Source: Nannocystis pusilla (GTDB lineage: Bacteria; Myxococcota_A; Polyangia; Nannocystales; Nannocystaceae). From it: a stretch of 64,000 nucleotides of DNA. The translations under genes were made by a program, and so were the position numbers. Location: assembly GCF_026626665.1 (NCBI RefSeq), contig NZ_JAPNKE010000002.1:3437168-3501167 (forward strand). The letters run 5' to 3'. Positions 1 to 64,000 of the stretch are shown here, one piece after another; within the stretch, counting starts at the first letter, position 1, and the number at the start of each line of letters is the position of its first letter. Below the pieces are notes generated by a model that saw nothing but the letters and a program-made list of their open reading frames with translations, had not been told where the DNA came from and searched no databases.

Positions 1-127
1 TCCGCCATACCGCCACGATACCACCCTTCACCCCCTCGCCCCCCTCTCATCAACTGTCTCTTCCATCATGTCCCTTCGGACATCCACGTCATCCCGCCGT
101 CCCGTCTCGCGGTGTATCCTCGCGCGC

Positions 128-913
128 ATGTCCACGGACCGCCGGATCTCGACCCAGACACACGGCCACGTGCGGATGATCGGCCTCGACCGCGCCGCCA
201 AGCGCAACGCCTTCGACCTCGCCATGCTGCGGCAACTGGCCGAGGCCTTCACCGAATTCGAGGACGACCCGCAACTGCGCTGCGCCGTCGTGTTCGCCCA
301 CGGCGAGCACTTCACGGCCGGCCTCGACCTCGCCGAGGTCGGCCCCGCCGTCGCGCGCGGCGAGCCGCTGTTCCCCGCGGGCGCGGTCGACCCGCTCGGC
401 CTCCACGGCCGCGTGCGCAGCAAGCCGGTCGTGCTGGCGGCCCAGGGCTACTGTCTGACCCTCGGCATCGAGTTGATGCTGGCCGCCGACATCCGGATCG
501 CCGCCAGCGACGCGCGCTTCGGCCAGATCGAGATCCGGCGCGGGATCTTCCCGTTCGGCGGCGCGACCTTGCGGCTGCCGCAGGTCGCCGGGTGGGGCAA
601 CGCGATGCGCTGGCTCCTCACCGGCGACATGTTCGACGCCGCCGAGGCGCTGCGGATCGGCCTCGCGCAGGAAGTGGTCGAGCCCGGCAAGCAGGTCGAG
701 CGGGCCGCCGAGATCGCGGCCACGATCGCCGCCCAGGCCCCGCTCGGCGTGCGAGCCACCCTCGCCACCGCCCGCACGACCGTGGAGCGCGGCCCCGAGG
801 CCGCCCTCGCCGGCATGATGGCCGAGGTCCGCGCGATCATGGGCTCGGACGACGCGCGCGAGGGCATGCAGTCGTTCGTCGAGCGCCGGGCGGCGAAGTT
901 CACCGGCGCCTGA
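128..913 (+). CDS. enoyl-CoA hydratase/isomerase (crotonase-fold) family protein
   Basis: ORF 68..913 trimmed to the internal ATG (MSTDRR...). Crotonase-fold segments are present: AVVFAHGEHFTAGLDL, GYCLTLGIELMLAADIRIA and FPFGGATLRLPQVAG. Ends at TGA 911-913. Confidence 0.8.
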   Translation: MSTDRRISTQTHGHVRMIGLDRAAKRNAFDLAMLRQLAEAFTEFEDDPQLRCAVVFAHGEHFTAGLDLAEVGPAVARGEPLFPAGAVDPLGLHGRVRSKPVVLAAQGYCLTLGIELMLAADIRIAASDARFGQIEIRRGIFPFGGATLRLPQVAGWGNAMRWLLTGDMFDAAEALRIGLAQEVVEPGKQVERAAEIAATIAAQAPLGVRATLATARTTVERGPEAALAGMMAEVRAIMGSDDAREGMQSFVERRAAKFTGA

Positions 914-1042
914 CCTTGGGCCAGGCCCCGCGGCGAGCCCGCGCAAGCCGCCCGCCTGCCGTCGCCGGTTCGTGGCGACCCGCGAGGACGGGGTTATACT
1001 CGCGCGGCACGGCGCGGCGACCGCGCCACGAAGGAGACAGCG

Positions 1043-1330
1043 ATGAAGATCGACCTGGAGAAGTTCCTCGCGGCCACCATGCTGCTCGCCACCGCCACTA
1101 CCCCGGCCTGCGGCAGCAAGGACGCCAAGAAAGTCGAGACCAAGGCCGACACCAAGACCGCGGCCCCGCCGCCCGCTCAACCCCAGCCGACCCCGGCGCC
1201 CGTCGCCGCTCCGCCCGCCGCGCCCGAGGCCGCCCCGCCTGCGACCCCGCCCGCGCCGGCCGCCGCCGACAAGCCCGCCGGCGCCGCCAAGCCCGACCCG
1301 GGCCCCGAGGAAGAGAAGCCGTCCTGGTGA
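1043..1330 (+). CDS. small Pro/Ala-rich secreted lipoprotein (hypothetical)
   Basis: A strong SD (AAGGAG) lies 7 nt upstream of the ATG. The N-terminus has a hydrophobic signal ending in a lipobox-like ...TTPAC. The rest is low-complexity PAPxA. Confidence 0.55.
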   Translation: MKIDLEKFLAATMLLATATTPACGSKDAKKVETKADTKTAAPPPAQPQPTPAPVAAPPAAPEAAPPATPPAPAAADKPAGAAKPDPGPEEEKPSW

Positions 1331-1392
1331 CCTTTCGGGCATGTCCTCCGCGACATGCCCCCTCGAACCTGCCCTTTTGGACATGCCCCGAG
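1331..1392. repeat. 14-bp-period palindromic repeat array (4-5 units, core GGRCATGYCC) between convergent genes
   Basis: Units read tttcGGGCATGTCC / tccgCGACATGCCC / cctcGAACCTGCCC / ttttGGACATGCCC. Adjacent cores are mutual reverse complements, so they can pair into tetraloop hairpins. Confidence 0.7.
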
Positions 1393-1560
1393 AGCCACCC
1401 GCGCTCTCGGAGCCCCCTCCACGCTCCTGCTCACGACGGAGCGATCGGGCTTGCGACCGACCTGGACGCGCCGGTCGCGTGGCCGAGCTGGCGGGCGCGG
1501 CGAACAGACCGCCGATAGGATCGCGGCTGTCCCGCAGGCCATGTCCCGCGGGACAGCCGC

Positions 1561-2584
1561 TCAGATCCGCGTCTCGCTGCTCGCCAGGCGCTTCTTTCCG
1601 AGCATCCCCGCGGCGTCGAACCACTCGTAGATGTCGCGCACGCTGTCGGCGAACGGCCGGACCGTGTAGCCGAGCGCGCGCTCGGCCTTGCCGTGGTCGA
1701 AGCGCGCGCGTGGCCAACACCGACAGCGACTCGTGGGTGTAGAGCGGCTCCTGCCGCATCACCGCGCCGGCGACCCCGAACAGCGGCACCCCCACGCGCG
1801 CGAACCAGATCGGCGCCACCAGCCGCGGCGGCTTCACGCCGGTGATGGCCTCGGCGACGGCTCCGATGTCGCGCACGTGCACCGTGTGCCCCGTCAGCAG
1901 GTAGTTCTCGCCGTTCTCGCCGCGCGCCTGCGCGGCCAGCATCCCGGCCACCACGTCGCGCACGTCGACGAAGTCGAACGCCCCGTCGATCAGGCTCGGC
2001 AGCGACCGCCGGTACAGCTGCAAGAACATCCGGCCCATGCGCGACGGTCCGAAGTCGTACGGCCCGATCACGCCCGAGGGATGCACGATCACCGCGTCGA
2101 GGCCGCGGCCCATCACCTCGCGGAGCGCCCGCTCGCCGGCCGCCTTCGAGCGGTCGTACGCGAAGTGGCTCGGCTCGTCGGGCACCCGCGGCCAGCGCTC
2201 GTCGACCTCCACGCCGCTCGTGCCCTCGCGGTAGAGGTCGAACGCGTGGACCGAGCTGCAGTGGACCAGGCGGCGCACGCCGGCGGCCAGCGCTGCCTCG
2301 GCGATCGAGCGCACCCCGTCGACGTTGACGGCGCGCACCAGCCCCCGCGGGTCGCCCGAGATCGAGATCTGGGCCGCGAGGTGATACACGACGTCGACTC
2401 CCGCGGTCGCGCGGCGCGCCGCGTCCGGATCGCGCACGTCGCCGGTGACGCGTTCGACGTCGAGCCCCGCGAGCGCGCGCTGGGAATTGCGGACGAGCAC
2501 GCGGACGCGCTCGCCGCGAGACAGCAACGTACGGACTAAATTCGCGCCGATGTGACCCGCGGCGCCGGTGACGAGGACGGTCAT
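1561..2584 (-). CDS. NAD-dependent epimerase/dehydratase family protein; reading frame disrupted near 1700
   Basis: The N-terminus MTVLVTGAAGHIGANL is a Rossmann GxxGxxG. The C-terminal ~45 aa (FDHGKAERALGYTVRPFADSVRDIYEWF...ETRI*) is only readable after a 1-nt shift inside a GCGCGCGC run at ~1695-1705. Stop is TGA at 1561-1563. Confidence 0.7.
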
Positions 2585-2672
2585 GCGATCGGCGGGATGA
2601 TACAGGCGCGCGGCATTGCGCCTCAAGCCCGACACGACAGCGCTGCACCGTCGGGTTAGCCTGGACCCGCAG

Positions 2673-5600
2673 ATGTCGCGCGCCGGCGGTGATCCCACCC
2701 CGCGGTCCTCCGGGCCGGACCCCGATCCCACGCTTGTCGGCGACCCTCCTCCGCGGCCGGACTTCGCCACCGACGAGACTCTGGCCGGAGATCTGTCGCC
2801 CCGCGCGCGGCCCCCCGCGAGCCCGCCCCCGGACCTCGACCGCTCGTCGCTCTCGCAGCGCGAGCGCGCGCTCCAGCTCACCCGTTACGTCCTCATGCGT
2901 CGCCTCGGCGCCGGCGGCATGGGTGTCGTCTACCTCGCCTACGACCCCAGCCTCGATCGCAAGGTCGCGATCAAGCTGCTGCGCGTGGCCCCCGGCGACG
3001 GCCCCGCCCAGGCCGCGCACGCTCGCCTGCTGCGCGAGGCCCAGGCGCTGGCCCGGCTGTCGCACGGCAACGTGGTCGCGGTCCACGACGTCGGCAGCTA
3101 CGACGCCGACGCCCTCACCACCATGCGGATCGGCCCGCACCGCACGGAGCCTGTCCCGAAGGACAGGGTGCCGCAGACCGCCGGCGTGTTCCTGGTGATG
3201 GAGTACGTCCCCGGCATCACCCTCGCCCAGTGGCTCGACGACCGCGTCCGCGGCGTGCGCGAGGTCCTCGACGTGTTCCTCGCCGCCGGTCGCGGCCTGG
3301 TCGCCGCGCACGCCGTCGGCATCATCCACCGCGACTTCAAGCCCGGCAACGTCCTGGTCGGAGAGACAGGTCGGATCTGCGTGTTCGACTTCGGCCTGGC
3401 GCGCCCCGCCGGCGAGGTCGAGCCGACCAGCCCCGCCGCTTCGCCCGAACCCGGCGCCCCGATCGATCCGCTGTCCTCCTCGCTCGTGTCCGGCCCGCTC
3501 ACCCGCGTGGGCACGCTCGTCGGCACGCCGGCCTACATGGCCCCGGAGCAGCGGGGCGGCGCCGCGATCGACGAGCGCGCCGATCAGTTCAGCTTCTGCG
3601 TCGCCCTCTACGAGGGCCTCTACGGCAACCGCCCGTTCAGCGGCGACAACCTGTTCGCGCTCGAGGCGGCCAAGGCCCGCGGTCGCGTCGATCCGCCGCG
3701 TCGCCCCGCCAAGGTCCCGCCGGCGATCCACCGCGCCCTCCTGCGCGGCCTCTCGGCTGAACCCGGGGACAGGTGGCCGTCGATGCAGGCGCTGCTCGAC
3801 GCGCTCGAGCGGCCGCTGCGGCGCGACCGCAGGCGCTGGGCCCTCGCCGGCGGCGGCGCGCTGCTCGTCGCCGGCGCCGTCGCCTTCGCCCTCGCCGGCG
3901 AAGCGCCTGCGCTGTGTACCGGGGCCGCCGAGGCGCTCGCGCCGACGTGGAACCCCGAGCGACGCGCCGCCCTCGACGCCGCCTTCGCGGCCACCGGCCT
4001 GCCGTACGCCCCCGACGCGGCCGCTCGCGCCGGCGCGCGCGTCGACGCCTGGGCCGAGGCGTGGATCGCCGGCCACACCGACGCGTGCGCCGCGGCCAAC
4101 ATCCGCGGCGAGCAATCACATGACCTTTGGACAGGCGCATGCACTGCCTCGAGGATCGCCGCCACGAGCTCGACGCCCTGCTCGGCGTGCTCGCCGGGGC
4201 CGACGCCGACGCCGTTGCGCACGCCCACGACGCCGTCGAGGCCTTGCCGTCCCCGGCCCGCTGCGCCGACCTCGACGCCCTCCGCGCCGACGTCGCCCCG
4301 CCCGCGCCCGCCCTCGCCGAGGCCGTCCAGGAGCTGCGCGACCAGCTCTCGCGCGCCAGCGCCGAGGCTGCGGCCGGCCACCCCGGCGCCGGCCTCAACC
4401 TGCTCGAGGCCGCCGAGCAGCGCTCGCGCGACCTCGGCTACCGCCCGCTGCGCGCCGAGGTGCTGGCGCAGCTCGCCGAGCAGCTGTTCGTCGCCAGCAA
4501 GTACGACGACGGCGTCCGCGTCTACGGCGACGCCTACTGGGAGGCGCTCGCCGCCGGCCACGACCGCCTGGCCTTCGAGACAGCCAGCGGCTTCGCCGGC
4601 CGCCTGGCGCAGACGCTCGGCCACCCCGACGACGCCCAGCCGTGGCTGCGCCACGCCGAGGCCCTCCACGAGCGCCTCGGTCGCCCGCCTCGCCTCGGCG
4701 GCGACCTCGAGTTCCGTCGCGGCCAGATCGCCGAGGCCCGCCGCGAGTACGCCACCGCCATCGACCACTACCGCCGCTCGCTCGCCGACCTGCCCGAGCG
4801 CTCGATCTCCGCCGTCACCACCCGCCAGAACCTCGCCAACGTCCACCTCAGCCTCGGTCAGCTCGAGCCGGCGCAGATCATCTTCGAGGACCTCCTGGCC
4901 CTGCGCCGCGACATCTACGGCGAGGGTCACCCGAGCAACGCCTTCTCGCTGGCCGACCTCGGCAACGTCGCCACCCTGCGCGGCGACTTCGACACCGCCG
5001 AGCAGCACCAGCGCGCCGCCCTGACGATCCTCCGCGCCGCCCTGCCCCCGCGCCACGAGCGGCTCGCCTACCCGCTGTCGGCGCTGGCCGACATCGCCGC
5101 CCAGCGCGGCGACTTCGGCGCGGCCCTCGACGCCTACGAGGAGGCGCGGGCGATCTGGGAGCACAACTTCGGCCCGCTGAGCACCCGCGTGGCCGCCATG
5201 CTCGAGCGCCTCGCCTCGGTCCAGCAGGTGCGCGGCGAGCTCGGGCTGGCCGAGCAGCACGCCACCCGCGCCCTCGCCATCTGGAGCGCCGCGCAGAGCC
5301 CCGACCCCCAGGGCATCGTCCTGGCCCACCTCGCCCTCGCGCAGATCGAGCTCGCCCGCGACAACTACGCCGCCGCCCGCGACCACACCGACAAGGCCCT
5401 GCCCCTGTCCGCCTCGGTGCTCGGCGAGGACAACCTCTATACCGCCGTCAGTCGGGCGATCCGGGGTCGCGCTCGCGGGCCTCGGCGACCTGTCGGCGGC
5501 CGAGCGCGAGGCCGACGCCGCCGTCGCGGCGATCGAGCGCAACTACGGCGGCGACTCGCTGTGGATGTCCGAGGTCCTGACCCCTCGCGCCAGGGTGCGG

Positions 5601-5848
5601 CAGTCGCAAGGTCGCCTCGACGACGCGCGCCGCGATCTCGAGCGCAGCATTTCCTTGCTCGATCCGCGCGACGCTCCCATCCAGCGCGCCCAGGCCGAAT
5701 TCCAGCTCGCACAGGTCCTCTGGGGCTCTCGCGGAGATCGCGCACAGGCCCGCACCCTCGCTGTCTCGGCGCAGACCCTGTTCCGAAGGCAGGGGCGAAG
5801 CACTACCAGGCCGAGGTCGACGCCTGGCTCGAGCGTCACCCGGCCTGA
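2673..5848 (+). CDS. Ser/Thr protein kinase with transmembrane segment and C-terminal TPR region; frame broken at ~4120, ~5450 and ~5790
   Basis: Hanks kinase motifs are present: LGAGGMGVVYLA, VAIK, HRDFKPGNVL, DFGLAR, GTPAYMAPE. The TPR-like tail continues in the frame of ORF 4127..5848, with an excursion into the frame of ORF 5565..6473 (SGVALAGLGDLSAAE...TLFR) and back (KAGAKHYQAEVDAWLERHPA*). Confidence 0.75.
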
Positions 5849-5857
5849 TCTTCGCAT

Positions 5858-5900
5858 GTCCTTTCCGCCATGTCGCAACCGACATCCGGCGGGAGCCCTA
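5858..5900. repeat. 14-bp-period GCATGTCC-type repeat array (3 units) just 3' of the kinase gene
   Basis: cgcATGtcctttcc / gccATGtcgcaacc / gacATCcggcggga, giving ATG-to-ATG spacing of 14. Confidence 0.55.
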
Positions 5901-6082
5901 GGGGAACGAGCAGGGCACCGGAGGCGTGACCGCGGCGACGCCTCGCCCCAGGAAGTTCGCGCCCCGGACCTACCTTGTGCGCCGGATCGCGGGCCGTCCG
6001 CTCGCCGGTCTTGCGACCACGTCACAGAAATTTCGTCGGTCGGCGCTGGCGCATCGGCGAACGTCGTGGGAAAGATCAGCGC

Positions 6083-8164
6083 ATGTTGTCCTGCTCTGGC
6101 CTGGTCTCGCGCGCGTACCTCACGGTCACGTGGCTCGCCCTCGCCGGCTGTTACAGCGGCTTCTCGGGCGCCATCCCTGACGAGCAGACGCCGCCGGAGC
6201 GCCCGCCCGTCAGCGAGGGCCCGCTGGGCGCCCCGCAGCTCTCACCGCTCGAGCTCGACGCCCTCTCGCCCGACCCTGCGCCTGGCGGCGTCGCCTTCGA
6301 CCTCCACGTCACCGGCGCCGGGTTCACGCGCTCCAGCGTCGTCGTCGTCGCCGGTCAAGAGCTGCCGACCACCTTCGTCTCGGGCGGCGAGTTGCACGCC
6401 CACAGCGGCCCGCGCAAGCGCGGCGACTACGAGGTGCTGGTCCGCCGCGACGACGAGGAGTCGCGCCAGCTGACCCTCGCCGTCGAGCGCTCGGCCCCGC
6501 GGATCCTCGTCCCCGCCGAGGTCGGGGTCGACGAGGACACCGAGGTCGGCCTCGTCGTCGACGTCGTCGACGTCGCCGATCCCGCGGCCCTGCGCGTCCA
6601 CGTGCTCGGCCTGCCGCCGGGCGCCACCTGGGACGAGCCGACCCGCACCTTCCGCTTCACCCCCGACTTCACCCAGGGCGGCGATCGCTGGACCGTCACG
6701 GTGCTCGCCCACGACCACGAGTCGCGCGTCGAGGCCACCTTCGACGTCGTCGTCCGCGACACCATCCAGCCGCCGTGGCCCGAGGTCGTCGACACCGAGT
6801 TCCTCGACGCCAGCGGATATGTCCGTTACCACCTGGCCCAAAAGACAGATGACTACCTCGACAGCCCGGGCTACGCCGGCCGCGAGTTCGTCGCCAAGGT
6901 CATGGTCCCGCTCGACGTCCCGCCAGAGGGCGTGCCGGTGCGGATCGGCCTGCACGGCTTCGCCACGGCCAACCCCGGCGGCACCGGCTCGGCCAACGAG
7001 ATCCGGATCTCCCCGCACGACCCCGACAACACCTACTGGTGGGGCTACGCCGATTCGCTGCCCGACGTCGAGCCCGCGGCCGGCGCGCGCGCCCGACTAC
7101 ACCATGCGCCGCGTGCTCCACCTCGTCGAGTACGTCGTGCGCCACCACCCGAGGCCGACCCGCAGCGCGTCTACGTCTACGGCAGCTCGATGGGCGGCGC
7201 CGGGGCGATGCTGCTCGGCCTCCTGCGCGGGCGTCACTTCGCGTACATCGACGCGCGCCTCGGTCAGGCGATCGCCCGCAACCACCGGCCGTCGCGGATC
7301 ACCCAGCTGTCCGGCTGGTGGGGCGCGCCGGAGCTCGACCTCGACGGCGGCGGCGGCCTGTCGGCGTGGGATCACATGGACCTGACGCGCGCCCTCGCCG
7401 ACTCGAGCGAGGCCCGCGACCAGTTCCTGTTCCTCAAGCACGGCAAGGACGACCCGACCATCCACTTCGGCGCCGCCGTCCTGCCGAGCCCGCGCACCGG
7501 CGAGAGCTTCTATCAGGCGCTGCAGAGCCGCGGCGTCGGCCACTTCGCCATCTGGGACGAGGGCGGCCACGGCGTCGCCGATCCTGTCCTCGGGGACAGC
7601 TGGTGGACCGGCTCGTGGGCGCCGATCAGCGGCGACGAGGCCACGCTGCGCCGCGACCGGGCGTTCCCCGCCTTCTCGTACTCCTCGCTCGACGACGACC
7701 CCGGCGTCGGCGTCGGCAACGGCAAGCAGGACTGGAGCGCCAACGCGGGCTTCGCCGGCGAGGTCGCCATCGCCGGCGACACCGGCTGGGACGGCGCCAT
7801 CGCCGGCGCGCTCGGCCGGTTCCTCCGCTGGGACGGCGCCTCGGTGGTCGACACCGTCGATCGCCTGCAATTCGCCCTGCGCGTCCACGCCGGCGACGGC
7901 GCCGACCCGCCCGCGCCCGGCTACCCGAGCGAGGGCGACCGGGTGATGGCCGAGCTGCCCGCGTTCGTCGACGTGACCCCGCGCCGCACCCAGGCCTTCC
8001 GCTGCCGCCCCGGCGAGCGCGTCGCCTGGTCGTTCGGCCAGGACCACGGCGAGGTGGTCGCCGGCCCCGACGGCAGCGTCACGATCCCCGCCCTGCCGCT
8101 GACCGACACCTGGACCACTCTGGTCCTGCGCCGCACGCTCACCGTGATCGCCGCCTCCCACTGA
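6083..8164 (+). CDS. lipoprotein with N-terminal Ig-like region and C-terminal alpha/beta-hydrolase (esterase/peptidase-like, GSSMGG nucleophile elbow); compensating frame excursion ~7085-7150
   Basis: The signal peptide plus lipobox is MLSCSGLVSRAYLTVTWLALAGC. GxSxG appears as YVYGSSMGGAGA. The expected segment PDYTMRRVLHLVEYVVRHHP is readable only in the frame of ORF 6819..7385. The ATG at 6083 was verified in sequence. Confidence 0.65.
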   Translation: MLSCSGLVSRAYLTVTWLALAGCYSGFSGAIPDEQTPPERPPVSEGPLGAPQLSPLELDALSPDPAPGGVAFDLHVTGAGFTRSSVVVVAGQELPTTFVSGGELHAHSGPRKRGDYEVLVRRDDEESRQLTLAVERSAPRILVPAEVGVDEDTEVGLVVDVVDVADPAALRVHVLGLPPGATWDEPTRTFRFTPDFTQGGDRWTVTVLAHDHESRVEATFDVVVRDTIQPPWPEVVDTEFLDASGYVRYHLAQKTDDYLDSPGYAGREFVAKVMVPLDVPPEGVPVRIGLHGFATANPGGTGSANEIRISPHDPDNTYWWGYADSLPDVEPAAGARARLHHAPRAPPRRVRRAPPPEADPQRVYVYGSSMGGAGAMLLGLLRGRHFAYIDARLGQAIARNHRPSRITQLSGWWGAPELDLDGGGGLSAWDHMDLTRALADSSEARDQFLFLKHGKDDPTIHFGAAVLPSPRTGESFYQALQSRGVGHFAIWDEGGHGVADPVLGDSWWTGSWAPISGDEATLRRDRAFPAFSYSSLDDDPGVGVGNGKQDWSANAGFAGEVAIAGDTGWDGAIAGALGRFLRWDGASVVDTVDRLQFALRVHAGDGADPPAPGYPSEGDRVMAELPAFVDVTPRRTQAFRCRPGERVAWSFGQDHGEVVAGPDGSVTIPALPLTDTWTTLVLRRTLTVIAASH

Positions 8165-8412
8165 CACCTGGCCCTCCGGCCATGTCCGTTCAGACATCCT
8201 TATTAGAGGGACATGCTTTAGCGAGCATGTTCTCCTCGGGTGGTCGCGGGCCCCGACGGCAGCGTCACGATCCCCGCCCTGCCGCTGACGACACCTGGAC
8301 CAATCTGGTCCTGCGCCGTACGCTCACGGCAATCGCCGCCTCGCACCAGACATGGCCCCCCGGCCATGTTCTTTCCGACCTTTTCAAAGGACATGCTCCT
8401 GCGAGCATGTTC
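8065..8412. repeat. tandem duplication (~170-bp unit x2) made of the last ~100 bp of the upstream gene plus a ~70-bp GGACATG-type palindromic element
   Basis: Copy 1 (8065-8232) includes the coding tail ...GPDGSVTIPALPLTDTWTTLVLRRTLTVIAASH* plus the element ...ggccatgtccgttcagacatcc...agggacatgctttagcgagcatgttctcctcg. Copy 2 (8237-8412) repeats both with ~90% identity. Confidence 0.8.
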
Positions 8413-8701
8413 TCCTCGACATGTTCTCGAGAGGCGTCGAATCGCGGCTCCGACCAGCGAGCGCCGGCGCACCGCTCGCCGGACCGTCGCGGCCAGGCTC
8501 AACCCTGTCGCCCGTAGCGCGCGTGCGGGGGCGTCGACCCCCGCGCGACCCGTCGACGCGCGGGCGCCTCGGCCCACGCGAGCGATTGCCTCCGTCGCTT
8601 GGGCCGCGAGCAGGGCTCACGAGCTCCGCGGATCTGGGTGATTGAGCGCGTTTGGCACCCGTCCCTCCGGCACCTCGACGAAGGCCGCTCGCTGCGGTTA
8701 G

Positions 8702-9724
8702 ATGCCTCCCGTGCGCGACCCGCGGGTGCTCACGGCTGGCCTGGCGGCCGCGCTCGCCTGCGGTGAGCCGTCGCCTGTCGCGGAGCCCGAGGACGATGCG
8801 CCGGCATCGACCTCGCGCGCCGCCCCGCCGCTCGCCCACCTCGATCCGCTCGGCCCCCGCGATCTCGACCTCACGCGCGGGTCCTCGCTGCCGTTCCGCC
8901 CGGCCGTCCACCGCGAGCCGATCGACCCCCGCGACCGCGACCTTCTGGCGCGCTGGCCCTCGCTCGCGCACTACCCCCGCGTCCCGCAGGTGCTCGCCGC
9001 GGGCCTGCGCGCGCGCGAACCTGCCGCGATCTTCCGCGGCCTCGAGCTCGCCTTCGAGCCCGATCGCTGGGCCGAGATCGACGCCTGGGAGCGCCTCGGC
9101 CACATCCGCCTCGACGAACCCGCCGGCTTCTGCCGCACCGACGCCGGCCGCCCCGTTCAGCTGTCCCCGGGGACATACGACCTCGGCTGCCTCGGCGGCT
9201 TCCTCGAGGGCGTTCGCCTGCTGTGGTTGCCGCGGATCGAGCTCGCCGACCTCGTGCCCTGCGACCCGCCCGGCGGCTTCGAGTCGTGCCAGGACGGCGC
9301 TCACGCCGGCCGTGCCGCCCTCCTGCAGATAGCGGCCCGCCTGCCCGCCGAAGCCCTCCCGCACGGCCTCGAGCTGCTCGACCTGCGCCTCGGCGAGCTC
9401 GCACCCGACGCTCTGATCGCCGCCCTCGTCCCCGACGCGCTCCACCTCTGCAGCGTCTCGCACCGCGCTCGCGCCCGCGGCGGCGAGCGCATGTACCATC
9501 ACATGATGATCGTCGACCCCGCCCGCGATCACCTCGGCCGCGTGCGCGTGTTCGACACCACCGGCGCCGCCGGCGTCGCCTGGCGGTCGATGCGACCCGA
9601 GCGCCTGCACGCCTACGCGCGCCGCCTCCTGGCCCGCCACGACACCTTCCGCTACGACCCCGAGACCGCCCGGCTCGCCTGCCTGCCCGTGCGCCCGCCG
9701 GCCGGCGAAATCACAGGTCCGTGA
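8702..9724 (+). CDS. hypothetical lipoprotein
   Basis: A 340-aa ORF whose N-terminus ends in LAAALAC (lipobox-like). It is read in Pro/Ala-rich, high-GC codon style. No recognisable domain. The start codon is uncertain. Confidence 0.45.
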   Translation: MPPVRDPRVLTAGLAAALACGEPSPVAEPEDDAPASTSRAAPPLAHLDPLGPRDLDLTRGSSLPFRPAVHREPIDPRDRDLLARWPSLAHYPRVPQVLAAGLRAREPAAIFRGLELAFEPDRWAEIDAWERLGHIRLDEPAGFCRTDAGRPVQLSPGTYDLGCLGGFLEGVRLLWLPRIELADLVPCDPPGGFESCQDGAHAGRAALLQIAARLPAEALPHGLELLDLRLGELAPDALIAALVPDALHLCSVSHRARARGGERMYHHMMIVDPARDHLGRVRVFDTTGAAGVAWRSMRPERLHAYARRLLARHDTFRYDPETARLACLPVRPPAGEITGP

Positions 9725-9735
9725 GGACAGGTCCC

Positions 9736-10320
9736 ATGCGCCAGGTACGAAAGTACATCCTCCGCCTGCTCGCCCTCCTGTGCGTCTGGGGCCTCGTTCA
9801 CCTGGTCATCGTCGCCGTCGACGGCTGCACCGACGAGGCTCGCCCCGCCGACGTCGCGGTCGTCCTCGGCAACCACGTCAGCCCCGCGGGCGAGCCCTCG
9901 CGCCGTCTTCAGCTGCGCCTCGACCGCGCCGCCGCCCTGTACGCCGCCGGCCTCGCCCCACGCATCATCGTCAGCGGCGGCCGGGATCCCGGCAGCCCGC
10001 ACGAGGCCGACGTCATGCGCGACTACCTGGTCGCTCGCGGCGTCCCGGCCGAGCGGATCGCCGTCGACCGCGGCGGCGTCAACACTCACGCCACGGCCCG
10101 CTTCGTCGCCGCCGACCTGCGCGCCCGCGGCGAGCGCTCCGCCATCGCCGTCAGCCAGTACTACCACGTCACCCGCACCAAGCTGGCGCTGCGCCGCTTC
10201 GGCGTCGAGGCCACCGGCGCCCACGCCGACCTCGAGCTCGAGCTGCGCGAGCCGTGGTCGCTGCTGCGCGAGGTCGTCGGCTTCTACGCCTACCTGTTCA
10301 AGGACTACCGCCTCGAATGA
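9736..10320 (+). CDS. YdcF/DUF218 (SanA/ElyC-like) family protein with N-terminal TM helix
   Basis: MRQVRKYILRLLALLCVWGLVHLVIV forms a TM helix. Conserved DUF218-like segments follow: AVVLGNHV...RLDRAAALYAAGLAPRIIVSGG and AVSQYYHVTRT. The ATG at 9736 was verified. Confidence 0.7.
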   Translation: MRQVRKYILRLLALLCVWGLVHLVIVAVDGCTDEARPADVAVVLGNHVSPAGEPSRRLQLRLDRAAALYAAGLAPRIIVSGGRDPGSPHEADVMRDYLVARGVPAERIAVDRGGVNTHATARFVAADLRARGERSAIAVSQYYHVTRTKLALRRFGVEATGAHADLELELREPWSLLREVVGFYAYLFKDYRLE

Positions 10321-10365
10321 TCGAAGAGGACATGTCCGCAAGAACATGCCCTCTCGAACAGCCTG
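10321..10365. repeat. 14-bp-period GGACATGYCC repeat array (3 units) between convergent genes
   Basis: tcgaagaGGACATGTCC gcaa GAACATGCCC tctc GAACAGCC. Confidence 0.65.
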
Positions 10366-10377
10366 CTCCGCCGTGGC

Positions 10378-11466
10378 TCAGAACTCGTCGAGGCCCTGGC
10401 CGAGCTCGACCCCGAGCGCTTCCTGGGCGGCGGTCGGGCACGGCGACCCGAAGCGCGACTCGTAGCGGGCCGTGAACTCGGCGTTGGCGACCATCGCCTG
10501 GTCGTCGGTCTGCAGCTCGGGGAGCAGCCCGCGGACCGCGAACACCTCGATCTCGCCGACGCTGCGGGTCACCGTCGTCTGCAGGAACTCGAGCGAGAAG
10601 AACGGCTCGATGAGCTGACGGACCGCCCCGGACACGCACACCGAGTCGGGCTGGCCGACGCGCTCGACGTGGCTGGCGACGCTGACGGTGTCGCCCCACA
10701 GGTCGTAGACGGGCTTCTTCGAGCCGAGCACGCCGGAGATGCAGGGGCCCGAGTGGAGGCCGATGCGGAAGCTCCAGTCCCACTCGTCGACGATCGGCGT
10801 CAGCCCCGACGCCACCACCTGGGCGCAGCGCAGCGCCGCGAACGTCGCGTCGACGGCGTGCGACAGGCGGCGGTGGGGGATGCCCGAGACCGCCACGTAC
10901 GTGTCGCCGGCGGTGCGCAGCTTCTCGACCCCGAACGCCGACGTGATCTGGTCGAAGGCCGAGAAGAAGAAGTCGAGCTGCTTGAGGCAGGTGACGGGAT
11001 CGACGCGGGCGGCCAGGCGCGAGAACTGGACCGCGTCGATGAACATCACCGTCGACTCGCGGTAGGCCTTGGGCTGGAGCCGCTCGCCGAGCGGCGCCGC
11101 CGACTCGCGCGGCAGCACCGCCAGCGCCAGGCTCTTGTCGAGCAGGGTCGCGGTCGCCAGCTGCGACGCCAGCGCCCGCGGCGAGCGGATGGCCACGCCC
11201 ACCGCCAGCACCCCGTCGGAGGGCTCCAAGGACAGGTCCCATGCGACAGGTCCTTCGGGCCAGGGATTCTCCGGCACCGCCTTGCCGCTGCTCTCGGCCA
11301 GGCTGCGCAGGAACGCCGGCGACGCGGCGCCGAACAGCGCGCCGAGGCTGGGCGCGCCGGGGCGGGCGGCCAGCCAGCGGGCCGCCGCCGGCGACGCCGG
11401 GGTCACCCTGCCGTCGGCATCGACGCGCAGCGCGATCGACTCCACCAGCTCGAGGATCGCCACCAT
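10378..11466 (-). CDS. class III adenylate/guanylate cyclase (CHD) with ~150-aa N-terminal sensor-like domain
   Basis: The cyclase homology domain reads STVMFIDAVQFSRLA...KLRTAGDTYVAVSGIP...RIGLHSGPCISGVLGSKKPVYDLWGDTVSVASHVE. It is the last gene of the operon and its start overlaps the upstream stop. Confidence 0.8.
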   Translation of the reverse strand: MVAILELVESIALRVDADGRVTPASPAAARWLAARPGAPSLGALFGAASPAFLRSLAESSGKAVPENPWPEGPVAWDLSLEPSDGVLAVGVAIRSPRALASQLATATLLDKSLALAVLPRESAAPLGERLQPKAYRESTVMFIDAVQFSRLAARVDPVTCLKQLDFFFSAFDQITSAFGVEKLRTAGDTYVAVSGIPHRRLSHAVDATFAALRCAQVVASGLTPIVDEWDWSFRIGLHSGPCISGVLGSKKPVYDLWGDTVSVASHVERVGQPDSVCVSGAVRQLIEPFFSLEFLQTTVTRSVGEIEVFAVRGLLPELQTDDQAMVANAEFTARYESRFGSPCPTAAQEALGVELGQGLDEF

Positions 11467-11467
11467 G

Positions 11468-11875
11468 TCAGAACTCTCGCACGTCCTCGAAGGTCGTCCG
11501 GGCGGCGATGGTCTCCTCGTCGAGGTTGAGCAGGATCGGCAGCGTCTCCTGCTGCCAGTCGTCCTCCTGCAGGCGGCGGACCAGCACCGGCCCGGGCAGC
11601 AGCAGGTAGACCAGCTCGACGATGTCCATGATCACGTAGAAGCCGTTGGAGTTGCAGAACTCGAGCTCGGTGAAGTCGAGCACGCTGCGCTGGATCTCCC
11701 GCTTCGGCAGGATCTCGCGCAGGTCCTGCAGCAGCGCCGACAGATAGCGATAGGGGTTGTCGATCCGGACCACGCCCGAGAACGTGAGGGAGAAGTTCCC
11801 CTCGTCCTCGCGGGCGACGCAGTGGAACACACTGACGCCGCCGTCCATGATCTCGCCGTAGGTGAGGACGTTCAT
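11468..11875 (-). CDS. DUF1987 / SiaC-like small protein (partner-switch target)
   Basis: The 135-aa product begins MNVLTYGEIMDGG. The segments NFSLTFSGVVRIDNPYRYL and VLDFTELEFCNSNGFYVIMDIVELV resemble the SiaC family, but this is from memory and no HMM was run. The ATG overlaps the upstream TGA (ATGA). Confidence 0.55.
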   Translation of the reverse strand: MNVLTYGEIMDGGVSVFHCVAREDEGNFSLTFSGVVRIDNPYRYLSALLQDLREILPKREIQRSVLDFTELEFCNSNGFYVIMDIVELVYLLLPGPVLVRRLQEDDWQQETLPILLNLDEETIAARTTFEDVREF

Positions 11876-12387
11876 TGCGCACCTCGCAAAGGAAACACCG
11901 CCTGCATCGTCAAGTTCTCGCCCGAGTACGTCGCGGACAAGCGGAAGCGGTTCTCGGACACCAGGCGGATGAGGCCGAGCCCCCCGCGCAGCCGCTGCAT
12001 GCGGCGGGCGCGGAGCGTGTCGGCGAACAGGCGCTTGGGGTCCGTCGCGGTCGTCAGCCGCTCGACGCGGTCCTTGACGTCCTGGTACTGCTCGAAGGTC
12101 GCCTTGTTGGTGACCTGGACCTGCAGCGCGTCGCCGTCGATGCGCAGGTCGACGCGCATCTGGCTGCCCGGATCGCTGACGTTGTCGATCACGTTCTGGA
12201 CCAGCTCGGTGATGACCACGTTGGCCTTCTTGCACAGCGCCTGCGGGTAGAACACCGTCAGCATCGCCAGCAGCGACTCGCCGACGGTCGTCGCCAGGTT
12301 GCCGCGCGCGTCGCCCATGGGCGCGACCGTCAGCGTCAGGCCGACGCTGGTCGTGATCGGTTCGTCGTCGAACTCGTGATCGCTCAC
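11872..12387 (-). CDS. HATPase_c serine protein kinase (SiaB/RsbW-like anti-sigma-regulator-type kinase)
   Basis: The GTG start is preceded by a GGAGG SD and overlaps the upstream stop (GTGA). HATPase boxes are VVITELVQNVIDN and GGLGLIRLV. Confidence 0.7.
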   Translation of the reverse strand: MSDHEFDDEPITTSVGLTLTVAPMGDARGNLATTVGESLLAMLTVFYPQALCKKANVVITELVQNVIDNVSDPGSQMRVDLRIDGDALQVQVTNKATFEQYQDVKDRVERLTTATDPKRLFADTLRARRMQRLRGGLGLIRLVSENRFRLSATYSGENLTMQAVFPLRGAQ

Positions 12388-13310
12388 GCCGCCCGCCTCC
12401 GCAGCACGATGAGGGTGATGTCGTCGGCGTCGACGCGACGGAACTGCCCGTAGTCGTCGAGGCACCGCTGGAGGATCTGATTGGCCGGCAGCTCCGCGTT
12501 GGTGCGCACGAGCTCGTGCAGCCGGCGAGTGCTGTAGTCGGCGCCCGCGCTGTCCTGCGCCTCGACCATGCCGTCCGTGTACAGCGCCAGCACGTCACCT
12601 GTCTCGAAGGGCAGCTCGTACTCGCTGTACGCGCGGCGGCGCAGGCCGATGAACGGGTCGCCCTTGTTGAACGTGTGGACCTCGCCGCCGCGGACCAGCA
12701 CCCCGTACCCGCCGCCGCACACGTAGCGGAACGTGCGCTCGCCGAACGCGACGAAGTTGACGGTGGCGTAGCGGCGGACCTCGCGGAGGAACCCGACGGT
12801 CGCGTTGTTGAGGTACTCGACGATGTCGCGCGGGCGCGACACCTGCTCCATCGTCTGGACCAGCTGGGCCTTGAGGTAGGCCATGATCAGCGCCGCCGAC
12901 ACCCCGTGGCCGGAGATGTCGAACACGCCGATCGCGTGGCTGCCGTCGCGCAGGCGATAGAAGTCGTAGTAGTCGCCGCCGACCTCGGTCATCTGCTTGT
13001 GGTAGACCGAGAACTCGAAGCGCGCGAGCATCTCCGGGTGGTCCTTCGGCAGCAGCGCGTGCTGGACCTGCTGGGCGATCTCGAGGTCCTGGCGGATGGT
13101 CTGGTAGGCGCGGGCCAGCTCGCGCTCCTGCTCGTCGAGCCGCTCGTACGCGGTGCGCAGGTTGTCGTTGGTCGCCTGCCAGTAGGCGGTGTCGCGCTCG
13201 ACCCGCTTGAGCAGGCCCTTGTACATCCAGAACAGCCGGCGCATGTCCTCGCGCGACAGCTCGGACAGGCGGTCGGGGTCTCGCCCCTCGAGGATCTCGT
13301 CGAGCGTCAT
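12384..13310 (-). CDS. PP2C-family (SpoIIE/RsbU/SiaA-like) Ser/Thr phosphatase with N-terminal coiled-coil
   Basis: PPM motifs are present: GGDYYDFY, GVFDISGHGVSAAL, LYTDGMVEA and ADDITLIVL. Confidence 0.8.
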   Translation of the reverse strand: MTLDEILEGRDPDRLSELSREDMRRLFWMYKGLLKRVERDTAYWQATNDNLRTAYERLDEQERELARAYQTIRQDLEIAQQVQHALLPKDHPEMLARFEFSVYHKQMTEVGGDYYDFYRLRDGSHAIGVFDISGHGVSAALIMAYLKAQLVQTMEQVSRPRDIVEYLNNATVGFLREVRRYATVNFVAFGERTFRYVCGGGYGVLVRGGEVHTFNKGDPFIGLRRRAYSEYELPFETGDVLALYTDGMVEAQDSAGADYSTRRLHELVRTNAELPANQILQRCLDDYGQFRRVDADDITLIVLRRRAA

Positions 13311-13311
13311 C

Positions 13312-13854
13312 TCAGTGGAACTCCACCACGAGCCGGTTGGGGTCGCCGTCGTTCGTCACGTCGACGTAGTAGAGGTCGCCGGGCGCCATCACCCCGCCGA
13401 TCAGCACGCCGCGCTCGATCGTCTTGTCGAACGGCGTGGACGAGCGGATCACGGCGTGGCCGCGCTCCGAGTCGAACTCGGCGAGGTCGAACGAGCCGAC
13501 CACCTCGCGCGGCCCGCGGATGACGCTGGCGATGCCGTGGCTGCCGGTCTGAAAGTGCAGGAAGTCGGCGCCGCGGTGGATGAGCGCCTTGCCGGGGCCG
13601 TGGTGGTACCACAACGTCATCATCTCGATGCCGAGCTTGAGCCGGATCGGCTCGACGTTGGCGTACGACTCGCCGACCATCCGCTCGATCTCCATCCACT
13701 TCGACAGCGGGAACCACCGCCCCATGTCGATGTCGGCCAGCAGCGCGGTGGCCCGCCTGCCGGCGACGATGTTGAGGTTGACGCACGCCTGGGCGAAGCC
13801 GCCCATGAGCGCCCCGTGGACCACCGGCTCGCTCGGCTCGCTCTCGTCGCTCAT
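13312..13854 (-). CDS. hypothetical cytosolic protein (possible sensor or accessory component of the partner-switch operon)
   Basis: The ATG is preceded by a GGGGAGG SD and overlaps the upstream TGA. The 180-aa product (MSDESEPSEPVVHGALMGGFAQACVNL...) has no recognisable domain. Confidence 0.45.
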   Translation of the reverse strand: MSDESEPSEPVVHGALMGGFAQACVNLNIVAGRRATALLADIDMGRWFPLSKWMEIERMVGESYANVEPIRLKLGIEMMTLWYHHGPGKALIHRGADFLHFQTGSHGIASVIRGPREVVGSFDLAEFDSERGHAVIRSSTPFDKTIERGVLIGGVMAPGDLYYVDVTNDGDPNRLVVEFH

Positions 13855-14945
13855 CCCGCCTCCCCTGCGAACGCGAACACCGCGATGATCGGCACGCCGC
13901 GGTACGACAGGCGCACGAGCCCGGAGCTGACCGAGGAGCGGCAGTACTCGGGCAGGTCGACGTCGAGGTCGATCGCCGGGTACGGCACGAAGCCCGACTT
14001 CTTCAGCCGCAGCAGCCACGACTCGAGCGTCTCGTGGCGCTCGGTGCGGAAGGCGTCGCTGGTGCCGAGGATGTCGCGGACCTCGCGGCCGAAGAAGCCC
14101 TCCTTGATGGCGAACTTCTCGTCGGGGGACGCGTCGCTGCGGTCGACCAGATCGAACACCGTGGCGAAGTGCTGCCAACAGTGGTGCATGCGCCGGGTGA
14201 GGTGCTCGGTGTCGTGGTCCGAGCTCGGCTCCACCAGCGTGAACACCCGCGGCCGCAGGGCCCGCAGCCGCCGCAGCAGCCGGGTGCGCGCGTCGCTGTC
14301 GGGCCCCGTGGTGTGGTGCAGCGTGTAGGCCGCGTTGATCGACAAGCTCCCCTCGGCGAGCGCCTCGAAGTGCGCGTAGTCGGCATCCTCGCAGACCTCG
14401 ATCAGCTTGACCAGCGGATAGATCTCGATGTCGAACGGCAGCTCGGCGCGGACCTCGTCGATCGCGGCCACGCCCTCGTTCAGGGCGGTGCGGTTCGGCT
14501 CGAGCGCGATCACGCGGAGGCGCTCGATCTTGCCGGGGTCGCGCGCGAGCGCCCGCAGCAGCGCGACGATCTGCAGGCCCTTGCCGATCCCGATCTCGAG
14601 CAGCGCCGGCGTGCTCGACTGCCGCATCGCGTGCACGAGGTACTGGTTGGCCAGCGCGTAGCCCTGCGGCACCGCCGGGATCGCCCGCTGCAGCAGCGTG
14701 AACAGGTCGATCTGCGGCCGCTTCTCGGCTTGCAGGTACAAGTTCCGCCCCGACAGCAGGTTGCGGTCGATCCGTCGCAACAGCGACTCGGCGACGATGT
14801 GGGACAACAGCGCGTCGCTCGGGACATCGACGTCGAGGGCGTCGAGGAGCTGGCTCGCTATCACCGTCTTGGCGACCTGCTCGCGATGCCGGCGAATGTC
14901 CTGGCACGCGGCCAAAATCAGCTTGTAGCGGTCCTCGTAGAGCAT
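13851..14945 (-). CDS. bacterial GRAS-family protein (Rossmann methyltransferase-like fold)
   Basis: GRAS-like blocks are LLEIGIGKGLQIVALLRALA...LRVIALEPN and GSLSINAAYTLHHT. This is the first gene of the minus-strand operon. Confidence 0.5.
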   Translation of the reverse strand: MLYEDRYKLILAACQDIRRHREQVAKTVIASQLLDALDVDVPSDALLSHIVAESLLRRIDRNLLSGRNLYLQAEKRPQIDLFTLLQRAIPAVPQGYALANQYLVHAMRQSSTPALLEIGIGKGLQIVALLRALARDPGKIERLRVIALEPNRTALNEGVAAIDEVRAELPFDIEIYPLVKLIEVCEDADYAHFEALAEGSLSINAAYTLHHTTGPDSDARTRLLRRLRALRPRVFTLVEPSSDHDTEHLTRRMHHCWQHFATVFDLVDRSDASPDEKFAIKEGFFGREVRDILGTSDAFRTERHETLESWLLRLKKSGFVPYPAIDLDVDLPEYCRSSVSSGLVRLSYRGVPIIAVFAFAGEAG

Positions 14946-15218
14946 GCGCCGCAGACTGAAGGTCACACAGGGGATCCGCCTTGGCAAGCTGATGCGCACC
15001 CGATCGTGGCCGAGAAGATTATCTCAGCCCTCGCGCGGAAACGCGCCGCGTAGCCTGGCGCAGGCCCCGTCGGCCTCTGTCTCAAAGACCACCCAGCGGC
15101 GCTACCGGACCGCGGGCCACTGCGCAGGTCGCGTGTGCGACGGACTGCATCTTGAGACATGGTCCGAAAACCATGACGCGGCGCGGCGAGCCCGGCGAAA
15201 GTGGCCCGAAAGCAGGCC

Positions 15219-15746
15219 TCAAGCGGCGGCGGCGCCGCCGGCCATCTGCACCTCTGCAGCGGCGCTCGCCAGCGATCGCAGCTCGAGCCCGACCTCGAAG
15301 CTCAGCGCGGTCGCACCGACGCGGCCGCGCTGGCTCTCGCGGTGGACCTCGACGGCGAGCGTCACGTGCGTCGCATTCGGTACTCTGCCGCTGCGGAAGC
15401 GCACCGTCGCGATCGCAGTCAGCGGCTCCCCCACCAGCACCTCACCGAAGCGCCGCACGCGACTGATGCTGCGCAGCGTCAGCGCGACGTCGCGGAACGG
15501 CTCGCTGTGGGCCAGGGCCGACAGCGCCCGACCGAACGCGACCGGCAGCGGACAAACTCGACCCCACGGCTCCGGCGCGCCGCCGCCGGACACGCTCCCG
15601 GTCGACAGCATCTCCTCTCCGCAACCCACTACCTGTCCCAAGAAGCTGGACTCTACATGCGCAGTCAGATCGGCCGGCTTCACCGTGAAGGTGGAAGTCG
15701 TCAAGACCGTTCCGACGCTGAGAGATCCGAGATCGTGTGCGAGCAT
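15219..15746 (-). CDS. hotdog-fold thioesterase-like protein
   Basis: Hotdog-like segments are TVLTTSTFTVKPADL and GEPLTAIATVRFRSGRVPNATHVTLAVEVH. A low-complexity middle segment may hide a compensating frame excursion. Confidence 0.4.
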   Translation of the reverse strand: MLAHDLGSLSVGTVLTTSTFTVKPADLTAHVESSFLGQVVGCGEEMLSTGSVSGGGAPEPWGRVCPLPVAFGRALSALAHSEPFRDVALTLRSISRVRRFGEVLVGEPLTAIATVRFRSGRVPNATHVTLAVEVHRESQRGRVGATALSFEVGLELRSLASAAAEVQMAGGAAAA

Positions 15747-15982
15747 GACGCGGCCTCCTGGGATTAGCGTGCCGCCCACTGCCGCGATTTGCACGCCAGA
15801 TCACGCGTAGCGGCGATGTGTGCGTCTTCCTCCGCCGTGGATCGCGAGCATCGCCGCAGATCCGGCGAATTTCTCGGCACTGGCGGCGATCGTGCGCATG
15901 ACCGCCTGCTTGCATCGAACGGCGAAATGATCTTCACACGCCTCTGCTGCCGCGAATTCGACGCGATCTCCAGCGCGATCTC

Positions 15983-16663
15983 TTGCGCGTGCAACAACGA
16001 CGGCGGTTCACACGACCTCTCCGTGTGCTCCTCGACTTCCTCGCGCCGCCGGTGTGCATCGCCTGTCGTCACCTGCTCCGGGCCCCGCCGGCCGGGGGCG
16101 TGCCGCCCCTGTGCAGCCGCTGCGCCCCCGAGCTCGCGCGGCTCGACCCCGCTGCGCGGCGCGTCGGCGACGTGGAGGCCTGCTTCCTTTATGACGGCCC
16201 GCTCGCCGCGGCCGTCCGGCGGCTCAAGTTCGTCGGCGAGCTCGAGCTCGCCGGGCCGCTGGGCCGGCTCCTCGCCCACGCGCCGGTGTGGCGCGAGGGC
16301 TGGGATCTCGTCGCGCCGGTGCCCTTGCACTGGCGCCGCGCCCTCGCCCGCGGCTTCAACCAGGCCGCCCTGCTGGCTCGCTGGGCCGCGCGCGAGCACC
16401 CGACCGGCGCCCGCCTCGAGCCGCGGCTCCTGCAGCGCACGCGCGCCACCACGCCGCAGAGCGAGCTCGACGGGCCGGCGCGCCGCGAGAACCTCGCCGG
16501 CGCGGTCGTCGTGCGAGCCGGGCGGTCGCTCGTCGGCCGGCGCGTCCTCGTGGTCGACGACGTGACCACCACCGGCGCCACCCTGACCGCCTGCCTCGCC
16601 GCCGTTCGGGCCGCAGGGGCCGCCCGCGCCGCCGGACTTGCCCTCCTGCGGTCCGCTTTGTAG
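15983..16663 (+). CDS. ComF-family phosphoribosyltransferase
   Basis: An N-terminal Cys cluster (CIACRHLL...CSRCAPEL) is followed by a PRTase motif VLVVDDVTTTGATL. The true start is probably a little downstream of 15983. Confidence 0.7.
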   Translation: MRVQQRRRFTRPLRVLLDFLAPPVCIACRHLLRAPPAGGVPPLCSRCAPELARLDPAARRVGDVEACFLYDGPLAAAVRRLKFVGELELAGPLGRLLAHAPVWREGWDLVAPVPLHWRRALARGFNQAALLARWAAREHPTGARLEPRLLQRTRATTPQSELDGPARRENLAGAVVVRAGRSLVGRRVLVVDDVTTTGATLTACLAAVRAAGAARAAGLALLRSAL

Positions 16664-16678
16664 CTTTCCACCCCCGCC

Positions 16679-17155
16679 GTGAAGAAGACCGACAAGACCG
16701 CGACGAAGGACGGCCACATCTTCGTCCAGAACCGCCGAGCCACCTTCGAGTACGAGGTCCTCGAGCGCTACGAGGCCGGCCTCGCGCTCATGGGCAGCGA
16801 GGTCAAGTCGATCCGCGACGGCCGCGCCAGCCTGGGCGAGTCGTACTGCCAGTTCCAGGGCGACCAGCTCTTCCTCTATCAATCGCACATCGGCGAGTAC
16901 ACGCAGGCGCACGACCGCAACCACCTGCCGCTGCGCCCGCGCAAGCTGCTGCTGCACCGCAAGGAGCTCGATCACCTGACCGACGCGGTCGATCAGGCCG
17001 GGCTCACGCTGATCCCTCTGGCCCTGCTGGCCCGCAACGGCCGGATCAAGCTCGAGCTGGCGCTGTGCCGCGGCAAGAAGACTTACGACAAGCGGGCCTC
17101 GATCAAGGAGCGCGAGCAGAAGCGCGAGATCGACAGGGCCATACGGGAGCGGTGA
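16679..17155 (+). CDS. smpB: SsrA-binding protein SmpB
   Basis: Full-length SmpB signature: GHIFVQNRRATFEYEVLERYEAGLALMGSEVKSIR...GRIKLELALCRGKKTYDKR. GTG start. Confidence 0.9.
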   Translation: MKKTDKTATKDGHIFVQNRRATFEYEVLERYEAGLALMGSEVKSIRDGRASLGESYCQFQGDQLFLYQSHIGEYTQAHDRNHLPLRPRKLLLHRKELDHLTDAVDQAGLTLIPLALLARNGRIKLELALCRGKKTYDKRASIKEREQKREIDRAIRER

Positions 17156-17156
17156 C

Positions 17157-17900
17157 GTGAGCGGCCGGCGCTCGGACGGACCTGTCCCATCGGACACCCT
17201 CGCGGCCCTCGACCGCGCCCGCGACCAGGCCGGCCCGCACCTCTGGTTGGTCCCCGCCCCGCCCGCCGCCGGCGACGCCGACGAGGCCCTGCGCGAGCTC
17301 GACGAGCTGCTCGCCCGCGGCGAGTTCGACGAGCCCGCCGTCGCTCGCCTGGTGGCCCTGGCGCCGCGCGCCCCGGGCCGCCTGCGCGCCGTCGTGGCAG
17401 CCCTCGCGGCCGCGGGCAGCCCCGCCGCGGTGGCCGGCCTGCTCACCCTGCCGCAGGTCCCCGGCGCGCTCGAGGCGGCGGCCCGCGCCCTCGCTCGCGG
17501 CCTCACCCGCGCCCTGCCCGGCTCCGCTTCCGCGCCGGTGTTCTTCGCCCTCGACTTCCGCGGTTCGCGGGCGCGGCCGTTCCCCGACCTGCTGCGGCGC
17601 GCCCAGCTGGTCGCCGCCGATCCGAGCGGCGCCCTGCGCCTCGACGTCCTCCGCGTCGACGGCAAGCCCGCCTACCGCCTGTCCTTTTGGCCAGACACGA
17701 TCCCGCCGCGCGCCCGCGCCGAGCTCGCCCGCGCCTGCGCCGCCGACCTCGCGCTGCTCCACGGCCGCCTCGCGCGCCTCCGCGGCGCCCGCCTGTGGCT
17801 GAACGGCTTCTGCTTCCCGGACGACGGCCCGGTGTCGGTCGCCGCCCAGGGCCATCTGTTGGCCGCGTGGTTGACATGGTCCGAAGGACATGCCCCGTGA
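17157..17900 (+). CDS. hypothetical protein
   Basis: A 247-aa ORF in the same frame as the downstream AAA gene. It is separated from that gene only by a repeat element carrying two TGA codons. Confidence 0.4.
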   Translation: MSGRRSDGPVPSDTLAALDRARDQAGPHLWLVPAPPAAGDADEALRELDELLARGEFDEPAVARLVALAPRAPGRLRAVVAALAAAGSPAAVAGLLTLPQVPGALEAAARALARGLTRALPGSASAPVFFALDFRGSRARPFPDLLRRAQLVAADPSGALRLDVLRVDGKPAYRLSFWPDTIPPRARAELARACAADLALLHGRLARLRGARLWLNGFCFPDDGPVSVAAQGHLLAAWLTWSEGHAP

Positions 17901-17925
17901 GACATGACCTGAAGGACACCTCGTT
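17883..17925. repeat. 14-bp-period GGACATGCCC repeat array (3 units)
   Basis: ccGAAGGACATGCCC / cgtgAGACATGACC / tgaaGGACACCtcg. In the upstream ORF's frame it contains TGA at 17898-17900 and 17910-17912. Confidence 0.65.
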
Positions 17926-17939
17926 CGCGCGCGCGCCTC

Positions 17940-19391
17940 CGCCTGCGCGAGGCGCTGCAGGCCGGGGCGCGCGGCCTGGGCCTGCGCGCGGTCGACGAGG
18001 CGCGGGCGCTGCGGCTGTGCGAAGACGTCGGCGAGCGGCTCGACTGGCCCGTCCACACCTGGAGCGCGGCCGGCGGGCGCGACGGCCTCGGCGCCCCCGA
18101 GCCGCTGGCCGACCTCCTGCGCGGCCTCTTGCGCGACCCCGATCCCGGCTTGTGGGTGCTGCTCGATCCGCCCCCGCTCGAGCCCGTCGCCTTGCGGGCC
18201 CTCCGCGAGCTCGCGCAGCGCAGCGTCGGGCCCGCGGTCGTCGTCGTCGGCGACCTCGCGCCTGCGCTCGTCGCCATCCCCGAGCTCGAGCTGCTGGAGC
18301 TCGAGCTGCCCGACGCCGACGAGCTCACCGGCCTCGCCGCCGACCTCGTCGACGAGCTGCGGATCGCCGGCCGTCCCGGTCCTGCCGCCGCGCTCGCTCG
18401 CCGCGCCTCGCGGCTCGCCCACGCCGCGCTCGGCCTGTCCGAGCACCAGGCCCGTCGACTGCTGCGCCGCGCCGCCGACGTCCCCGCCGACGACGCCGCG
18501 CTCGCCGAGCTCGGCGCCGGCAAGGCCGAGCTGCTGCGCCGCGGCGGCCTGCTCGAGCGCGTCGAACCTGTCCCTTCCGACATGCTCGGCGGGCTCGCGC
18601 AGCTCAAGCAGTGGCTGGCCCGCCGCGCCCTCGCCCTCCGCCCCGAGGCCCGCGCCGCGGCGATCCCCGACCCGCGCGGCGTCCTGCTCGTCGGCGTGCA
18701 GGGCTGCGGCAAGAGCCTGGCGGCCCGCGTCTGCGCCCACGCGCTCGGCCTCGGCCTCCTGCGGCTGGAGCCGGGCCGGCTCTACGGCGGCACGCTGGGC
18801 GAGAGCGAGGCCAACCTGCGCCGCGTCACCGCGACGGTCGAGCGCATCGCTCCGGTCGTTTTGTGGATCGACGAGCTCGACAAGGGCCTGGCCGGCAGCG
18901 AGGGCCCGGCCAGCGACGCCGGCACCGCGGCGCGGGTGCTGGGCGGCCTGCTCACGTGGCTGCAGGAGCGCCGTCGTCCGGTGTTCGTGGTCGCCACCGC
19001 CAATCAGGTCACGCGTCTGCCGCCCGAGCTGACACGTCGCGGCCGTCTCGACGAGATCTTCTTCGTCGACCTGCCCGATGCGGACGAACGCGCTGCCATC
19101 GCGGAGATCCATCTCGAGCATGCGCCGCGCTCGCACATGGGCGCCGCCCCGGTCCTCGCTGATCCGTTGCCCGACCTCGTCGACCTCGTGCGCGCGGCCG
19201 ACGGACTCTCGGGCGCCGAGATCGAGGGCGCGATCGTGGAGGCTCGCCTCGACGCGTTCGCCGAGTCGCGACCGCTCGCGCGCGGCGACCTCGCTCGCGC
19301 GCTCGCCGCGACCATCCCGCTCAGTCGCAGTCGTGCCGGCGAAATCACGGCCCTGCGGGCGTGGGCGAGCGCTGCGGCCCGCAGGGCTTGA
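17940..19391 (+). CDS. AAA+ ATPase (single AAA module with ~250-aa N-terminal domain); start codon unresolved
   Basis: Walker A is LLVGVQGCGKSLAA and Walker B is VVLWIDELDK. The sensor/arginine-finger region reads VFVVATANQVTRLPPELTRRGRLDEIFFV. The open frame begins just after 17912, and the first ATG in frame is at 18129. Confidence 0.6.
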   Translation, partial: RLREALQAGARGLGLRAVDEARALRLCEDVGERLDWPVHTWSAAGGRDGLGAPEPLADLLRGLLRDPDPGLWVLLDPPPLEPVALRALRELAQRSVGPAVVVVGDLAPALVAIPELELLELELPDADELTGLAADLVDELRIAGRPGPAAALARRASRLAHAALGLSEHQARRLLRRAADVPADDAALAELGAGKAELLRRGGLLERVEPVPSDMLGGLAQLKQWLARRALALRPEARAAAIPDPRGVLLVGVQGCGKSLAARVCAHALGLGLLRLEPGRLYGGTLGESEANLRRVTATVERIAPVVLWIDELDKGLAGSEGPASDAGTAARVLGGLLTWLQERRRPVFVVATANQVTRLPPELTRRGRLDEIFFVDLPDADERAAIAEIHLEHAPRSHMGAAPVLADPLPDLVDLVRAADGLSGAEIEGAIVEARLDAFAESRPLARGDLARALAATIPLSRSRAGEITALRAWASAAARRA

Positions 19392-19670
19392 GGAACCTGT
19401 CTCTAAGTTCCAATGCGGCGCGTGACCTGCGGTCGCGCAATGTCTGCACAACCGCGCCAATCGCCCGAGGATGGCCGGCGAACGGCGGTTCGCACGGTGT
19501 GCTGTTGAACACAATTCAAGCGAGCACGATGTCGCGAGCGAACGTGACTCGCACCGCCAAACCTGCTGCGAGTCTTGTGGGAATTTTCGTGCTCACGTCC
19601 CACCCATCCTGCGAACTCCAGGTGCGTGACACTGCGATCACGGCTATGGGATACTGTACGAGCGCTCATT

Positions 19671-20402
19671 ATGACCGTGCAGCCGCCGATCACTCCCCTG
19701 TCTCAAGGAACAGGACCCGCGGACCAGCCCTCGTCGCCGGCGCGGGTCCTCCTCGTCGACGACCACCCGATCTTCCGCCTCGGCCTGTCGCAGCTCCTCG
19801 GAGCCGAGACCGACCTGGAGGTCGTCGGTGAGGCCGAGGACGCCGAAGCCGCCCTGGCGATCCTGCGCGAGAAGCCCGTCGACCTCGCGGTCGTCGACCT
19901 CTCGCTCAAGACCGGCAGCGGCATCGATCTGATCAAGCAGATCCGCGCCGCCTGGCCCGAGCTCAAGCTGCTGGTGCTGTCGATGCACGACGAGCAGTTG
20001 TTCGGCGAGCGGGTGCTGCGGGCCGGCGCCCACGGCTACCTGATGAAGCACGTGCCCGCCGAGCGGATCGTCGGCGCCATCCGCAAGTCGCTGAAGGGCG
20101 AGCTGGCGGTGAGCGAGCAGCTGGCCGAGACGATGCTGAACGCCATGGTCTCGCGCCCGCGGGCCGGCACCGGCATCGAGAACCTCAGCGACCGCGAGCT
20201 CGAGGTGTTCGAGCTGCTGGGCCGCGGGCACGACACCCGCAACATCGCCGAGTCGCTCAAGATCTCGATCAAGACCGTCGAGACCCACCAGTCCAACCTC
20301 AAGCTCAAGCTCGGGGCTCACAGCGCGCACCAGCTGCGCCGCCTCGCCGTCCTGTGGGCGACCGAGGGCCTCGCCGGCCAGCCCGCCGCCGGCCGTACCT
20401 GA
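19671..20402 (+). CDS. NarL/LuxR-family response regulator (REC + HTH_LuxR)
   Basis: The receiver domain reads VLLVDDHPIFRLGL...VDLAVVDLSLKTGSG (phospho-Asp context). The LuxR HTH reads LSDRELEVFELLGRGHDTRNIAESLKISIKTVETH. The ATG at 19671 was verified. No cognate kinase gene is adjacent. Confidence 0.85.
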   Translation: MTVQPPITPLSQGTGPADQPSSPARVLLVDDHPIFRLGLSQLLGAETDLEVVGEAEDAEAALAILREKPVDLAVVDLSLKTGSGIDLIKQIRAAWPELKLLVLSMHDEQLFGERVLRAGAHGYLMKHVPAERIVGAIRKSLKGELAVSEQLAETMLNAMVSRPRAGTGIENLSDRELEVFELLGRGHDTRNIAESLKISIKTVETHQSNLKLKLGAHSAHQLRRLAVLWATEGLAGQPAAGRT

Positions 20403-20630
20403 GCCGTCCTGCTCGCCCTGAGCGCGCTCCTGCACGGCCCCCGGCGCGCTCATCCGGCGAGAATTGCCAGGCCGGCCCGCTCGGGTCAGCCTCTGGCCGT
20501 GTCCCGCGCGCAACCTCGCCCAGCAGCAGCTCGAGCTGCCCGCGCTGGACGAGCCTGCCGGCGCCCCCGACCTGCCCGAGCCGACCCCCGCGGCCGCCTG
20601 CGCCCGCTGCGGCTGGCTGGTGCGCCGAGC

Positions 20631-20670
20631 CGAAGAGACATGTCCTTTGTGCCATGCCCCGAAGGACAGC
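20631..20670. repeat. 14-bp-period GGACATGYCC repeat array (3 units)
   Basis: cgaagaGACATGTCC tttg TGCCATGCCC cgaa GGACAGCAC. Confidence 0.6.
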
Positions 20671-20675
20671 ACGCC

Positions 20676-21080
20676 ATGAGCCGCTACGTCCGCCTCGACC
20701 TCGGCGCCCGCGAGCTCGCGCGGGCTGACCTGGAGGCCGCGCTGGCCGAGCTGGAGCTTCGCGCCGAGGTCGCGGAGATCCCCGGCGGCCTCATGCTCGA
20801 GGGCAACTTCGAGTGCGCCGGCGAGCCGGTCGACCTGCGCGTGCCCGCGGGCACGCTGGGGGCCGTCGCCGACTTCGGCCTGCGCGCGGCCGGCAGCACC
20901 TTCGTTTTGGTGTGCGGCGAGCACGATCGCGCCGTCCTGGCCGAGCGCCTGGTGGCCCCGCTCACCCGGGCGCTGGCGGCCGCCCGCGTGCGCGCCGCGG
21001 CGAGCGCCGCCGGCCTGGCCGTCGACACCACCCAGGCGGCCGACGGTACCCTGCGGCTGCGGGTCCGTCCCCCGGCGTAA
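20676..21080 (+). CDS. hypothetical protein
   Basis: A 134-aa ORF from an internal ATG (MSRYVRLDLGAREL...). No recognisable domain. Confidence 0.4.
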   Translation: MSRYVRLDLGARELARADLEAALAELELRAEVAEIPGGLMLEGNFECAGEPVDLRVPAGTLGAVADFGLRAAGSTFVLVCGEHDRAVLAERLVAPLTRALAAARVRAAASAAGLAVDTTQAADGTLRLRVRPPA

Positions 21081-21123
21081 CACTCGCTGGGGCCCCGCGT
21101 TGTCCGAGCCGGAAGGTCGAACG

Positions 21124-21846
21124 ATGTCCGCCTCTCGCCCGCTGCCTCCCGCCGTGTCCGCCGCCATGAGCCGGCGCGACTTCCTCGCCCGCGCCGCCAG
21201 CGGCACCGTCGTCGCCGCCATGGGCGGCGGCATGTTGTGGGTCCTCAACGACCGCCTCACGCGCGAGGCCAAGGCCATGACCCTCGCCGACGGCCGCCCG
21301 CGCCTCCCGCCCGGCCAGCGCGTGCTCGAGGCGCTGCGGCCCATGGGCGGCGTGCCCGGCTCGCCGAGCCCCGCCGACGTCAAGATCAAGGTCTACGGCG
21401 AGGTCGAGAGGCCGTTCGAGCTCGACTGGAACGGCCTGCTCGCCGAGCCGCAGACCGAGCTCGAGGCCGACGTCCACTGCGTCACCGGCTGGTCGCTGCT
21501 CGGCGCGGCGTGGAAGGGCGTGCGCGTCAGTCACCTGGCCGAAAAGGCAGGCCTGAAGAAGACCGCGCGCCACGTCGTGTTCGAGGGCGCCCACGGCTAC
21601 ACCGCCAACGTGCTGCTCGCCGAGGCGCTCGCGCCCGACGTCCTGGTCGCCCACCGCCACGCCGGCAAGCCGCTCGCGCGCCCGCACGGCAGCCCGGTGC
21701 GCGCCGTGGTGCCCGGCCTCTACTTCTGGAAGAGCACCAAGTGGCTGACCGGCATCAAGTTCGTCGCCCGCGACGAGCCCGGCTACTGGGAGACCCGCGG
21801 CTACAACAACCACGCCGACCCGTGGAAGGAAGAGCGCTATGCCTGA
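21124..21846 (+). CDS. sulfite-oxidase-family molybdopterin oxidoreductase (MsrP/YedY-like catalytic subunit) with Tat signal
   Basis: Twin-arginine motif MSRRDFLARAASGTVVAA. Mo-cofactor oxidoreductase segments are HCVTGWSLLGAAWKGVRV and GKPLARPHGSPVRAVVPGLYFWKSTKWLTGIKF. Confidence 0.75.
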   Translation: MSASRPLPPAVSAAMSRRDFLARAASGTVVAAMGGGMLWVLNDRLTREAKAMTLADGRPRLPPGQRVLEALRPMGGVPGSPSPADVKIKVYGEVERPFELDWNGLLAEPQTELEADVHCVTGWSLLGAAWKGVRVSHLAEKAGLKKTARHVVFEGAHGYTANVLLAEALAPDVLVAHRHAGKPLARPHGSPVRAVVPGLYFWKSTKWLTGIKFVARDEPGYWETRGYNNHADPWKEERYA

Positions 21847-22420
21847 GCCCGAGCGCCGGCGCCCGGTCCGCTGGCGGCCGTGGCTGCGCGCCCTCCACCG
21901 CGACATCGGCTACGTCGCCGTCGGCCTCACCTTCGTCTACGCGCTGTCGGGCCTCGCGGTCAATCACATCGCCGACTGGGACCCGAACTTCGACAACTAC
22001 GAGGCGCGCCACCAGGTCGCCGTGCCGCTGCCCGAGGACGACCGCGCCGCCGCCGACGAGGTCCTCGCCGAGCTCTCCATCCAAAATCCGCCGACCGAGG
22101 TCTACCGCAGCGACGCGCGCGAGCTGTCGATCCTCCTCGACGGCAGCACCCTCCACGTCGATCTCGACAGCGGCGTCGTCCTCGAGGACGGCCAGCGCCC
22201 GCGCCTGTTGCTGCGGGTCGCCAACTGGCTGCACCTGAACCGCGGCAAGAAGGCCTGGACCTACATCGCCGACGGCTACGCCGTGTTCCTGCTGTTCCTC
22301 GCCGCCTCGGGCCTGTTCATGCTGCCCGGCCGCAAGGGCCTGGTCGGCCGCGGCGGCGTGCTCGTGCTGCTCGGCGTCGCCGTCCCTGTGCTGTACGTGA
22401 CCCTGTCCGGCGGGCCATGA
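21839..22420 (+). CDS. PepSY-associated TM-helix family membrane protein
   Basis: The start overlaps the upstream stop (ATGCCTGA). TM helices flank a periplasmic segment. The motif WLHLNRGKKAWTYIADGYAVFLLFL is characteristic of PepSY_TM. Confidence 0.6.
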   Translation: MPEPERRRPVRWRPWLRALHRDIGYVAVGLTFVYALSGLAVNHIADWDPNFDNYEARHQVAVPLPEDDRAAADEVLAELSIQNPPTEVYRSDARELSILLDGSTLHVDLDSGVVLEDGQRPRLLLRVANWLHLNRGKKAWTYIADGYAVFLLFLAASGLFMLPGRKGLVGRGGVLVLLGVAVPVLYVTLSGGP

Positions 22421-22540
22421 CCCGAAGGACATGGCCGCTCAGACATGCCCGAAAAGGCATGCGCTGAATTCCAGGCACCGCGCCTCGACCGGTTCGGACA
22501 TGTGCGAAGGGGCATGCCCGAACGGACATGCCCCCGAAGT
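22421..22540. repeat. large 14-bp-period GGACATGYCC repeat array (two clusters, about 8 units)
   Basis: ccGAAGGACATGGCC gctc AGACATGCCC gaaa AGGCATGCGC ... ttcGGACATGTGC gaag GGGCATGCCC gaac GGACATGCCC ccgaag. It lies between convergent genes. Confidence 0.75.
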
Positions 22541-22571
22541 CACCCCGCACCGGCGGCGCCGCCGCCCTGCT

Positions 22572-23360
22572 CTACTGCAGCCGCTCGCGCAGGAACGACA
22601 GCGTGCGCTGCAGCGCCTGCTCGGTCGGGTGGCCGGTCTCGCGGACGAGGTCGACGGTCAGCACGCTGTGGGCCGACGGCTTGATCCCGTGGGCGTTGCC
22701 CGGGCCGGAGTCGATCTCGATCGCCTCGAAGCCCTCCTTGAGCTCGCGCTTCAGCGTCTCGAACCGCTCGCGCGGGACCTTGCCGTCGTGGGTGAAGCAC
22801 AGGCCGAGCACCTTGAGGCCCTCGTCCTTGACCCGCCGCTTGACCGTGGCGAGCTCGTCCGGCGCGATCGCCAGCTGCCCGCGGCGCGCCTTGCCCACCG
22901 GCAGCGGCAGCGCCGGCTGCGACATCACCGGCGCCATCAGCGACGGCTCGACCGCCATCGACAGCGCGAAGTTCCCCGTCAGGCACATGCCGATCGCGCC
23001 GACGCCCTTGCCGCCGAGCTCCTTGTGCAGCGCGCGAGCCAGGCCGCGCAGCCAGTTCGTGATCGGGCTCGACTCCTGGCCGGCGAGCAGCTTGAACTCT
23101 TTGCTGACGCACAGCTTGAGCATCGTGCTGGCGAGGTAGCCGCCGGACACCGGCTTCATCGGCTCGCCGAACAGGTCGGGCAAGACCACGGTGAAGCCCG
23201 CGTCCGCCACCAGGTTGGCGAACGCGACCACCGCCTCGTGGATGCCGGGGACCTCGGTGATGATGATGACCCCGGGGCCGCGCCCGCGCCGATAGACCGT
23301 CTTGGTGACGCCCTCGTGGGTGAACTCCGATGCGCTGTAGCCCTGGATCGACATCGCCAC
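22572..23360 (-). CDS. dienelactone hydrolase family protein
   Basis: A 262-aa alpha/beta hydrolase with Cys nucleophile context GAIGMCLTGNFAL and conserved HGIKPSAH. Confidence 0.7.
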   Translation of the reverse strand: MAMSIQGYSASEFTHEGVTKTVYRRGRGPGVIIITEVPGIHEAVVAFANLVADAGFTVVLPDLFGEPMKPVSGGYLASTMLKLCVSKEFKLLAGQESSPITNWLRGLARALHKELGGKGVGAIGMCLTGNFALSMAVEPSLMAPVMSQPALPLPVGKARRGQLAIAPDELATVKRRVKDEGLKVLGLCFTHDGKVPRERFETLKRELKEGFEAIEIDSGPGNAHGIKPSAHSVLTVDLVRETGHPTEQALQRTLSFLRERLQ

Positions 23361-23430
23361 GAGTGTATCAGCCTTCGGGCCGGGGCGAGCTTGTCAAATC
23401 GCGCAGAGGCGTGCGAGGCTCGGCGCCGCC

Positions 23431-23793
23431 GTGTCCTACGAGCTCTTCCTGGTCCTCCACATCTTCGGCATCGTCCTCCTCTTTATGGGCCTCGGCGGCC
23501 TCGCGTTCCACGGCATCGCCGGCGGCACTCGTGACACCAACCCCGCGCGCGGCCTGGTCGCTGCCACGCACGGCGTGGGAACGTTGCTCATCGTCGCGGC
23601 CGGCTTCGGCATGCTCGGGGTGAAGTACGGCGGCGCCATGCCTGGCTGGGTTCACCCCAAGTTGCTCGCGTGGATCTGCCTCGCGGCTGCCCCGGCGTTG
23701 GTCGCTCGCAAGCCCGGCGCCGGTCGCGTGCTGTGGTTCGTCGCGCCGCTGCTCGGCCTCCTCGCCGCGTACTTCGGCCTCAACCACAAGTAG
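23431..23793 (+). CDS. small integral membrane protein (4 TM, hypothetical)
   Basis: Hydrophobic helices LFLVLHIFGIVLLFMGLGGLAF, LLIVAAGFGMLGV, LLAWICLAAAPALV and LWFVAPLLGLLAAYFGL. Confidence 0.5.
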   Translation: MSYELFLVLHIFGIVLLFMGLGGLAFHGIAGGTRDTNPARGLVAATHGVGTLLIVAAGFGMLGVKYGGAMPGWVHPKLLAWICLAAAPALVARKPGAGRVLWFVAPLLGLLAAYFGLNHK

Positions 23794-23799
23794 CGCGCG

Positions 23800-25362
23800 C
23801 TAGAACCAGCGCGCTGCGTAGGCCTGAAGCACGTCGATGCGAGCCAGCGGCGCGCGCACGGCGATGTGCCCGTCGGGCCTGAGCAGCACGAGCTCAGGCG
23901 CGCGCACTCTCCACCCGCGGACCACGGCGCCCGAAGGATCGCCGAGAGTCTCGGCGTCGCCTGTACCCAGGACCAGGTCGCGAACCACCAGCGATCGGCC
24001 CCACTTCTCCGCCAGCTCCCGACCCGCGATCGCCAGCGCCTGCGAGCGCGCCGCTCCGTGCATGAGCAACAGGGTCATCTTCGCCTCGCTCGCCACCAGC
24101 ACGTGCAGCGACACCGTCGCCGCGCCCGCGCGCAGCATCGCCGCCGGCGCTCGATCACCGGCCCTCGGCGAGCGCCGCGGCCAGCTGCGGGCGTCGACCA
24201 CCGCCGGCGACTCGCGATACGACACGCCCGTCTGCGACATGCGTCGCGCCAACCGCTGCTGCAGCGCGCGTGATCGCAGCGCCGTGCCGACGATCAGCTT
24301 GCGCAGCATCATCGTCCGTCGGCTCGTCGCGCCGCGGAACAGGCGGTCCGTCATCTCGAGCGTGCGCCTCGCCACCGGCAATCGCTCCGCGTCGTACGTC
24401 GCCAGCAGCTCCGGCCGAGCCGCGCCGCGAGCCACCATCGCCAGCTTCCACGCCAGGTTGAAGGCGTCCTGGATCCCCGTGTTCATCCCCTGGCCGCCCG
24501 CCGGGCTGTGGATGTGCGCCGCGTCGCCGGCGAGGAACACCGAGCCCACGCCCATCTTCGGCACCATGCGGTGGTGCAGGCGGAACCGCAGGATCCACTC
24601 CGGGTCGTACAGCACCGCCCCGGGCACCAGCTCGTCGGCCAGCTTCTGAAACATCTCGAGCGTCGGCTCGGGCGCGTGACCGTCGCCCCCCATGGCGATG
24701 ATGCGATAGCGACCGCGCGGCAACGGAGCGAACACCACCAGCCCCGCGGGCCGCAAGAACCCGCAGCCGAGCCCTGGCGGGCGGTCCCAGCGGATCTTCA
24801 GATCTGCCTGATCGAACATGTCCTCATAGGCAGAACCTTCGAACGGCAGACCGAGGCCGTGGCGCACCGCGCTGTGGGAGCCGTCGCAGCCGACCAGCCA
24901 GCGCGCAGTCACCGACTCGGTGCAGCCGTCGTCGCCGCCGATCGTCGCCACCACCTGCGAGCCCTCGTCGCGGAACGACAGCAGACGCAGCCCGCGCTCG
25001 ACCGCCCCGCCGAGGTGTCGCAGGTGCTCGGCCAGGATCCGCTCCGTCGCGCTCTGATCGAGGAACACCGGCCGCGGCACGTCGGGCCCGAACCGCGCGA
25101 CGTCCAGCGTCCCCAGCAGCTGCTTTTCAAAGAACAGCTGCACCGCCATCAGCGCCTCGGCCTCGGCCTCGACCGCCGCGCGCAGCCCCATCGCCTCGAA
25201 CACCTCGCGCGTGCGCGCGTGGACGACCAGCGCCTTGGAGTGCTCGGTCGTGCGCGGCGCGGGATCGACCACCCGCACCGTCAGTCCGTACCGCCGCAGC
25301 TCGCACGCCATCGTCAGGCCCGTGGGCCCCGCTCCTGCCACCAACACATCGATCGACCCCAT
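23800..25362 (-). CDS. FAD-dependent aromatic-ring monooxygenase (PheA/TfdB/UbiH class)
   Basis: The N-terminal dinucleotide fold is IDVLVAGAGPTGLTMACEL. The DG motif and the GD motif FLAGDAAHIHSPAGGQGMNTGIQDAFNLAWKLA are present. The 520-aa ORF is intact. Confidence 0.85.
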   Translation of the reverse strand: MGSIDVLVAGAGPTGLTMACELRRYGLTVRVVDPAPRTTEHSKALVVHARTREVFEAMGLRAAVEAEAEALMAVQLFFEKQLLGTLDVARFGPDVPRPVFLDQSATERILAEHLRHLGGAVERGLRLLSFRDEGSQVVATIGGDDGCTESVTARWLVGCDGSHSAVRHGLGLPFEGSAYEDMFDQADLKIRWDRPPGLGCGFLRPAGLVVFAPLPRGRYRIIAMGGDGHAPEPTLEMFQKLADELVPGAVLYDPEWILRFRLHHRMVPKMGVGSVFLAGDAAHIHSPAGGQGMNTGIQDAFNLAWKLAMVARGAARPELLATYDAERLPVARRTLEMTDRLFRGATSRRTMMLRKLIVGTALRSRALQQRLARRMSQTGVSYRESPAVVDARSWPRRSPRAGDRAPAAMLRAGAATVSLHVLVASEAKMTLLLMHGAARSQALAIAGRELAEKWGRSLVVRDLVLGTGDAETLGDPSGAVVRGWRVRAPELVLLRPDGHIAVRAPLARIDVLQAYAARWF

Positions 25363-25371
25363 CGCTCCGCT

Positions 25372-25435
25372 CCTGCAAGTGAGTGCTCACTCACCGTGTC
25401 ACGGCTCCAGGACAGTTGCAAGTGAGTGCTCACTC
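25372..25435. promoter_or_regulatory. two copies of a 16-bp near-palindrome GTGAGTGCTCACTCAC (candidate TetR operators) in a divergent promoter region
   Basis: CAAGTGAGTGCTCACTCAC occurs twice about 43 bp apart, between the monooxygenase gene (minus) and the TetR gene (plus). Confidence 0.6.
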
Positions 25436-25454
25436 AGGCCACGCTCTCGGGGTC

Positions 25455-26078
25455 ATGGCCACGCGCGAAGACGACTCTGGGCCGGTGCGCGGCGTCGAGC
25501 GCATCGTCCGCGCCGCGATCGAAGTGATCGCGGAGCGCGGCTTTCGAGGCGCCGCGACCAGCGAGATCGCCAGGCGGGCGGGCGTCGCCGAGGGCACGAT
25601 CTTCCGCCACTTCAAGACCAAGCAGCTGCTGCTCGACCACATCCTCGAGCCCTTCGTCGAGCGGGTGCTCGCGCCGATCGCCTTCCGCGACCTGCACCGG
25701 CTGATCGACACCGACTACCCGGACTTCGCCGACTTCCTGCGGGAGTTCGCGCGCAACCGCCTCGCGGTCGCGCGCGAGCACGTGCCGGCCCTGCGGATCT
25801 TTTTACAGGAGGTCCCGCTCAGCCCGGAGCTGCGCACGATGGTGTTCCGCCACATCGGCCGCCACGTCGTCCCCGAGCTGCTGGCCGTCATCCGCAAGTA
25901 CCAGGCGCGCGGGCAGATCCGCAGCGACCCACCGGAGACGGTCCTGCGGCTCCTCATGAGCGCCCTCGGCGGCTACATCATCACGCGCCTGGCCATCCTG
26001 CCCGACTACCCGTGGGACGACGACCGCGAGATCGAGCTCACCATCGGCGCGATGACCCGCGGCCTGCGCCCCGACTGA
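25455..26078 (+). CDS. TetR/AcrR-family transcriptional regulator
   Basis: TetR HTH: RIVRAAIEVIAERGFRGAATSEIARRAGVAEGTIFRHFKTKQLLL. Confidence 0.85.
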   Translation: MATREDDSGPVRGVERIVRAAIEVIAERGFRGAATSEIARRAGVAEGTIFRHFKTKQLLLDHILEPFVERVLAPIAFRDLHRLIDTDYPDFADFLREFARNRLAVAREHVPALRIFLQEVPLSPELRTMVFRHIGRHVVPELLAVIRKYQARGQIRSDPPETVLRLLMSALGGYIITRLAILPDYPWDDDREIELTIGAMTRGLRPD

Positions 26079-26081
26079 CCT

Positions 26082-26295
26082 GTCCCTTCGACCAGCCTCA
26101 CACGTACCCGGGACGACGCCTCACCTCGGCCATGTCCCTGAGGTCCTGTCCCTTCGACCAGCCTAACCTGCGCGCCCCCGACACGTGCGCCTCACCTCGG
26201 CCATGTCCCTGAGGTCCTGTCCTCGAGGTTCTGTCCTTTCGACCAGCCTCACCTGCGCGCCCCCGACACGTGCGCCCTGCCCATCGGCGTCGCGC
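26082..26295. repeat. about three tandem copies of a ~66-70-bp unit (CTGTCCCTTCGACCAGCCTCAC...CCTCACCTCGGCCATGTCCCTGAGGTC)
   Basis: The copies begin at about 26082, 26148 and 26231. Each contains GGCCATGTCCCTGAGGTCCTGTCC, which is related to the 14-bp family. Confidence 0.75.
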
Positions 26296-26405
26296 CCTCT
26301 CGCCAACCTCACGCGCGCATCCCCGCGACGTCGCCTTGTCCCCTGCGCCTCCGGGGCCTGGTTCGACCCCCTGCGCCCGCGCGCCGCGGTGCTACTCTGA
26401 CGCAC

Positions 26406-28111
26406 GTGTTCGGCTCGCTCCCGCCGCCGCCGCGGCGCTACTTGCCCGCGCGCGTGCGCCTCGATCGGCTCGCCGATCTCGAGGCCTGCTACGGCGAGCT
26501 CGGCGCGCGACCGCTGCCGGCCGACGACCCGTGGATCCTCGAGCAATGGCTGCGCGACTGGTCCGAGCTCGAGAGCCACCTCGCCGAGGCGCAGGCGCGG
26601 CGCCAGATCGCCACCAGCTCCAGCGCCGACGACCCCGAGGCCGCGCGCGCCTGGCTCGTCCACGTCGACGTCCTCGGCCCCGCCTGCAAACCGCTGCGCC
26701 ACGGCCTCGCGCGGCGGCTCGTCGAGCACCCGGCCGCAGCTCGCCTCCCGCCCGGCCACGCCTGCGCCCTCGCGGTGCTGCGCAACCAGGCCGACCTCCA
26801 CCGCCCCGCCCTCGTCCCGCTCGAGGCCGCCGAGCAGCACCTGTGCGCCGCCTACGGCCAGCTGCGGGCCGGCATGCGCTTCCACTGGGACGGCGCCGAC
26901 ATTCCGCTCGCCCACGTCGAGCGCAGCGACGACGACCTGACCGTTCGCGACGCGAGGCCGCCTGGCGCACCGTCGCCGCCGAGTTCCGCGCAGTGAAGCC
27001 CGAGCTCGATCACCTGTTCGACCGCCTCCTCGACAACCGCCGGGCCCAGGCCGCCGCCGCCGAGCTGCCCGACTACCGCGCCTATCGCTTCCGCCGCCTC
27101 GACCGCCTCGCCTACGGCCCCGCCGACTGCCTCGCGCTGCACGAGGCCATCGCCGCCGAGTTCGTCCCGCTCGCCGGCCGCGTCCTCCGTCGCCGCGCAG
27201 CCGCGCTCGGCCTCGACGTCCTGCGCCCGTGGGACCTCGGTGCCCTGCCCGGCGGCCCGCTCGTCCCGTTCACCCGCGAGGAGGCGCTGATCGCCGGCTG
27301 CGCCCGCGCCTTCGAGGCGGTCGACCCCGAGTTCGCCCGTCAGTTCTCGCGCCTCGCCGAACATGGCCTTTTGGACCTGATGTCGCGGCCAGGCAAGGCC
27401 GCCGGCGCCTTTCAGGTCCACCTCCACGCCAGCGGCCTCCCCTTCGTGTTCGCGGGCGCCGTCGGCCGCCACGAGGACCTGCTCACCGTCTTGCACGAGG
27501 GCGGCCACGCCTTCCACGCCCTCGCCTGCGCCGGCGACCCGCTGATCTGGAACCGCCACCCGCCGATCGAGTTCTGCGAGGTCGCGGGCATGGGCATGGA
27601 GCTGCTCGCCGCCACCCACCTGGGCGCCTTCTACGACGCCGACACCTGCGCCCGCGCGGCCCGCCACCAGCTCGAGCAGCTCGTCCTGTTCCTCCCGCAC
27701 GCCGCCGCCATCGACGCCTTCCAGCACTGGGTCTACACCCGCCCCGACGAGGCCGGCGATCGTGCGACCCGCGACGCCGCCTGGCTCGCGCAGCACTGGC
27801 GGCTGTGCCCCGGCGTCGACTGGAGCGGCCTCGAGGCCGACCGCGCCGCCTTGTGGCAGCGCCGCCTGCACGTGTTCGAGCTGCCCTTCTACTACATCGA
27901 GTACGCGATCGCCGGCCTCGGCGCGGTCCAGCTGTACCGCCGCGCCCTCGCCGAGCCCGCCGCCGCCGTCGCCGACCTGCGTCGCGCCCTCGCCCTCGGC
28001 GCCCGCGCCCGCCTGCCCGACCTGTTCGCCGCCGCCGGCCTGCACTTCGGGACAGATCGCCACACCGTGCGCCAGGCCGCCGCCGCCTGCCGCGAGCTCC
28101 TCGACCTCTGA
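26406..28111 (+). CDS. M3-family oligoendopeptidase F-like zinc metallopeptidase; frame break ~26950
   Basis: The HExxH motif is LHEGGHAFHAL, with a downstream Glu in EFCEVAGMGMELLA. The N-terminal 180 aa are in the frame of ORF 26406..26996 and the rest in the frame of ORF 26270..28111. Confidence 0.75.
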
Positions 28112-28200
28112 CCTCATATGTCCTTCAGGACATCTTCGGCAGCGCCTGTCCTTCCAGACAGCCCGCGGCAGTCGGCCTGCCGCGAGCGCCTCGACCTGTG
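28112..28200. repeat. palindromic element (GTCCTTCAGGAC; CTGTCCTTCCAGACAG) followed by a ~32-bp imperfect copy of the upstream gene's 3' end
   Basis: The gene tail is gccgcctgccgcgagctcctcgacctctga. The downstream copy is ggcctgccgcgagcgcctcgacctgtga. Confidence 0.7.
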
Positions 28201-28202
28201 AC

Positions 28203-29435
28203 TCACTCGTACGCCGTCACGTACATGTGATACGTCTCGAAGTCGACCGCGCCCGAGGCGAAGATCGTCCCCGCGTCGTCGATCGCCACGTCGACCTCCC
28301 ACGACCCGCTGTCGCAGCTGTGCACCGCCAGCGTCACGCCGGACGGGTCGAGCCGCGCCACCATCCCGCGGAACGGCGGCTCGTTGTTGTACTCGCCGCC
28401 GACCGCGATCTCACCGCTCGCGTTGACCGCGAGGTCGCCGAAGCCCCACATCCCCTCGACGAACGTGTCCCACAGCGGCGTCCCATCCGCCGCGAACTTC
28501 CCGATCTTCACCGCCGACGACCCGATCTCGGCCCCGACCACCACCGCGCCCGCGCCGTCGATCGCCGCGGTACTGAGCACCGAGAGCTCCCACGGGCGCG
28601 TCCACAGCTCCTCGCCGGACGGGTCGAACAACCGGACGCCCTCGTCCCACACCAGCGCCACCATCGCGCCCGCCGAGCCGATCGCCGCCACTTCGAGTTG
28701 CTCCGCGACCTCGAGGTCCCACAGCAGCGTCCCGTCGGCCGCGTGCTTGACCATCCGCGTCCCGTCGCCGACGGCGGCGCGGTCGCTGTACACCGTCGTC
28801 CCGTCGCCCGCGACCGCGATGTCGTAGCCCCACGCGTAGCCCTGATCGCGCGGCCCCAGGTCGCGCTCCCACAGCATCGCTCCGGCCGGGTCGAACTTGC
28901 GCAGCCACTTCCGCGGCGACACCCCGTCCTCGTCGCGGAACATCCCGTAGCCGTTGCCCTCGGCGTCGATGTCCCAGTGGACCGCCCCCGACGGGATCGG
29001 TGTCGTCGCCACCAGCGTCCCCGTCGCGTCGAACTCGCGCGACAGACCGTCGCTGAACACCCGCGCCCGCCCGTCGGCCGCGAGCGACACCTTGCCCGCG
29101 CCGCTCGTCTCCGGATCGACGAACAGCCACGCCCCGCCCTCGCACGCGAAGTCTTCCGGCGTCGAGCCCGAGTCGGTGTCGTGCATGCCCGTCGTCGTCT
29201 CGGTCGTCGCGTCGCCCGGTCCGTCGGTCGTCTCGTCCGGGCCGCCGGTCGTCTCCGCCGCGCTCGTCGTCCCCTCGCTGTCGCTCCCGCCGCCGGTCGT
29301 CCCCTCGCTGTCGCTCCCGCCCGTGGTCGTCCCCGTGCTGACGGTCCCGCCCGTGACCCCCGGGTCCTTCGGATCGCAACCTGTCACTACAGCCATGAAC
29401 CCAAGGACATGTCCAATATACCATGTTCTAATCAT
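28203..29435 (-). CDS. lipoprotein with Thr/Gly-rich linker and beta-propeller-like repeat domain
   Basis: Signal plus lipobox is MIRTWYIGHVLGFMAVVTGC. A GGAGAG SD lies upstream. Repeated motifs are WD/WE...DG...V. The ATG was verified (cat at 29433-29435). Confidence 0.6.
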   Translation of the reverse strand: MIRTWYIGHVLGFMAVVTGCDPKDPGVTGGTVSTGTTTGGSDSEGTTGGGSDSEGTTSAAETTGGPDETTDGPGDATTETTTGMHDTDSGSTPEDFACEGGAWLFVDPETSGAGKVSLAADGRARVFSDGLSREFDATGTLVATTPIPSGAVHWDIDAEGNGYGMFRDEDGVSPRKWLRKFDPAGAMLWERDLGPRDQGYAWGYDIAVAGDGTTVYSDRAAVGDGTRMVKHAADGTLLWDLEVAEQLEVAAIGSAGAMVALVWDEGVRLFDPSGEELWTRPWELSVLSTAAIDGAGAVVVGAEIGSSAVKIGKFAADGTPLWDTFVEGMWGFGDLAVNASGEIAVGGEYNNEPPFRGMVARLDPSGVTLAVHSCDSGSWEVDVAIDDAGTIFASGAVDFETYHMYVTAYE

Positions 29436-29949
29436 ATTTCTCTCCTCGCTCGCGGCCGCCGAGGCCGTCCGCAATTCCTCGTTCTTCGCCCCACGACGGT
29501 GCAGCGCCGGCGCCTGCTCGGCCGCCTGCCCGCGAGCGGGCCCGCGCGTCGCCCCGGAGCATCTTCAGCCCGGCCCGACCTGAACCTGCCTCTTCGGTCA
29601 GCCTCGCCCTCACGGCGCCCGCCGTCGTACGCGCCTGCCTCCTCGGCGGCCGACTCCCGGCGGCCATCTCCGCGCGGAGACTCGTCACCGTGAATCGCAG
29701 CCCGGAGCGACGCCGCATCTGTCGCTTCCGCAAGCAATTCCCGCACCTCCCGATCCTCACGAAAATCCTAATCCTCTTGAAGACCCCCCACGCGCGCGTA
29801 AGTCCCATCACGACCTCCCCGTCCGACCCGCCGGCGCCGCGCCCGCCACGAGTCCGGAAGGTCATGTCTCCGAGGACAGCTCGACCGCGCCGCCCGCCCG
29901 GGTTCCCACCTCTTGCGCCGCTCGCCTGCGCTCGCGCATCCTTCGCCCC

Positions 29950-31758
29950 ATGTCGTCCCGCGCCTCCTGGCTCCTCCTCGCCTCCTTGCTCGCCTGCCGG
30001 CCCGAGCAGTCCACGCAGGCCCCGACGAGCCAGCCCGCCGCGAACGACCCCCCGCGCTCCGCCTCGCAGGACCCGCCCCCGGTCCAACCGGAGCGCCTGC
30101 GCGGGCACCTCGCCTTCCTCGCCGACGACGCCCAGGAGGGCCGCCCACCCGGCACCGCCGCCGACCAGCGGGTCGAGGAGCACATCGAGCAGGCCTTCCG
30201 TCAGCTCGGCCTCGGGCCTGGCTTTGGGGACAGCTTCCGTCAGAGCTTCGAGTTCACCGACGGCGTCGCCCTCCGCTCCGGCGAGCAGAGCGTCCTCCAG
30301 CTCGGCGGCAGGCCCGTCGCGCACACCCTCGTCCCCTTCGCCGCCGCCAGCGCCGCCCCGGTCGGCGCCAGGATCGTCTACGTCGGCCACGGCATCCCCG
30401 GCGACACCCCCGACAGCGGCGACTACGCCAAGCTGCTCGACAAGGTGAAGGGCGCCATCGTCGTCGCGCGCAGCGGCGCCCCGGCCGACCCTCACCTCGA
30501 TCCGGCCAAGACCCGCGTGCAGTCGAAGGTCATCGCCGCCCGCGATCGCGGCGCGGTCGGCTTCATCTTGTGGGAGCCCGACGCCACCGTCCCGTACCCC
30601 AACCACGGCGAGGCCAACGACCTCCAGCGCCCGCGCTCGCCGTGTCCGCCGCCGGCACCCCCGACCTCCTCAAGGCCTTCGGCAAGAAGGGCCCCGTCAC
30701 CGCCGACGACCCGCACGGCGGCCTCAAGCCCGGCGCCGTCGTCAAGGGCTCGCTGCACAGCCCCGTCCAGCGCGTCACCGCCACCACCGCCAACGTCGCC
30801 GCCCTGCTCAAGGGACAGGTTCAAGCGCATCGTCCTCGGCGCGCACATGGACCACCTCGGCCGCGGCAGCAACTCCTCGCTCGCGCCCGGCGTCGACGCC
30901 ATCCACAACGGAGCCGACGACAACGCCTCCGGCGTCGCCGCCCTGCTCGGCGTCGCCGCGGCGCTCGCCCAGTTGCCGCCCGAGGCGCGGCCCTTCGACC
31001 TCCAGTTCGTCGCCTTCGCCGCCGAGGAGATGGGCCTCCTGGGCAGCAAGCGCGTCGTCGAGTCGCTCGCGCCCGAGGCGCGCAAGGACATCGTCGCCAT
31101 GCTCAACTTCGACATGGTCGGGCGCGTGCGCGACAACACCGTCGTCGTCGTCGGCACCGGCACCAGCAGCGCCTGGCCGGGCCTGCTCGACCGCGCCAAG
31201 GTCGACCCGCGGGACGCCGCGCGGACCCTCGTCATCAAGCCGAGCGAGGACGGCTTCGGCGCCTCCGACCAGGCCAGCTACTACGCCGCCGACATCCCGG
31301 TCCTCCACTTCTTCAGCGGCGCCCACGACGACTATCACCGGCCGACCGACGACTTCGACAAGATCAACCTCGACGGCGCCGTCGCGATCGCCGACCTCAG
31401 CGTCCGCCTGGTCGCCTTGATGCAGCGCGAGCGGCCCGTCCTCGACTTCAAGAAGATCGCGGCCGCGGCCCCGCGCGGCGGCGGCTTCCGCGTCTCGCTC
31501 GGCACCGTCCCCGACTACGCCGCCAACGTCGACGGCATGAAGCTCACGGGCGTCCGCCCGCAGAGCCCCGCCGAGGCCGCCGGGCTCAAGGCCGGCGACA
31601 TCATCGTCAAGATCGGCAAGCGCGAGATCCACAACATCGACGACTACATGGCCTGCTTCGGCGAGCTGCAGCCGGGCGTCGCCGTCCCGGTGGTCGTCGA
31701 TCGCGAGGGGGCGAAGGTCGAGCTGACCATCACACCGGCGGCTCCCACGCGTCGGTAG
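29950..31758 (+). CDS. M28-family zinc peptidase (aminopeptidase-like) lipoprotein with C-terminal PDZ domain; compensating frame excursion ~30640-30810
   Basis: Signal plus lipobox is [10 protein letters not shown]28 motifs are [37 protein letters not shown] and NFDMVG. The PDZ domain reads [16 protein letters not shown]. The expected segment [40 protein letters not shown] is readable only in the other frame. Confidence 0.7.
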
Positions 31759-31873
31759 TCGCCGGGTCCGATTCGGCGTCGGTCGTCCGTCCGCGACCGG
31801 CGCGATCGTCGCACCTTTGCCGGAGATCCGCGGAGGAGCGCGAGATCAGCGTTCATCGGCCGCTTCGCCGCCG

Positions 31874-31903
31874 TTGCTCCGATGCCTCCGCGGCTGGTAT
31901 ATG
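31874..31903 (+). promoter_or_regulatory. candidate sigma70-type promoter for mdh-sucCD (TTGCTC, 18-bp spacer, TATATG)
   Basis: ccgTTGCTCcgatgcctccgcggctggTATATGcagcg lies ~35 bp upstream of the mdh ATG. Sequence pattern only. Confidence 0.35.
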
Positions 31904-31936
31904 CAGCGCGGACCTCCTAGGGGAAAGATCTCGCAC

Positions 31937-32901
31937 ATGTCACGCCGCAACAAGATCACGATCGTGGGAGCCGGCAACGTCGGAGCGACGGCCGCACACT
32001 GGGCCGCCCAGAAGCACCTCGGCGACATCGTCCTCGTCGACATCGCCCAGGGCGTACCGCAGGGCAAGGCGCTCGACCTCGCCGAGGCCGCGCCGGTCAT
32101 GGGCTTCGACCTCAAGATCGTCGGCAGCAACGGCTACGACGAGACGGCCGACAGCGATGTCGTCGTGATCACCGCCGGCGTGCCGCGCAAGAAGGACCCG
32201 GTCACCGGCAAGTTCACCAGCCGCGACGAGCTCGTCGAGATCAACCGCAAGATCGTCGGCGGCGTGACCCGCGAGATCGCCAGCCGCTCGCCGAACGCGG
32301 TGCTGATCTGCGTCTCGAACCCGCTCGACGCCATGTGCCACGTCATGTACGCCGAGTCGGGCTTCCCCAAGGAGCGCGTGATCGGCATGGCCGGCGTGCT
32401 CGACACGGCGCGCTACAAGTACTTCATCTCCGAGGCGCTGAACGTCAGCGTCGACGACATCCACGGCATGGTCCTCGGCGGCCACGGCGACACCATGGTC
32501 CCGCTGCCGAGCCACACCTCGGTGGCCGGCATCCCGCTGACCGAGCTGCTGCCGCAGGACAAGATCGACGCCATCATCCAGCGCACGCGCGGCGGCGGCG
32601 GCGAGATCGTCGGCCTGCTCGGCTACTCCGGCTACTACGCGCCGGCGGCGGCCTCGGTGGCGATGGTCGAGTCGATCGTCCGCGACCGCAAGCGCGTGCT
32701 CCCGTGCGCCGCGCTGCTGGGTGGCGAGTACGGCTACAGCGACCTCTTCATCGGCGTCCCGTGCGTGCTCGGCAAGGGCGGCGTCGAGAAGGTCATCGAG
32801 ATGAAGCTCGGCGACAAGGAGAAGGGCATGCTCGAGGTCTCGGCCAACGCCGTGCGCGAGCTGGTGGCCCTCCTGCCCTACGGGAAAGGCCAGGCGACCT
32901 G

Positions 32902-32902
<1 letters not shown>
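31937..32902 (+). CDS. mdh: malate dehydrogenase (LDH-like MDH)
   Basis: [15 protein letters not shown] is the NAD fold. [12 protein letters not shown], the catalytic [10 protein letters not shown] and the full-length C-terminus are present. An AGGGGAAAG SD lies upstream. Confidence 0.9.
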
Positions 32903-34097
<1,195 letters not shown>

Positions 34098-34101
<4 letters not shown>

Positions 34102-34991
34102 GCGTCCTCGTCGACAAGAACACCCGCCTCATCGTCCAGGGCATCACCGGCAAGGTCGGCCTCTTCCACGCCGAGCAGTCGCTCGCCTACGGCACCCAGG
34201 TCGTCGGCGGCGTCACGCCCGGCAAGGGCGGCGAGACCGTGCTGAACGGCCGCGTCCCGGTGTTCCACACCGTGCGCGACGCCGTCGAGAAGACCGGCGC
34301 CAACGCCAGCGTCATCTTCGTGCCGCCGCCGTTCGCCGCCGACGCGATCATGGAGGCCGCGGACGCCGGCGTGCCGCTGATCGTCTGCATCACCGAGGGC
34401 ATCCCGGTGGCCGACATGGTCAAGGCCAAGCGGTTCCTGCAGGACAAGCCCGGCTCGCGCCTGCTCGGCCCCAACTGCCCCGGCATCATCACGCCGAAGC
34501 AGTGCCGGATCGGCATCATGCCCGGCTACATCCACACCCCCGGCCGCGTCGGCGTCGTCTCGCGCTCCGGCACCCTCACCTACGAGGCCGTGCATCAGCT
34601 GACCACGCTCGGCCTCGGCCAGAGCACCGCCATCGGCATCGGCGGTGATCCGGTCAACGGCACCAACTTCGTCGACTGCCTCAAGTTGTTCCAGGACGAC
34701 CCGGAGACCGAGGGCATCATCATGATCGGCGAGATCGGCGGCTCGGCCGAAGAGGACGGCGCGGCCTTCATTCGCGAGCACGTCACCAAGCCGGTGGTCG
34801 GCTTCATCGCCGGCGTCACCGCGCCTCCGGGCAAGCGCATGGGCCACGCGGGCGCCATCATCTCGGGCGGCAAGGGCACCGCCGACGCCAAGCTGGCCGC
34901 GCTGCGCGAGGCCGGCGTGTCGATCGCCGACACGCCCTCCGACCTCGGCTCGACCATGGCCCGCGTGCTCGGGGCCAAGACCAGCGCGTAA
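34098..34991 (+). CDS. sucD: succinate--CoA ligase alpha subunit
   Basis: Start reads [19 protein letters not shown]. The active-site region is [25 protein letters not shown], and the phosphohistidine loop is GHAGAII. The ATG overlaps the sucC stop. Confidence 0.95.
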
Positions 34992-35011
34992 GCATCGACA
35001 CCGTGCACGCG

Positions 35012-35056
35012 CGGGCCCGCGATGTCCTGGTGACATCCGGGCCTTTCGTGTTTGTT
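35012..35056 (+). terminator. candidate intrinsic terminator after sucD (GC-rich hairpin plus T-rich tract)
   Basis: gggcccgcgatgtcCTGGTgacatccgggcc is followed by tttcgtgtttgtt. Confidence 0.45.
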
Positions 35057-35145
35057 CGGCGCGGAGTTGCGCTCGCTCGACGTTCGCGTCGACGCGCGCG
35101 GCAAACACGCTTGCAAACGCGCAGAGGCCGGCCTAACGTTCGGAT

Positions 35146-36243
<1,098 letters not shown>

Positions 36244-36459
36244 CGCGGCCCGGGGGTCGTTTCGCGTCGCCCTCGCGCCCGCGCCCGGGCGCGCGAGGGC
36301 ATGCGAGCGCCGCTCGAAATGCCGCGGCCTGGGCAGTGGTTCCGCCCCGGCGCGCGGTCCGGACCGCAGCGTCCTGAGCCGCACAGAACCTCGCTCGCCG
36401 CGGCTTCTCGCGTGCGACTTGCTTCAGGACCCGCGCCGCCTGAGACTTCTGCGAGCCGG

Positions 36460-37378
36460 ATGGGACCGTTCCGCCTCGAGACTCTCACCAGCCGCGACGT
36501 CCGGGACCGCCTCGAACGTCTCGAGCTACCGTTCAATCAATACGGCATGGATCCGTTCGGGATCTCCAAGAAGCACCTCGGCGTCTTCTATTCGATGCTC
36601 GAGGTCTTCTACAAGATACTTCCGGGTGAAGTGCTTCGGCATCGACAACGTGCCGGAGCGCGGCGGCGCGATGCTCGTCGGCAACCACTCCGGCGGTCTG
36701 CCGGTCGACGGCGGCATGGTGCTCGCATCGTTGTTCTTCGCCCGCGACCTCCCGCGCCACGCCACCGGCATGGTCGAGAAGTTCGCCGGCAACTGGCCCT
36801 TCGTGTCCGAGTGGTTCTCGCGCGTCGGTCAGCTCCCCGGCCTGCCCGAGCACGCCTTGCGGCTGCTGCAGGACGGCCGCCTGCTCATGATCTTCCCCGA
36901 GGGCGCGCGCGGCACCGGCAAGCTCTTCAAGGATCGCTACCGCCTGGTCCAGTTCGGCACCGGCTTCATGCGGATCGCCCTGCAGACCGGCGCGCCGATC
37001 GTCCCCTTCGCCTTCATCGGCGGCGAGGAGGCCCTCCCCACCATCTACCACGCCAAGACGCTGGCCAAGATCGTCGGCGCCCCCTACTGGCCGGTCCCAC
37101 CGTACCTCGTGCCGTTCCCGCTGCCGCTCGGCTGCGAGATCCACTACGGCAAGCCGATGCACTTCCCCGGCACCGGCCGCGAGCCCGACGAGGTCATCGA
37201 GGGCTACGTCGAGCAGGTCAAGAGCGTCGTCAAGCTGCTGGTCCTCCGCGGCTGCGCGCTCCACCGCCAGCGCACCGACGGAACTTTCGCACAGGAACCC
37301 GAGGACAGCTCGTCCGGCTCGTCCTCCGCCGCGCCCTCCTCGACCTCCGGCCCGACCGACACCGACTCCGAACCATGA
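36460..37378 (+). CDS. PlsC-type (LPLAT) acyltransferase; frame break ~36620
   Basis: The LPLAT H-box context is MLVGNHSGGLPVDG, and box III is LMIFPEGARG. The N-terminal 55 aa (MGPFRLETLTSRDV...) are in the frame of ORF 36301, the rest in the frame of ORF 36419. Confidence 0.7.
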
Positions 37379-38286
37379 AGATCTTGATCACCGGCATCAA
37401 CGGCGCCCACGCGCGCATGGTCGCCCTGCGCCTGCGCGCCCGCGGCGACGAGATCCTCGGCATCGACCGCCGCCCCTGGCCCGACGCGCCCGAGGGCGTG
37501 CACGTGTTTCAGACCGACGTGCGCAAGCGGCCGGCCGCCGACGTGTTCCGCCAGCACCGGCCCGACGTCGTCATCCACATGGCGACGATCACCCACTTCA
37601 CCGCCAGCGCCGAGGAGCGGCTGCGCATCAACCTCCACGGCACCCGCCTCGTGTTCGAGTACTGCCACGAGTTCGGCGTCAAGCAGGCCGTGTTCGTCGG
37701 CCGCCACACGATCTACGGCGCCGCCCCCGACGCGCCGCTGTACCGCACCGAGGAGGAGCCGCCGCTGGCCGTCTCGACCTTCCCCGAGCTGGCCGACCTG
37801 GTCGCCGCCGACCTGTTCGCCGCCGCCGCGCTGTGGCGCTGGCCCGGGCTCAAGACCGCCGTCCTGCGCATGGTCTACATGCTCGGCCCGACGCACCGCG
37901 GCACCCTCGCCAGCTTCCTCGCCGGCCCGCGGGTGCCGACGATCCTCGGCTTCGATCCGCTCTACCACTTCATGCACGACGAGGACGGCGTCGAGGCGAT
38001 CGTGCGCGCCGTCGATCACCAGCTGAGCGGGATCTACAACGTCGCCGGCCCGCCGCCCGTCCCGCTGTCGACGCTGGCCCGCGGCACCGGCCGCCAGCCG
38101 ATCCCGATCCCCGAGCCGCTCTTCAAGTACAGCGCCGGCCGCTTCGGCCTGCCCTACCTGCCGCCCGGCGCCGTCGCCCACATCAAGCACCCGATCGTCG
38201 TCGACGCCACCGCCTTCCGCCGCGCCACCAACTTCGAGCACAAGCACGACGCCCACGCCGTCATGGTCAGCTTTCGCGAGTCCTGA
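37375..38286 (+). CDS. NAD-dependent epimerase/dehydratase family protein
   Basis: The Rossmann fold is MKILITGINGAHARMVALRL. A Tyr-x3-Lys-type core is retained. The ATG overlaps the upstream TGA. Confidence 0.8.
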   Translation: MKILITGINGAHARMVALRLRARGDEILGIDRRPWPDAPEGVHVFQTDVRKRPAADVFRQHRPDVVIHMATITHFTASAEERLRINLHGTRLVFEYCHEFGVKQAVFVGRHTIYGAAPDAPLYRTEEEPPLAVSTFPELADLVAADLFAAAALWRWPGLKTAVLRMVYMLGPTHRGTLASFLAGPRVPTILGFDPLYHFMHDEDGVEAIVRAVDHQLSGIYNVAGPPPVPLSTLARGTGRQPIPIPEPLFKYSAGRFGLPYLPPGAVAHIKHPIVVDATAFRRATNFEHKHDAHAVMVSFRES

Positions 38287-38340
38287 AGGACATGTCGCGG
38301 AGGACATGTCGGGACAGACATGTCCCTCAGGACCCGCGGT
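38283..38340. repeat. 14-bp-period GGACATGTCS repeat array (3-4 units)
   Basis: tGAAGGACATGTCG cgGAGGACATGTCG ggacAGACATGTCC ctcaGGAC. Confidence 0.7.
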
Positions 38341-39045
38341 AGGTCCCCGGGCGGTAGCGCAGCAGCGCCACCTCGAACGCCTCGAAGTGCTCCGCCAGCA
38401 GCTCGACCCGGCGCACCAGCACCGCCAGCTCGACCGGCGCCAGCCGCGGACCCCGCCCGCCGTGCGCCTGGCCGGCAGCGCAGGGCTGTCCGCCGGGCCG
38501 GCGTCGAGCGCCTCGCCGAGCAGCACCGCCTCGACGTCGTGGGTCGAGATCCCGACGTGGGCGACGAGCTCGCGCTCCTCGGGCCCGAGCTCGCGGACGC
38601 TGCGGATCCAGCTCCACACCCAGGCGTCGATCGCCGCGTCGGCCGGATCGGCGGCCTCGACCGCGAGCCGCAGCGCGTGTCTCTCGGGCCAGCTCGGCCA
38701 CGCGAGGCGGCAGGTGGTCCAGGGCCAGCGCCGCGTCCGCGCCCGCCAGCGCCTGCCGCTCCATCATCGGCAGCGGGCGAGCGAGCACCCCGAGAACGAC
38801 GCGAACGCGATCGTCCCCAGCGTGCTCGCAAAAAACACCAGCTCGAGCGGGTCAAACACCCCACGGATGAGCGCGGTGACGATGACGGCGATCGTCGACA
38901 AGGCCGCCCAGATCGCCAGGATCTTCGCTCGCCGCCGGCGCTCGAGCCGACGCGTCTCGATCGCCGCGGCGAGCCGCTGGTGACGAGCCGTGCGCGTCTG
39001 CGCACGAATGCTTATCGCCGCCTCGTCGCCTCGATCACCTGGCAC
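38327..39045 (-). CDS. hypothetical membrane-anchored protein, reading frame disrupted at least twice
   Basis: The protein sense is readable across three minus-strand ORF fragments (TM helix ILAIWAALSTIAVIVTALI; ...ERQALAGADAALALDHLPPRVAELAR...; ...WIRSVRELGPEERELVAHVGISTHDVEAVLL...). The boundaries are uncertain. Confidence 0.3.
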
Positions 39046-39216
39046 CGACCGCAGCGTAGATCACACTCGCGTCGGCGGCAGTGCCTTGGGTGCCTTCACC
39101 CCCGGGAGTTTCTCCGAGCAACCCCGAACTTCCGTGCTTGCCGCAAGACACGTTAGAATCACTGCGCGCGCCCCGGTCTACGGAGCGTGCCCCTTCCCTC
39201 GCTCGCAGGAGTCTCC

Positions 39217-39969
39217 ATGACCCAGGCCACCACCTCGGACCGTCCCCTGCCTGTCACTACTGGTCGTCGCCGACGTCGCTTCGGCCTCGCCACCGCGGCG
39301 CTCGGCGCCGCCCTCCTCGGCAGCACGGTCGCCCCCTCGAACGCTGAAGCGGCCGTTCCGCGAGTGCTGCGACCAGGCACTCGCCCGATGCAGTTCCTGT
39401 TCGGCATCGGCCCCTCGTGGGGCATCGGCGGCTCGTCGTACTACTACGACGCCGGCTACTACGGCCCCGGCTGCGGAGCACCCGGCTTCCCCTGTCGCTA
39501 CGGCGGCTTCGGCTACTGGGGCTCGTTCAAGCTGACGCAGGAGTTCAGCGGCCACTTCAGCGGCAACGCCTCCGGTCCGGCGCTGGGCGTCCTCCTCAAC
39601 GAGGAGTTCGGCTACCGTCGCTTCGGCTTCGTCATCGCGCCCAAGTTCACCTACGACATCCAGGTCAAGCGCGACCTCGGCCTCTACATCTCCCCGAACG
39701 TCTCGCTGGGCTACCACCTGCTGTCGGACCGCTGGAACTACTACAACGGCGCCTACTACCACTACACGAACCACGCCGCGAACCTGCAGTTCGGCGTCGG
39801 TCTCAAGCTCATGCTCGACGACCGCTGGATCGTGTGGCTGCAGTTCCCGCAGTTCGACATGAGCTTCGGCCCGCGCTACGGCTACGGCTGCGGCGCCGCC
39901 CCCGGCGCCTGCCCGGCCTTCTTCATCGCCCGCCTGAACCTCCTGCTCGGCGGCGGCGTGTCGTTCTGA
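39217..39969 (+). CDS. secreted Gly/Tyr/Phe-rich protein (possible outer-membrane or cell-surface protein)
   Basis: A GCAGGAG SD lies upstream. The cleavable signal is RRRRRFGLATAALGAALLGSTVAPSNA. The mature part is rich in Y/G/F (GYYGPGCGAPGFPCRYGGFGYWG). Confidence 0.6.
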   Translation: MTQATTSDRPLPVTTGRRRRRFGLATAALGAALLGSTVAPSNAEAAVPRVLRPGTRPMQFLFGIGPSWGIGGSSYYYDAGYYGPGCGAPGFPCRYGGFGYWGSFKLTQEFSGHFSGNASGPALGVLLNEEFGYRRFGFVIAPKFTYDIQVKRDLGLYISPNVSLGYHLLSDRWNYYNGAYYHYTNHAANLQFGVGLKLMLDDRWIVWLQFPQFDMSFGPRYGYGCGAAPGACPAFFIARLNLLLGGGVSF

Positions 39970-39980
39970 GCGAGCCGCGC

Positions 39981-40860
39981 GTGCCCAGCGGCGCGTCCCT
40001 CTCGCTCGCCCGGTCGCCGTCGTCGGCGCCGGGTTCCTCGGCGCCCCCGTGGCCGCCGCGCTCGCGGCGACCGGGGGCGTCGGCGATCCGCCTGTCCTTG
40101 CGACCACGCGCTCCGGGACATGGCCGCAAGGACATGTCCCGGAAGGCATCGAGCTCCGCCCGCTCGACGTCGCCGCACTCGCCCCGGCCGACATCGCCGC
40201 GGTCCTCGCCGGCGTGCAGTCGCTGGTCGTCTGCTACGCCCCCGGCAAGCAGCAGGACCGCCGCGAGCTCTACGTCGAGGGCACCCGGCGCCTGCTCGCC
40301 GCCGCGGTCACCCTCCCGCTCACCCGCCTCGTCTACACCTCGTCCACCTCGGCCCTGCCCGACCGCGACGCGTGGCTCGACGACGACTGCCGCGAGTGGC
40401 CCGACGAGCCGCGAGGTCGCGTGCAGCGCGAGGCCGAGGGCTGGTGCGAGACACCTGCACGCGCCACGCAGTGCCATGGACGATCCTCCGCCTCGGCGGC
40501 CTCTACGGTCCGGGTCGCGAGCTGTTCCGCCTCTACCGCGGCGCCGGCGACGACGCAGTCCTCGCGGGCGACGGCATGCAGCCGACCAACCTCATCCATT
40601 GCGAGGACGCAGTGCAGGCCGTCCTCGCCGCCTTGACCCTCGCGCCGGACGAGCGCGGCGTCATCAACGTCGTCGACGACGACCACACCCCGCGGCGCGA
40701 GATCTTCGCTCGCCTCGCCGCCCTCGCCGGGCGACCGCCCCCGCGGTGGGAGCGGCCCGCGGGTCCGGCCGCGATCGGCAAGCGGGTCGGCAACGCGCGC
40801 CTGAAGACGCTGCTGCGCGTGGCCCTCCGGCATCCCTCTCACACCCCGGCGAGCCCCTGA
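39981..40860 (+). CDS. NAD(P)-binding Rossmann-fold epimerase/oxidoreductase-like protein; start unresolved, frame break ~40445, contains an in-frame 3-unit 14-bp repeat
   Basis: GxGxxG reads VAVVGAGFLGAPVAAAL (40010-40060). Later sequence is CYAPGKQQ...LVYTSSTS. The C-terminal ~135 aa (HAVPWTILRLGGLYGPGRE...) are in another frame. Bases 40100-40141 (tccGGGACATGGCC gcaaGGACATGTCC cggaAGGCATCgag) encode ...SGTWPQGHVPEGIE... Confidence 0.5.
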
Positions 40861-40880
40861 TCTTGCGTGCCTCGGGCGGG

Positions 40881-41798
40881 TGGTTCGAACCCTGAGCACG
40901 CCATGAACGTCGCCGCCGCCGTCACCCACCTCCTTCCTCTCCCGGCCGGTGGCGGCGTCGCCGCCCCCTTGATGTGGTGGAGCTCCAGACCGAGCTCGAC
41001 GTCCTCGCCGACGAGGCCCTGCGCGCGCGCCGCCAGGGCCTTTCTTTGTTGACCGCGGTCCGCGACCCGCGTTTCCCGGCGCTGCAGAGCTTCCACCAGG
41101 GCCTGCGCGACGCCCTCTTCCTCGAAATTCCGGAGGAGTTGGAGCCATGGGCGCGGCTCGCCGCCAACGGAGTCGGCAATCCGCCGCTGCAGCACATGCT
41201 CGTCGACTTCGCCCGCGGCGGCGACGACGACCGGCGCAGCGCCCTCCAGGCCGCGCTGGCGAAGCTGCTGGTGTTCGAGGCCATCCGTCTGCGCCTGTTC
41301 GTCACCGCGTTTCGGGGCGAGGAGTTCGAGGTCGTCGGCGGCGAAGAGTCCGACGTCGACGCGATCGCCTACACCGAGGTCGCGACGCTCCTCCATCACC
41401 CCGAGCTCGCCGATCCCGAAGTTCGCCCGCTGACCGTCCTGCTCGCGTCAGCCTCGGTGTCGCTCGCCCGCGACGCCCAGTCGCGCGCCGAGGAGCTGCG
41501 CGACACCGGCGAGGACACCCGCGAGGAGCTGCGCATGCGCGCCCGCCTCCGCGCCGCCCTCCGCGAGCTCCGCCTGCCCGAGGCCGTCCTGCTGGAGAAC
41601 GCCCTGGCCGCGCTCCTGGGCGAGGAGCGGCGCGAGCTCACCGAACTGCAGGCCGAGCGCCCGGTCGCCCTCGACGGCATGACGCGCCAGGCCATGGATC
41701 AGCGGGTCTCTCGCGGCCGGCGAGCGCTCGCCCATCCGCGCTCGACGTGGCCCCGCCGCCGCCGCCCGGCCCTGTTCGATCTGCTCCAGCGCGCCTGA
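40881..41798 (+). CDS. hypothetical protein (start uncertain, possible frame break ~40950)
   Basis: The 274-aa ORF 40974..41798 may be preceded by an ATG at 40881 in another frame. No recognisable domain. Confidence 0.35.
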
Positions 41799-42329
41799 GG
41801 GCTCGCCGCAGGAAAGCACGACGTCTCTGCCCCCGCGGCGCCTGGCTCTGCGTCGAATTCGAAGCAGGGGACCCACGATGAGGGTGAGCAAGCAGGCCCA
41901 ACAGCGGGCGAGCACCCCCGCATCGAACTACCTGGCGATCGCCAACGTGCTCACCACCGGCCGACGCTGACCCTCGCCCACCACAAGACGCTCACGGCGA
42001 GTTCAAGGCTCCCCGAGGCCCATGCGCGCCTCGCCTGACTGCGCCTGCTCCGTCGGAACCCGCGGCGCTCGAAGCCTCCTCCGCTCTGTCGGTTCGCGTC
42101 CGGCCGTGGCCCTCGCCGGTCGGCGCGCAGCGGAACATCGCCTGTCCTCCCGGGATCGCCACCGAGCAAGCGCGAACGGGACGCACCGTCGCGTACGTCG
42201 AGCGCCGCCCTTCGAGGTCCCTGGAGCCGCGGCTTCGGAGGCGCGGCGTGCGTGCGAGGTCGACGTCACGGATCTCGCCTCGCGAACGGGTTCACTGCGG
42301 GCGCGACCCTGGTATGCTCCGCGCCCGCC

Positions 42330-42866
42330 ATGGCCGCCCCACCCGAACCCACACGCGGACCGCGGATCGCCCTCGCAGCGGTGATCGCAGGTCTCAGCCT
42401 CGGCCTCGACCTTTGGAGCAAGGCGTGGGTCTGGAACAACCTGCGAGACCAGGCCGCCTGGAAGGTCAGCGACAAGCTGCTGCACTTCGACTTCGCCTGC
42501 AATCCCGGCTCTGCCTTCGGGTTCCTCAACGACGTCGACTGGGCGCGCTACTTCTTCATCGTCATCACCCTGGCCGCGGTCGGCTACCTCGTCCACCTCG
42601 CGCGGACCTTGCCGACCACCAGCCGGGCCGCCTTCATCGCCATCGGTCTGATCGCCGGCGGCGCCCTCGGCAACCTCCACGACCGCCTGGTCCGGGTCTA
42701 CGCCGGCGACTACTGCGTGGTCGACTTCATCGTCGTCTACCTGTGGGGCGGCAAGACCTGGCCGGCCTTCAACATCGCCGACGCCGTCCTGGTCGCAGGG
42801 GTGCTCCTGTTCCTGCTCGTGCTGCCGCGCACCGAAGCCGCCGCCGACCATCGGCCCTCCGCCTGA
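42330..42866 (+). CDS. lspA: lipoprotein signal peptidase II
   Basis: LspA blocks are NPGSAFGFL, GGALGNLHDRL and FNIADAVL (with the catalytic Asp residues). Confidence 0.85.
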   Translation: MAAPPEPTRGPRIALAAVIAGLSLGLDLWSKAWVWNNLRDQAAWKVSDKLLHFDFACNPGSAFGFLNDVDWARYFFIVITLAAVGYLVHLARTLPTTSRAAFIAIGLIAGGALGNLHDRLVRVYAGDYCVVDFIVVYLWGGKTWPAFNIADAVLVAGVLLFLLVLPRTEAAADHRPSA

Positions 42867-43290
42867 GCCTCGTACTGCCGCGACTTGCGGCACCTGACAA
42901 TGCCGTATCGCCCCACGGCCGCGGGCCTGCGTGCCGCCTATGGTGACGCATCGCCAGTCGCGCCGCGCCACGACGTCCCCACCCGTCGGACCTCGTGCTG
43001 CCACCTTGAGGCGCCGACCCTCCGCCCTCCGCCCTGCCGCGCCTCGACGTCCCCACCCCTCGGGACCTCGTGCTGCCGCGCACCGACGGTCGGATGTCGC
43101 GCTCAGCGGTCGTGCTCAGCCCCTCGAACCGCGAATCCTGGATCCGTCAGCGCGCGCAGCGGCGACCGCGCCACCTACCCGCAACCCTTCTCGGCTGCCC
43201 TTCCGACCGTCTCTGCGGCCCGCGGAGCAGCGGCGGCTGCGCTTGCTCGCCCTGGTGCCTCGGGTACACTGGCCAGGTTTTCGGCCCTAC

Positions 43291-43830
43291 ATGAGCGACA
43301 CGCCAGCATCGAACCGGCTCCGGCCGATCCTCGTCACCGCGTCCGCAGCCGCGGTGTTTCTGATCCTCGATCTCGTGACCAAGAGCTGGGCCTGGGACAA
43401 CCTCCGGCCGCCGAACCGGCAGATTGCCGCGATCGGCAACTGGTTCCACTGGTCCTACAGCTTCAACACCGGCTCCGCCTTCGGCTTCCTGCGCGGCCAG
43501 GACTTCTCGCGGCCCCTGTTCATCGTCGTCACCCTGGTGACGGTCGTCTACATGGCCGCCCTCGTCCGCAAGCTGCCGACCGACCGCCTCTACGGCTTCT
43601 TCGCCATCGGCTGCATCATCGGCGGCGCCCTCGGCAACATGCACGACCGCCTGCTGCGCCAGGACACCGACTTCCACGGCAACCTCACCCACGGCGTGGT
43701 CGACTTCATCCGCGTGTGCTCCCCGTGGAACCCTCGCGGTCTGTGCTGGCCGAACTTCAACGTCGCCGACATCGCCCTCGTCATCGGCGTCCTGTTGCTC
43801 ATCCCGTACTTGATGTTTCACGCACAACCG
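43291..43830 (+). CDS. lspA: lipoprotein signal peptidase II, second tandem paralog (C-terminal end uncertain)
   Basis: The same blocks are present: NTGSAFGFL, GGALGNMHDRL and FNVADIAL. The ORF runs on without a stop in GC-rich DNA, and the true stop is probably near 43830. A candidate promoter (TTGCTC, 16 bp, TACACT) lies at 43243-43270. Confidence 0.7.
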
Positions 43831-44024
43831 CCTGAAACCAAAGAGAATACGCCCGAGGCGAAGCCCGCCCCTGAGCCGCGACCAAGCTCTATCTTCGGAG
43901 GCCAGCCAGGCTCGATTCATGCCCTGGGCCCCCGACCCTGGACCTCGCGCCCCATTCCGCGGCAAGCCCCCTCTGAGCCGAGACGCGCCCGACGCCTCCA
44001 CGCAAGGCCCCCTCCTCGGCCGCT

Positions 44025-44100
44025 GCCCGGCAAGCGCCCCTCGGCCCGCCTGCCCGGCAAGCGCCCCTCGGCCCGCCTGCCCGGCAAGCGCCCCTCGGCC
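44025..44100. repeat. 3 x 27-bp perfect tandem repeat (CCCGGCAAGCGCCCCTCGGCCCGCCTG)
   Basis: Seen directly in the ~420-bp region between the convergent lspA paralog and pabB-like genes. Confidence 0.85.
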
Positions 44101-44254
44101 CAAGCTTCTTGCGCGCTTCGTCGCAAAACCGGGTCAGCGGCCCAGAGGGCCCGCCTGCGCGACGCGATCAGGCTCCCGCGCTTCCTGGCGCGCCGTCGCC
44201 CGCGTTTTTCGCCCTGTCTTCCAAGCAGCTCACCGGGCTGCCGAAGCCTGCCGC

Positions 44255-45520
44255 TCAGGACCGCTCGAACGCGCGCACTTTGTCCCAGCACTCGCGGCGT
44301 TCGGCCTCCGGGTCGGAGTCGGTCACGATCCCCCCGCCGCTCTGCAGCCACAGCCCGGCTGCGTCGGCCACTCCGGTGCGGATCGGGATGCTGCAGCGCA
44401 GCCCGTCGGGCAGCAGCGCCACGATCGCCCCGCAGTAGATCCCGCGAGCGCGCTGCTCGAGCCGCTCGATGTGTTCGGCCGTGCGTCGCTTGGGGGCTCC
44501 CGTCACGCTCCCGCCCGGGAATACCGCGGCCATCACCTCCGCCAGCGTCCATCCCTCGCGCAGCGTGCAGCGGACCTCCGACACCAGGTGATGCACCGTC
44601 GGCAGCGTCACCAGCTCGGGCCGGGCCGGCGCGCGGACCGAACCCGGGCGCGCGAGCCGGCCCAGGTCGTTGCGCACAAGATCAACGATCATCACATGTT
44701 CAGCGAGATCTTTGATGCTCCGCTGCAACTCTTCCTGAGCCGCCCGATCGCTCCCGGGATCGGCCCCTCGCGGGCGCGTCCCCTTGATCGGCCACGAGCG
44801 CGCCAGGTCGCCCCCGTCTTCTCCCGCCCCCAGCTCGATCGCCAGCAGCGTCTCCGGCGAATTGGAGATCGCCCAGCGCCCGCACGGCCGCCCGGGCTCG
44901 ATCGCCAGCAGGCCGCCCATGCTCGCCGGCGTCGCCGCCTGCACCGCCGCGTACACGGCCGCCGCCCTGGCCGCCACCGGCCGACTCGCCCATTCCGGCA
45001 GCCACCTGGCCACGAACGGCTGCGTCAGGTTGATCTGGTACGTCTCCCCGGCCGCGATGAACTCCTGCGCCCGGCGCACGCGCCCCCGGTAGTCCTCGGC
45101 AGCGACCAGCGCCTCGACCGGACCGAGCGGCCAGTCCTGTCCCCAAGGCCAGGTAGCGGTCGCCAGCCGCGCCAGCAGCTCCGCCCCCGCGCAAGCGTCC
45201 CCGTGGATCCGTTCGCGCGCCCCGAGCTCGAGCGCCGCCCGGTAGCGGCGGAGCACCAGCCCCGGCAAGCTCGCCGTCGTCGGCGGGCGGCCGAGCAGCG
45301 CCGCAGTGCCGACCTCGTACGTCAGCCAACCGAACCACGGCAGCGTCGGCTCGGCCCGCCAGAGCGCCTCGATCGTCGGCAACGCCGACAGGTCGTCGGC
45401 CACCACCTCGAGGTCGGGCTCGAGCGCCACGAACCCTCGCCCCGCCCCACCGTCGAGCCACGCCAGCGCGCCGCCCGGCTCCGACGCGGCCAGCGCCGCG
45501 ATCTGGCGCGCCCGGCTCAC
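44255..45520 (-). CDS. pabB: chorismate-binding enzyme, aminodeoxychorismate synthase component I / anthranilate synthase component I family
   Basis: A 421-aa minus-strand ORF with chorismate-binding segments AGETYQINL, KGTRPRG...LVTLPTVHHLVSEVRCTL and SVTGAPKRRTAEHIERLEQRARGIYCGAIV. GTG start. Confidence 0.75.
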   Translation of the reverse strand: MSRARQIAALAASEPGGALAWLDGGAGRGFVALEPDLEVVADDLSALPTIEALWRAEPTLPWFGWLTYEVGTAALLGRPPTTASLPGLVLRRYRAALELGARERIHGDACAGAELLARLATATWPWGQDWPLGPVEALVAAEDYRGRVRRAQEFIAAGETYQINLTQPFVARWLPEWASRPVAARAAAVYAAVQAATPASMGGLLAIEPGRPCGRWAISNSPETLLAIELGAGEDGGDLARSWPIKGTRPRGADPGSDRAAQEELQRSIKDLAEHVMIVDLVRNDLGRLARPGSVRAPARPELVTLPTVHHLVSEVRCTLREGWTLAEVMAAVFPGGSVTGAPKRRTAEHIERLEQRARGIYCGAIVALLPDGLRCSIPIRTGVADAAGLWLQSGGGIVTDSDPEAERRECWDKVRAFERS

Positions 45521-46116
45521 TCGGCGTTCTTCTGCGCCAGCGCCTCGCGGAAGCCGAACGTGTAGTCGACCGCGCTCTTGATCGACACGAACACCGACAG
45601 CCCGAGCAGCACCAGGCCGACGCGATGGAAGTCGAGCGCTTCCTCGATGCCCGGCAGGCGGTAGCGGAAGTGCATCAGCAGGAACGAGATGCCCGTCAGC
45701 TGGAACGCCGTCTTCGCCTTACCACCGGCGCTGGCAGCGATGATGATGTTCTCCGAGCTGGCGAGCGAGCGCAGGCCGTTGATGTAGAACTCGCGGGTCA
45801 GCAGCAGCACCACCAGCCAGGCGGGCGCGCGGTCGTCCATCACCAGATAGATGAGCACCGCCGCCACCATGATCTTGTCGGCGAGCGGATCGACGAACTT
45901 GCCGAACACCGTCACCAGGCCGGAGCGGCGGGCCAGCCAGCCGTCGATCAGGTCGAGCAGCGACGCGACCGTGAACAGCAGCGACGCGAGCACGCAGCGC
46001 CACGGATCGGTCTTGTCGATCAGCATGAGCACCGGCGGGATGAGGAACACCCGGCCGATGGTGATCATGTTGGGGAGATTCAGGATCTCCCGGCGGAAGC
46101 CTTCGTACCTCTTCAC
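45517..46116 (-). CDS. pgsA: CDP-diacylglycerol--glycerol-3-phosphate 3-phosphatidyltransferase
   Basis: The CDP-alcohol phosphatidyltransferase motif is DLIDGWLARR....G...D...D (DPLADKIMV). The N-terminus LNLPNMITIGRVFLIP is PgsA-like. The exact start (GTG 46116 or an internal ATG) is uncertain. Confidence 0.75.
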   Translation of the reverse strand: MKRYEGFRREILNLPNMITIGRVFLIPPVLMLIDKTDPWRCVLASLLFTVASLLDLIDGWLARRSGLVTVFGKFVDPLADKIMVAAVLIYLVMDDRAPAWLVVLLLTREFYINGLRSLASSENIIIAASAGGKAKTAFQLTGISFLLMHFRYRLPGIEEALDFHRVGLVLLGLSVFVSIKSAVDYTFGFREALAQKNAE

Positions 46117-46194
46117 AGAAAGCCGCGGGAGCCTACCGCGAAGCTCGGGCCAGGTCCAAGACAAGACGCGAGGTCTTGCGAGATCGGCGGCGGC

Positions 46195-46937
46195 TCACGG
46201 TCCGGCGATCGCCCGCGCGGGGCTCGCCCCGCCGGCCCCGTCCTGAAGCAGCCGCTCGTACGCATAGAACCGGCGCAGGACCGCCTTCACGTACGCACGC
46301 ACCCCCGGGTGTGGCGGTACCCCGCCGTACTTCTGCACCGCGCCGGCCCCCGAGAAATAACCGGCCGCCACCAGCACCATGTCGCCGCCGAACCGGTTGG
46401 CCAGGAGGCGCAGGAACTTGGCCCCGCCGTAGATGCTCTGGCGCGGCTCGAACGGCTGCTGGACCCCGAGGAAGCGCGCAGTCGACGGCATCAGCTGCAT
46501 CAGCCCCATCGCCCCGGTGCTGCTGACCGCCCGGGATAGTAGTTGCTCTCGGTGTGAATCACCGCGCGCACCAGCGACTCCGGCAGCTGATACAGCCGCG
46601 CCGCCCCGCGGATGTGCGTCTCCCAGCGGCGCGAGCGTTCGTCGGCCAGCGCCTCTGCGACCTCGACCTGCGGATCTCGGCGCGGCGCCGATGGTTCCGC
46701 CTCGGCCGCCGCCGTCTTCGGCGCCCCGCCTTCGCCGCCGCTGCCCGGCATCTCCTCGACCTCGCGCCGTCCCGCGCCGACAGCGCGCACCGGCGTCACG
46801 TGGACCACCCCCTGCGCGTCCGTGTAGCGGCGGTAGCTCGGCTCGGCCGCGCCGACCGGCCCCGGATGCGCGCTCAAAATCGCCGCCAGCACCGCCGCGC
46901 AGGCGCCCTGCACCTGCCAGGCCTGCCGCCGCGACAT
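46195..46937 (-). CDS. lytic transglycosylase (SLT domain) with signal peptide; frame break ~46515
   Basis: The SLT catalytic motif ...AVIHTESNY / GAMGLMQLMPSTARFLG is split between minus ORFs 46500..46955 and 46195..46509. Confidence 0.7.
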
Positions 46938-47026
46938 GGGCCGTTCTGCTCCCACGGGCCCAGCCTATCGCCGCGGCGGACCCTTGTCGACCGGCCCCGC
47001 CGCTCTGCTACTTTCGCCCCAGCACC

Positions 47027-48640
47027 ATGATTGCCAGCACGCCGATCCACCACGCGCGCTACCTCGTGCTCGGCAGCGGGCTCGCGGGCCTCTACTTCGC
47101 CCTCGAGGTCGCGGATCGCGGGCCGGTGGTGATCCTCACCAAGCACCGCGCCGAGTCCAGCAACACCCGCTGGGCCCAGGGCGGGATCTCGGCCGTGTTC
47201 GCGGGCGACGACTCGCTCGAGGAGCACATCGAGGACACGCTGACCGTCGGCGCCGGCCTGTGCAACCGTGACATGGTCACCTACGCCGTCCAGCGCGGGC
47301 CCACCCTCGTGAGGCGCCTGGCCGAGCGCTACGGCGTCCACTTCGACCGCGTCGGCGGCGACGAGCACGCCCCCTTCGAGCTCGGGCGGGAGGGCGGCCA
47401 CTCGCGCCGCCGCGTGGTGCATCACCGCGACACCACCGGCTACGAGATCGAGCGCGCCCTGCTGGCGGCCGCGCACGCCCACCCGAACATCACGATCCAC
47501 GAGCACCACACCGTCATCGACCTCCTGAGCTGGACCAAGGTCGACGGCAGCCGCGGCTGCTTCGGCGTGTATGCCCTCAACAACGCCGCCGATCGCGTCG
47601 AGGCTTTCGTCGCCCCGATCACGGTCCTCGCCACCGGCGAGGCCGGCCGCGTTTACCGCTATACGACCAACCCGGCGGTCGCCACCGCCGACGGCGTCGC
47701 GGTCGCCTACCGGATCGGCGCCTCGGTCGGCAACCTCGAGTTCATGCAGTTCCACCCGACCTGCCTGCACCACCCCGACGCCAACACCTTCTTGATCTCC
47801 GAGGCGCTGCGCGGCGAGGGCGGCATCCTGCGGCGGGCCGACGGCAGCGACCTCATGGCCGAGCGGCACCCGATGGGCTCGCTCGCCCCGCGCGACGTGG
47901 TCGCCCGCGAGATCGACGCCGAGCTCAAGCGGTCGGGCGAGCGCTGCGTGTTCCTCGACATGACGCACCTCGATCCCGACTACGTGGTCAGCCGCTTCCC
48001 GGCGATCCACGCCCGCTGCATGTCGGTCGGCATCGACATGCGCAAGGACCCGATCCCCGTGGTCCCCGCGGCCCACTACATGTGCGGCGGCATCGTCGTC
48101 GATCGCCACGGCCGCACCGACGTCCCCGGGCTGATGGCGATCGGCGAGGTCGCCATGAGCGGCCTCCACGGCGCCTGCCGCCTGGCCTCCAACAGTCTGC
48201 TCGAGGCGGTCGTCCTCGCCGACGGCGCCGCTCAGGCCTGCGACGACTTCGGCCGCGGCCCGCCCGACCACGTCAGCCCGTGGAACGAGGGCGCCGCGCG
48301 CGAGTCGGACGAGGCGGTCATGGTCTCGGCCAACTGGGAAGAGGTGCGCGCCGCCATGTGGAACTTCGTCGGCATCGTCCGCTCGGACAAGCGGCTCGAG
48401 CGCGGGCGGCGGCGGCTCGACCTCATCCGCGAGGAGATCCTCGAGTACTACTGGAAATTCCGCGTCACCCGCGACGTGCTCGAGCTGCGCAACATCTCTC
48501 TGGTCGGCAGCCTCATCATCGAGTGCGCCCGCCAGCGCAAGGAGTCGCGCGGCCTCCACTACACGATCGACTACCCGACCACGCGCGACGAGTACGCGCA
48601 CGACATCATCCTCGACAAGCGCAGCGGGCCCAAGGCCTGA
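47027..48640 (+). CDS. nadB: L-aspartate oxidase
   Basis: The FAD fold is VLGSGLAGLYFAL, with RWAQGGISAV. Further NadB segments are HYMCGGIVVD and HGACRLASNSLLEAVV. The 538 aa are intact. Confidence 0.9.
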   Translation: MIASTPIHHARYLVLGSGLAGLYFALEVADRGPVVILTKHRAESSNTRWAQGGISAVFAGDDSLEEHIEDTLTVGAGLCNRDMVTYAVQRGPTLVRRLAERYGVHFDRVGGDEHAPFELGREGGHSRRRVVHHRDTTGYEIERALLAAAHAHPNITIHEHHTVIDLLSWTKVDGSRGCFGVYALNNAADRVEAFVAPITVLATGEAGRVYRYTTNPAVATADGVAVAYRIGASVGNLEFMQFHPTCLHHPDANTFLISEALRGEGGILRRADGSDLMAERHPMGSLAPRDVVAREIDAELKRSGERCVFLDMTHLDPDYVVSRFPAIHARCMSVGIDMRKDPIPVVPAAHYMCGGIVVDRHGRTDVPGLMAIGEVAMSGLHGACRLASNSLLEAVVLADGAAQACDDFGRGPPDHVSPWNEGAARESDEAVMVSANWEEVRAAMWNFVGIVRSDKRLERGRRRLDLIREEILEYYWKFRVTRDVLELRNISLVGSLIIECARQRKESRGLHYTIDYPTTRDEYAHDIILDKRSGPKA

Positions 48641-48655
48641 GCCGACCTGGCCTTT

Positions 48656-49353
48656 GTGACAGGAATCCATCGAGCCTTGCCCACGCTCCGCGCACCCGGC
48701 ATTCGGCGGCCCGTACGTCGCCGCTCGTCCTTGTTGCTCGTCGGTCTGCTGCTGCTGGCCTGTCGCGGCGGTGGCGGCGCGCGCAGCCCCGAAGCGTTGC
48801 GCGACGCCTATGCCCGCGCTCTGGCCGCCGACGATCCGGCCGCTGCGTACGCCCTGCTCAGCCCGAGCTGCGCGCCGCGACCTCGAAGGAGGCGTTCACG
48901 GCGCGCTGGAAAGCGCAGGCAGCCGAGCGCTCGGCGGCCAAGGCCGCGCTCGACACGCTGCCGCCGGCGCTCAAGACGCCGATGCGGGGCGGCGAGACCA
49001 TCCACGACGGCGCCGTCCTCGCCTGGGCGCAGGTCGGCGGTCATTACCAGATCGTGACCGGCCTGCCGGGCTTGCCGGACCTCTCGACCCCGGCCAGCGC
49101 GATTCGGGCCTTTTTGACCGCCGTCCGGCGGGCCGATCTCGGCGCGCTTTCCGCGCTGCTCGCAGACGATCTCTCTTCGCGCCTCCGCGACGACTGGAAC
49201 CGCCGCGCCGACCTTCTGGAGCAACTCCTGAAGCAACCTGGGGCAATTGAGTTCACGCCGGGGATGGAACGCGCGATCCTGCGCTACGAGCCCGGGCGCG
49301 CCCTGACGCTCGAGCAGACTCCTCAGGGATGGCGGATCGTGGCCCTGCAGTGA
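48656..49353 (+). CDS. hypothetical lipoprotein; frame break ~48860
   Basis: Signal plus lipobox is LLLVGLLLLAC. The rest of the protein continues in the frame of ORF 48082..49353 (SKEAFTARWKAQAAERSAAKAALDTLPPALKTP...). Confidence 0.5.
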
Positions 49354-49814
49354 GATATGCCAGGTTCACACCGTTCTTTTCACTGGACGCGCCTTACCCG
49401 GCTGCTATCTACTTTGCCCGACAGGCGGGCAAACCCGCTCGTCCGGGGTGGCCACAATCGTAGCCACCTGCAGTAGCCACCTGACTGCTGGCCTCGCGAT
49501 GGCCGGCAAGTGGCCGACCGGTGTCCGGGCGGCCGTCCGAATTCCGACCCCCTTGGCTTGTCGCTGCTTCTTCGCCCTTTCCGCCGCGCCATCCACAGGC
49601 GGCGCCGTCACCCGCAGGATCGCCCCGATCGGCCCCCTGGGCCTTTTTTCCGCTAAGGAGCACCCTGCGCCGACGCGCCGAGCCCGACTGCACCGGGCCC
49701 AACTGTCCCGAACTACCCTGAAGGTGGGGAAATCGTCCCCACGACGCCCGTCGACGAGTCGGCGGCACAAGAGGTGCAGAGGGGCGCGCGCAAACGCCTG
49801 GAGACGAACTGCCG

Positions 49815-50306
49815 ATGCAACCCCGATTCAACGTTGGTGAGAAGGCCGTTTACCCGACTCACGGTGTCGCCGAGGTCATGGCCCTCGAGACGAAAATCAT
49901 CGAGTCGCGCCCCTTCCAGTTCTATCACCTGCGCGTCCTCGGCTCCGGCCTGAAGATCATCGTGCCGGTGGCCAAGGCCGAAGAGAACGGCATGCGTCCC
50001 CTCGCCGACGGCGAGATGATCGACGAGCTCTACGATCTGCTGCGCGACCACGAGGTCCCGTGCGATCGCCAGACCTGGAACCGGCGCTACCGCGGCTTCA
50101 TGGAGAAGATCCGCACGGGTTCGCTGTTCGAGGTCGGCGAGGTGTACCGCGATCTGAGCCTCCTCAAGCACACCAAGAACCTCTCGCACGGCGAGCGGCA
50201 GATGCTGCAGACCGCCCGGAACCTGGTCATTCGTGAGCTCTCGACCGTCCGCAACGAGCCCGAGTCCGCGATCGCCGCCGAGCTGGACTCGATGCTGCAG
50301 GCTTGA
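49815..50306 (+). CDS. CarD/CdnL-family RNA-polymerase-binding transcription factor
   Basis: FNVGEKAVYPTHGVAEVMALETKII is the CarD N-terminal RNAP-interacting (Tudor-like) domain. The C-terminal helical domain follows. 163 aa, intact. Confidence 0.85.
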   Translation: MQPRFNVGEKAVYPTHGVAEVMALETKIIESRPFQFYHLRVLGSGLKIIVPVAKAEENGMRPLADGEMIDELYDLLRDHEVPCDRQTWNRRYRGFMEKIRTGSLFEVGEVYRDLSLLKHTKNLSHGERQMLQTARNLVIRELSTVRNEPESAIAAELDSMLQA

Positions 50307-50319
50307 GTAAGGTCCGCGC

Positions 50320-50847
50320 GTGGCCACCGACATCAATGAGTCCGTCGAGATCCAGATCTCGACCTTGCCCTGGGAGCAGATCGCGGTCGACGCCTTCGTC
50401 TGTCCGACCAACTCCGAGGGCGTGATGAGTCACTTCCCGGCCAACAAGATCCGCGACCTCGCCGGTCGCGAGATCGAGGCGATGGTGAAGGAGCACACCC
50501 CGCTGGCGATCGGCGCCGCGTTCGTGACGCCGGCCGGCAAGATGAAGGCGAAGTACCTCATCCACGTGCCCAACACCGATCGCCCCGGCGGCCGCGTCCA
50601 GGTCGAGGACGTCCTGCGCGCGACCGCGGCCGTGCTGGTGGCCTGCAAGGTCAAGGGCTTCACGAGCGTCGCCGTCCCGTTGATGGGTGCGTTTGAACTC
50701 GGGATCCCGGCCGAGGAAGCGGCTCGCGCGATCCACAGCGAGCTCAAGGTCTACCGCGGCGACCGCCCGCTCCGCGCCTTCCTCATGGCCAAGGACGCCG
50801 ACGACGTCGAGGTGTTCGAGCTGGCCATGGAAGGGAACATCCCGTAA
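50320..50847 (+). CDS. Macro-domain (ADP-ribose binding/processing) protein
   Basis: Macro-domain segments are DAFVCPTNSEGVMS, IGAAFVTPAGKMKAKYLIHVP and FTSVAVPLMGAFELGIP. GTG start. Confidence 0.8.
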   Translation: MATDINESVEIQISTLPWEQIAVDAFVCPTNSEGVMSHFPANKIRDLAGREIEAMVKEHTPLAIGAAFVTPAGKMKAKYLIHVPNTDRPGGRVQVEDVLRATAAVLVACKVKGFTSVAVPLMGAFELGIPAEEAARAIHSELKVYRGDRPLRAFLMAKDADDVEVFELAMEGNIP

Positions 50848-51195
50848 ATGGGCCCCCTGCTCGACTACCTGCCGCTCGTCGCAGCCGTCGGGCTCATCGG
50901 GGTCCTCGCCGGCCTGGTCCGCGCCCGGGCGAGGCAGCAAGCCGCGCCCGACGCCGGCGAGGGCTTGGTGCAGCTGCGCCCGCGCCAGCCCGTCGACACC
51001 GGCGGCCTCCTCGCGCTCGCCGGCCTCGGCTTCGCGCTCGCGCTGGCCCTGGTCCTGTTCGCGCCGACCGCCGCGGTCTGTCTGTCCAGCACGACATGTC
51101 CGGAAGGACCTGCCCTTTGGGTCAGCGCCGCCGGCCTCGGTCTGCTGGGCTTGGCGACCGCGATCGCGTGGCCCTCGCTGACCCGCGCGCCATGA
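50848..51195 (+). CDS. small membrane protein (3 TM, hypothetical); contains an in-frame 14-bp-repeat block at 51088-51125
   Basis: The ATG overlaps the upstream TAA. Hydrophobic helices are present. cacGACATGTCC ggaaGGACCTGCCC tttggg encodes ...STTCPEGPALW... Confidence 0.45.
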   Translation: MGPLLDYLPLVAAVGLIGVLAGLVRARARQQAAPDAGEGLVQLRPRQPVDTGGLLALAGLGFALALALVLFAPTAAVCLSSTTCPEGPALWVSAAGLGLLGLATAIAWPSLTRAP

Positions 51196-51289
51196 TCCGC
51201 CCGCGCGCTGCCGCCTCGCCTGCGCCCGCGTCGGCGAGCGGCGACGTCGCGCTGCGCGTCTCGGCGAATGGTCGTGCCCGAAGCGTCGG

Positions 51290-51790
51290 CGACGTCGCTG
51301 TGCCGGACGACATGTCGCGCGAGCTCCAGTCGCAGCTTCGCGACTTCGAGGTTCGTGCGAGCTCCTCGCTCGAGGTCGCGGGGCAGGACTTCCCGCTGCA
51401 CCCGCCCGCTTCGGCCCTGCCAGGCGTCGACGAGCTGTCTGCGAGCTCCTCGCTCGCGGTCGTCTCACCGCCTCTCTTTCTTCGCAGCTCCGAAGCAAGC
51501 GCGAGCACTCGGCTCGAGGTCGCATCGCCGCTCGCACTTCCTCGCAACCTCGACGCAAGCGCGAGCGCCCCGCCCGAGGTCGAATCGCCGCTTCCGTCCG
51601 CTTCGGCCATGCGCGGTCTCGCTGAGACGCTGGCGAGCTCCTCGCCCGATACTGCGTCGCCGCTTCCACTTCTTCGCGCCCTCGAAGCAAACACGAGCAC
51701 CTCGCCTGAGATCGCGTCGGTGGACGTCGCATCGCTACCGTCCACTTCGCTGGTCGCGCACGCGAGCTCGCCGCTTCCGCGTCGCAACCT
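51290..51790. repeat. ~500-bp degenerate tandem repeat (~60-66-bp units rich in GAGCTCCTCGC / CTCGAGGTCGC), Ser/Ala/Pro/Leu-rich in both strands' frames
   Basis: Recurring blocks gcgagctcctcgc...ctcgaggtcgc(a/g)... In the forward frame they give repeats like EASASTRLEVASPLALPRNLD / ASASAPPEVESPLPSAS... Confidence 0.7.
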
Positions 51791-53003
51791 CCTCCGCGCC
51801 GCGACCTCGCCCACCGCGCCTTGCGTCCTCTTCGTCGCGCTCGCGCTCGGCTGCGGCGCGCCGCCGACGGGCGTGCGCCCCGAACCGGGGACCCTCGTGT
51901 TCACGCCGGCGGCGGAGCGTCTCGAGCTGCGGCTCGTGAATCACGGCGCGGCGCCCGTGCCGTTGACGCGGATCCGCTTCGACACCCGCACCCCCGACTG
52001 GGGCGCCTTCTCGATCGAGAACCGCGAGTACCCGCGGGAGATCGCTGCCGGCGGAGCCGTGAGCCTGCGCCTCCGCGTCGACCGCGACCACTTCGATCGC
52101 GCCGGCGCCTCTCGCTCCGGCAGCGCGCGCCTCCTCTTTGCGGCGGGAGAGGCGCCCCAGATCGTCGAGCTCCGCTGGGAGCCGCCCGACCTCGCGAGCG
52201 ATCTGCGGCGCACGGCGATCCGCACCGCCCTGGCGCTCGCGCTCGTCGCGCTGGCGTGGATCTCGACGCGTCGCACCCGGCTGAACTGGACCACCTGGCT
52301 GCCCGTGCTCGCCGCCCTGGCGCTGTTCCCGTTCGGTCCCGGCCTGTGCTTCGACGGCGTCGGCAGCAGCCTCTCGGCGGCGGACGTCGAGCAGTGCGCC
52401 GTGGGTCGGGGCGGTGCTTCGCTGTCGCTGATCGCCGTCGGTGAAGGCTGGCTCGTCTATCTCGTCGCCCTCGTGTTCGCCGGCCTCGGTCGCCTCGTCG
52501 ACCGGGCTGCGCTGGCCCGCCGCCTCGCGTCGCGCGACCTCGCCCTCGCCGCCGCATTCGCCGGTCCGTTGCTGGCCTTTGGGACTCTCGATCCACGGCG
52601 GCTCGTGGGGGAGCAAGCAGCGGGGCTCGTCGGCGGAGCTGCGATCCCTCCTCTTGGGGAATCTTCGTGCAACCCATCGCCGCTGCCGTGGCCCTCGCGG
52701 CCGCGGCCGCGCCGCCGGCAGGACGGCTCGAGCGACTCGCCTTCGCAGCGGCGTTCGTCGCCTGTTTCCTCGGCGGTGGTTTGCCCGCGGCGGCGCTCGC
52801 CGGCAGCGGCCACGGCCTCGTGCTGTTCATCGGCGCAGTCGTGGCGGCGGCGAAGATCGCTGCGGTCGTGTGGTTCGTGCAGCGGCTGCACGCGCCGGCC
52901 ACCGGCTCGCGTGCGCGCTGCTCTCTTCTTTCTCGAGCGGGCCGCGATGCCCCTGGCGATCGCCAATTTGCTGGTGACGTCGGCCTACGCCCTGCTGCGG
53001 TGA
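51720..53003 (+). CDS. hypothetical Tat/lipoprotein-signal protein with extracytoplasmic beta-rich domain and C-terminal multi-TM region; start and one frame break (~52900) uncertain
   Basis: A GTG in frame gives VDVASLPSTSLVAHASSPLPRRNLLRAATSPTAPCVLFVALALGC (RR motif plus lipobox). Several predicted TM helices follow. The last 30 aa are in the frame of the 51096 ORF. Alternatively the gene starts at ATG 51192 and includes the repeat region. Confidence 0.4.
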   Translation: MDVASLPSTSLVAHASSPLPRRNLLRAATSPTAPCVLFVALALGCGAPPTGVRPEPGTLVFTPAAERLELRLVNHGAAPVPLTRIRFDTRTPDWGAFSIENREYPREIAAGGAVSLRLRVDRDHFDRAGASRSGSARLLFAAGEAPQIVELRWEPPDLASDLRRTAIRTALALALVALAWISTRRTRLNWTTWLPVLAALALFPFGPGLCFDGVGSSLSAADVEQCAVGRGGASLSLIAVGEGWLVYLVALVFAGLGRLVDRAALARRLASRDLALAAAFAGPLLAFGTLDPRRLVGEQAAGLVGGAAIPPLGESSCNPSPLPWPSRPRPRRRQDGSSDSPSQRRSSPVSSAVVCPRRRSPAAATASCCSSAQSWRRRRSLRSCGSCSGCTRRPPARVRAALFFLERAAMPLAIANLLVTSAYALLR

Positions 53004-53387
53004 CGCGGGATGCGAGCAGGGTCGGGCGGCCAGGTCCCGGGAGACTCGTGCGGCGCTGCGCACTCAGCGCGCAGCGTGTCCGGTGTCTCCAACGTAGCTT
53101 TTTCCGAAGCTGGTGTTAGCGTGGCCGGCGAAAAGCCTTGACCGCAGGCTTGCCCGGCGAGCGCGGATGCTAGTTCGGACGCCAAACCTCGTAATCCGAG
53201 TGAGACGGGACACACGCGACGCCGTTACGGCCCCACGGACCTGGGCTGAGATGGCGTCGCCGCAGGCTCGCGTGAAGAACCTGTCCCAAAGATATGAGCA
53301 GGCGCGGTATTGTACCCAGACCAACATCGGCGGGAGCTGTCCCTCCGATCGCGGTCGCGGCCCACGTGGGCCACGGGGAGGCGAATA

Positions 53388-54317
53388 ATGGCAACCACGA
53401 TCGCCCAGATCGGTGGATTTGAACTTTGGGACATCCTGCAACTTGCGCAGACGTCGCGCATGTCGATCAAGCTGTCCGTCGAGTCGCCGCATGGCGTCGG
53501 CGCGATGTTTTTCCAGGGCGGCAACCTCGTCCACGCCGAGACCGGCGCGGCCCAGGGTGACGACGCCGTCAACACGATCCTCGACTGGCGCGAGGGGAGC
53601 GTCTCGTCTTCGCAGTTGCCCGAGAACTGCCCGCAGACGGTGCGACACACCTCGATCGTCGCGTTGTTGATGGACCGGGCCCGTCAGCGCGACGAGGCTT
53701 CGCGCAACGAGCCCCCGCCGCGCAGCGAGCCGCCGCGCAGCGAGCCGCCGCCGCAACGCGAGCCACCGCCACGTGCCGCGACGCCGCCCTCCCCTCCGCC
53801 GGTGCCGGTGATCGAGAAGCCGCAGCGAGCTGCGCCGGTCACCGTCCCGCCACTTCCGCCGCTGCCCCTCACCCCACCGACGCCGGCCTACGCGGCCGCC
53901 CCCAACGTTGCAGCGCGCGACAAGGAGCTGTCAGACATGGACCTCAAGGTCGTGAAGGCCATCCTCGAGGAGCTCGACGACCACCTCATGGGCGGCCTCA
54001 TCAGCGTCGACATCATCAGCAAGGCCTCGGGCATGTCGCTCGCGGGCATCAACTCGGCGCCCAAGGCGTGCGCCATGTTCAACCGCCTGTCCGAGCAGCT
54101 GCACAACGCGCTGACCCGCTCGGAGGACGCCCTCGCCAAGGGCATCAACAAGTTCATCATCGAGGGCGACAACGGCCTCCTGATCTTCGTCATCGAGCTC
54201 GACGATCGCCACCGCTGGGCGATCCTCGTCGACGGCGTCAAGGCGCAGCTGGGCTGGGTGTTCGTCATCATCCCCGAGCTCCAGCCGCGCCTCATCGCCG
54301 CGCTGAAGGGCCGCTGA
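53388..54317 (+). CDS. DUF4388 (N-terminal) / Pro-rich linker / Roadblock-LC7 (MglB-like, C-terminal) protein
   Basis: A GGAGGCGAA SD lies upstream. The DUF4388-like block is IGGFELWDILQLAQTSRMSIKLSVESPHGVGAMFFQGGNLVHAE. The roadblock-like block is LKVVKAILEELDDHLMGGLISVDIISKASGMSLAGI...GLLIFVIELDDRHRWAILVD. Confidence 0.7.
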   Translation: MATTIAQIGGFELWDILQLAQTSRMSIKLSVESPHGVGAMFFQGGNLVHAETGAAQGDDAVNTILDWREGSVSSSQLPENCPQTVRHTSIVALLMDRARQRDEASRNEPPPRSEPPRSEPPPQREPPPRAATPPSPPPVPVIEKPQRAAPVTVPPLPPLPLTPPTPAYAAAPNVAARDKELSDMDLKVVKAILEELDDHLMGGLISVDIISKASGMSLAGINSAPKACAMFNRLSEQLHNALTRSEDALAKGINKFIIEGDNGLLIFVIELDDRHRWAILVDGVKAQLGWVFVIIPELQPRLIAALKGR

Positions 54318-54320
54318 GCC

Positions 54321-54395
54321 GACTGTCCTGAGGGACATGTCCTCACGGGCATGTCCCTCGGCACCTGCTCCCGAGCACCTGCCCGAATAAACCTG
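54321..54395. repeat. 14-bp-period repeat array (5 units: ACATGTCC / GCATGTCCC / ACCTGCYCC)
   Basis: gactgtcctgaggg acatgtcctcacgg gcatgtccctcggc acctgctcccgagc acctgcccgaataa. Confidence 0.75.
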
Positions 54396-54412
54396 GCCGA
54401 TCGGACAGCCCC

Positions 54413-55021
54413 GTGGTCTACATCAGCAAGGTCTACACGAAGTTCGGCGACTGCGGCGACACGATGCTCGCCAGCGGCGACACCGTCGGCAAGGACACCC
54501 CGCGGGTCGCCGCCTACGGCGAGGTCGACGAGCTCAACGCGGTGATCGGCGTGCTGCGCGTCGAGCTCTCCCGCGTCGGCGAGCCCGGCGAGCGCCGCGA
54601 GTTCCTGGCCGCGCTCGACGCCTCGCTGGCGCGGATCCAGCAAGAGCTGTTCGACCTCGGCGCGGAGCTGGCGACGCCCGGCGCGACCGAGGGCAAGGCG
54701 CCGCTCAAGGTCGAGGAGGCCGACGTCACGCGCCTCGAGCACGAGCTCGACGCGTGGAACCACGACCTGCCGCCGCTGCGCAGCTTCATCCTGCCGGGCG
54801 GCGGGCCGCTCGGCGCCTGGGCCCACCTCGCGCGCACCGTGTGCCGCCGCGCCGAGCGCAACGTCGTCGCCCTCGCCCGCGTCGAGCCGGTCCGCCCCGA
54901 GGCCGTCCGCTACATCAATCGCCTGAGCGACTGGTTCTTCGTCGTCGCCCGCGCCGCGGCCCACGCCTTCGCCGTCCCCGAAGTGCTGTGGGATACCCAC
55001 CGTCGGAAGCCCGCCCCGTGA
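54413..55021 (+). CDS. PduO-type ATP:cob(I)alamin adenosyltransferase
   Basis: KVYTKFGDCGDTML and GEVDELNAVIG are present, on a helical-bundle protein of about 200 aa. Confidence 0.8.
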   Translation: MVYISKVYTKFGDCGDTMLASGDTVGKDTPRVAAYGEVDELNAVIGVLRVELSRVGEPGERREFLAALDASLARIQQELFDLGAELATPGATEGKAPLKVEEADVTRLEHELDAWNHDLPPLRSFILPGGGPLGAWAHLARTVCRRAERNVVALARVEPVRPEAVRYINRLSDWFFVVARAAAHAFAVPEVLWDTHRRKPAP

Positions 55022-55245
55022 CCCCGCCTCTCCTGAAATTCCGCTACGAGTACCCACCCGGCGAGGCGCACTTCCTCGAGGCGCCGTCGGCCGAGGCCGC
55101 GGTGTTGTTCCTGCGCCGCACGTACCCGCACAACCCCGTCGACGTGCTGCCGACGCTGCGCGAGATCTCGCGCTGGCCCGCCTTCTGGAAGACCGTCGAC
55201 GGGCAGGGGCTCGTCGTCCCCGACAACGTCAAGCCGCGCTCCTGA
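55018..55245 (+). CDS. small hypothetical protein (75 aa)
   Basis: The GTG start overlaps the upstream TGA. The coding-like composition reads PPLLKFRYEYPPGEAHFLEAPSAEAAVLFLRRTYPHNPVDVL... Confidence 0.3.
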   Translation: MTPPLLKFRYEYPPGEAHFLEAPSAEAAVLFLRRTYPHNPVDVLPTLREISRWPAFWKTVDGQGLVVPDNVKPRS

Positions 55246-55309
55246 GCGGTTTGTGGCGGCGCCGGGGCTCGCTTGACAGGGCCCGAGGCCCCGCCCACCC
55301 TCCGAGGCG

Positions 55310-56113
55310 ATGGCCGACGACGATCCGATCACCGAGGGAACTCTCGATCGCCACCTCCATCGGCCGCTCGCAGCGTGGGTCCTCGAGCGGGTGCGACCGG
55401 CGCCGAGCGTCGAGCTGCTCACCCTCGCCGGACTGGTGGTCGGCCTCACCGGCGCCGTCGCCGTGCTGCTGGCCGCGCCGAGCGGCGTCGACTGGATCTT
55501 CCCCGCCTGGCTGTTGTTCGCGTTCACCGTCGCCAGCCGGTGTCGCCGCCTCCTCGCCGGCGCCGCGGAGGCCGAGGCCGGCACGCTCGAGTTTACGATC
55601 GGCGCCGCCTTTTGGGTCGCGCTGACGCTGCGAGCGGCGCCGGCCAACCCGTGGGCCTGCACCCTCGCGTCGGTGGCGCTGGTCAGCGCGCTGATCCACG
55701 TCGGGCTGCACGCCGAGCTGCGTCGCCGCTTCCGCGACCTGACCGGCGCAGGCAGCGACACAGCGCCGCCCTCGCCGCGGCCCTCGGTCGCCGCGCTGTC
55801 CCGCGGGCTCGGCCCCGCTGTGTTCCACGACATCGCGGCCGCGCTGCTCGGGCCGGAGCACACCGGCCCTCGTCCCACCCCCGGCGCGGCCCGCTCGCTG
55901 CTGGCCCCGCCGCTGCGCATGGCAGCGCCGCTGAGCCACGACACCCACCTCGCGCTGCTCTACGTCGCCACCGCCGCCGCGGCGATCCGGCTCGATCTGT
56001 CCTTCTGGACAGCCGCGCTCGCGGTCGCGGTCGGGCTCAACGTGTGGGCGCTGCTGGTCGTGTCGGCCTGGCGCCGCGCCGAGGCGCTGGTCCGCCGACT
56101 CCCGCCCGCCTGA
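55310..56113 (+). CDS. integral membrane protein (multi-TM, hypothetical)
   Basis: A 267-aa ORF with at least 5 hydrophobic helices. No confident family assignment. Confidence 0.5.
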   Translation: MADDDPITEGTLDRHLHRPLAAWVLERVRPAPSVELLTLAGLVVGLTGAVAVLLAAPSGVDWIFPAWLLFAFTVASRCRRLLAGAAEAEAGTLEFTIGAAFWVALTLRAAPANPWACTLASVALVSALIHVGLHAELRRRFRDLTGAGSDTAPPSPRPSVAALSRGLGPAVFHDIAAALLGPEHTGPRPTPGAARSLLAPPLRMAAPLSHDTHLALLYVATAAAAIRLDLSFWTAALAVAVGLNVWALLVVSAWRRAEALVRRLPPA

Positions 56114-56125
56114 GCTGCAAGTCAG

Positions 56126-56525
56126 GTGATGACTGCGCGCCGACCCGCGGGCTCAACCGAGCCGCGTACCTGGCCCAAAGGCCAGAGCGCATCCTCGCCG
56201 CAGCGCGCCCGAAGTCCGCACCTGCCCCTCAGGCAAAGTGTGACGACGCAGCGCTGCCCGCCGACTGCCGCGCCCGAGGGCCGCACCTGGCCTCAAACCT
56301 GGTGCGTCGGTTCACCGCGGCGCCAGTCCGCCGGCTACCCCCGACAGAGTCCGCACCTGACCCAAAAGCCAGGCGCATCCTCGCCGCAGCGCTGACCCGC
56401 TTGAAGTCCGCACCTGCCCCTCAGGCCAGATGTAACGCCGAAACGCTGCCTGCGGCGCCCGAAGGCCGCGCCTGGCCTCGGGCCTAGGTGCGCCGGTTCG
56501 CCGCGGCGCTGGTCCTCCGGCTGCC
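56126..56525. repeat. tandem array (about two copies of a ~195-bp unit, itself made of three related ~60-65-bp subunits carrying CCGCACCTG(N)CCC...AGGCCAG motifs), truncated on the right by the IS630 insertion
   Basis: The subunits begin at about 56150 (A), 56200 (B), 56278 (C), 56345 (A), 56402 (B) and 56458 (C). For example, gtccgcacctgacccaaaagccaggcgcatcctcgccgcagcgctg parallels cgtacctggcccaaaggccagagcgcatcctcgccgcagcgcgc. Confidence 0.7.
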
Positions 56526-56651
56526 TAGTACAGCCGCTCCGAAGTTCTCCAGGGGTTTATCGACGGCGGCGGTTCATGGATCCACCTGGATCCATCGCTG
56601 AAGGGGCCGTAGGCCTTGAAATAGAGAGCGCGCGAAAACGATCTCATTGGT

Positions 56652-57758
56652 GTGCCGGGACCGAGAGCGCAGCGACTCCGCCTGGCGCCGTCCGTCCGCA
56701 AGGAGCTGGAGGCGCTGGCGCGGAGTCGTTGCATCGAGGCGCGCCTGGTTCAGCGAGCCAGGATCGTGCTGCTGGCGGCCCAAGGGCTCCCGAACGCCGA
56801 GATTGCTCGGCGAGTGGGCTGCCACGTCGACACCGTGAGGCAGTGGCGCCAGCGCTTCGCCGAGGACGGCCGGGTGAGCACGCTCGCAGATCTGCCGCGC
56901 AGCGGCCGTCCAGCGCGGGTCTCCGCGGCAACGCGGTGCGAGCTCATCAAGCTCGCATGCGACAAGCCGGAAAACCACGGTGTCAAGCACCAGACCACGT
57001 GGACCTACGGGGCCCTGGCGAAGGTGCTGCTGCGCGAGACGGGCGTGAAGCTCAGCGTGTCCGAGGTGGGCAGGATCCTCCGCAACGAGGACTTCAGACC
57101 TCACAAGATGAGGTTGTGGCTGCACAGCCCCGATCCTGAGTTCTGTCCCAAAGTACAGCATATCTGCGACCTCTATCATCACCCGCCGGACGAGGCTCAT
57201 GTCATCTGCGTCGACGAGAAGACCGGCATGCAAGCACTCGGACGCCGGTTTCCGACCAAGCTTCCGGCCCCTGGACGGGCCGGTCGCTTCGAGTTCGAGT
57301 ACATCCGACGTGGTACGTGGTGCCTGTTCGGCGCCTTCGATGTTCGCACCGGCGAGCTGTTCGGCGAGTGCAAGGCAGGGCGCGAAGCCAAGGACCTCGT
57401 CGCATTCATGGAGGGCCTGGCGCGCAAGTACCCGACCGGCGACGTGTACGTCGTCTGGGACAACCTCAACATCCACTACGATGGTCGAGAGGAGCGCTGG
57501 GCCCGCTTCAACAAGCGTCACGGCGGCCGGTTCCACTTCGTCTACACGCCGCTGCACGCGTCGTGGGTCAACCAGATCGAGATCTGGTTCTCGCTGCTCC
57601 AGCGTCGCGTCCTGCGCCACGCCGACTTCCCCGACGCCGACGCGTTGCTTCGCGCCGTGAGGGGCTTCATCCGGCACTGGAACCGCAAGGAGGCCCACCC
57701 GTTCAACTGGACCTTCCGCGGCCACTTCGTCCAGAATGAGCGGCGACTCGCCTCATGA
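56652..57758 (+). CDS. IS630-family transposase (HTH + DDE_3)
   Basis: The N-terminal HTH is LLAAQGLPNAEIARRVGCHVDTVRQW. The DDE domain has ICVDEKTGMQ...GDVYVVWDNLNIH...NQIEIWFSLLQRRVL. 368 aa, intact. Confidence 0.9.
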   Translation: MPGPRAQRLRLAPSVRKELEALARSRCIEARLVQRARIVLLAAQGLPNAEIARRVGCHVDTVRQWRQRFAEDGRVSTLADLPRSGRPARVSAATRCELIKLACDKPENHGVKHQTTWTYGALAKVLLRETGVKLSVSEVGRILRNEDFRPHKMRLWLHSPDPEFCPKVQHICDLYHHPPDEAHVICVDEKTGMQALGRRFPTKLPAPGRAGRFEFEYIRRGTWCLFGAFDVRTGELFGECKAGREAKDLVAFMEGLARKYPTGDVYVVWDNLNIHYDGREERWARFNKRHGGRFHFVYTPLHASWVNQIEIWFSLLQRRVLRHADFPDADALLRAVRGFIRHWNRKEAHPFNWTFRGHFVQNERRLAS

Positions 57759-58078
57759 GCCGCCCTCGAACCACCGCCCGCCGCGCCGTCCCCGACACGG
57801 ACGACGACCTTCGCGCCGTCGAACAGTTCTTTCGCCGTCGTCCAAACCTCGCGCACATCCGCGTCCGCCACCGCGGGGCGCTCATCACCCTCGAGTCCGG
57901 TCCCTCAAACGACCCTATCCCGCACGCTCGCCTGCGCCGCGTGGCCGGCCAGATCTGGCAGCTTGAGATGGCCACCCACACGGGCCGCTGGCAACCGACT
58001 CCCCTCCGCGCCCCCCGCGACGCACTGCTCGAGGCGCTCGTCGCGGACTTCGGGTGGGTCCTCACGCCACAGGCCTAA
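57755..58078 (+). CDS. IS-internal accessory ORF (107 aa, hypothetical)
   Basis: The ATG overlaps the transposase TGA (ATGA). It lies inside the TIR-bounded element. Confidence 0.45.
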   Translation: MSRPRTTARRAVPDTDDDLRAVEQFFRRRPNLAHIRVRHRGALITLESGPSNDPIPHARLRRVAGQIWQLEMATHTGRWQPTPLRAPRDALLEALVADFGWVLTPQA

Positions 58079-58111
58079 CAACCCTCGAAGAACTTCGGGG
58101 CGGCTGTACTA

Positions 58112-58260
58112 GCGAACGAGTCTACACCTGACCCGAAGGCCAGGCGTACCGCCTCGCCGCGTTCTCCGCCCGAGGTCCACACCTGCCCCGAAGGCCTGAC
58201 GCACCCCAGCGCCAGCGCCGCGCACGACTGCGCTCGAGCCACCCGGCTAAGCGACGCGCG
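58112..58260. repeat. continuation of the CACCTG(N)CCC...AGGCCAG repeat array to the right of the IS630 insertion
   Basis: gagtctacacctgacccgaaggccaggcgtaccgcctcgccgcg (A-type) is followed by ccgaggtccacacctgccccgaaggcctgacg (B-type). Confidence 0.6.
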
Positions 58261-58334
58261 AGGTCCAGGTACGACGAGCGCGCCCGGGCTGCGGCGAGCG
58301 CAGCGCGGGCGCGAACGTGTCTGGCCGATCGGTC

Positions 58335-58376
58335 ATGTCCCGGGACCCTGTCCGCGGGGACACACGCCGGCGGCGC
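58335..58376. repeat. 14-bp-period palindromic repeat (3 units) immediately 3' of the ACP gene
   Basis: tcATGTCCCGGGACcc TGTCCGCGGGGACA cacgcc. Confidence 0.6.
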
Positions 58377-58642
58377 TCAGGACGCCGCGGCCTGCTTCTC
58401 TTGCACCGTCTTGTGCAGCAGGTCGACGAGCTCGTCGATGTTCGTCAGCTTGTTGAGCTCGGCGCGGGGATCTTCACCTTGAGCTCGCGCATGCTGCAGG
58501 AGACGACCTCGACGATGTCGAGGCTGTTGGCCCCGAGGTCCTTCATCGACTTGGCGGGGTCGACCTGGGCCGCATCGATCCCTTCGACGGTGTCCACGAG
58601 GTGGCGCTTGACGACGGCCAAGACATCATCGCGGGTGCTCAT
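58377..58642 (-). CDS. acyl carrier protein (discrete ACP); 1-nt frame break near 58462
   Basis: The phosphopantetheine site is LGANSLDIVEV. The C-terminal 30 aa (RAELNKLTNIDELVDLLHKTVQEKQAAAS*) read only after a 1-nt shift in a CCCCGCGCC run. Confidence 0.8.
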
Positions 58643-59519
58643 TCTCGGTTCTCCTTGGTGGGCGCGGTGCAGGTTGCCCGCAGCGAATCTCGCAGGAAGC
58701 GAAGGTCAAAACTCAGCCCGTGGCGCTCGCGCGCCGAAAACAGGCGAACGACGTTGTCGGCGAAACCGAGGCCCCTGTCCAGTAGCAGAATCTGCCCCTT
58801 GACGCCGTCCATGAGGCCGCTGCAGAGGGCCAGCGCCGCGGCCGCGACCTCGTCGGGGTCGATGAACCAGCCTTCCGAGTAGTACTTCTTGCAGAACGGC
58901 ACGAAGTCGGGCCCGAAGGTGGCCTCCAGCGATGCAGTCTCGACCGGGTTCGCGCGCAGGATGTTGATGCGAACATCCTCACTGAGCAGATCTGCCGTGA
59001 GGTAGCGACAGAAGGTCTCCATCACGGTCTTGCTCGCGGCCACGAAGTCGTAGCCCGGGAGGAAGTACTCAGGCCCGCGCGACGACATTCCCACCGCGTA
59101 GCGGGCCAGCGGCCGAAGGTCTCGCGGATGGCTTGCAGGTAGCCGACGAACGGCCACGCGCTGTAGCCGAGGCTGCGCAGGAAGCTCTTCTTGTCGAGGT
59201 CCTCGTGCGACTTGCTGACGTGGGCGAACGACACGTTGCTGATCAGCGCGAACACGGCGTCGTGGTCGCGCTTGACCGCCTCCATCAGCGCCTCGGTGTC
59301 CTCGTCCTGCGACGCGTCGGCCTCGACGATCGTCGGCGCCGGCGCGCCCGCGGCTTCGAACCGGGCCCGCAGCTCGTCCTCGTCGGCCGAGCCCCAGCGG
59401 TGCGTCAGGTACACGTGCGCGCCGTACTTGCCGAACAGCAGGCCGGTCGCCAGGCCGATGCCCGCCGTCCCGCCGGTGACGATGATGGCCTTGCCCTTGA
59501 GGTCGTTGCGGAGGATCAC
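58639..59519 (-). CDS. short-chain dehydrogenase/reductase (SDR) paralog B; frame break ~59100
   Basis: The GTG start has an AGGAAGGAG SD. The NAD(P) fold is IIVTGGTAGIGLATG. It is 60% or more identical in blocks to the upstream paralog. It reads across minus ORFs 59022..60266 and 58639..59157. Confidence 0.7.
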
Positions 59520-60331
59520 GCCGGAGCTCCTTCCTTGTCGCTGCCGCCGACGAGCCGCGGCCCGAGCGTGGCGACGTTGTCGACGAACGCCGCGCCGCGG
59601 TCGAGCGTCAGCACTTGCCCGCCCATCGCGTCGAACAGCCCGCTGCACAGCGCGAGGGTCGTGTCGGCGACCTCGTCGACGGTGCACGCGAACTCGGGGA
59701 ACTTGCTCGCCAGCTCGCGCTGCTGGGCGGCGAACATCTGCTCGTAGCTCTCGGTCATGACCTGGCGGGTGCGCAGGGCGTTGACGATGCAGCCGTGCTC
59801 GTACAAGTGCGTGCTCATGTAGCGCACGAACGTCTCGAGCACCGCCTTGGCCACCGCCACGTAGTCGTAGCCGGGGTAGTGCGTGTCGGGCCCGTCGGAC
59901 GACATCGCCAGCGCGTAGCGGGGGTAGCGGCCGAACGCGGCGTGCAGCGCCTGCAGGTAGCCGACGAACGGCCAGCTCGAGTACTCGAGGCTCTTGTACA
60001 GCGCGCGCCGGGTGTGCTTCTCCGGCCCCTCGCCGCGCTGGACCACGCAGACGTTGCTGATGAACGCCCACACGCCGTCGCACTCCTCCTTGAGCCGCGC
60101 GGTCAGCTTGTCGGTGTCCTCCTCGCGCGACGCGTCGGCCTCGATCACCAGCGGCGCCGGGCCCCCGGCGGCGATGAAGCGGGCCTTCAGCGCGTCCTCG
60201 TCGGCCGAGCCCCAGCGGTGCGTCAGCACCGTGCGCGCGCCCTGGCGCCCGAACGCGAGCGCGCACGCGAGGCCGATGCCGCGCGTCCCGCCCGTGATCA
60301 AGACGACCCTGTCCTTGAAGTCATTGAGCAA
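59516..60331 (-). CDS. short-chain dehydrogenase/reductase (SDR) paralog A
   Basis: VVLITGGTRGIGLACALAF plus a YxxxK context. 271 aa, intact. The TGA overlaps the downstream GTG. Confidence 0.8.
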   Translation of the reverse strand: MLNDFKDRVVLITGGTRGIGLACALAFGRQGARTVLTHRWGSADEDALKARFIAAGGPAPLVIEADASREEDTDKLTARLKEECDGVWAFISNVCVVQRGEGPEKHTRRALYKSLEYSSWPFVGYLQALHAAFGRYPRYALAMSSDGPDTHYPGYDYVAVAKAVLETFVRYMSTHLYEHGCIVNALRTRQVMTESYEQMFAAQQRELASKFPEFACTVDEVADTTLALCSGLFDAMGGQVLTLDRGAAFVDNVATLGPRLVGGSDKEGAPA

Positions 60332-60334
60332 GCG

Positions 60335-61110
60335 TCATCCTCCCTGGCCTGGCCCGTAGTTCGTGCGGATCCGCGCCACCGTCTCCGGGTCGGCGAAGCA
60401 TACCTCGTGCATCATCGACTCGACCGTGCGCGCCTCCTCGAAGGCCCGTCGCCGCGGCAACGCCAGCGCACGTTTGAGCAACAGCAGCGCAGCCCGCGGC
60501 TTGTCGGCGATCCGCGCCGCCATGTCGAGCGCCCGCGGCAGCACCTCGGCGCGCGGCACGACCGCGTTGACCTGGCCGCGCCCCGCCAATGCTCCCCGCG
60601 GAAGTACTGCGAGCCGTACAGCATCTCGGCCCCGACGTACTCGCCGAACGCGAACTGCACGAGGCGCGTCGCGCCCATCCCCGGCGTGAAGCCGAGGTCC
60701 ATGAAGTTGGCGCCGTAGCGGCTCTCGCGGGCCATCACGACCATGTCGCAGGCGAGGCCGAACACCAGGCCGCCGCCGACCGCGGGCCCCGCCATCGCGG
60801 CGATCGTCGGCACCGGCACCTCGAGCAGCGCCCGCGTCAGCAGCAGGTCGTACGGGGCGATCGTGCCGTCGGCGAGGCCGAGCAGGACGTCGCGGTCGCC
60901 GCCGGCGGAGAACACCTCGGGCAGGCCGGCGATCACGACCACGCGCACGTCGGCGCGCCGGCCGAGGTCCTCGAGCGCGCGCGTCAACGTCGCGACGAAC
61001 GCGCGGCCGAACGCGTTCTTGCCGGCCGCGTCGCGCATGGTCAGCACGGCCACGCCGTCGCGCTCGAGCGTCACCTCGACGAGGCTGTCTGTTTGGACAT
61101 GCGCGTTCAT
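60335..61110 (-). CDS. enoyl-CoA hydratase/isomerase-family protein (ECH, crotonase fold), second of tandem pair; frame break ~60585
   Basis: Crotonase segments are VVVIAGLPEVFSAGGD and AAMAGPAVGGGLVFGLACDMVV. The C-terminal 80 aa are in the frame of minus ORF 60335..60589. Confidence 0.75.
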
Positions 61111-61862
61111 TCCTGTCCTTTCAGACTGACGAACCACGGCGGCGCCTGGCCCTCGGCCAGCAGGGCCGCCAGCGCCGCCCGCAGCTCGGGGTCCTCGAGG
61201 TCGGCCGCGGTCTGGGCCACCCCGCCCTGCCCCGCGGGTCCGGTGATCCGCTTGAGCGTCGCCACCGCCTGCGGGCGCGCGCGCAGCAGCGAGCGCAACA
61301 GCCCGCGCAGCGCCTTGTCCGGGTCGTCCGCGACCGCGTCGACGAGGCCCCACGGCTCGGCCTGGGCCGCGGTCACCAGCTCGCCGGTCAGCGCCAGCCG
61401 CCGGGTCCGCCGCGCGCCGATCCGGGCCTCCAGCGCCGGGAAGATCACCGCCGGCACCAGCCCGTAGCGCAGCTCCGGCAGCGCGAACGTGGCCCCCGGC
61501 GCCGCCACCACAAGGTCGCAGGCGGCCGCGAGGCCGACCCCGCCGCCGCTGGCCGCGCCGGTGACCACCGCGATCGTCGCCAGCTTCGCGCTGGCCAGCA
61601 GCTCGAGGCAGCTGGCGAAGCGCTGCATGGCCTCGCGCATCTGCGCCGACGGGGTCCGCAGCGCCGCCGCGAGGTCCATGCCGGCGCAGAACTCGGGGCC
61701 CTCGCTGGCGATCACCAGCGCGCGCGCCGGACCGGCGACCGCCTGCTCGACCGCCTCGGCCAGCGCGGCGATCCCGTCGGTGTCCAATGCGACATGTCCT
61801 CCGGGACCTGTCCCGAGGAACAGCCGATGAACTAGCTCGCCCTCTTCGCAGCGGACGCGCAC
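61107..61862 (-). CDS. enoyl-CoA hydratase/isomerase-family protein (ECH, crotonase fold), first of tandem pair
   Basis: Crotonase segments are LVIASEGPEFCAGMDL and AVVTGAASGGGVGLAAACDLVVAAP. The stop overlaps the next gene's ATG. GTG start. Confidence 0.75.
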   Translation of the reverse strand: MRVRCEEGELVHRLFLGTGPGGHVALDTDGIAALAEAVEQAVAGPARALVIASEGPEFCAGMDLAAALRTPSAQMREAMQRFASCLELLASAKLATIAVVTGAASGGGVGLAAACDLVVAAPGATFALPELRYGLVPAVIFPALEARIGARRTRRLALTGELVTAAQAEPWGLVDAVADDPDKALRGLLRSLLRARPQAVATLKRITGPAGQGGVAQTAADLEDPELRAALAALLAEGQAPPWFVSLKGQE

Positions 61863-61970
61863 GCGATCACCTCCGGAGTGCTGAGACGATGAAACGAGCG
61901 GCCGGGCCGCACGCCGCCGAGGGGCGGCGCGGCCGGCGTGGCGAGGGACGTGCGCGGCATGGTCGGAGCC

Positions 61971-63212
61971 TCAGGACAGGCGGTACTCCCGCTGGTAGCC
62001 GCGCACCGCGTCGAGCACGAGGCGGCCCTTGCCGGCGTAGGCGCGCTCGTAGAGCCCGCGCAGGCCCGACTGGTCGACCTCGTAGTCGCTCTGGTCGATG
62101 TACGCGGCGCGCTGGCGCTCGAGCGCTTCGTACTCGTCGATGGTGAGCGGCATGCGGCGATCGAGGCCGGCGCCGACGTGCTGACTGGCGACCTGCTCGC
62201 GCGCGCGCTCGCCGACGGTCGCGCGGTAGAACTCGGCGCACGAGCCCGAGCCGTAGGAGAAGATCGAGACCTTGTCGCCCGCGCGCAGCTCGGGGTCGGC
62301 GTCGATGAGGCCGAGCATGGCGATGAAGGTCGCCGAGGTGTACGTGCCGCCGAAGCGCGAGTTGAAGCGCAGCGCCTGCTTCGACTTGCGCTCGAAGTGA
62401 GCCCTGGCCTCGCGCAGCGACATCTCGTGCGGGCCGCGGCGGAGCAGCGCCCGGTGGGCGCGGAAGGTCATGCCGCCGAACGGCACGTGGTAGATGTGGC
62501 GCGCGAACTCGGCGTCGTAGTCGACCATGCCCGAGCGGGCGACGAAGTGGTCGTAGGCGCCCTCGAGCGCGTCGAGGTAGCCGTACAGGCTGGTGTCGGC
62601 GTGGCCGACCTCCTTCGTCGAGGTCGGGCGGTAGGTGTCGAAGATCTCCTGCGTCCAGTAGCCGCAGGTGTCGAGGTCGAGCTCGAGGACGTCGGGCTGG
62701 GCGCTGACCAGCATCGCCGTCGCCGCCGCGCCGAGCACGTACTCCCACGGCTGGCCGAGGTGCACGCGGCTCTGATCGGTGCAGACCACGAGCGCCTTCT
62801 TGCCCGGCGCCGCGCCCGACGCGACCCAGTGAGCCGCCATCATCAGACCGCCGGTGCCGCCGTAGCAGGCGTGCTTGGTCTCGAAATTGCGGCAGTTGGC
62901 CGTGAGCCCGCAGTAGCGCTGCACGTAGGTCGAGATCGGCTTGCCGAAGTCGACCGACGACTCGGTGCCGACGATCACGAGCTCGATGTCCTGGCGGTCC
63001 TCGGGCCGGACGATCTGCAGCGCGGCGTTGACCGCCATCGTCACCGGATCTTCCCACGTCGGGTTGAGCGAGCGCTCGCTGACCCACAGCTCCTCGAGCG
63101 GGTGGCGCGGATCGTGGTCGCGCGCCTCCGCGAGCAGCTTCATGTCGAGCGAGAGCGTGCACGGGTACGCCGTGATCCGCTCGATGCCCACGCGCGGCCG
63201 GTGGTGCGCCAT
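61971..63212 (-). CDS. HMG-CoA synthase family enzyme (PKS beta-branching HMGS-like / MvaS-like)
   Basis: The active-site Cys block is NCRNFETKHACYGGTGGLMMA. The GxSxS-like block is FSYGSGSCAEF. A GAGGGAGGA SD precedes the ATG. 413 aa, intact. Confidence 0.85.
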   Translation of the reverse strand: MAHHRPRVGIERITAYPCTLSLDMKLLAEARDHDPRHPLEELWVSERSLNPTWEDPVTMAVNAALQIVRPEDRQDIELVIVGTESSVDFGKPISTYVQRYCGLTANCRNFETKHACYGGTGGLMMAAHWVASGAAPGKKALVVCTDQSRVHLGQPWEYVLGAAATAMLVSAQPDVLELDLDTCGYWTQEIFDTYRPTSTKEVGHADTSLYGYLDALEGAYDHFVARSGMVDYDAEFARHIYHVPFGGMTFRAHRALLRRGPHEMSLREARAHFERKSKQALRFNSRFGGTYTSATFIAMLGLIDADPELRAGDKVSIFSYGSGSCAEFYRATVGERAREQVASQHVGAGLDRRMPLTIDEYEALERQRAAYIDQSDYEVDQSGLRGLYERAYAGKGRLVLDAVRGYQREYRLS

Positions 63213-63226
63213 CGCCGTCCTCCCTC

Positions 63227-63970
63227 TCAGTACGTCCAGTCGAGGCCGCCCGTGACCGGCACGACCTGACCGTTGATGAAGCTGCCGCCCGTGGCCAGGA
63301 ACAGGACCGTCGCCGCCAGCTCGGCCAGCGTGCCCATGCGCCCCTTCGGCATCGGGCAGTACTGCTGCCAGTAGTCCTTGGCCGCCTGCGGCATGGTCTC
63401 GCGCGTCATGTCGGTGTCGAAGAAGCCCGGCACGACGACGTTGGCGGTGATGCCCTTGCGCCCGTACTCCTTGGCGAGCGCCTGGGTGAAGCCGTGCAGG
63501 CCGGCCTTGCTGGCCGCGTAGTTGGCCTGGCCGGCCGCGCCGTTGTGCTGGATCGACGAGATGTTGACGATCCGCCCGAAGCGCGCCGCCAGCATCGCCG
63601 GCAGGAACGCGCGCACGACGTAGAACGGGCCGTGCAGGTTGGTGGCGAGCACGTCGTGCCACTCCTCGTCGGACATCGAGACCACGAGGTTGGCGCGGTT
63701 GATGCCGGCGCAGTTGACGATCGCCTCGACGCTGTCGAAGTCCTCGAGCACCGCGTCCGCGACCTCGCCGACGCGGTCCGAGCGGCTCACGTCGAGCGCG
63801 TAGCCCTTGACCTTCGCGCCCGGGCGGATCGCCGCCGCCTCGGCCTCGATCTGGCGCGCCGCGTCGTCGTTGCTGCGGTACGCGAACGCGACGTCGTGGC
63901 CGGCGCGCACCGCCTCGAGCACGATGCCGGCGCCGATGCCCCGCGAGCCTCCGGTGACGAAGAAGTTCAT
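63227..63970 (-). CDS. 3-oxoacyl-ACP reductase-like SDR (FabG family)
   Basis: MNFFVTGGSRGIGAGI, NAG, the catalytic YAASKAG and PGFFDTDMT are present. 247 aa. Confidence 0.85.
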   Translation of the reverse strand: MNFFVTGGSRGIGAGIVLEAVRAGHDVAFAYRSNDDAARQIEAEAAAIRPGAKVKGYALDVSRSDRVGEVADAVLEDFDSVEAIVNCAGINRANLVVSMSDEEWHDVLATNLHGPFYVVRAFLPAMLAARFGRIVNISSIQHNGAAGQANYAASKAGLHGFTQALAKEYGRKGITANVVVPGFFDTDMTRETMPQAAKDYWQQYCPMPKGRMGTLAELAATVLFLATGGSFINGQVVPVTGGLDWTY

Positions 63971-64000
63971 GGCGCGGCTCACAGGCTGTTCGGGTCCCAC

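Follow-up and report, generated by a model that had tools for sequence, protein, structure and literature searches.

Probable short-range tandem duplications across stop codons beside palindromic hairpin arrays in Nannocystis pusilla

Introduction

Short repeated sequences that gather behind bacterial genes have been described in several systems. The REP/BIME sequences of enterobacteria and pseudomonads are abundant extragenic imperfect palindromes that cluster after stop codons and occasionally serve as partners in illegitimate recombination; Shyamala et al. reportedly described REP-associated duplication join-points in 1990. Mycobacterial MIRU/VNTR loci are intergenic tandem repeats of 40-100 nt in a high-GC genome, which abut or overlap stop codons and vary in copy number between strains. 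Over a few hundred bp, template switching at sites of microhomology is well established as a mechanism, and REPs have been found at four amplification junctions (PMC1428787). The E. coli duplications that arise by slipped-strand or intra-fork template switching are head-to-tail repeats, between tens and hundreds of bp long, with weak boundary homology, in which copy number varies between strains and palindromes or hairpins are sometimes located at the junctions (PMC1428787). [quoted passage not shown] PMC5122201), a process that leaves a spacer with a decaying partial gene copy while one copy stays functional.

Here we describe a 64,000-nt stretch of the Nannocystis pusilla genome (contig NZ_JAPNKE010000002.1, positions 3,437,168 to 3,501,167), hereafter the window, in which the 3′ end of a gene reappears behind a palindromic element at two places: after an alpha/beta-hydrolase family gene (locus 1) and between an M3 family peptidase gene and the convergent gene X (locus 2). 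A sequence-only reading of the window had taken this layout of tail, element and tail as a sign of slippage or recombination mediated by the element, or of some mechanism of mobilisation by which flanking sequence is carried along. In our view both loci are quite probably ordinary short-range tandem duplications across a stop codon, in which the gene remains intact and the redundant copy decays. They resemble the E. coli duplications in every property listed above, and differ from them in being old, fixed, partly decayed events seen by comparative genomics and not selected amplifications (PMC1428787). The spacer with a decaying partial gene copy is also what the mitochondrial account describes (PMC5122201), whereas here the event took place on a bacterial chromosome, involved no more than the terminal 29-112 nt of a gene and left gene order unchanged.

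The likeness to REP/BIME lies in the abundance and position of the palindromes. The Nannocystis units, in contrast, form 14-nt-periodic arrays of a 10-nt palindrome, GGACATGTCC, and the duplications measure about 100-200 nt, not kilobases. The GTAG/GTGG head that corresponds to the GT(A/G)G head of REPs was absent from the listed window arrays, whose cores read GGACATGTCC, and the gene tables of the loci examined hold no transposase that could represent a RAYT (Y1 transposase). With the mycobacterial MIRU/VNTR loci our loci have in common intergenic tandem repeats at stop codons in a high-GC genome, with strain-variable copy number. MIRU, unlike them, is a family whose related units are dispersed over many loci, while the Nannocystis unit is locus-specific, being composed of a gene tail and the local array.

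Table 1. Features of the two loci, in positions of the window
Feature	Position	Strand	Evidence or remark
Alpha/beta-hydrolase family gene, 694 aa	6080..8164	+	orthologs up to 95% identity, 88% in N. punicea
Tail copy 1, last 112 nt of the hydrolase gene incl. stop, opens unit 1	8053..8164	+	repeat search, alignments
Element copy 1, two hairpins with AT-rich spacer between	8165..8238	.	RNA fold MFE -27.2, z=-2.4
Tail copy 2, decaying pseudo-tail	8239..8349	+	101/111 vs copy 1; 13 copy-2-specific changes
Element copy 2 (to 8418), then next array unit GACATGTTCT	8350..8432	.	fold MFE -35.6, z=-4.9
M3 family peptidase gene	26406..28111	+	1-nt frameshift near 26945 vs 568-aa orthologs
T, authentic last 29 nt of M3 gene incl. 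stop	28084..28112	+	identical to N. bainbridge tail
Spacer, two small hairpins (ATGTCC-TTCA-GGACAT; CCTGTCC-TTCC-AGACAGC)	28113..28173	.	homologous to L084/L089 spacers
T′, M3 tail copy	28174..28202	+	26/28 identical to T; also in L084, L089
Gene X, convergent 410-aa lipoprotein-like gene	28203..29435	-	Nannocystis-only

Tandem copy of the hydrolase 3′ end

Repeat search and pairwise alignment resolved locus 1 into two units, 8053-8238 and 8239-8418, of ~185 nt each, which stand head to tail with nothing between them and are 86% identical over 186 nt in a self-BLAST comparison (E=2e-53). Each unit comprises the last 112 nt of the hydrolase gene and a 74-nt (~70) two-hairpin element, identity being 91% in the tail parts (Table 1) and 81% (56/69) in the element parts. 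The hydrolase 3′ end and its element are thus present twice in tandem, as the sequence-only reading had it, over 8053-8418 where that reading gave 8065-8412; the right boundary of the duplication lies at 8418/8419. The hairpins of element copy 1 are CCTGGCC..GGCCATG and GGACATGCT..AGCATGTTC, and this element belongs to a 14-nt-periodic GGACATGTCC array. At the left boundary, CGAGGTGGTC (8050-8059) matches the array unit CGACATGTTC (8417-8426) behind the right boundary at 7/10 positions, which is compatible with slipped mispairing and is no proof of it.

The hydrolase shares 95% identity with a protein on a Logan contig. All orthologs end in ...TLVLRRT(L/V)TVIAA(S/A)H*, as copy 1 does, and copy 1 is therefore the working 3′ end of the gene. 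Copy 2, whose translation VVAGPDGSVTIPALPLTTPGPIWSCAVR agrees with the one first read, had been called diverged, and so it is: it bears a 1-nt deletion and 13 private changes, among them the conversion of the former stop codon TGA to CAG (8347-8349). Comparison with orthologs shows homopolymer-type frameshifts elsewhere in this assembly, at about 7087 and 7150 within the hydrolase gene and at about 26945 within that of the M3 peptidase, so that the 1-nt deletion may reflect a sequencing error.

Locus 1 was compared with its counterparts in three relatives, L001 (96% DNA identity), L002 (N. punicea) and L003. The hydrolase tail is single in all three and is followed in each by an array of GGACATG-type units; the element is therefore older than the duplication, and the block was copied in place. 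Site patterns revealed 11 states common to both copies against L001, whereas 8 states are found in copy 1 alone and 13 in copy 2 alone; the duplication is therefore about as old as the split between the window lineage and L001. Judged from these patterns, the numbers are as would be expected for an in-place duplication followed by decay, the event having been fixed and retained. In the element part, which is probably neutral, copy 1, copy 2 and L001 are nearly equidistant (81/75/78%), a result that leaves room for an older duplication that L001 would have lost later. Moreover an origin after the split is at odds with one site, where copy 2, L002 and L003 have ACATGG while copy 1 and L001 have ACCTGG.

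The junction of the M3 peptidase gene and gene X

The M3 peptidase fragment encoded in the window matches a protein of Nannocystis pusilla at 100% identity. The claim that the end of this gene reappears downstream is borne out over 28084-28202: T and T′, 61 nt apart, are identical at 26/28 positions, a score reached by 0/1000 shuffles. A distance of 1 nt separates the stop codon of T′ (28199-28201) from that of gene X, which was found in N. pusilla, N. exedens and N. punicea and is absent from N. bainbridge and N. radixulma. T′ is common to three assemblies, namely the window, L084 and L089 (a second N. pusilla strain), and the spacers between T and T′ are homologous with different lengths (61 nt in the window, 113 nt in L084 and ~145 nt in L089). 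L089 has in addition a middle partial copy that aligns to a unit of M3 tail plus X tail (p about 0.003-0.006). The spacer hairpins are collinear with the M3 coding sequence CCTGCACTTCGGGACAG at marginal significance (p=0.07 for the window and 0.02 for L084), which is a suggestion that the window spacer may be a decayed copy of the M3 tail.

The same junction in N. punicea is arranged as a tandem array of 118 nt x 3.0 with 87% identity, in whose unit about 85 nt from the M3 tail and about 25 nt from the X tail are joined through 1 nt; the array has no GGACATG element. Its first copy retains the M3 stop codon and its last copy abuts gene X; the species-specific state GACC (vs GAGC) is present in all three copies, and boundary homology amounts to about 1 nt. 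The M3 tail is single-copy at the orthologous site in L085-L088, and N. bainbridge, N. radixulma, L087 and L088 have a single M3 tail without gene X. Given the triple array of N. punicea and the homologous spacers of the other assemblies, locus 2 is therefore a decayed remnant of duplicated, abutting convergent gene ends. The alternative that gene X and T′ were inserted together into an ancestral array was dropped, as convergent M3 and X genes with duplicated junctions are the norm (N. punicea, second N. pusilla strain).

Comparison with related strains, which had been put forward as a way to date the duplications, does give an order: locus 1 is about as old as the L001 split, and locus 2, with T′ in three strains, is the older of the two, an old, decayed and multi-copy event. 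The description of two independent loci holds, the events having been separate; the loci are not equivalent, locus 2 being an old decayed duplication of convergent gene ends.

Palindrome arrays and their position

The window has a G+C content of 71.7% and contains GGACATG 35 times, against 5.7 expected. The spacing between CATG cores is 14 nt in 22 cases, 28 nt in 8 and 42 nt in 9, and the array unit can be described as the degenerate 10-nt palindrome GGACATGTCC plus 4 nt. Adjacent units are predicted to pair into tetraloop hairpins, with fold z values of about -1 to -5 across the tested arrays. Twelve arrays with 14-nt spacing were recognized; all of them lie outside ORF bodies, and half (6/12) start 2-16 nt from a stop codon. 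The window gave no Rfam match, and literature searches on Nannocystis and on myxobacterial REP found no work on such arrays, so that these 14-nt-periodic GGACATGTCC arrays appear to be undescribed. They are a more interesting object than the duplications themselves.

Because the arrays stand just 3′ of stop codons, any duplication with its breakpoint to the left of an array copies the gene tail as well, and this position is enough to explain the tail-element-tail layout without a special mechanism. The sequence-only reading was right that simple insertion of an element does not produce such a layout; at locus 1 tail and array were copied as one contiguous block. The candidate for a new mobilisation mechanism is thereby removed, the layout being expected from local tandem duplication wherever arrays sit against stop codons.

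Recurrence in Nannocystaceae

Downstream tail copies were sought at 211 gene ends, drawn from about 235 kb of Nannocystaceae sequence. The only cases above the null were the two loci of the window, a third and independent one in N. bainbridge, and a non-element repeat 3′ of the window gene that ends at 42866. The N. bainbridge unit (L085, 3453-3592) is 65 nt long, comprises the terminal 40 nt of a gene together with its array, and is present twice, flanked by TCGCCGCG and TCGCGCGCG; the ortholog of this site in the window (17826-17956) is single-copy. Tandem duplications were also identified in intergenic DNA, with hairpin arrays at 26079-26276 and 56165-56525 of the window and without arrays at L002 8226-8425 and at 42962-43077. 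On these sequence comparisons, tandem duplication spanning a stop codon recurs in Nannocystis, also where there is no palindromic element.

Two N. pusilla strains, 96.4% identical over 21 kb, were also compared for changes of length. All indels of at least 50 nt in the 21 kb (3/3) fall in hairpin-array spacers; between the window and the second strain, one 73-nt repeat unit has been gained or lost at 26122, and the spacer of locus 2 differs by 86 nt. Large indels that distinguish Nannocystis strains thus lie mainly in spacers with hairpin arrays. Array content at the same site also differs strongly between species.

A scenario for the origin of the two loci

The most plausible course of events would start with replication slippage, with template switching inside the fork, or with an unequal and illegitimate exchange between sequences of little or no homology. 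A duplication that straddles a stop codon would leave the reading frame complete in its first copy and, where a convergent partner is involved, leave that partner complete in the last copy. Reading frames being complete, the event would be harmless and therefore retained, and the redundant copy would then decay. At locus 1 this would have been a single duplication of a ~185-nt block, made up of 112 nt of tail and the pre-existing 74-nt hairpin array, at about the time when the window lineage parted from its 96%-identical relative. At locus 2 the abutting ends of the M3 gene and gene X, with stop codons 1 nt apart, would have been duplicated in tandem, and the N. pusilla group would then have lost its inner copies to decay or deletion, giving rise to a hairpin-bearing spacer of variable length in which all that is still obvious is 29 nt beside the stop of gene X.

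Several observations match what is known of slippage-type duplications. The copies are directly adjacent and in the same orientation (locus 1; N. punicea, 118 nt x 3.0; L085, 65 nt x 2), sister lineages carry a single copy (L001-L003; L085-L088; window 17826-17956), and the number of units is polymorphic between N. pusilla strains. Boundary homology is 7/10 at locus 1, TCGCCGCG / TCGCGCGCG in L085 and about 1 nt in N. punicea; because it is this weak (7/10; about 1 nt) after about 10-20% divergence, the junctions cannot identify the mechanism. As for the proposal of element-mediated slippage or recombination, it is the general class, slippage or recombination, that is likely; the mediation by the element is not supported, as the array pre-exists in relatives and duplications are found without the element. 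Arrays may stall replication and so favour slippage, and the role of the element in duplication may be facilitating at most. The value of the duplications is modest: they provide a documented origin and decay of intergenic DNA and pseudo-tails in a very large, high-GC myxobacterial genome.

Alternative explanations

It has to be considered whether the duplications bear on the origin of the arrays themselves. Duplication of gene 3′ ends could be a recurrent route of spacer birth, in which coding copies are reshaped into TGTCC-N4-GGACA hairpins; alternatively, the 14-nt palindrome arrays could actively trigger duplications through replication stalling. We consider either unlikely. If spacer birth were true, some of the elements would have their origin in gene tails and not in insertion, and the process would separate abutting convergent genes such as M3 and X, whose junction is duplicated in N. 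punicea and in the N. pusilla group.

Import of DNA from a related strain, by recombination that is homologous on one side and illegitimate on the other and leaves a partial second tail and array, has only a slim chance of being correct for these loci. Such homology-facilitated illegitimate recombination would account for the divergence between the element-part copies, which is as large as their divergence from the 96% relative, for the ACATGG and CACGG that copy 2 has in common with N. punicea or L003, for the CTGTGACTC carried both by T′ and by the true M3 tail of the more distant relative L088, and for the presence of gene X in some species only. Most of the copy-2 differences, however, are private and occur in no sampled lineage, and the 11 derived states common to both copies of locus 1 against L001 speak for a local origin. 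Furthermore, identity between the window and L001 is alike on either side of the duplication (96.0% and 94.3%), and the GACC of all N. punicea copies fits duplication in place.

Local tandem duplication is likewise to be preferred to a mobile palindromic element that duplicates or carries its flanks, by a very long target-site duplication or by transduction, a reading that we regard as very improbable. The array of locus 1 is already there in relatives without the duplication and was itself copied together with the tail, the lengths of the duplicated tails are not fixed (112, 40 and 29 nt, and ~85+25 nt in N. punicea), and the N. punicea tail was duplicated without any GGACATG element. These points outweigh what a mobile element would explain, which is the occurrence of the same layout at two loci in one window, the excess of GGACATG (35 vs 5.7 expected) and the strong differences in arrays between species at the same site. 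The mobilisation of flanking sequence that had been proposed is likewise unsupported, as the copies are strictly adjacent and of varying length, no dispersed copy of the hydrolase or M3 tail was found in about 235 kb of Nannocystaceae DNA, and the gene tables of the loci examined list no transposase, integrase or reverse transcriptase near either locus. The neighbouring genes encode TPR/kinase, DUF218 and guanylate cyclase proteins and unknowns.

Direct repeats of gene 3′ ends are typical of integrative elements, and gene X is variably present at locus 2; both facts recall site-specific integration into a gene 3′ end, with attL and attR left behind after most of the integrated element was deleted. 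A mere 61-74 nt separate the repeats, however (61-145 nt of hairpin spacer if L084 and L089 are included), gene X lies outside the repeats and not between them, no integrase is found at the loci examined, and relatives carry the same array without the repeat, all of which makes an integration remnant extremely improbable.

That the repeats were expanded in assembly, the outcome which the sequence-only reading had named as fatal to its case, is barely credible: about 14% of positions differ between the copies, and assemblers do not make up such differences; moreover the T/T′ arrangement of the window is reproduced in L084 and L089, even though two genes of the assembly show homopolymer-type frameshifts. 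A diversity-generating retroelement (DGR), with the gene tail as variable repeat and the downstream copy as template repeat, is superficially suggested by a ~100-nt 3′-end repeat of about 90% identity just downstream (VR/TR-like) and is ruled out by the substitution pattern (A in copy 2 at only 3/9 substitutions, A in copy 1 at 0/9) and by the absence of a reverse transcriptase within about 6 kb, and is further opposed by a protein tail that is highly conserved among orthologs, not hypervariable, and by a repeat that continues past the stop codon into the element.

Distant homologues

A search of genome contigs with the M3 peptidase returned only distant homologs (40-49% identity), and a metagenome scan with the hydrolase likewise returned mostly distant loci. 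The one informative locus among the latter, L105 (69% identity, Nannocystaceae-like), has no tail copy downstream of its hydrolase homologue, and carries element arrays and ~57-nt tandem repeats 3′ of that gene.

Palindrome arrays in the window and in relatives

The 14-nt unit, consisting of a degenerate 10-nt palindrome (GGACATGTCC) followed by 4 nt, forms intergenic arrays across the whole window. These adopt tetraloop hairpin folds and usually begin 2-16 nt past a stop codon. No Rfam match to these arrays was obtained in the window, and no literature describing such 14-nt palindrome arrays was found. Other Nannocystis species and a Nannocystaceae-like locus (L105) carry arrays of the same unit as well, but such arrays are scarce in the more distant myxobacterial loci (L091-L104). 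In L105, the ortholog of the window's alpha/beta-hydrolase gene (relative 69% identical) is followed at 4924-5200 by about five tandem units of ~57 nt, each bearing a CCTGCCCC..GGACATG(T/C)CC pair. The site downstream of the hydrolase has therefore been array-bearing across deep divergence.

Overlap with genes and the hairpin at the tail copy

The coding sequence for the predicted start and signal peptide (MIRTWYIGHVLGFMAVVTGC) of gene X, the convergent lipoprotein-like gene downstream of the M3 peptidase gene, is itself a three-unit element array. In N. bainbridge (L085) and at window 17870-17900, a conserved gene likewise shares its final ~8 codons with an array. Since arrays overlap the start of one gene and the end of another, they can be partly coding.

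The 29-nt copy of the M3 peptidase gene tail (T'), whose stop lies 1 nt from that of gene X, pairs with the preceding spacer to form a GC-rich hairpin in the window and in L084, with stems that differ between the two. These differing stems may be the reason why the 29 nt of T' are conserved, for example as a terminator of gene X.

Positions of palindrome arrays and of hairpins involving T'
Feature	Locus	Position	Strand	Sequence
14-nt-unit arrays (examples)	window	1337-1388, 5852-5875, 10328-10351, 17872-17909, 22413-22533, 38288-38325, 40116-40139, 54333-54356
Gene X start array, three units	window	29395-29435	-	GAACATGG.., GGACATGTCC.., GTTCATGG..
T' hairpin	window	28163-28183		CGCGGCAG-TCGGC-CTGCCGCG
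T' hairpin	L084	~1978-2009		CTCGCGGC-N16-GCCGCGAG

Other tandem repeats

The spacer separating the M3 peptidase gene from the gene that ends at 26078 contains a repeat of about three tandem 66-73-nt units (26079-26290), each carrying CCTGTCCC...GGCCATGTCCC motifs; in the second N. pusilla strain this repeat is one unit shorter. An intergenic 187-nt tandem duplication (56165-56525, 79% identity), made up of hairpins of the CCTGGCC/GGCCAGG type, lies downstream of the gene that ends at 56113; these hairpins represent a variant of the CATG-core element with CCTG instead. GGACATG cores are absent from the non-coding 60-nt and 39/74-nt tandem repeats at 51394-51719 and 42962-43088, and region 42817-43085 contains repeats of CCTCGTGCTGCCGCGCACCGA, a motif taken from the 3' end of the gene that stops at 42866. 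In N. punicea, an intergenic 100-nt sequence downstream of the hydrolase occurs twice in tandem (L002 8226-8425, 90% identity). This duplication likewise contains no GGACATG cores and has no counterpart in the window.

Frameshifts in the hydrolase and M3 peptidase genes

Compared to orthologs, the hydrolase gene carries -2 and -1 deletions at ~7087 and ~7150 that compensate each other but scramble about 20-25 residues. In the M3 peptidase gene, a -1 deletion lies inside a C-run at ~26945. The M3 gene of the second N. pusilla assembly is also frameshifted, but differently. Homopolymer errors of long-read sequencing are the probable cause of these frameshifts, the alternative being pseudogenisation.

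Follow-up and report, generated by a model that had tools for sequence, protein, structure and literature searches.

Partner switching through a STAS-like partner is an established means of controlling the nucleotide cyclases SiaD, HsbD and BgrR (PMC8457831). The SiaABCD system of Pseudomonas aeruginosa comprises the PP2C phosphatase SiaA, the kinase SiaB, the DUF1987 protein SiaC and the diguanylate cyclase SiaD. In the HptB-HsbR-HsbA/HsbD and BgrSTUWV/BgrR systems, a STAS-type protein binds an adjacent second-messenger cyclase directly and controls it according to its own phosphorylation state (PMC8457831); both systems have diguanylate cyclases as outputs and canonical STAS proteins. In the literature, we found no class III adenylate/guanylate cyclase reported to partner a STAS protein in this way, and no functional study of slr1658 or slr1659, the adjacent Synechocystis genes after which a pair of superfamilies is named (NF047703/NF047705; Pfam DUF6272).

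Here we describe a six-gene cassette within a 64-kb stretch of Nannocystis pusilla DNA, hereafter the window (Table 1). Like SiaABCD, it has the order phosphatase, kinase, STAS-like protein, nucleotide cyclase. Unlike the GGDEF diguanylate cyclase SiaD, its output carries a class III cyclase homology domain (CHD; Guanylate_cyc, 125 bits, no GGDEF), and in place of SiaA's own N-terminal sensor region its input consists of a soluble H-NOX-fold protein and a GRAS protein. No description of this cassette was found in the searchable literature. We lean towards reading it as a conserved operon for cytoplasmic signalling, with a partner switch (phospho-switch) at its core and a STAS-gated cyclase as its output.

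The cassette is a conserved operon

All six co-directional minus-strand ORFs named in the preliminary description are present, as are the stop/start overlaps it had claimed: ATGA between the GRAS and 180-aa genes, GTGA between the PP2C and kinase genes, and ATGA between the kinase and 135-aa genes. At the two remaining junctions, the genes are separated by 1-nt gaps (TGAgATG and TGAcATG). The six ORFs are real genes: dozens of genomes carry orthologs of 40-100% identity in this order, and dN/dS within Nannocystis is 0.0-0.33. The order GRAS-180-aa sensor-PP2C-kinase-STAS recurs in ~45 genomes, with a locus GC content of 41-72%; a lack of such conservation in relatives would, by the preliminary description, have weakened its reading. 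The six-gene set is a real signalling operon, conserved across many bacteria.

Table 1. Genes of the cassette, with positions counted from the first nucleotide of the window
Gene	Position	Strand	Remarks
GRAS-family protein, 364 aa	13851-14945	-	First gene of cassette; Pfam GRAS 1.4e-35, 123 bits
180-aa H-NOX-fold sensor protein	13312-13854	-	Family without Pfam model; Pfam: nothing at E≤0.1
PP2C (SpoIIE-type) Ser/Thr phosphatase, 308 aa	12384-13310	-	Pfam SpoIIE/PP2C 8.7e-28, 98 bits
GHKL-superfamily anti-sigma-type kinase-like protein, 171 aa, GTG start	11872-12387	-	Sub-cutoff family matches and motifs
135-aa STAS/SiaC-fold phospho-acceptor candidate	11468-11875	-	Pfam: nothing at E≤0.1
Class III cyclase-homology-domain protein, 362 aa	10378-11466	-	Pfam Guanylate_cyc PF00211 3.3e-36, 125 bits

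GRAS protein and H-NOX-fold sensor

The GRAS protein scores well above the cutoff of 27 bits for its family (PF03514), and its only PDB relatives are plant GRAS structures (best E 1.9e-15). Its sequence predicts a Rossmann methyltransferase-like protein with an intact SAM-binding signature (EIGIGKG/ALEP), and the G.G.Q and [DE]P motifs are kept across 21 orthologs. In every GRAS-type cassette the sensor gene is immediately preceded by the GRAS gene, which was not found next to fused sensor-kinase versions; the pairing of GRAS protein and sensor is specific to the cassette, a point against the scheme proposed below.

The 180-aa protein has an H-NOX fold, which strengthens the earlier suggestion of an input from the two upstream genes. 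It differs from H-NOX sensors, both the bacterial ones and that of animal soluble guanylate cyclase, in lacking an HNOB match, a conserved histidine and the YxSxR motif. None of 18 orthologs matched any Pfam family at E≤10, HNOB included, and likewise no Pfam family was matched in the first 180 residues of sensor-fusion proteins. Residues Cys24, Asn26, Thr140 and Glu147 are invariant in the family and Gln102 is nearly so. No proximal histidine is conserved: histidine occupies position 100 in 17/28 and 8/18 sequences, and the sole column with more than 65% histidine is the C-terminal residue (86%). The strand equivalent to that of the YxSxR heme-propionate motif reads I-[HR]-S-T-T-P, where positional equivalence follows the order of secondary-structure elements rather than a residue-level superposition. 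The ligand is probably not a canonical His-ligated heme. A further difference from H-NOX systems is that the predicted immediate partner of the sensor is a PP2C, with a predicted phospho-switch standing between sensor and cyclase. As a newly recognised sensor, the 180-aa protein probably drives the phospho-switch to which the cyclic-nucleotide cyclase is linked.

Catalytic residues of the cyclase

The cyclase comprises a weakly PAS-like N-terminal domain (residues 1-~100), a helical linker, a CHD (residues 131-295) and a conserved C-terminal tail. Pfam PAS was matched by 1 of 18 orthologs of the N-terminal domain (0.0046), and its profile reached the PAS domain of ThkA with an E value of 0.034. 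Since this domain is missing altogether from eight syntenic cyclases, it is not the conserved docking site that had been envisaged. The best PDB relatives of the CHD are mammalian and mycobacterial adenylate cyclases (ACs). In a residue alignment to AC5 C1/C2, the canonical hexad D-K-D-D-N-R reads D144-R184-D188-D255-S262-H266 in the window cyclase. Both metal-binding aspartates, D144 (FIDAV) and D188 (TAGDTY), are kept and align with those of AC5 C1. The substrate pair has Arg184 in place of lysine with Asp255 retained, a combination that fits neither the AC consensus (Lys/Asp, for ATP) nor that of GCs (Glu/Cys-type, for GTP), and the transition-state residues Asn and Arg are replaced by Ser262 and His266. 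These degenerate catalytic residues are a further difference from SiaABCD. Of the residues named in the preliminary description, the metal pair is kept and the substrate pair is changed at one of its two positions. The full D-K-D-D-N-R hexad occurs in 19/30 syntenic cyclases, and lysine at the substrate position in 22/30. D-R-D-D-S-H is shared by the window and five other Nannocystis genomes, while two more distant Nannocystis MAGs carry D-T-D-D-S-H and D-K-D-D-S-Q.

With three of six catalytic positions changed, second-messenger synthesis by the window cyclase appears doubtful. We give slightly less than even weight to the Nannocystis cyclase being a catalytically dead pseudo-cyclase that makes neither cAMP nor cGMP and is kept as a scaffold, nucleotide-binding receptor or decoy. 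The divergence from the 19 syntenic cyclases with the full hexad favours this, as does the role of the Asn-Arg pair, which in most class III enzymes stabilises the transition state, according to a statement in PMC4215837 that cites Yan et al. 1997; nor is there a second CHD within the 64-kb window to complement the protein. Several observations point the other way. Both metal aspartates and the substrate aspartate are retained, and the Nannocystis CHD has a dN/dS of 0.05-0.16, as low as that of the PP2C, a sequence-based sign that the cyclase is under purifying selection despite the lost Asn and Arg. Ma1120 is an active adenylate cyclase with alanine instead of the asparagine. Moreover, the retention of metal aspartates with loss of Asn/Arg is exactly the pattern of mammalian C1 domains, whose heterodimers are active, and is likewise that of soluble guanylate cyclase (sGC) alpha-type half-sites; AC5 C1 also has histidine at the arginine position (ANHME vs ASHVE). 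In contrast to mammalian C1, the cassette cyclase is a single-CHD bacterial protein with no C2-like partner in the window, but such a partner could be encoded elsewhere, related Nannocystis assemblies being ~12-13 Mb.

Linkage between switch and cyclase

A class III cyclase does occupy the position of SiaD, as the preliminary description had it: it lies directly downstream in ~30 of the ~45 GRAS-type cassettes, starting ≤~70 nt from the STAS gene in nearly all of them. Roughly one in three otherwise identical cassettes lacks it (~14 assessable GRAS-type cassettes), as do all ~32 variants in Sorangium, Polyangium and Chondromyces, which keep PP2C-kinase-STAS; the cyclase is therefore not the universal or only target.

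The same absences would fit a partner-switch core with an unlinked target (a sigma factor, a Ser/Thr kinase pathway or an enzyme other than the cyclase), the cyclase being a frequent co-transcribed passenger or acting in parallel or upstream. In keeping with this, a ~750-aa Pkinase gene lies beside the cassette, in either orientation, in 13 Myxococcota loci, and the 135-aa protein is far more conserved than the cyclase (60-100% identity for the former vs ~30-40% between clades for the latter), as expected of a protein with other constrained partners. However, a cyclase directly downstream in ~30 genomes, across that range of GC content and in differing labelled phyla, is hard to explain without functional coupling, and each of the characterised analogues SiaD, HsbD and BgrR is a cyclase that is encoded in the operon and bound by the STAS-like partner. 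We consider an unlinked target unlikely, though well worth keeping in view beside the STAS-gated cyclase that we favour.

The proposed partner-switch core

The PP2C retains its metal-binding motifs (GGDYYD, DISGHG, YTDG and DDIT), with catalytic motifs intact, and its best PDB sequence match is SiaA-PP2C (6K4E, E 7.6e-17). Its N-terminal helical region of ~95 aa directly follows a fused sensor domain in other proteins; the helix profile matches 59 of 90 sensor-fusion proteins, at a median of 27 residues after the sensor. Among 6,673 control ORFs, the N-terminal profile is otherwise specific to cassette PP2Cs, with 79 matches inside and 0 outside. The NCBIfam SiaA equivalog (NF038263) gave 73.8 bits against a cutoff of 700, and because its alignment spans only positions 351-656 of 658, the C-terminal helix and PP2C part, the protein lacks the long N-terminal region of SiaA.

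The kinase-like protein matches Pfam HATPase_c (2.5e-3), DUF6272 (2e-3) and HATPase_c_2 weakly (about 2e-3 to 7e-3), and NCBIfam slr1658_superfam at 5.7e-9 (35.6 bits against a cutoff of 100). All matches of its 20 orthologs are also sub-cutoff: DUF6272 and slr1658_superfam (best 2.1e-13) in 19 each, HATPase_c_2 in 11, SiaB_fam_kinase (NF038262; best 2.6e-5) in 10 and RsbW (NF003144) in six. The SiaB family model did not match the window protein at E≤0.01, and the profile of the kinase-like protein found neither SiaB nor SpoIIAB in the PDB. In the ortholog alignment, the N-box TELVQNVIDN, with E61 and N65 conserved, and the G2 box GGLGLIRL are present, while the G1-box aspartate is replaced by a near-invariant Asn94 and there is no GxG. 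We treat it as a candidate Ser kinase of the anti-sigma type.

In structure, the 135-aa protein matches SiaC best. It has a SiaC-type fold with a phosphorylatable residue at the N-terminus of helix α2, the candidate Ser76 (FCN-S-NGFY), in the same structural position as T68 of SiaC; unlike in SiaC, the candidate acceptor is serine, not threonine. The protein had been called a DUF1987 member, but the match on which the preliminary description made its analogy depend was not obtained above threshold: the Pfam SiaC/DUF1987 model (PF09345) gave an E value of 0.13 and 12.3 bits against a cutoff of 24.5, and 14 of 25 orthologs matched it sub-threshold (best 7.9e-4), no better than STAS_2. All 25 orthologs matched the slr1659 superfamily (best 2.5e-9), the window protein at 25.2 bits against a cutoff of 100. 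The slr1658/slr1659 models are the best-scoring curated models for the two proteins, whose genes are adjacent in the cassette too, although the window scores of about 25-36 bits fall far below the cutoffs. Judged by these scores, the kinase and STAS pair is closer to slr1658/slr1659 than to SiaB/SiaC.

The middle three genes thus form a partner-switch-type module with SiaABC as the closest characterised analogue, as first described, but do not reach the SiaA, SiaB or SiaC thresholds. We regard it as quite improbable that they are true SiaA/SiaB/SiaC family members, the cassette being orthologous to SiaABCD with only the output domain exchanged. The gene order agrees, SiaA and SiaC head the matches of known structure, and the SiaB family model finds every second kinase ortholog; yet all three core proteins fall below the curated thresholds (12.3 vs 24.5 bits, 73.8 vs 700 bits, and none for SiaB), the best-scoring models are those of slr1658/slr1659, and a separate H-NOX-fold protein with a GRAS protein serves as input in place of SiaA's long N-terminal region. 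An anti-phage Pycsar-like system, suggested by a weak PADLOC PycC match to the cyclase (E 5.9e-7, 26.9 bits), can be set aside as highly implausible, given the far stronger 125-bit general CHD match, no PADLOC matches to the other cassette proteins, the absence of an effector gene, and stable chromosomal synteny across the genus under purifying selection.

Proposed mechanism

Starting from the gene content and order, folds, motifs, synteny and domain fusions, we infer the contacts, phosphorylation, ligand and direction of regulation of the favoured STAS-gated operon as follows. The H-NOX-fold protein would sense a small ligand, probably other than a canonical His-ligated heme, and the always adjacent GRAS methyltransferase-like enzyme possibly makes or modifies it. 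The sensor may act on the N-terminal helical region of the PP2C, which together with the GHKL kinase-like protein would determine whether Ser76 of the SiaC-fold STAS protein is phosphorylated. By analogy with SiaC-SiaD, the unphosphorylated STAS protein would bind an effector, the downstream class III cyclase, probably at the helix preceding the CHD or at the conserved C-terminal tail. In most genomes the cyclase is a canonical adenylate cyclase, and the switch would therefore gate cAMP; the Nannocystis window cyclase is most likely a weak enzyme, a partner-needing C1-like half or a non-catalytic scaffold.

Taken to its full extent, this would be an undescribed multi-phylum cassette running from a non-heme H-NOX-fold sensor with a GRAS-made or GRAS-modified ligand, through the PP2C signalling helix and a SiaC-type switch, to a class III adenylate cyclase, with a C1-like half-enzyme or pseudo-cyclase in Nannocystis. 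We offer this extended scheme tentatively, as a possibility on the less probable side. If true, it would give bacterial GRAS proteins their first functional context and provide a bacterial case in which an H-NOX sensor is coupled to a cyclase by way of protein phosphorylation.

Organization of the cassette and its surroundings

The preliminary description placed six co-directional genes on the minus strand, encoding a GRAS protein, a 180-aa protein, a PP2C phosphatase, a kinase-like protein, a 135-aa protein and a class III cyclase, and all six open reading frames are present as described (table). Also as described, stop and start codons overlap as ATGA between the GRAS and 180-aa genes, as GTGA between the PP2C gene and the kinase-like gene, which begins with GTG, and as ATGA between the kinase-like and 135-aa genes; the remaining two junctions are 1-nt gaps. 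In Pfam, the GRAS protein (E = 1.4e-35), the phosphatase (SpoIIE/PP2C, 8.7e-28) and the cyclase (Guanylate_cyc, 3.3e-36) match clearly named families, the kinase-like protein gives weak GHKL matches, and the 135-aa and 180-aa proteins have no match at E ≤ 0.1. Five named Nannocystis genomes carry the same locus with 92-100% protein identity.

The gene directly downstream is convergent, and a 191-aa open reading frame upstream recurs in two Nannocystis loci (L004 and L012) while being absent from the other cassette loci compared; we therefore regard the six genes as the unit. A scan of positions 10000-15400 found no promoter or terminator, and is uninformative in a genome of ~70% GC. The flanking genes have a housekeeping-like appearance.

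Coordinates of the cassette, its neighbours and associated genes in other fetched loci
Feature	Location	Strand	Remark
DUF218/YdcF-like protein (presumed)	window, ~9650-10320	+	By resemblance; convergent on the cyclase
Six-gene cassette	window, 10378-14945	-	
Kinase-like protein	window, 11872-12387	-	Asn94 in place of G1-box Asp
191-aa open reading frame	window, 15219-15794	-	Co-directional, ~270 nt upstream of GRAS
ComF-like phosphoribosyltransferase (presumed)	window, 15983-16663	+	By resemblance
SmpB (presumed)	window, 16679-17155	+	By resemblance
Second GRAS protein	L048, 10729-11799		Myxococcota MAG
Second GRAS protein	L050, 10718-11827		Myxococcota MAG
Cyclase with C-terminal PilZ-like domain	L073, 443-1705		Fusion
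Pkinase gene adjoining cassette	L002, L044, L048, L049, L050, L052, L056, L064, L074, L075, L077, L078, L079	either	Upstream or downstream
PilZ-like gene	L053, L054, L055, L058, L059, L061, L065, L066, L067, L068, L070, L082		~8.4-9.9 kb in locus coordinates

A probable partner-switch-type core

The family of the 135-aa protein is very conserved, its 410 members showing 60-95% identity. Its AF2 model (pLDDT 95.6) adopts a STAS-type fold, for which Foldseek ranked SpoIIAA and SiaC about equal. An FCN-S-NGFY motif is invariant in the family, its Ser being kept in 24 of 25 sequences and replaced by Asp in the remaining one; in the model, this candidate Ser caps helix α2, the position of T68 in SiaC and of the SpoIIAA-type Ser58. 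The proposed assignment to DUF1987/SiaC did not hold, as the window protein fails the Pfam SiaC model (E = 0.13) and its orthologs match that model below threshold in 14 of 25 cases, no better than they match STAS_2. Among curated models, that of the slr1659 superfamily matches best, with hits for all 25 orthologs, always below cutoff. Single-sequence and profile searches of the PDB returned only chance-level matches for the 135-aa, 180-aa and kinase-like proteins. The N. pusilla RefSeq record of the 135-aa protein (P0049) is 101 aa long, with 75% coverage at 99% identity, which suggests a mis-called start codon.

The PP2C has a complete set of metal-binding motifs, and its closest solved relative is the PP2C domain of SiaA (6K4E, E = 7.6e-17). 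Orthologs of the kinase-like protein match DUF6272/slr1658 best (19 of 20), followed by the SiaB family (10 of 20) and RsbW (NF003144, 6 of 20), all below cutoff; slr1658, slr1659 and DUF6272 receive only incidental mentions in the literature searched. The N-box and G2 box are retained, a near-invariant Asn replaces the G1-box Asp throughout the family, and the GxG is missing. In GHKL kinases, the G1-box Asp contacts adenine N6, and its replacement by Asn could point to a changed choice of nucleotide or to a role in binding without catalysis. With the N-box and G2 box kept and this Asp replaced, the protein is likely, but not certain, to be an active kinase. The fold, candidate phosphosite and PP2C likeness, set against the sub-cutoff family scores, therefore support well a module that works like SiaABC, as in the preliminary description, and not one that is SiaABC.

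An H-NOX-fold sensor domain encoded beside the PP2C and GRAS genes

The 180-aa protein, suggested earlier as a possible input, has no sequence relative in Pfam, NCBIfam or the PDB, profile search included. When 1.84 billion representatives were searched with a profile, 210 relatives (representatives at 50% clustering) were recovered, many of them long proteins that begin with the domain and that, by Pfam, are PAS-HisKA-HATPase(-REC) histidine kinases and, in one case, a Ser/Thr kinase. These N-terminal kinase fusions identify the 180-aa protein as a genuine sensor domain and strengthen the case for its role as input; it defines a widespread sensor-domain family that lacks a Pfam model, and no report of this H-NOX-fold family was found in the literature searched. 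One protein record, P0219, is a fusion of the sensor domain to Pkinase.

The family has an H-NOX fold in which the heme ligands are not conserved. Only the column of the C-terminal residue has His at more than 65%; on the helix that takes the αF place, 17 of 28 sequences have His at position 100, and the strand equivalent to YxSxR reads I-[HR]-S-T-T-P. Both alignments show no variation at Cys24, Asn26, Thr140 and Glu147, and very little at Gln102. An H-NOX fold without heme ligands makes the identity of the ligand a testable question.

The strongest evidence that the sensor may act on the PP2C is a split-versus-fused relationship: in 59 of 90 sensor fusions, a segment at a median of 27 residues past the sensor matches the N-terminal helical profile of the cassette PP2Cs. 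Among 6,673 control open reading frames, this profile matched cassette PP2Cs only (79 inside, 0 outside). Overall, the cassette is probably a sensor-driven module of the partner-switch type.

Bacterial GRAS proteins are relatives of plant GRAS hormone-signalling regulators, and we know of no biological context for them; here, one is firmly tied to an operon of sensor and phospho-switch genes. Its GxGxG and acidic-Pro SAM signature is intact. In GRAS-type cassettes it always precedes the sensor gene, and it was not found beside fused sensor-kinases. It may make or modify the sensor ligand. The literature searched yielded no bacterial GRAS protein in such an operon; a 2012 study by Zhang, Iyer and Aravind, reportedly on bacterial GRAS proteins, lay outside the comparison and may show the neighbourhood. 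In two Myxococcota MAGs, another GRAS gene, more divergent at 33-34% identity, lies ~2.5 kb past the downstream end of the cassette. This copy was set aside: its neighbours are unrelated and include an ADP-ribosylglycohydrolase-like open reading frame instead of a sensor.

Three cassette architectures

One genome per species was scanned with the pair of motifs best conserved in the 135-aa protein, and the six window proteins were run by tblastn against 83 fetched loci. Three architectures were found among the loci compared. The full six-gene order, whose conservation the preliminary description had proposed to check, occurs in ~30 genomes: those of all Nannocystis, several further Myxococcota MAGs and many that bear a Spirochaetaceae or Spirochaetota label, with locus GC from 41% to 72%. 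A five-gene core without the cyclase is found in ~14 assessable Myxococcota-type genomes. The third, in Chondromyces, Polyangium, Sorangium and Byssovorax (L001 and L014-L047), lacks GRAS, H-NOX-fold sensor and cyclase; a dCache-HAMP-SpoIIE (PP2C) protein and a 305-aa protein without Pfam match precede its PP2C, kinase-like and 135-aa genes, and a MarR-type gene follows. Its PP2C retains the same N-terminal helix profile, and no sensor homolog was detected in Sorangium/Polyangium-type loci, even by profile at E ≤ 1. With ~30 cyclase-bearing against ~14 cyclase-free cassettes, and a further cyclase-free variant, the linkage to the cyclase is real and old, but not obligatory.

In Nannocystis exedens DSM 71, the cassette appears three times in one assembly (L007, L008 and L010, contigs utg0 and utg4), each time at a contig end or close to one; the contig end truncates L008 and L010, and L010 has frameshift-like breaks. 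Most likely these are overlapping contig ends, not paralogous copies. In 13 Myxococcota-type loci, a gene for a Ser/Thr protein kinase of ~740-810 aa adjoins the cassette.

A degenerate class III cyclase

Aligned to mammalian adenylate cyclase AC5, the window cyclase homology domain (CHD) keeps both metal-binding Asp residues, D144 and D188; the preliminary description had made its analogy depend in part on these and on the substrate-specifying residues. Of the substrate pair, Asp D255 is kept and Lys is replaced by Arg; Ser and His stand in for the transition-state Asn and Arg. Among 30 syntenic cyclases, 19 have the canonical ATP-specific hexad D-K-D-D-N-R, which reads D-R-D-D-S-H in the window and in five Nannocystis genomes. 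The final two residues are S followed by H or Q in two additional Nannocystis MAGs and in another Myxococcota MAG. Asn-Arg is the usual transition-state pair of class III cyclases (PMC4215837, citing Yan et al. 1997), and Ma1120 is active with Ala in place of the Asn. The Nannocystis CHD has a dN/dS of 0.05-0.16, similar to the PP2C and GRAS genes, and the window cyclase is therefore functional in some sense, whether as an enzyme of low activity, as a C1-like half that works only with a partner or as a pseudo-cyclase. The 64-kb window holds no second cyclase to complement it, and it seems doubtful that it yields meaningful cNMP as a homodimer. As a natural single-domain bacterial CHD resembling the mammalian C1 half-site under purifying selection, it should be useful for studying the origin of pseudo-cyclases or heterodimeric cyclases. 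A Pycsar defence system was rejected as the identity of the cassette.

The cyclase N-terminal domain is weakly PAS-like, a suggestive resemblance. Eight syntenic cyclases (~280 aa) lack it, which excludes this domain as a conserved site where the switch protein docks, the role proposed for it earlier. The pre-CHD helix and conserved C-terminal tail may be better candidates, by analogy with SiaC, which binds the SiaD stalk (PMC8457831). On whether the cyclase is the direct target of the switch, our judgement is evenly divided.

Partner switches are known regulators of sigma factors, of secretion and of diguanylate cyclases. The diguanylate cyclases gated in this way include SiaD, HsbD and BgrR (PMC8457831), and the literature searched described no such switch acting on a class III cyclase. 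Searches on H-NOX plus PP2C, bacterial GRAS operons and partner switch plus adenylate cyclase returned nothing on this cassette. What is new lies within a known kind of system, namely the sensor-domain family and the unusual degenerate cyclase of this genome; if class III (cAMP-type) cyclases are linked to them in a conserved way, partner switches would reach a second major messenger.

The window has no PilZ-like protein. In 12 Spirochaetaceae- or Spirochaetota-labelled loci, one of ~125-156 aa follows the cassette 3' of the cyclase; its motifs are RxxxR and DxSxxG, as in RVYPRIESEW...DISLSGA. L065 has no cyclase, and there the PilZ-like gene comes after that of the 135-aa protein; in L073 the domain is fused to the cyclase C-terminus. 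A c-di-GMP-type receptor beside an adenylate-type cyclase is an unexpected pairing.

Follow-up and report, generated by a model that had tools for sequence, protein, structure and literature searches.

The 14-bp repeat blocks that lie in frame within several genes of Nannocystis pusilla belong to a repeat family that is real and occurs far beyond chance. On balance, we think it probable, by a modest measure, that the blocks are members of a genome-wide family of iterated palindromes under constraint at the nucleotide level, which is laid over loops and termini that tolerate it. Sequence comparison indicates that the in-gene copies are old: their position is conserved between species and between genera, and the proteins have their native length. 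The earlier note had proposed that the copies are in-frame insertions of 42-bp triplets, and this mostly fails in the alignments. Native length together with conserved rare codons would point to constraint, or to continuing drive, acting on the DNA itself over the protein code.

The window (the whole stretch of 64 kb that was analysed) contains about 25 arrays of the family, as pairs or short arrays. The unit consists of a 10-bp palindromic core, GGACATGTCC, and a 4-nt spacer, which gives a strict period of 14 nt. Allowing up to one mismatch, GGACATGTCC has 29 matches in the window where 1.7 are expected. Two units spaced 14 nt have 54 matches where 0.41 are expected, which confirms the strict periodicity pointed out in the earlier note. 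The distance from core to core is 14 nt in 17 cases and 28 nt in five; six other spacings of up to 60 nt are represented by one or two pairs each. The pattern CATG-N10-CATG occurs 22 times in the window (0.43 expected). As a negative control, 80 loci with unrelated cyclases (1.25 Mb) were searched; the density of arrays is 0.004 per kb in these loci and 0.39 per kb in the window. No Rfam family was matched by the repeat at the gathering threshold, and no mention of the repeat family was found in the searchable literature. A scan of viral contigs for a perfect unit pair yielded one match, which is uninformative. Three units span 42 bp, which corresponds to four helical turns.

About 14 of the 25 arrays are intergenic, chiefly right behind stop codons, three are at stop or junction positions, and about seven are in ORFs. 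Most arrays either follow a stop codon within about 30 nt or occupy convergent or tandem intergenic regions, and the density outside genes or at gene ends is approximately 10-fold that inside genes. The interior of coding sequences contains about 0.15 arrays per kb, exclusively as pairs. ATG occurs in the arrays on either strand, and the spacers often contain TGA, so that arrays coincide with start and stop codons. Outside genes or at their ends, the following arrays were found:

1337..1388, plus strand: array of four units in a convergent intergenic region, behind the stop at 1330
8164..8426, plus strand: intergenic cluster of four arrays after the stop at 8164
10328..10351, plus strand: two-unit array between convergent DUF218 and cyclase genes
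22399..22533, plus strand: convergent intergenic region with two arrays, 22399-22464, which overlaps the stop at 22420, and 22496-22533
38288..38325, plus strand: typical intergenic three-unit array directly behind the stop codon that ends the epimerase gene 37375-38286
54333..54356, plus strand: two-unit array 16 nt past the stop at 54317 (31.4 bits)

The comparisons as a whole draw on about 150 kb of DNA from a few relatives. Arrays of the window recur at matching sites in the relatives L001, L002, L086 (N. punicea) and L089, and their positions are kept across 60-85% protein identity. The counterpart of the 8164..8426 cluster in L001 has six units at 12211-12290, and the L001 spacer orthologous to that of the 10328 array exceeds it by about 43 nt and contains more units. 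In N. punicea, the 38288 array has the same length as in N. pusilla, with the cores kept and the spacers diverged. An array upstream of a GRAS-family gene that seemed to be conserved across genera was rejected, since its position relative to a conserved CTTGCCAAG...TGTGTGAC motif differs.

The copies associated with reading frames, together with the array-bearing cyclase gene, are:

10378..11466, minus strand: coding sequence of a class III adenylate/guanylate cyclase of 362 aa, the host of an array (Pfam PF00211, E=4.5e-36)
11230..11271, minus strand: array in the N-terminal domain of the cyclase (two-unit PWM score 20.2 bits)
17178..17201, plus strand: one strong and one weak unit at codons 8-15 of a 247-aa protein downstream of smpB (CDS 17157-17900)
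17872..17923, plus strand: four-unit array at the junction of the genes for the 247-aa protein and an AAA ATPase, unchanged in length and register in L001 and L002
18564..18587, plus strand: pair in the AAA ATPase gene, GAACCTGTCC CTTC CGACATGCTC (19.4 bits)
27359..27382, plus strand: weak pair in an M3 peptidase gene (26993-28111; 12.1 + 4.4 bits)
29391..29428, minus strand: array over the signal peptide of a putative lipoprotein, MIRTWYIGHVLGFMAVVTGC, with three exact CATG cores
40116..40139, plus strand: pair in an epimerase-like gene, GGACATGGCC GCAA GGACATGTCC (30.5 bits)
51092..51115, plus strand: pair in the gene of a 115-aa membrane protein (CDS 50848-51195; 22.2 bits)
61790..61813, minus strand: pair in the enoyl-CoA hydratase gene ECH1 (CDS 61107-61862; 24.9 bits)

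For the cyclase, the epimerase-like gene, the membrane protein, the lipoprotein, the AAA ATPase, the ORF starting at 17157 and the enoyl-CoA hydratase (ECH), the sequences cited in the earlier note were found in place and their translations are correct. Its description of the blocks as lying inside ORFs is accurate for several that are truly in frame; others are copies at gene ends, with 17872-17923 covering a stop/start junction, 17178 and 61790 falling in the first 30 codons, and 29391-29428 in a signal peptide. The exact cyclase protein is annotated in N. pusilla. Its array is composed of two strong units, 11230-11239 (GGACAGGTCC) and 11244-11253, and a weak third one, 11258-11267, and encodes NPWPEGPVAWDLSL; on the minus strand, 11225-11262 reads CCC TGG CCC GAA GGA CCT GTC GCA TGG GAC CTG TCC TTG GAG, i.e. 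PWPEGPVAWDLSLE. The AAA ATPase pair encodes EPVPSDML just ahead of the GG of a native D-x-[LIV]-G-G-L motif. The epimerase-like pair encodes TWPQGHV in the loop following the 'TTRS' strand (SGTWPQGHVPEGIE at 40100-40141), and the membrane protein pair encodes TCPEGPA between two hydrophobic segments (STTCPEGPALW at 51088-51125). The ECH1 pair encodes GTGPGGHV, in which TGPGGHV represents residues ~18-24, at the place of the crotonase N-R-P-x-x-x-N loop. In the lipoprotein signal peptide, IGHVLG is encoded at 29396-29420 and RTWYIGHVLGFM is conserved in related strains; NCBI places the start after the array (397 aa), other gene callers before it (410-412 aa). The 17178..17201 units encode GPVPSDTL, the ORF from 17157 reading DGPVPSD, and 17872-17923 encodes a C-terminal TWSEGHAP, a stop and then the N-terminal (M/V)RHDLKDT of the AAA protein. 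At the ECH1/ECH2 junction of L089 and L090, arrays bridge stop and start as well, with the reading frames running through. A dispersed palindromic repeat is hence translated in frame in several unrelated genes, and the identical 18 nt TGGCCCGAAGGACCTGTC (WPEGPV) are shared by unrelated proteins, namely the cyclase of the window and the epimerase ortholog of L087. The core GGACATGTCC is free of stop codons in every frame, and three units pass through all three frames, which explains why the same peptides (TWP, GHV, DMS) recur.

The in-ORF blocks had been described as three-unit blocks of 42 bp; instead, each has just two strong units (8-17 bits). The position of the third unit scores between -6 and -1 bits, which is in about the top 2-10% of the coding background. 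The excess of three consecutive 14-nt-spaced CATG cores holds for the window as a whole (CATG-N10-CATG-N10-CATG occurs seven times, with 0.00 expected), but none of the seven exact triples lies in the interior of a coding sequence.

To obtain an expectation for coding DNA, codons were permuted. Predicted coding sequences contain nine two-unit PWM matches of at least 12 bits, versus 0.23 after permutation, and four paired units versus 0.05 (approximately 80-fold). Isolated strong units in coding sequences are at the expected level (6 versus 5.8). The arrays are also marked by their codons: A/T-ending ones make up 24-41% of array codons (10/42 in the cyclase, and 11/27) and 2-5% in the rest of the genes (24/1041 in the cyclase, and 74/1410). 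In the orthologs of both of two other species, 10 of 14 such codons of the window's arrays stayed A/T-ending, compared with 8 of 89 outside (Fisher p=1.3e-6); shared ancestry partly inflates this conservation, for which the non-array codons of these genes provide a control. In the AAA ATPase array, L001 and L002 have retained the rare codons GAA and CCT, and the membrane protein array has kept the codons ACA TGT CC. GAA GG. CCT in L086 and L089. The epimerase-like array is conserved in N. punicea and has decayed in L087.

As an alternative, the arrays might act as RNA or single-stranded DNA hairpins similar to REP/BIME, i.e. as terminators, stabilisers of mRNA 3' ends or intercistronic processing sites, with the ORF copies as tolerated spill-over. 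We consider this unlikely, although it fares best among the rival explanations. Like REP/BIME, the arrays are short imperfect palindromes, often clustered, with predicted hairpins (adjacent palindromic units give a 10-bp stem and a 4-nt loop), and they share the mainly extragenic location at 3' ends, between genes and in operon gaps. Many arrays are predicted to fold far more stably than shuffled sequences, with z-scores of -4.5 to -6 in 5 of 16 (minimum -5.95) and milder values in several others. However, the palindromic consensus alone accounts for these stable folds. The complementarity of adjacent units is 7.05, compared with 6.96 for random unit pairs (p=0.34), and the 41 adjacent pairs showed no covariation and none of the compensatory stem changes that mark a selected hairpin of the REP/BIME type. 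Compensatory changes that had been picked out by eye at 1337 and 22496 amounted to no excess over the 41 pairs and had no G.U bias; the sense strand has 11 G.U mismatches and 19 of the A.C type. The idea that the second unit arose by hairpin-templated (quasi-palindrome) conversion was likewise dismissed, since complementarity from unit to unit is absent. For several copies in ORFs or at junctions, the predicted fold is no more stable than that of shuffles (51092, z=-0.03; 61790, z=-1.64; 17872, z=-1.63). Moreover, it is the specific sequence that is conserved, beyond mere pairing, and arrays occur at overlapping stop/start junctions of co-transcribed genes and in essential-looking domains, where termination would be harmful. 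REP/BIME form hairpins of 20-40 bp, whereas the arrays have 10-bp units at a fixed 14-nt period, and copies conserved within coding sequences, as present here, are atypical of REPs. The unit consensus shows no GTAG-like head, and the 64 kb of the 11.9-Mb genome revealed no RAYT gene. From the predicted folding, a role as RNA or single-stranded DNA is possible. The MIRU of Mycobacterium are intercistronic, non-palindromic repeats of 46-101 bp whose copy number varies between strains. The arrays at 17872-17923 and at ECH1/ECH2 in L089 and L090 resemble them in bridging a stop and the next start in operons with frames running through, but the 17872-17923 array has the same length in three species.

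Somewhat less likely still is insertion, i.e. that mobile palindromic elements, similar to those of Rickettsia (RPE) or to REP/MITE, enter genes and that survival is limited to 42-bp copies of 14 codons, as these preserve the frame. Ogata et al. are said to have described RPE in 2000 as insertions of 100-150 bp that are absent from orthologs. The arrays have in common with RPE that palindromic repeats lie in frame in genes that stay intact, with peptides in segments resembling surface loops; a core without a stop codon in any frame, and units that cycle through all frames to give recurring peptides, also fit an inserted element. In addition, at least one intergenic array differs in unit number from species to species, the 10328 spacer being about 43 nt shorter than that of L001. 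In contrast to RPE, which are insertions of element length, the arrays bring no matching gain of length in five of six testable genes; the insertion of element length that the earlier note had expected did not appear there, the host proteins differing from their orthologs by 0-5 residues. The AAA ATPase has no gap relative to 30 family representatives, and its array codes for the native x-D-x-[LIV]-G-G-L motif. In the enoyl-CoA hydratase, the loop length is constant over 29 orthologs, down to 42% identity. In the comparison of orthologs, the array site in this gene scores 25.7 bits in the window, 14.5 in L089 (65% identity), 13.7 in L090 (60%) and -4.9 in Enhygromyxa (42%), without any indel. 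For the epimerase-like gene, a 14-residue indel is absent from 29 orthologs and the difference from PDB 3gpi is at most 4 residues. The PabB-like gene carries an array in the L087 lineage, yet the protein has 421 aa in three of three cases, and at the array site the local lengths differ by 2 residues (a 3-residue gap offset by a 1-residue gap). These four genes contradict insertion, and the membrane protein has only a 5-residue indel. Among the ECH orthologs with the same loop length is that of Enhygromyxa salina, whose 14.6-kb locus is free of arrays. For the cyclase, the outcome is ambiguous.

The cyclase is the one gene in which insertion or expansion may have occurred, since the segment that holds the array is longer than that of the sister clade (49 versus 33 residues). 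MAFFT splits the additional 16 residues as 14+2, and the resulting 14-column gap speaks for an inserted element. The count of exactly 14 extra residues did not hold, however, as 16 are obtained between fixed anchors; in part, the peptide encoded by the array (GP..W..P) can be aligned with the short clade, and one remote homolog is even longer. The cyclase array thus lies in a lineage-specific longer segment, which is suggestive of an insertion but not a clean gain of 14 residues. In-ORF copies with two strong units rather than three also speak against insertion. The relatives compared showed no presence/absence polymorphism with clean ends, and arrays at the same positions over 60-85% protein identity give no sign of recent mobility. 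A 36-nt in-frame tandem repeat in L002 was considered as an expansion of units and rejected; with a period of 36 and not 42, it provides no evidence for three-unit steps.

We regard it as improbable that molecular drive alone, through biased uptake as for USS/DUS or biased repair as for HIP1, has fixed mutations toward the motif without any function at the site. DUS (Neisseriaceae) commonly occur as inverted pairs downstream of genes, and the arrays are alike in this respect. According to PMC2817400, uptake sequences in coding regions leave proteins at native length, affect poorly conserved residues and give recurrent peptides, and the arrays match DUS and the USS of Pasteurellaceae in native length, conserved sites, poorly conserved residues, recurrent peptides and substitution instead of insertion. 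The same source describes uptake sequences as favouring preferred codons, whereas the arrays use rare ones; USS and DUS are asymmetric single motifs tied to natural competence, whereas the arrays are palindromic and paired. HIP1 (the highly iterated palindrome GCGATCGC of cyanobacteria) is another short, over-represented palindrome found inside and between genes, conserved between genomes and suspected of a role in the chromosome or nucleoid (PMC5861425). The repair-bias proposal aside, HIP1 is conserved within and between ORFs beyond neutral expectation (PMC5861425); the array sites in ORFs are conserved in a comparable way, as seen from the A/T-ending codons (10/14 versus 8/89) and from the arrays kept in L001, L002, L086 and L089. 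However, HIP1 is a single 8-mer present about once per gene, and USS and DUS are single motifs too, whereas only pairs of exactly 14-nt spacing are enriched in coding sequences, single cores being at chance in genes. Unlike HIP1, the Nannocystis arrays are more dense at gene ends than in genes, and no abundant single palindrome spread evenly over coding DNA was found in the window. That codon usage in a genome of 72% G+C produced the in-ORF matches by chance, an option that the earlier note had considered and rightly disfavoured, can practically be dismissed: loops rich in G, P and W are indeed common, but codon-permuted nulls of 0.05-0.23 against 4-9 observed, the use of rare A/T-ending instead of common codons, and 18-nt strings shared by unrelated genes all exclude coincidence.

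If constraint at the nucleotide level is the correct explanation, the recognised entity would be the palindrome pair in duplex DNA, and its binder would most likely be a sequence-specific protein that is dimeric and binds cooperatively. In-gene copies would arise by synonymous or conservative recoding of tolerant peptides (G, P, T, W, H, V, D, S), and length changes of an array within a coding sequence would survive only as multiples of three bases, a filter that may explain the single longer segment, in the cyclase. If the bipartite motif of 24 nt is built by point mutation, intermediates are to be expected; isolated units occur only at chance level, and weak partner units do exist, e.g. at 17178, 24814 and 27359. 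Nucleoid organisation, the marking of gene ends and self-DNA recognition are candidate roles. As a more far-reaching and only tentative proposal, Nannocystis and its relatives may possess a second, selected DNA code, in which 14-bp-spaced GGACATGTCC pairs and arrays are read by a dedicated sequence-specific protein, mark gene ends and overwrite coding sequence at the cost of rare codons, for a genome-wide function such as organising the nucleoid, marking gene boundaries or recognising self-DNA.

Arrays that fall on start and stop codons may mislead the calling of start sites, as in the lipoprotein that is annotated without its signal peptide. If our reading is true, the arrays make up a previously undescribed repeat system of a large myxobacterial genome. 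The family would join the gene-end location of REP-like repeats with in-gene copies that are conserved and of native length, as in HIP1 and uptake sequences, and its strict short period points to cooperative recognition. It would also offer a clean example in which overlapping constraints can be tested, with conserved rare codons exposing a DNA-level signal within genes.

The window has a G+C content of about 72%, and its genes correspond by exact protein matches to locus tags OV079_15150-15265 of Nannocystis pusilla. It contains a repeat whose unit is a 10-bp palindromic core, GGACATGTCC, with a 4-nt spacer after it. Cores with no more than one mismatch were found 29 times in the window (1.7 expected), and two units at a distance of 14 nt were found 54 times (0.41 expected). 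Core spacings of 14 nt occur 17 times and of 28 nt five times; six other spacings of up to 60 nt have one or two pairs each. The pattern CATG-N10-CATG was counted 22 times in the window (0.43 expected), and three CATG in a row at this spacing seven times (0.00 expected). Runs of at least two units (arrays) were scored with a position weight matrix trained on intergenic units. Using a threshold of at least 14 bits, 25 arrays were detected in the window, or 0.39 per kb, compared to 0.004 per kb in 1.25 Mb of unrelated control loci. A search of Rfam yielded no match, and no description of the family was found in the literature searched. Among 2.9 million viral contigs, the perfect pair GGACATGTCC-N4-GGACATGTCC was present only in L092 (IMGVR_UViG_3300005675_000065, positions 8925-8948), a contig of 66% G+C with one array. 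The spacer after the stop codon at 26078 contains a 71-bp tandem duplication (26079-26222, 2.1 copies, 84% matches), both copies of which bear a repeat pair (26128 and 26199); arrays can thus be copied together with their flanks. Tandem repeats outside the family lie at 44014-44101 (27 nt, 3.3 copies, 96% matches), at 51478-51592 (60 nt, 1.9 copies) and, in the Thr/Gly/Ser-rich linker of a lipoprotein, at 29266-29355 (30 nt, 3.0 copies).

Genes were placed with a rough map and a frame scan based on codon log-odds. The majority of the arrays in the window sit at gene boundaries, where every convergent spacer of useful length has them, and array density is roughly ten times higher outside genes than inside. 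Arrays also provide overlapping stop and start codons. Only at the last five positions of the following list does an unbroken coding frame run across the array.

Window positions of arrays relative to genes
1337, 5852, 8164, 10328, 28114, 38288, 54333: directly after stop codons
9711, 22399: overlapping the stop codon itself
9711, 17872: spanning stop/start junctions
61790 (enoyl-CoA hydratase), 17178, 29391: near N-termini
11230: one coding frame on both sides, cyclase
18564: one coding frame on both sides, AAA ATPase
27359: one coding frame on both sides (weak), M3 peptidase
40116: one coding frame on both sides, epimerase-like gene
51092: one coding frame on both sides, 115-aa membrane protein

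The earlier note had described copies at seven sites in coding sequences and interpreted them as 42-bp blocks of three units, inserted in frame as 14 codons. Its observation is largely correct: sequences and translations at all seven sites are as stated, and the host genes are real (PF00211 for the cyclase, PF00004 for the AAA ATPase, PF00378 for the enoyl-CoA hydratase; the PF01370 match of the epimerase is weak). The membrane protein and the cyclase carry identical annotation in several Nannocystis genomes. Three units, however, was too strong a description, since every copy within an ORF consists of two strong units. At the position of the third unit the score is no more than -6 to -1 bits, roughly within the highest 2-10% of the coding background, and the seven exact triple-CATG arrays of the window all lie outside gene interiors.

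Coincidence had rightly been rejected, as nine two-unit hits of at least 12 bits were found in CDS compared to 0.23 when codons were permuted within genes. Under the same null, strong units that have a partner 14 nt away are enriched (4 observed, 0.05 expected) and isolated strong units are at expectation (6 observed, 5.8 expected); within genes, it is thus the pair that is over-represented and not the single palindrome. The arrays use codons that this genome avoids, with A/T-ending codons making up 10/42 in the cyclase array (24/1041 in the rest of the gene) and 11/27 in the AAA ATPase array (74/1410 in the rest). The codons TGG CCC GAA GGA CCT GTC (WPEGPV) are common to the cyclase of the window and the epimerase ortholog of another genus, which are unrelated proteins, and TW(P/S)(E/Q)GH(V/A)P is shared by the epimerase and the C-terminus of a 247-aa protein encoded directly upstream of the AAA ATPase.

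The insertion model was tested gene by gene, by comparing the array hosts with orthologs as the earlier note had proposed. It proved mostly wrong: native length in the AAA ATPase, enoyl-CoA hydratase, epimerase-like, PabB-like and membrane proteins contradicts a 42-bp insertion in these five genes, and the cyclase is undecided.

The array of the AAA ATPase is translated as EPVPSDML, which immediately precedes the GG in the native D-x-[LIV]-G-G-L motif. No gap opens in this region when it is aligned to p97 or to 30 representatives of the family; if anything, the Nannocystis group is 1-2 residues shorter than the latter. The Met in D-M-L is lineage-specific, and so are three rare codons, GAA, CCT and CCT. 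The 5' end of the gene (17897-17940) appears frameshifted, with 2 nt fewer in the CGCGCGCG run than in L001 and L002 (loci of relatives), GTG in place of their ATG start, the N-terminal MRHDL.. in frame +1 and the gene body in +2; the cause may be an indel of the assembly, or the gene may truly be a pseudogene or use another start. In L002, the N-terminal region of the 247-aa-protein ortholog contains a 36-nt in-frame tandem repeat (4130-4314, 5.1 copies) that encodes SPVPPDSLTAPG and includes CTGTCC-CTCC-GGACAG, i.e. half-core, spacer and half-core of the repeat family. Window and L001 have one copy each of this 36-nt element.

The enoyl-CoA hydratase gene ECH1, whose start was placed at 61862 from 251-aa orthologs, encodes GTGPGGHV at the position of the crotonase N-R-P-x-x-x-N loop. 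This loop shows a +1 residue difference in alignments with PDB structures and is constant in length in 29 orthologs down to 42% identity. Its residues are graded from EPGDKPEV (Enhygromyxa) through GPDEAGHV, EPGPEGQV and APGPSGHV to GTGPGGHV. With rising distance the DNA of the orthologous site scores 25.7, 14.5, 13.7 and -4.9 bits, and the 14.6-kb Enhygromyxa locus contains no arrays. A 108-nt spacer (61863-61970) with an open frame and no coding signal separates ECH1 from the stop of the HMG-CoA synthase gene; in the related loci L089, L090 and L091 the two genes overlap or lie 0-10 nt apart. The ATGA overlap of ECH1 and ECH2 falls within the repeat pair GGACAGGT ATGA ACGGACAGGTCC in L089 (10745-10768) and L090 (10772-10795), and the window has a weaker version of it (61081-61118). 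The HMG-CoA synthase beta-branching cassette at 59500-63212 (HMGS, ECH1, ECH2, short-chain dehydrogenases) is syntenic with L089-L091, which add KS, AT, FabA-like and ACP genes. It has the appearance of a small polyketide or fatty-acid modifying cluster that is conserved in Nannocystaceae.

TWPxGHVPE of the epimerase-like protein is found, with no 14-residue indel, in 29 orthologs whose identity goes down to about 53%; more distant members have a loop of equal length with different residues, and PDB 3gpi differs by at most 4 residues. The rare codons are kept in the related locus L087 (58% identity) and replaced by common codons in L088. In the window, the gene (39990-40860) is split by a frameshift near 40430-40445 and has no canonical start ahead of its GxGxxG motif; the NCBI annotation contains only the 195-aa 'hypothetical protein' OV079_15200 (ORF 40049-40636), and another assembly encodes an intact 293-aa protein (P0070, 99% identical). 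The PabB-like gene has a 23-bit array in the L087 lineage and a weaker array-like stretch at the corresponding place in N. pusilla and N. punicea. All three proteins have 421 aa and differ locally by only 2 residues at the array (a 3-residue gap offset by a 1-residue gap); the segment can be aligned gaplessly to a Stenotrophomonas structure. Three lineages share TCPEGPA and its codons in the membrane protein, and the difference to a more distant version is 5 residues.

In the cyclase, PWPEGPV(A/S)WDLS is present in all orthologs at 65-98% identity (361-368 aa). A syntenic sister clade (about 54% identity, 342-351 aa) has no array-like DNA, and a MAFFT alignment with it opens a 14-column gap at the array. 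Between fixed anchors the segment has 49 residues compared to 33 in the short clade (+16, i.e. 14+2), but its length ranges from 26 to 33 residues within that clade and is 58 in a remote homolog, and the array peptide is in part alignable to the short clade (GP..W.....P). A gain of about 42-48 nt would fit these lengths, but a clean 14-residue insertion it is not. The operon that ends in the cyclase is headed by a GRAS-family gene. Just upstream of the latter lies a conserved CTTGCCAAG ... TGTGTGAC motif (window 14967-15010, minus strand; L001 ~5500-5570, L002 ~6480-6520, L084 ~1620-1650, L085 ~6395-6430), which is kept across genera (about 54% protein identity) and may serve as promoter, operator or leader element.

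The lipoprotein (28203-29435) starts with MAVVTGC in the NCBI annotation (397 aa), without a signal peptide before the lipobox Cys. Related strains conserve a longer start, MIRTWYIGHVLGFMAVVTGC (410 aa), which is the more plausible of the two; the start call was probably misled by the repeat and A/T-rich codons.

Three observations point to a constraint acting on the DNA as such. Array positions are kept in other species and genera (L001, L002, L086, L089, L090). In nine syntenic genes, A/T-ending codons of the window are also A/T-ending in both orthologs in 10 of 14 cases within arrays and 8 of 89 outside (odds ratio 25, p=1.3e-6). At 38288, the intergenic array has an identical length in N. 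pusilla and N. punicea, with conserved cores and diverged spacers. Neighbouring units could form a stem of 10 bp with a 4-nt loop, and the predicted folds of many arrays are much more stable than those of shuffled sequences (z down to -5.95), although the consensus accounts for this. Three results speak against pairing as what is selected: complementarity of adjacent units is not above that of random unit pairs (7.05 vs 6.96, p=0.34), G.U mismatches on the sense strand are not in excess over A.C (11 and 19), and for several copies in ORFs and at junctions the fold is no more stable than in shuffled sequences. What is conserved is the specific sequence and not merely pairing, which favours recognition as duplex.

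In behaviour, the closest known system is HIP1 of cyanobacteria, which is conserved within and between ORFs and perhaps has a chromosomal role (PMC5861425); it is, however, a single motif, whereas the Nannocystis repeat is enriched only as pairs. Uptake sequences are also close, and they too are single motifs. They are found inside genes at native length, occupy poorly conserved residues and give rise to recurrent encoded peptides (PMC2817400), but prefer common codons, whereas the arrays use rare ones. REP/BIME share gene-end location and clustering, but the arrays have no covariation and, within the 64-kb window, no RAYT link. Rickettsia RPEs are likewise present in frame in genes, but their defining insertion was not found here. 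The stop/start junction arrays recall MIRUs, which are not palindromic and differ in unit size. We file the repeat as a variant of the iterated-palindrome kind rather than placing it in one of these five families.

At its gene ends, Nannocystis harbours a family of paired palindromes that has apparently not been described before; the few copies inside genes are ancient, have native length and are maintained at the nucleotide level. In the reading we favour, a sequence-specific factor would recognise the palindromes as duplex, and the pair would be the functional unit.

Follow-up and report, generated by a model that had tools for sequence, protein, structure and literature searches.

What is the run of short palindromes that lies between a PepSY_TM-like gene (21839–22420) and a convergent DLH gene (22572–23360, minus strand), and what might it do at the end of a gene? 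The initial annotation of the 64 kb stretch of DNA analysed here, which we refer to as the window, had described a pervasive REP- or MITE-like family built from 14 bp units, placed mostly after stop codons and able to fold into hairpins. We have considered in turn whether the repeat is real, how its unit is constructed, where the arrays sit, how they evolve and which of the known systems they resemble.

Enrichment and register of the repeat

At this locus seven GGRCATGYCC-like cores are present with an exact 14 nt spacing, four in 22413–22464 and three in 22496–22533, the first core overlapping the TGA stop of the upstream gene. Array A (22399–22464) consists of four to five units, the first of which extend over the final codons of the PepSY_TM-like gene and its TGA stop, and it has orthologous arrays in N. 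punicea and N. pusilla. Array B (22496–22533) consists of three units, GGACATGTGC, GGGCATGCCC and GGACATGCCC, and lies 38 nt from the stop of the DLH gene. The arrays are given here without strand.

Ten exact copies of the core GGRCATGYCC lie in the window, nine of them in non-coding DNA; dinucleotide shuffles predict 0.28, and none of 100 shuffles reached ten. When up to one mismatch is allowed 44 cores are found (about 11 expected), with 28 in non-coding DNA, which makes up about 22% of the window. The periodicity is evident when no motif is assumed: there are 22 pairs of CATG at a distance of 14 compared with a mean of 0.83 at other distances, with eight pairs at 28 and nine at 42. An array finder, in which matches to a weight matrix trained on other genomes are chained in a 14 nt register, returned 20 arrays when run on the window; ten random windows gave none. 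Core enrichment, periodicity and array count thus agree that the family is pervasive across the window, as had been proposed. Restriction avoidance around CATG was considered and rejected; CATG is not depleted, with 235 copies counted and about 165 expected by our own composition estimate. CRISPR was likewise ruled out because the spacers are only 4 nt long.

Architecture of the unit

The grammar of the unit was derived from a pooled sample of 762 kb, comprising the window and 88 Nannocystis loci. The suggested motif scan with 14 nt periodicity found 235 arrays with 606 units in this sample and one array in Markov-random sequence. Arrays of two units are the most common (165), followed by those of three (28), four (21), five (18) and six (three). 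The unit logo is V-GGRCATGYCC-B, with CATG about 98% conserved and a symmetric flank rule, not T before GG and not A after CC. The 4 nt spacers lack a consensus and are enriched in A and T, and the register is rigid: 148 pairs of GRCATGYC sites are 14 nt apart, one is 13 nt apart and none is 15 nt apart. The initial description of the unit was four variable nucleotides plus a 10 nt core.

The unit can be resolved further into half-sites, GGRCA and TGYCC, which alternate in orientation with 0 and then 4 bp between them to give the 14 bp period. TGYCC-N4-GGRCA is found 318 times against three in random sequence (N3, 11; N5, three) and GGRCA-N0-TGYCC 302 times against four; half-site spacings other than 0 and 4 bp are at background level. 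Exact cores are rarely solitary, 283 of 298 having a neighbour at ±14 and 15 being single, compared with about five by chance. There are in addition 93 isolated TGYCC-N4-GGRCA units, in which the base just outside each half-site is C in 62% and A in 30%, independently on the two sides, and for which the stems are just 5–6 bp long with no flank covariation. In Nannocystis sp. RBIL2 (L006, 1340–1630) each copy of a tandem repeat of about 97 bp carries one isolated CCTGTCC-CGAA-GGACAG unit, so the 14 bp half-site pair also travels inside larger repeats.

The rigid 0/4 bp spacing of the half-sites points to recognition by a putative sequence-specific protein, a possibility that the initial annotation did not raise. 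Conservation of CATG at 98% and the rigid N4 loop exceed the needs of hairpin stability, and a near-invariant CATG combined with a spacer of fixed length and free sequence suggests that such a protein recognizes the units as well.

Position relative to genes

With genes called by a rough home-made codon-bias caller, which can be trusted for stops but not for starts or for some of the CDS and divergent assignments, 120 arrays were placed in convergent intergenic DNA (19.7 kb searched), 67 in tandem intergenic DNA (58.6 kb), six in divergent intergenic DNA (25.2 kb) and 33 in CDS (642 kb). The original assignment of copies to sites just past stop codons or between convergent genes is borne out by these counts. 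Pooled, 202 of the 235 arrays are outside CDS calls and, with about 20 arrays in 64 kb, the description as a dispersed extragenic palindromic, REP-like family is appropriate. Array starts in convergent regions are a median of 11–13 nt from a stop, while those in tandem regions are a median of 27 nt past the upstream stop and 201 nt before the next start. With the ascertainment regions set aside, an array is present in about half of the convergent regions of more than 30 bp and in 7% of the divergent ones. The genes on either side of arrays have unrelated housekeeping functions (dienelactone hydrolase, DUF218, adenylate cyclase, epimerase and cobalamin adenosyltransferase), and no transposase was seen among them.

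Within the window, a four-unit array at 1337–1388 begins 6 nt past the stop at 1330, a three-unit array at 38288–38325 lies 1 nt past the stop at 38286 and a two-unit hairpin with a 13 bp stem at 54333–54356 lies 15 nt past the stop at 54317. Another two-unit hairpin (10328–10351) is located between convergent genes with stops at 10320 and 10378, and the three to four units at 17872–17909 overlap the stop at 17898–17900. A two-unit array at 8209–8232 is found 44 nt past the stop at 8164, and two plus three units follow at 8348–8426 within a 185 bp tandem duplication of the gene 3′ end and its array; the duplication, in 8120–8430, copies the last 45 nt or so of the upstream gene plus its array. 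The units at 26128–26236 are embedded in a higher-order 71/85 bp tandem repeat (26079–26276), past the stop at 26078, with three copies that each hold two to three 14 bp units alongside about 35 nt that belong to no unit; in N. pusilla the repeat is shorter by one copy. A degenerate array with TGTCC-N4-GGACA units occupies 28114–28163, between convergent genes with stops at 28111 and 28203, and here N. pusilla is about 200 nt longer, with further units.

The loci listed initially from 1331, 8166/8346, 10321, 17883, 22421, 26082, 28112 (degenerate), 38283 and 54321 are accordingly confirmed, and those from 5858, 9712, 58335 and 61095 are weak or degenerate and fall below our detection thresholds. 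Arrays beyond that list start at 29405, 40116 and 61790, together with matches in CDS at 11230, 18564 and 51092. The two-unit hairpin at 40116–40139 has complementary flanks that give a 14 bp stem with a GCAA loop, and the two-unit array at 61790–61813 lies between two minus-strand genes. The two units at 29405–29428, at a gene 5′ end or in a divergent region, are an exception to the 3′-end rule. They occur in an AT-rich stretch that is 96% conserved in N. pusilla, and one CATG may contain the start codon of a minus-strand gene.

Two of the proposed members do not belong to the family. The motif is present at 20631–20670, where it had been counted as a locus, but it lies inside a conserved small CxxC...CxxC open reading frame and is therefore coding; the look-alike itself spans 20636–20659 on the plus strand. 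This zinc-ribbon-like frame (20499–20679), the stop of which overlaps the ATG of the next gene (ATGA, 20676–20679), has a 3′ end that mimics a three-unit array and that has diverged in the manner of coding sequence across N. punicea, N. pusilla and two metagenomic relatives. The CACCTGNCCC array at 56.1–56.5 kb, thought to be built from related motifs, was excluded from the 14 bp family. It is a separate 186–192 bp tandem duplication (56100–56520) outside the 14 bp register, with five CCGCACCTGSCCC motifs at a spacing of 52–70 nt, and represents a different repeat. The window also contains a 27 bp tandem repeat (44014–44101; 3.3 copies, 96% matching, TRF score 162) near a signal peptidase II-like open reading frame. 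The N. pusilla orthologue of the minus-strand gene at 13851–14966 has a match to the Pfam GRAS domain (PF03514), which is of plant type and uncommon in bacteria.

Folding and covariation

On either strand, adjacent units are predicted to form hairpins of 10–14 bp capped by a tetraloop (z-scores of −3.2 to −6.1), in agreement with the folding first suggested for neighbouring units. The palindromic nature of the core means that inverted and direct arrangements can be distinguished only at positions 3 and 8, where inverted pairs number 72 and direct pairs 48. Between neighbouring units these positions change together in the way that base pairing would require (odds ratio 1.7–2.1, p = 0.02–0.002). 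A same-position correlation between adjacent units is absent, so the covariation is not a duplication artefact. At these two positions about 40–50% of adjacent pairs are mismatched. In two-unit arrays the non-conserved flanks contain 237 complementary pairs, compared with 179 ± 12 after permutation (z = 4.8). For 148 two-unit arrays the covariation score is 0.184 against 0.137 ± 0.007 and double-sided changes number 234 against 154 ± 13, with none of 500 shuffles as high in either case.

The excess of G·U over A·C on the sense strand is not significant (79 versus 63, p = 0.2). Among the tetraloop classes there is no preference for GNRA, which equals its reverse complement, or for UNCG, which is rare, and so neither comparison shows selection specifically at the RNA level.

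The arrays have the GC-rich hairpin of an intrinsic terminator and lack the U-tract directly after the stem: a tract of at least five T in 8 nt follows none of the 67 tandem arrays and is found at seven of 240 convergent flanks. Canonical terminator-like sites between 10 and 30 kb of the window number four, against 4.2 in shuffles. The statement that U-tract terminators are scarce is supported to the extent that they do not exceed the chance expectation over the 20 kb covered by the scan.

Distribution and novelty

Two adjacent units were used as a pattern to scan one genome per species across 185 579 species. At least 101 matching stretches were found, and 88 of the 101 matches listed are from Nannocystis, including N. 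exedens, N. punicea, N. bainbridge, N. radixulma, strain RBIL2 and metagenome-assembled genomes. The other 13 listed are single matches in unrelated taxa, which by our own arithmetic is roughly the chance level for such a pattern in 596 Gb, and viral contigs gave only four unrelated singleton matches. Judged by the matches listed, the family is genus-specific to Nannocystis.

No match to Rfam 15 was obtained in the window at the gathering score, and at E ≤ 1 the flagged locus gave only sub-threshold noise. In the searchable literature there is no paper tying Nannocystis or Myxococcota to REP/RAYT or to these repeats, and GGACATGTCC appears only as a p53 half-site, with no bacterial use of the motif. 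The earlier remark that no myxobacterial family with this sequence has been described holds for both Rfam and the searchable literature. The repeat is apparently an undescribed and architecturally unusual relative of the known extragenic palindromic repeats.

Evolution of the arrays

The window derives from a myxobacterium of the genus Nannocystis. It is about 91% identical in nucleotide sequence to N. punicea over 17393–25373 and most similar to N. pusilla, at 94–96% identity over 20.5 kb (11854–32354). In ten orthologous locus pairs of 84–96% nucleotide identity, all 17 arrays checked occur at the same site in both species. Cores are 87% identical between orthologues and spacers 49%, compared with 78% for other intergenic DNA and 85.5% for third codon positions. 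The gap fraction in spacers is 4% against 16% in other intergenic DNA; the spacers have thus diverged with few indels, indicating that their sequence is free and their length constrained.

Arrays differ between species by whole 14 bp units. The flagged locus has seven units in the window, five in N. pusilla and six in N. punicea, and the locus at 17.9 kb has four in the window and six in N. punicea. Six indels of at least 10 bp separate the window from N. pusilla, and five of them fall in array-bearing spacers. Presence/absence polymorphism among related genomes had been proposed as a check; the number of units varies, and no clean presence/absence insertion was seen in the ten orthologous pairs. 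The MITE label is not appropriate for arrays of two to nine units that change by whole units and have no defined length, terminal inverted repeat (TIR) or target-site duplication (TSD).

Syntenic outgroups, in which the PepSY_TM-like protein is 76–79% identical, have the same convergent gene pair with a junction of 4–15 bp, and within 12–20 kb they contain no arrays and no CATG pairs at a distance of 14. No TSD is visible when the array junctions are compared with these outgroups. A contig at 82% identity carries a two-unit array. In a metagenome contig at 84% protein identity (L106, 10589–10620) the orthologous junction is occupied by three non-palindromic units that are nearly identical, GGCCATGAAC, and that keep the 14 nt period and CATG but lack the symmetry of the arms. 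The last six codons of the PepSY_TM-like gene (22399–22420) show four synonymous changes relative to the outgroups, all four toward the repeat consensus and register, and one of the four, a rare CCA codon, creates a CATG. Anecdotal as it is, this suggests that the arrays have 'spread' into adjacent sequence or have been selected to do so.

A proposed gene-end hairpin element

Position, obligate pairing, complementarity and the lack of other terminators combine to make a REP-like gene-end hairpin the best reading. We propose, with confidence that is evenly divided, that the arrays, a Nannocystis-specific REP-like extragenic palindromic family, may act as a bidirectional transcript-end hairpin element. 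Arrays were inserted or grew at gene 3′ ends within the Nannocystis lineage, and they persist at orthologous sites with whole units gained or lost via slippage or recombination. On transcription from either strand, adjacent units could fold into GC-rich hairpins of 10–14 bp with tetraloops and no U-tract, which would stop 3′→5′ exonucleases and, in combination with factor-dependent (Rho-type) termination, limit read-through, in the manner of REP/BIME elements in E. coli. A putative sequence-specific protein, perhaps a RAYT-like mobilizer, a host factor, an RNA or hairpin binder or a dimeric binder of double-stranded DNA, might recognize the units. The sequence itself shows the grammar and placement of the arrays, their capacity to fold, their covariation, their confinement to one genus and how they evolve; that they act at transcript ends and are bound by a protein is what we infer. 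The mRNA-stabilizer or terminator role assigned in the initial annotation was a suggestion made from position only. Several observations count against a transcript-end role, namely the lack of a significant G·U/A·C bias and of a GNRA or UNCG loop preference, the mismatches at positions 3/8, the conservation of CATG and the rigid N4 loop beyond the needs of a hairpin, the 93 isolated units and the L106 variant.

The closest concept is that of the REP/REPIN elements of Enterobacteria and Pseudomonas (PMC3337134). REP, BIME and REPIN elements resemble the Nannocystis arrays in being high-copy extragenic imperfect palindromes of about 25–35 nt, in being placed past stop codons and between convergent genes, often in clusters, in being able to fold as single-stranded DNA or RNA, and in their vertical inheritance at orthologous sites within a lineage. 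The arrays share the high-copy extragenic habit and the hairpin-forming palindrome but, unlike REPs, have no conserved asymmetric GTAG-like head and no defined linker motifs, and they change by 14 bp units. The 10 bp core is self-complementary and is arranged head to tail at exactly 14 bp, with the consequence that direct and inverted repeats coincide and any neighbours can pair.

For the mechanism there is a precedent in the U-less protective stem-loops at Rho-dependent 3′ ends in E. coli (PMC6061677). These are also stable GC-rich hairpins situated shortly past the stop codon with no U-tract, and they offer a plausible mechanism for such a role. The E. coli stem-loops are diverse in sequence, whereas Nannocystis would have one conserved sequence with a rigid periodic grammar at what we extrapolate to be thousands of sites.

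Other systems share single features. The mycobacterial TRIT or 'I-shaped' terminators are sequence-conserved gene-end hairpins of a GC-rich genus, but each is a single longer hairpin rather than a periodic array. Cyanobacterial HIP1 is a lineage-specific short palindrome of very high copy number; it is dispersed in coding DNA and has no tandem register, unlike the arrays.

Alternative explanations

The arrays could instead act on double-stranded DNA, the 14 bp TGYCC-N4-GGRCA being an operator-like site for a dimeric protein of helix–turn–helix type and abutting sites loading a protein filament that terminates transcription as a roadblock, delimits supercoils or domains, or organizes the nucleoid. 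We consider this possible but unlikely. It accounts well for the all-or-none half-site spacing (N4, 318 versus three; N0, 302 versus four in random sequence), for spacers that are free in sequence (49% identity) and fixed in length (4% versus 16% gaps), for the complete strand symmetry and for the 93 isolated 14 bp units, in which the extended half-site (C/A)TGTCC varies independently on each side. The 5-N4-5 geometry would also fit the operators of FNR- and PadR-type proteins. Dimeric regulators of the FNR/CRP or PadR type bind 5-N4-5 palindromic operators with conserved half-sites and a spacer of free sequence and fixed length, as in TGYCC-N4-GGRCA, but such operators are few per genome and belong to promoters; they do not abut one another in arrays past genes. 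Half-sites and flanks would not be expected to covary at a homodimer site, yet covariation is seen, and the tight polarity toward the upstream stop in tandem regions is more natural for an element linked to the transcript. No candidate protein has emerged, and no bacterium is known to us to carry operator arrays at gene ends by the thousand. More specifically, and somewhat more doubtfully, the arrays may be landing pads for a dedicated Nannocystis protein that dimerizes on TGYCC-N4-GGRCA and polymerizes over abutting sites. Several thousand gene ends, especially convergent ones, would then be protein-mediated transcription boundaries or supercoil barriers, making up a genome-wide, sequence-coded gene-end system that has no described bacterial counterpart.

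The arrays might also be selfish REPIN-like elements, spread by a RAYT or another HUH enzyme acting on single-stranded DNA hairpins and without a host function, their location at gene ends reflecting only where insertions are tolerated. This strikes us as improbable, although the high copy number, the genus restriction and the extragenic palindromes would all be expected, the palindrome is hierarchical (a palindromic unit within inverted pairs) as in REP/REPIN (PMC3337134), the arrays look like insertions relative to the outgroups and a subset has long perfect stems that suggest a recent origin. Set against these points are the retention of position by 17 of 17 arrays in the ten orthologous pairs with no clean presence/absence insertion, the absence of a conserved asymmetric head such as GTAG, and the conservation of cores while spacers randomize, which indicates purifying selection or homogenization rather than decay. 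Neutral tolerance alone would, moreover, not favour sites 6–30 nt past stops over those elsewhere in long tandem spacers. No homologue of RayT was detected when the E. coli protein was compared by tblastn with 869 kb of Nannocystis DNA, a low-power search that covers less than 2% of the genomes (best E-value 0.64). An analogue of the DNA uptake sequences of Neisseria (DUS) or Haemophilus (USS), preferred by a competence receptor, enriched via transformation and with inverted pairs doubling as terminators, is very improbable. DUS and USS are genus-specific 10–12-mers that a protein recognizes, and their inverted pairs lie downstream of genes, as in Neisseria; the motif observed here is likewise genus-specific and has inverted pairs past gene ends. 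They are, however, mostly single and are abundant inside genes, whereas the Nannocystis units are almost never single (15 single motifs against about five in random sequence, near the chance level), are nearly confined to intergenic DNA with little or no excess in coding DNA, and follow a strict 14 bp tandem register that uptake leaves unaccounted for. The probability that a 72% GC genome has produced the pattern through composition or chance is negligible; the high GC content and nothing more speaks for it, the shuffle and Markov controls give close to zero arrays and the syntenic outgroups of equal GC content have none. The uptake and chance explanations are effectively excluded.

Significance

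The self-similar 0/4 bp grammar of the arrays differs from that of classical REPs and suggests a putative sequence-specific factor. By extrapolation from the window, Nannocystis genomes, the large assemblies of which measure 11.3–13.2 Mb, would contain a few thousand copies of this one gene-end signal. The arrays are natural hotspots of structural variation, useful in strain typing and relevant to assembly errors. They would provide a sequence-defined handle on transcript ends in a very GC-rich myxobacterium, and may assist the annotation of operons and 3′-UTRs in a genus that is mined for natural products.
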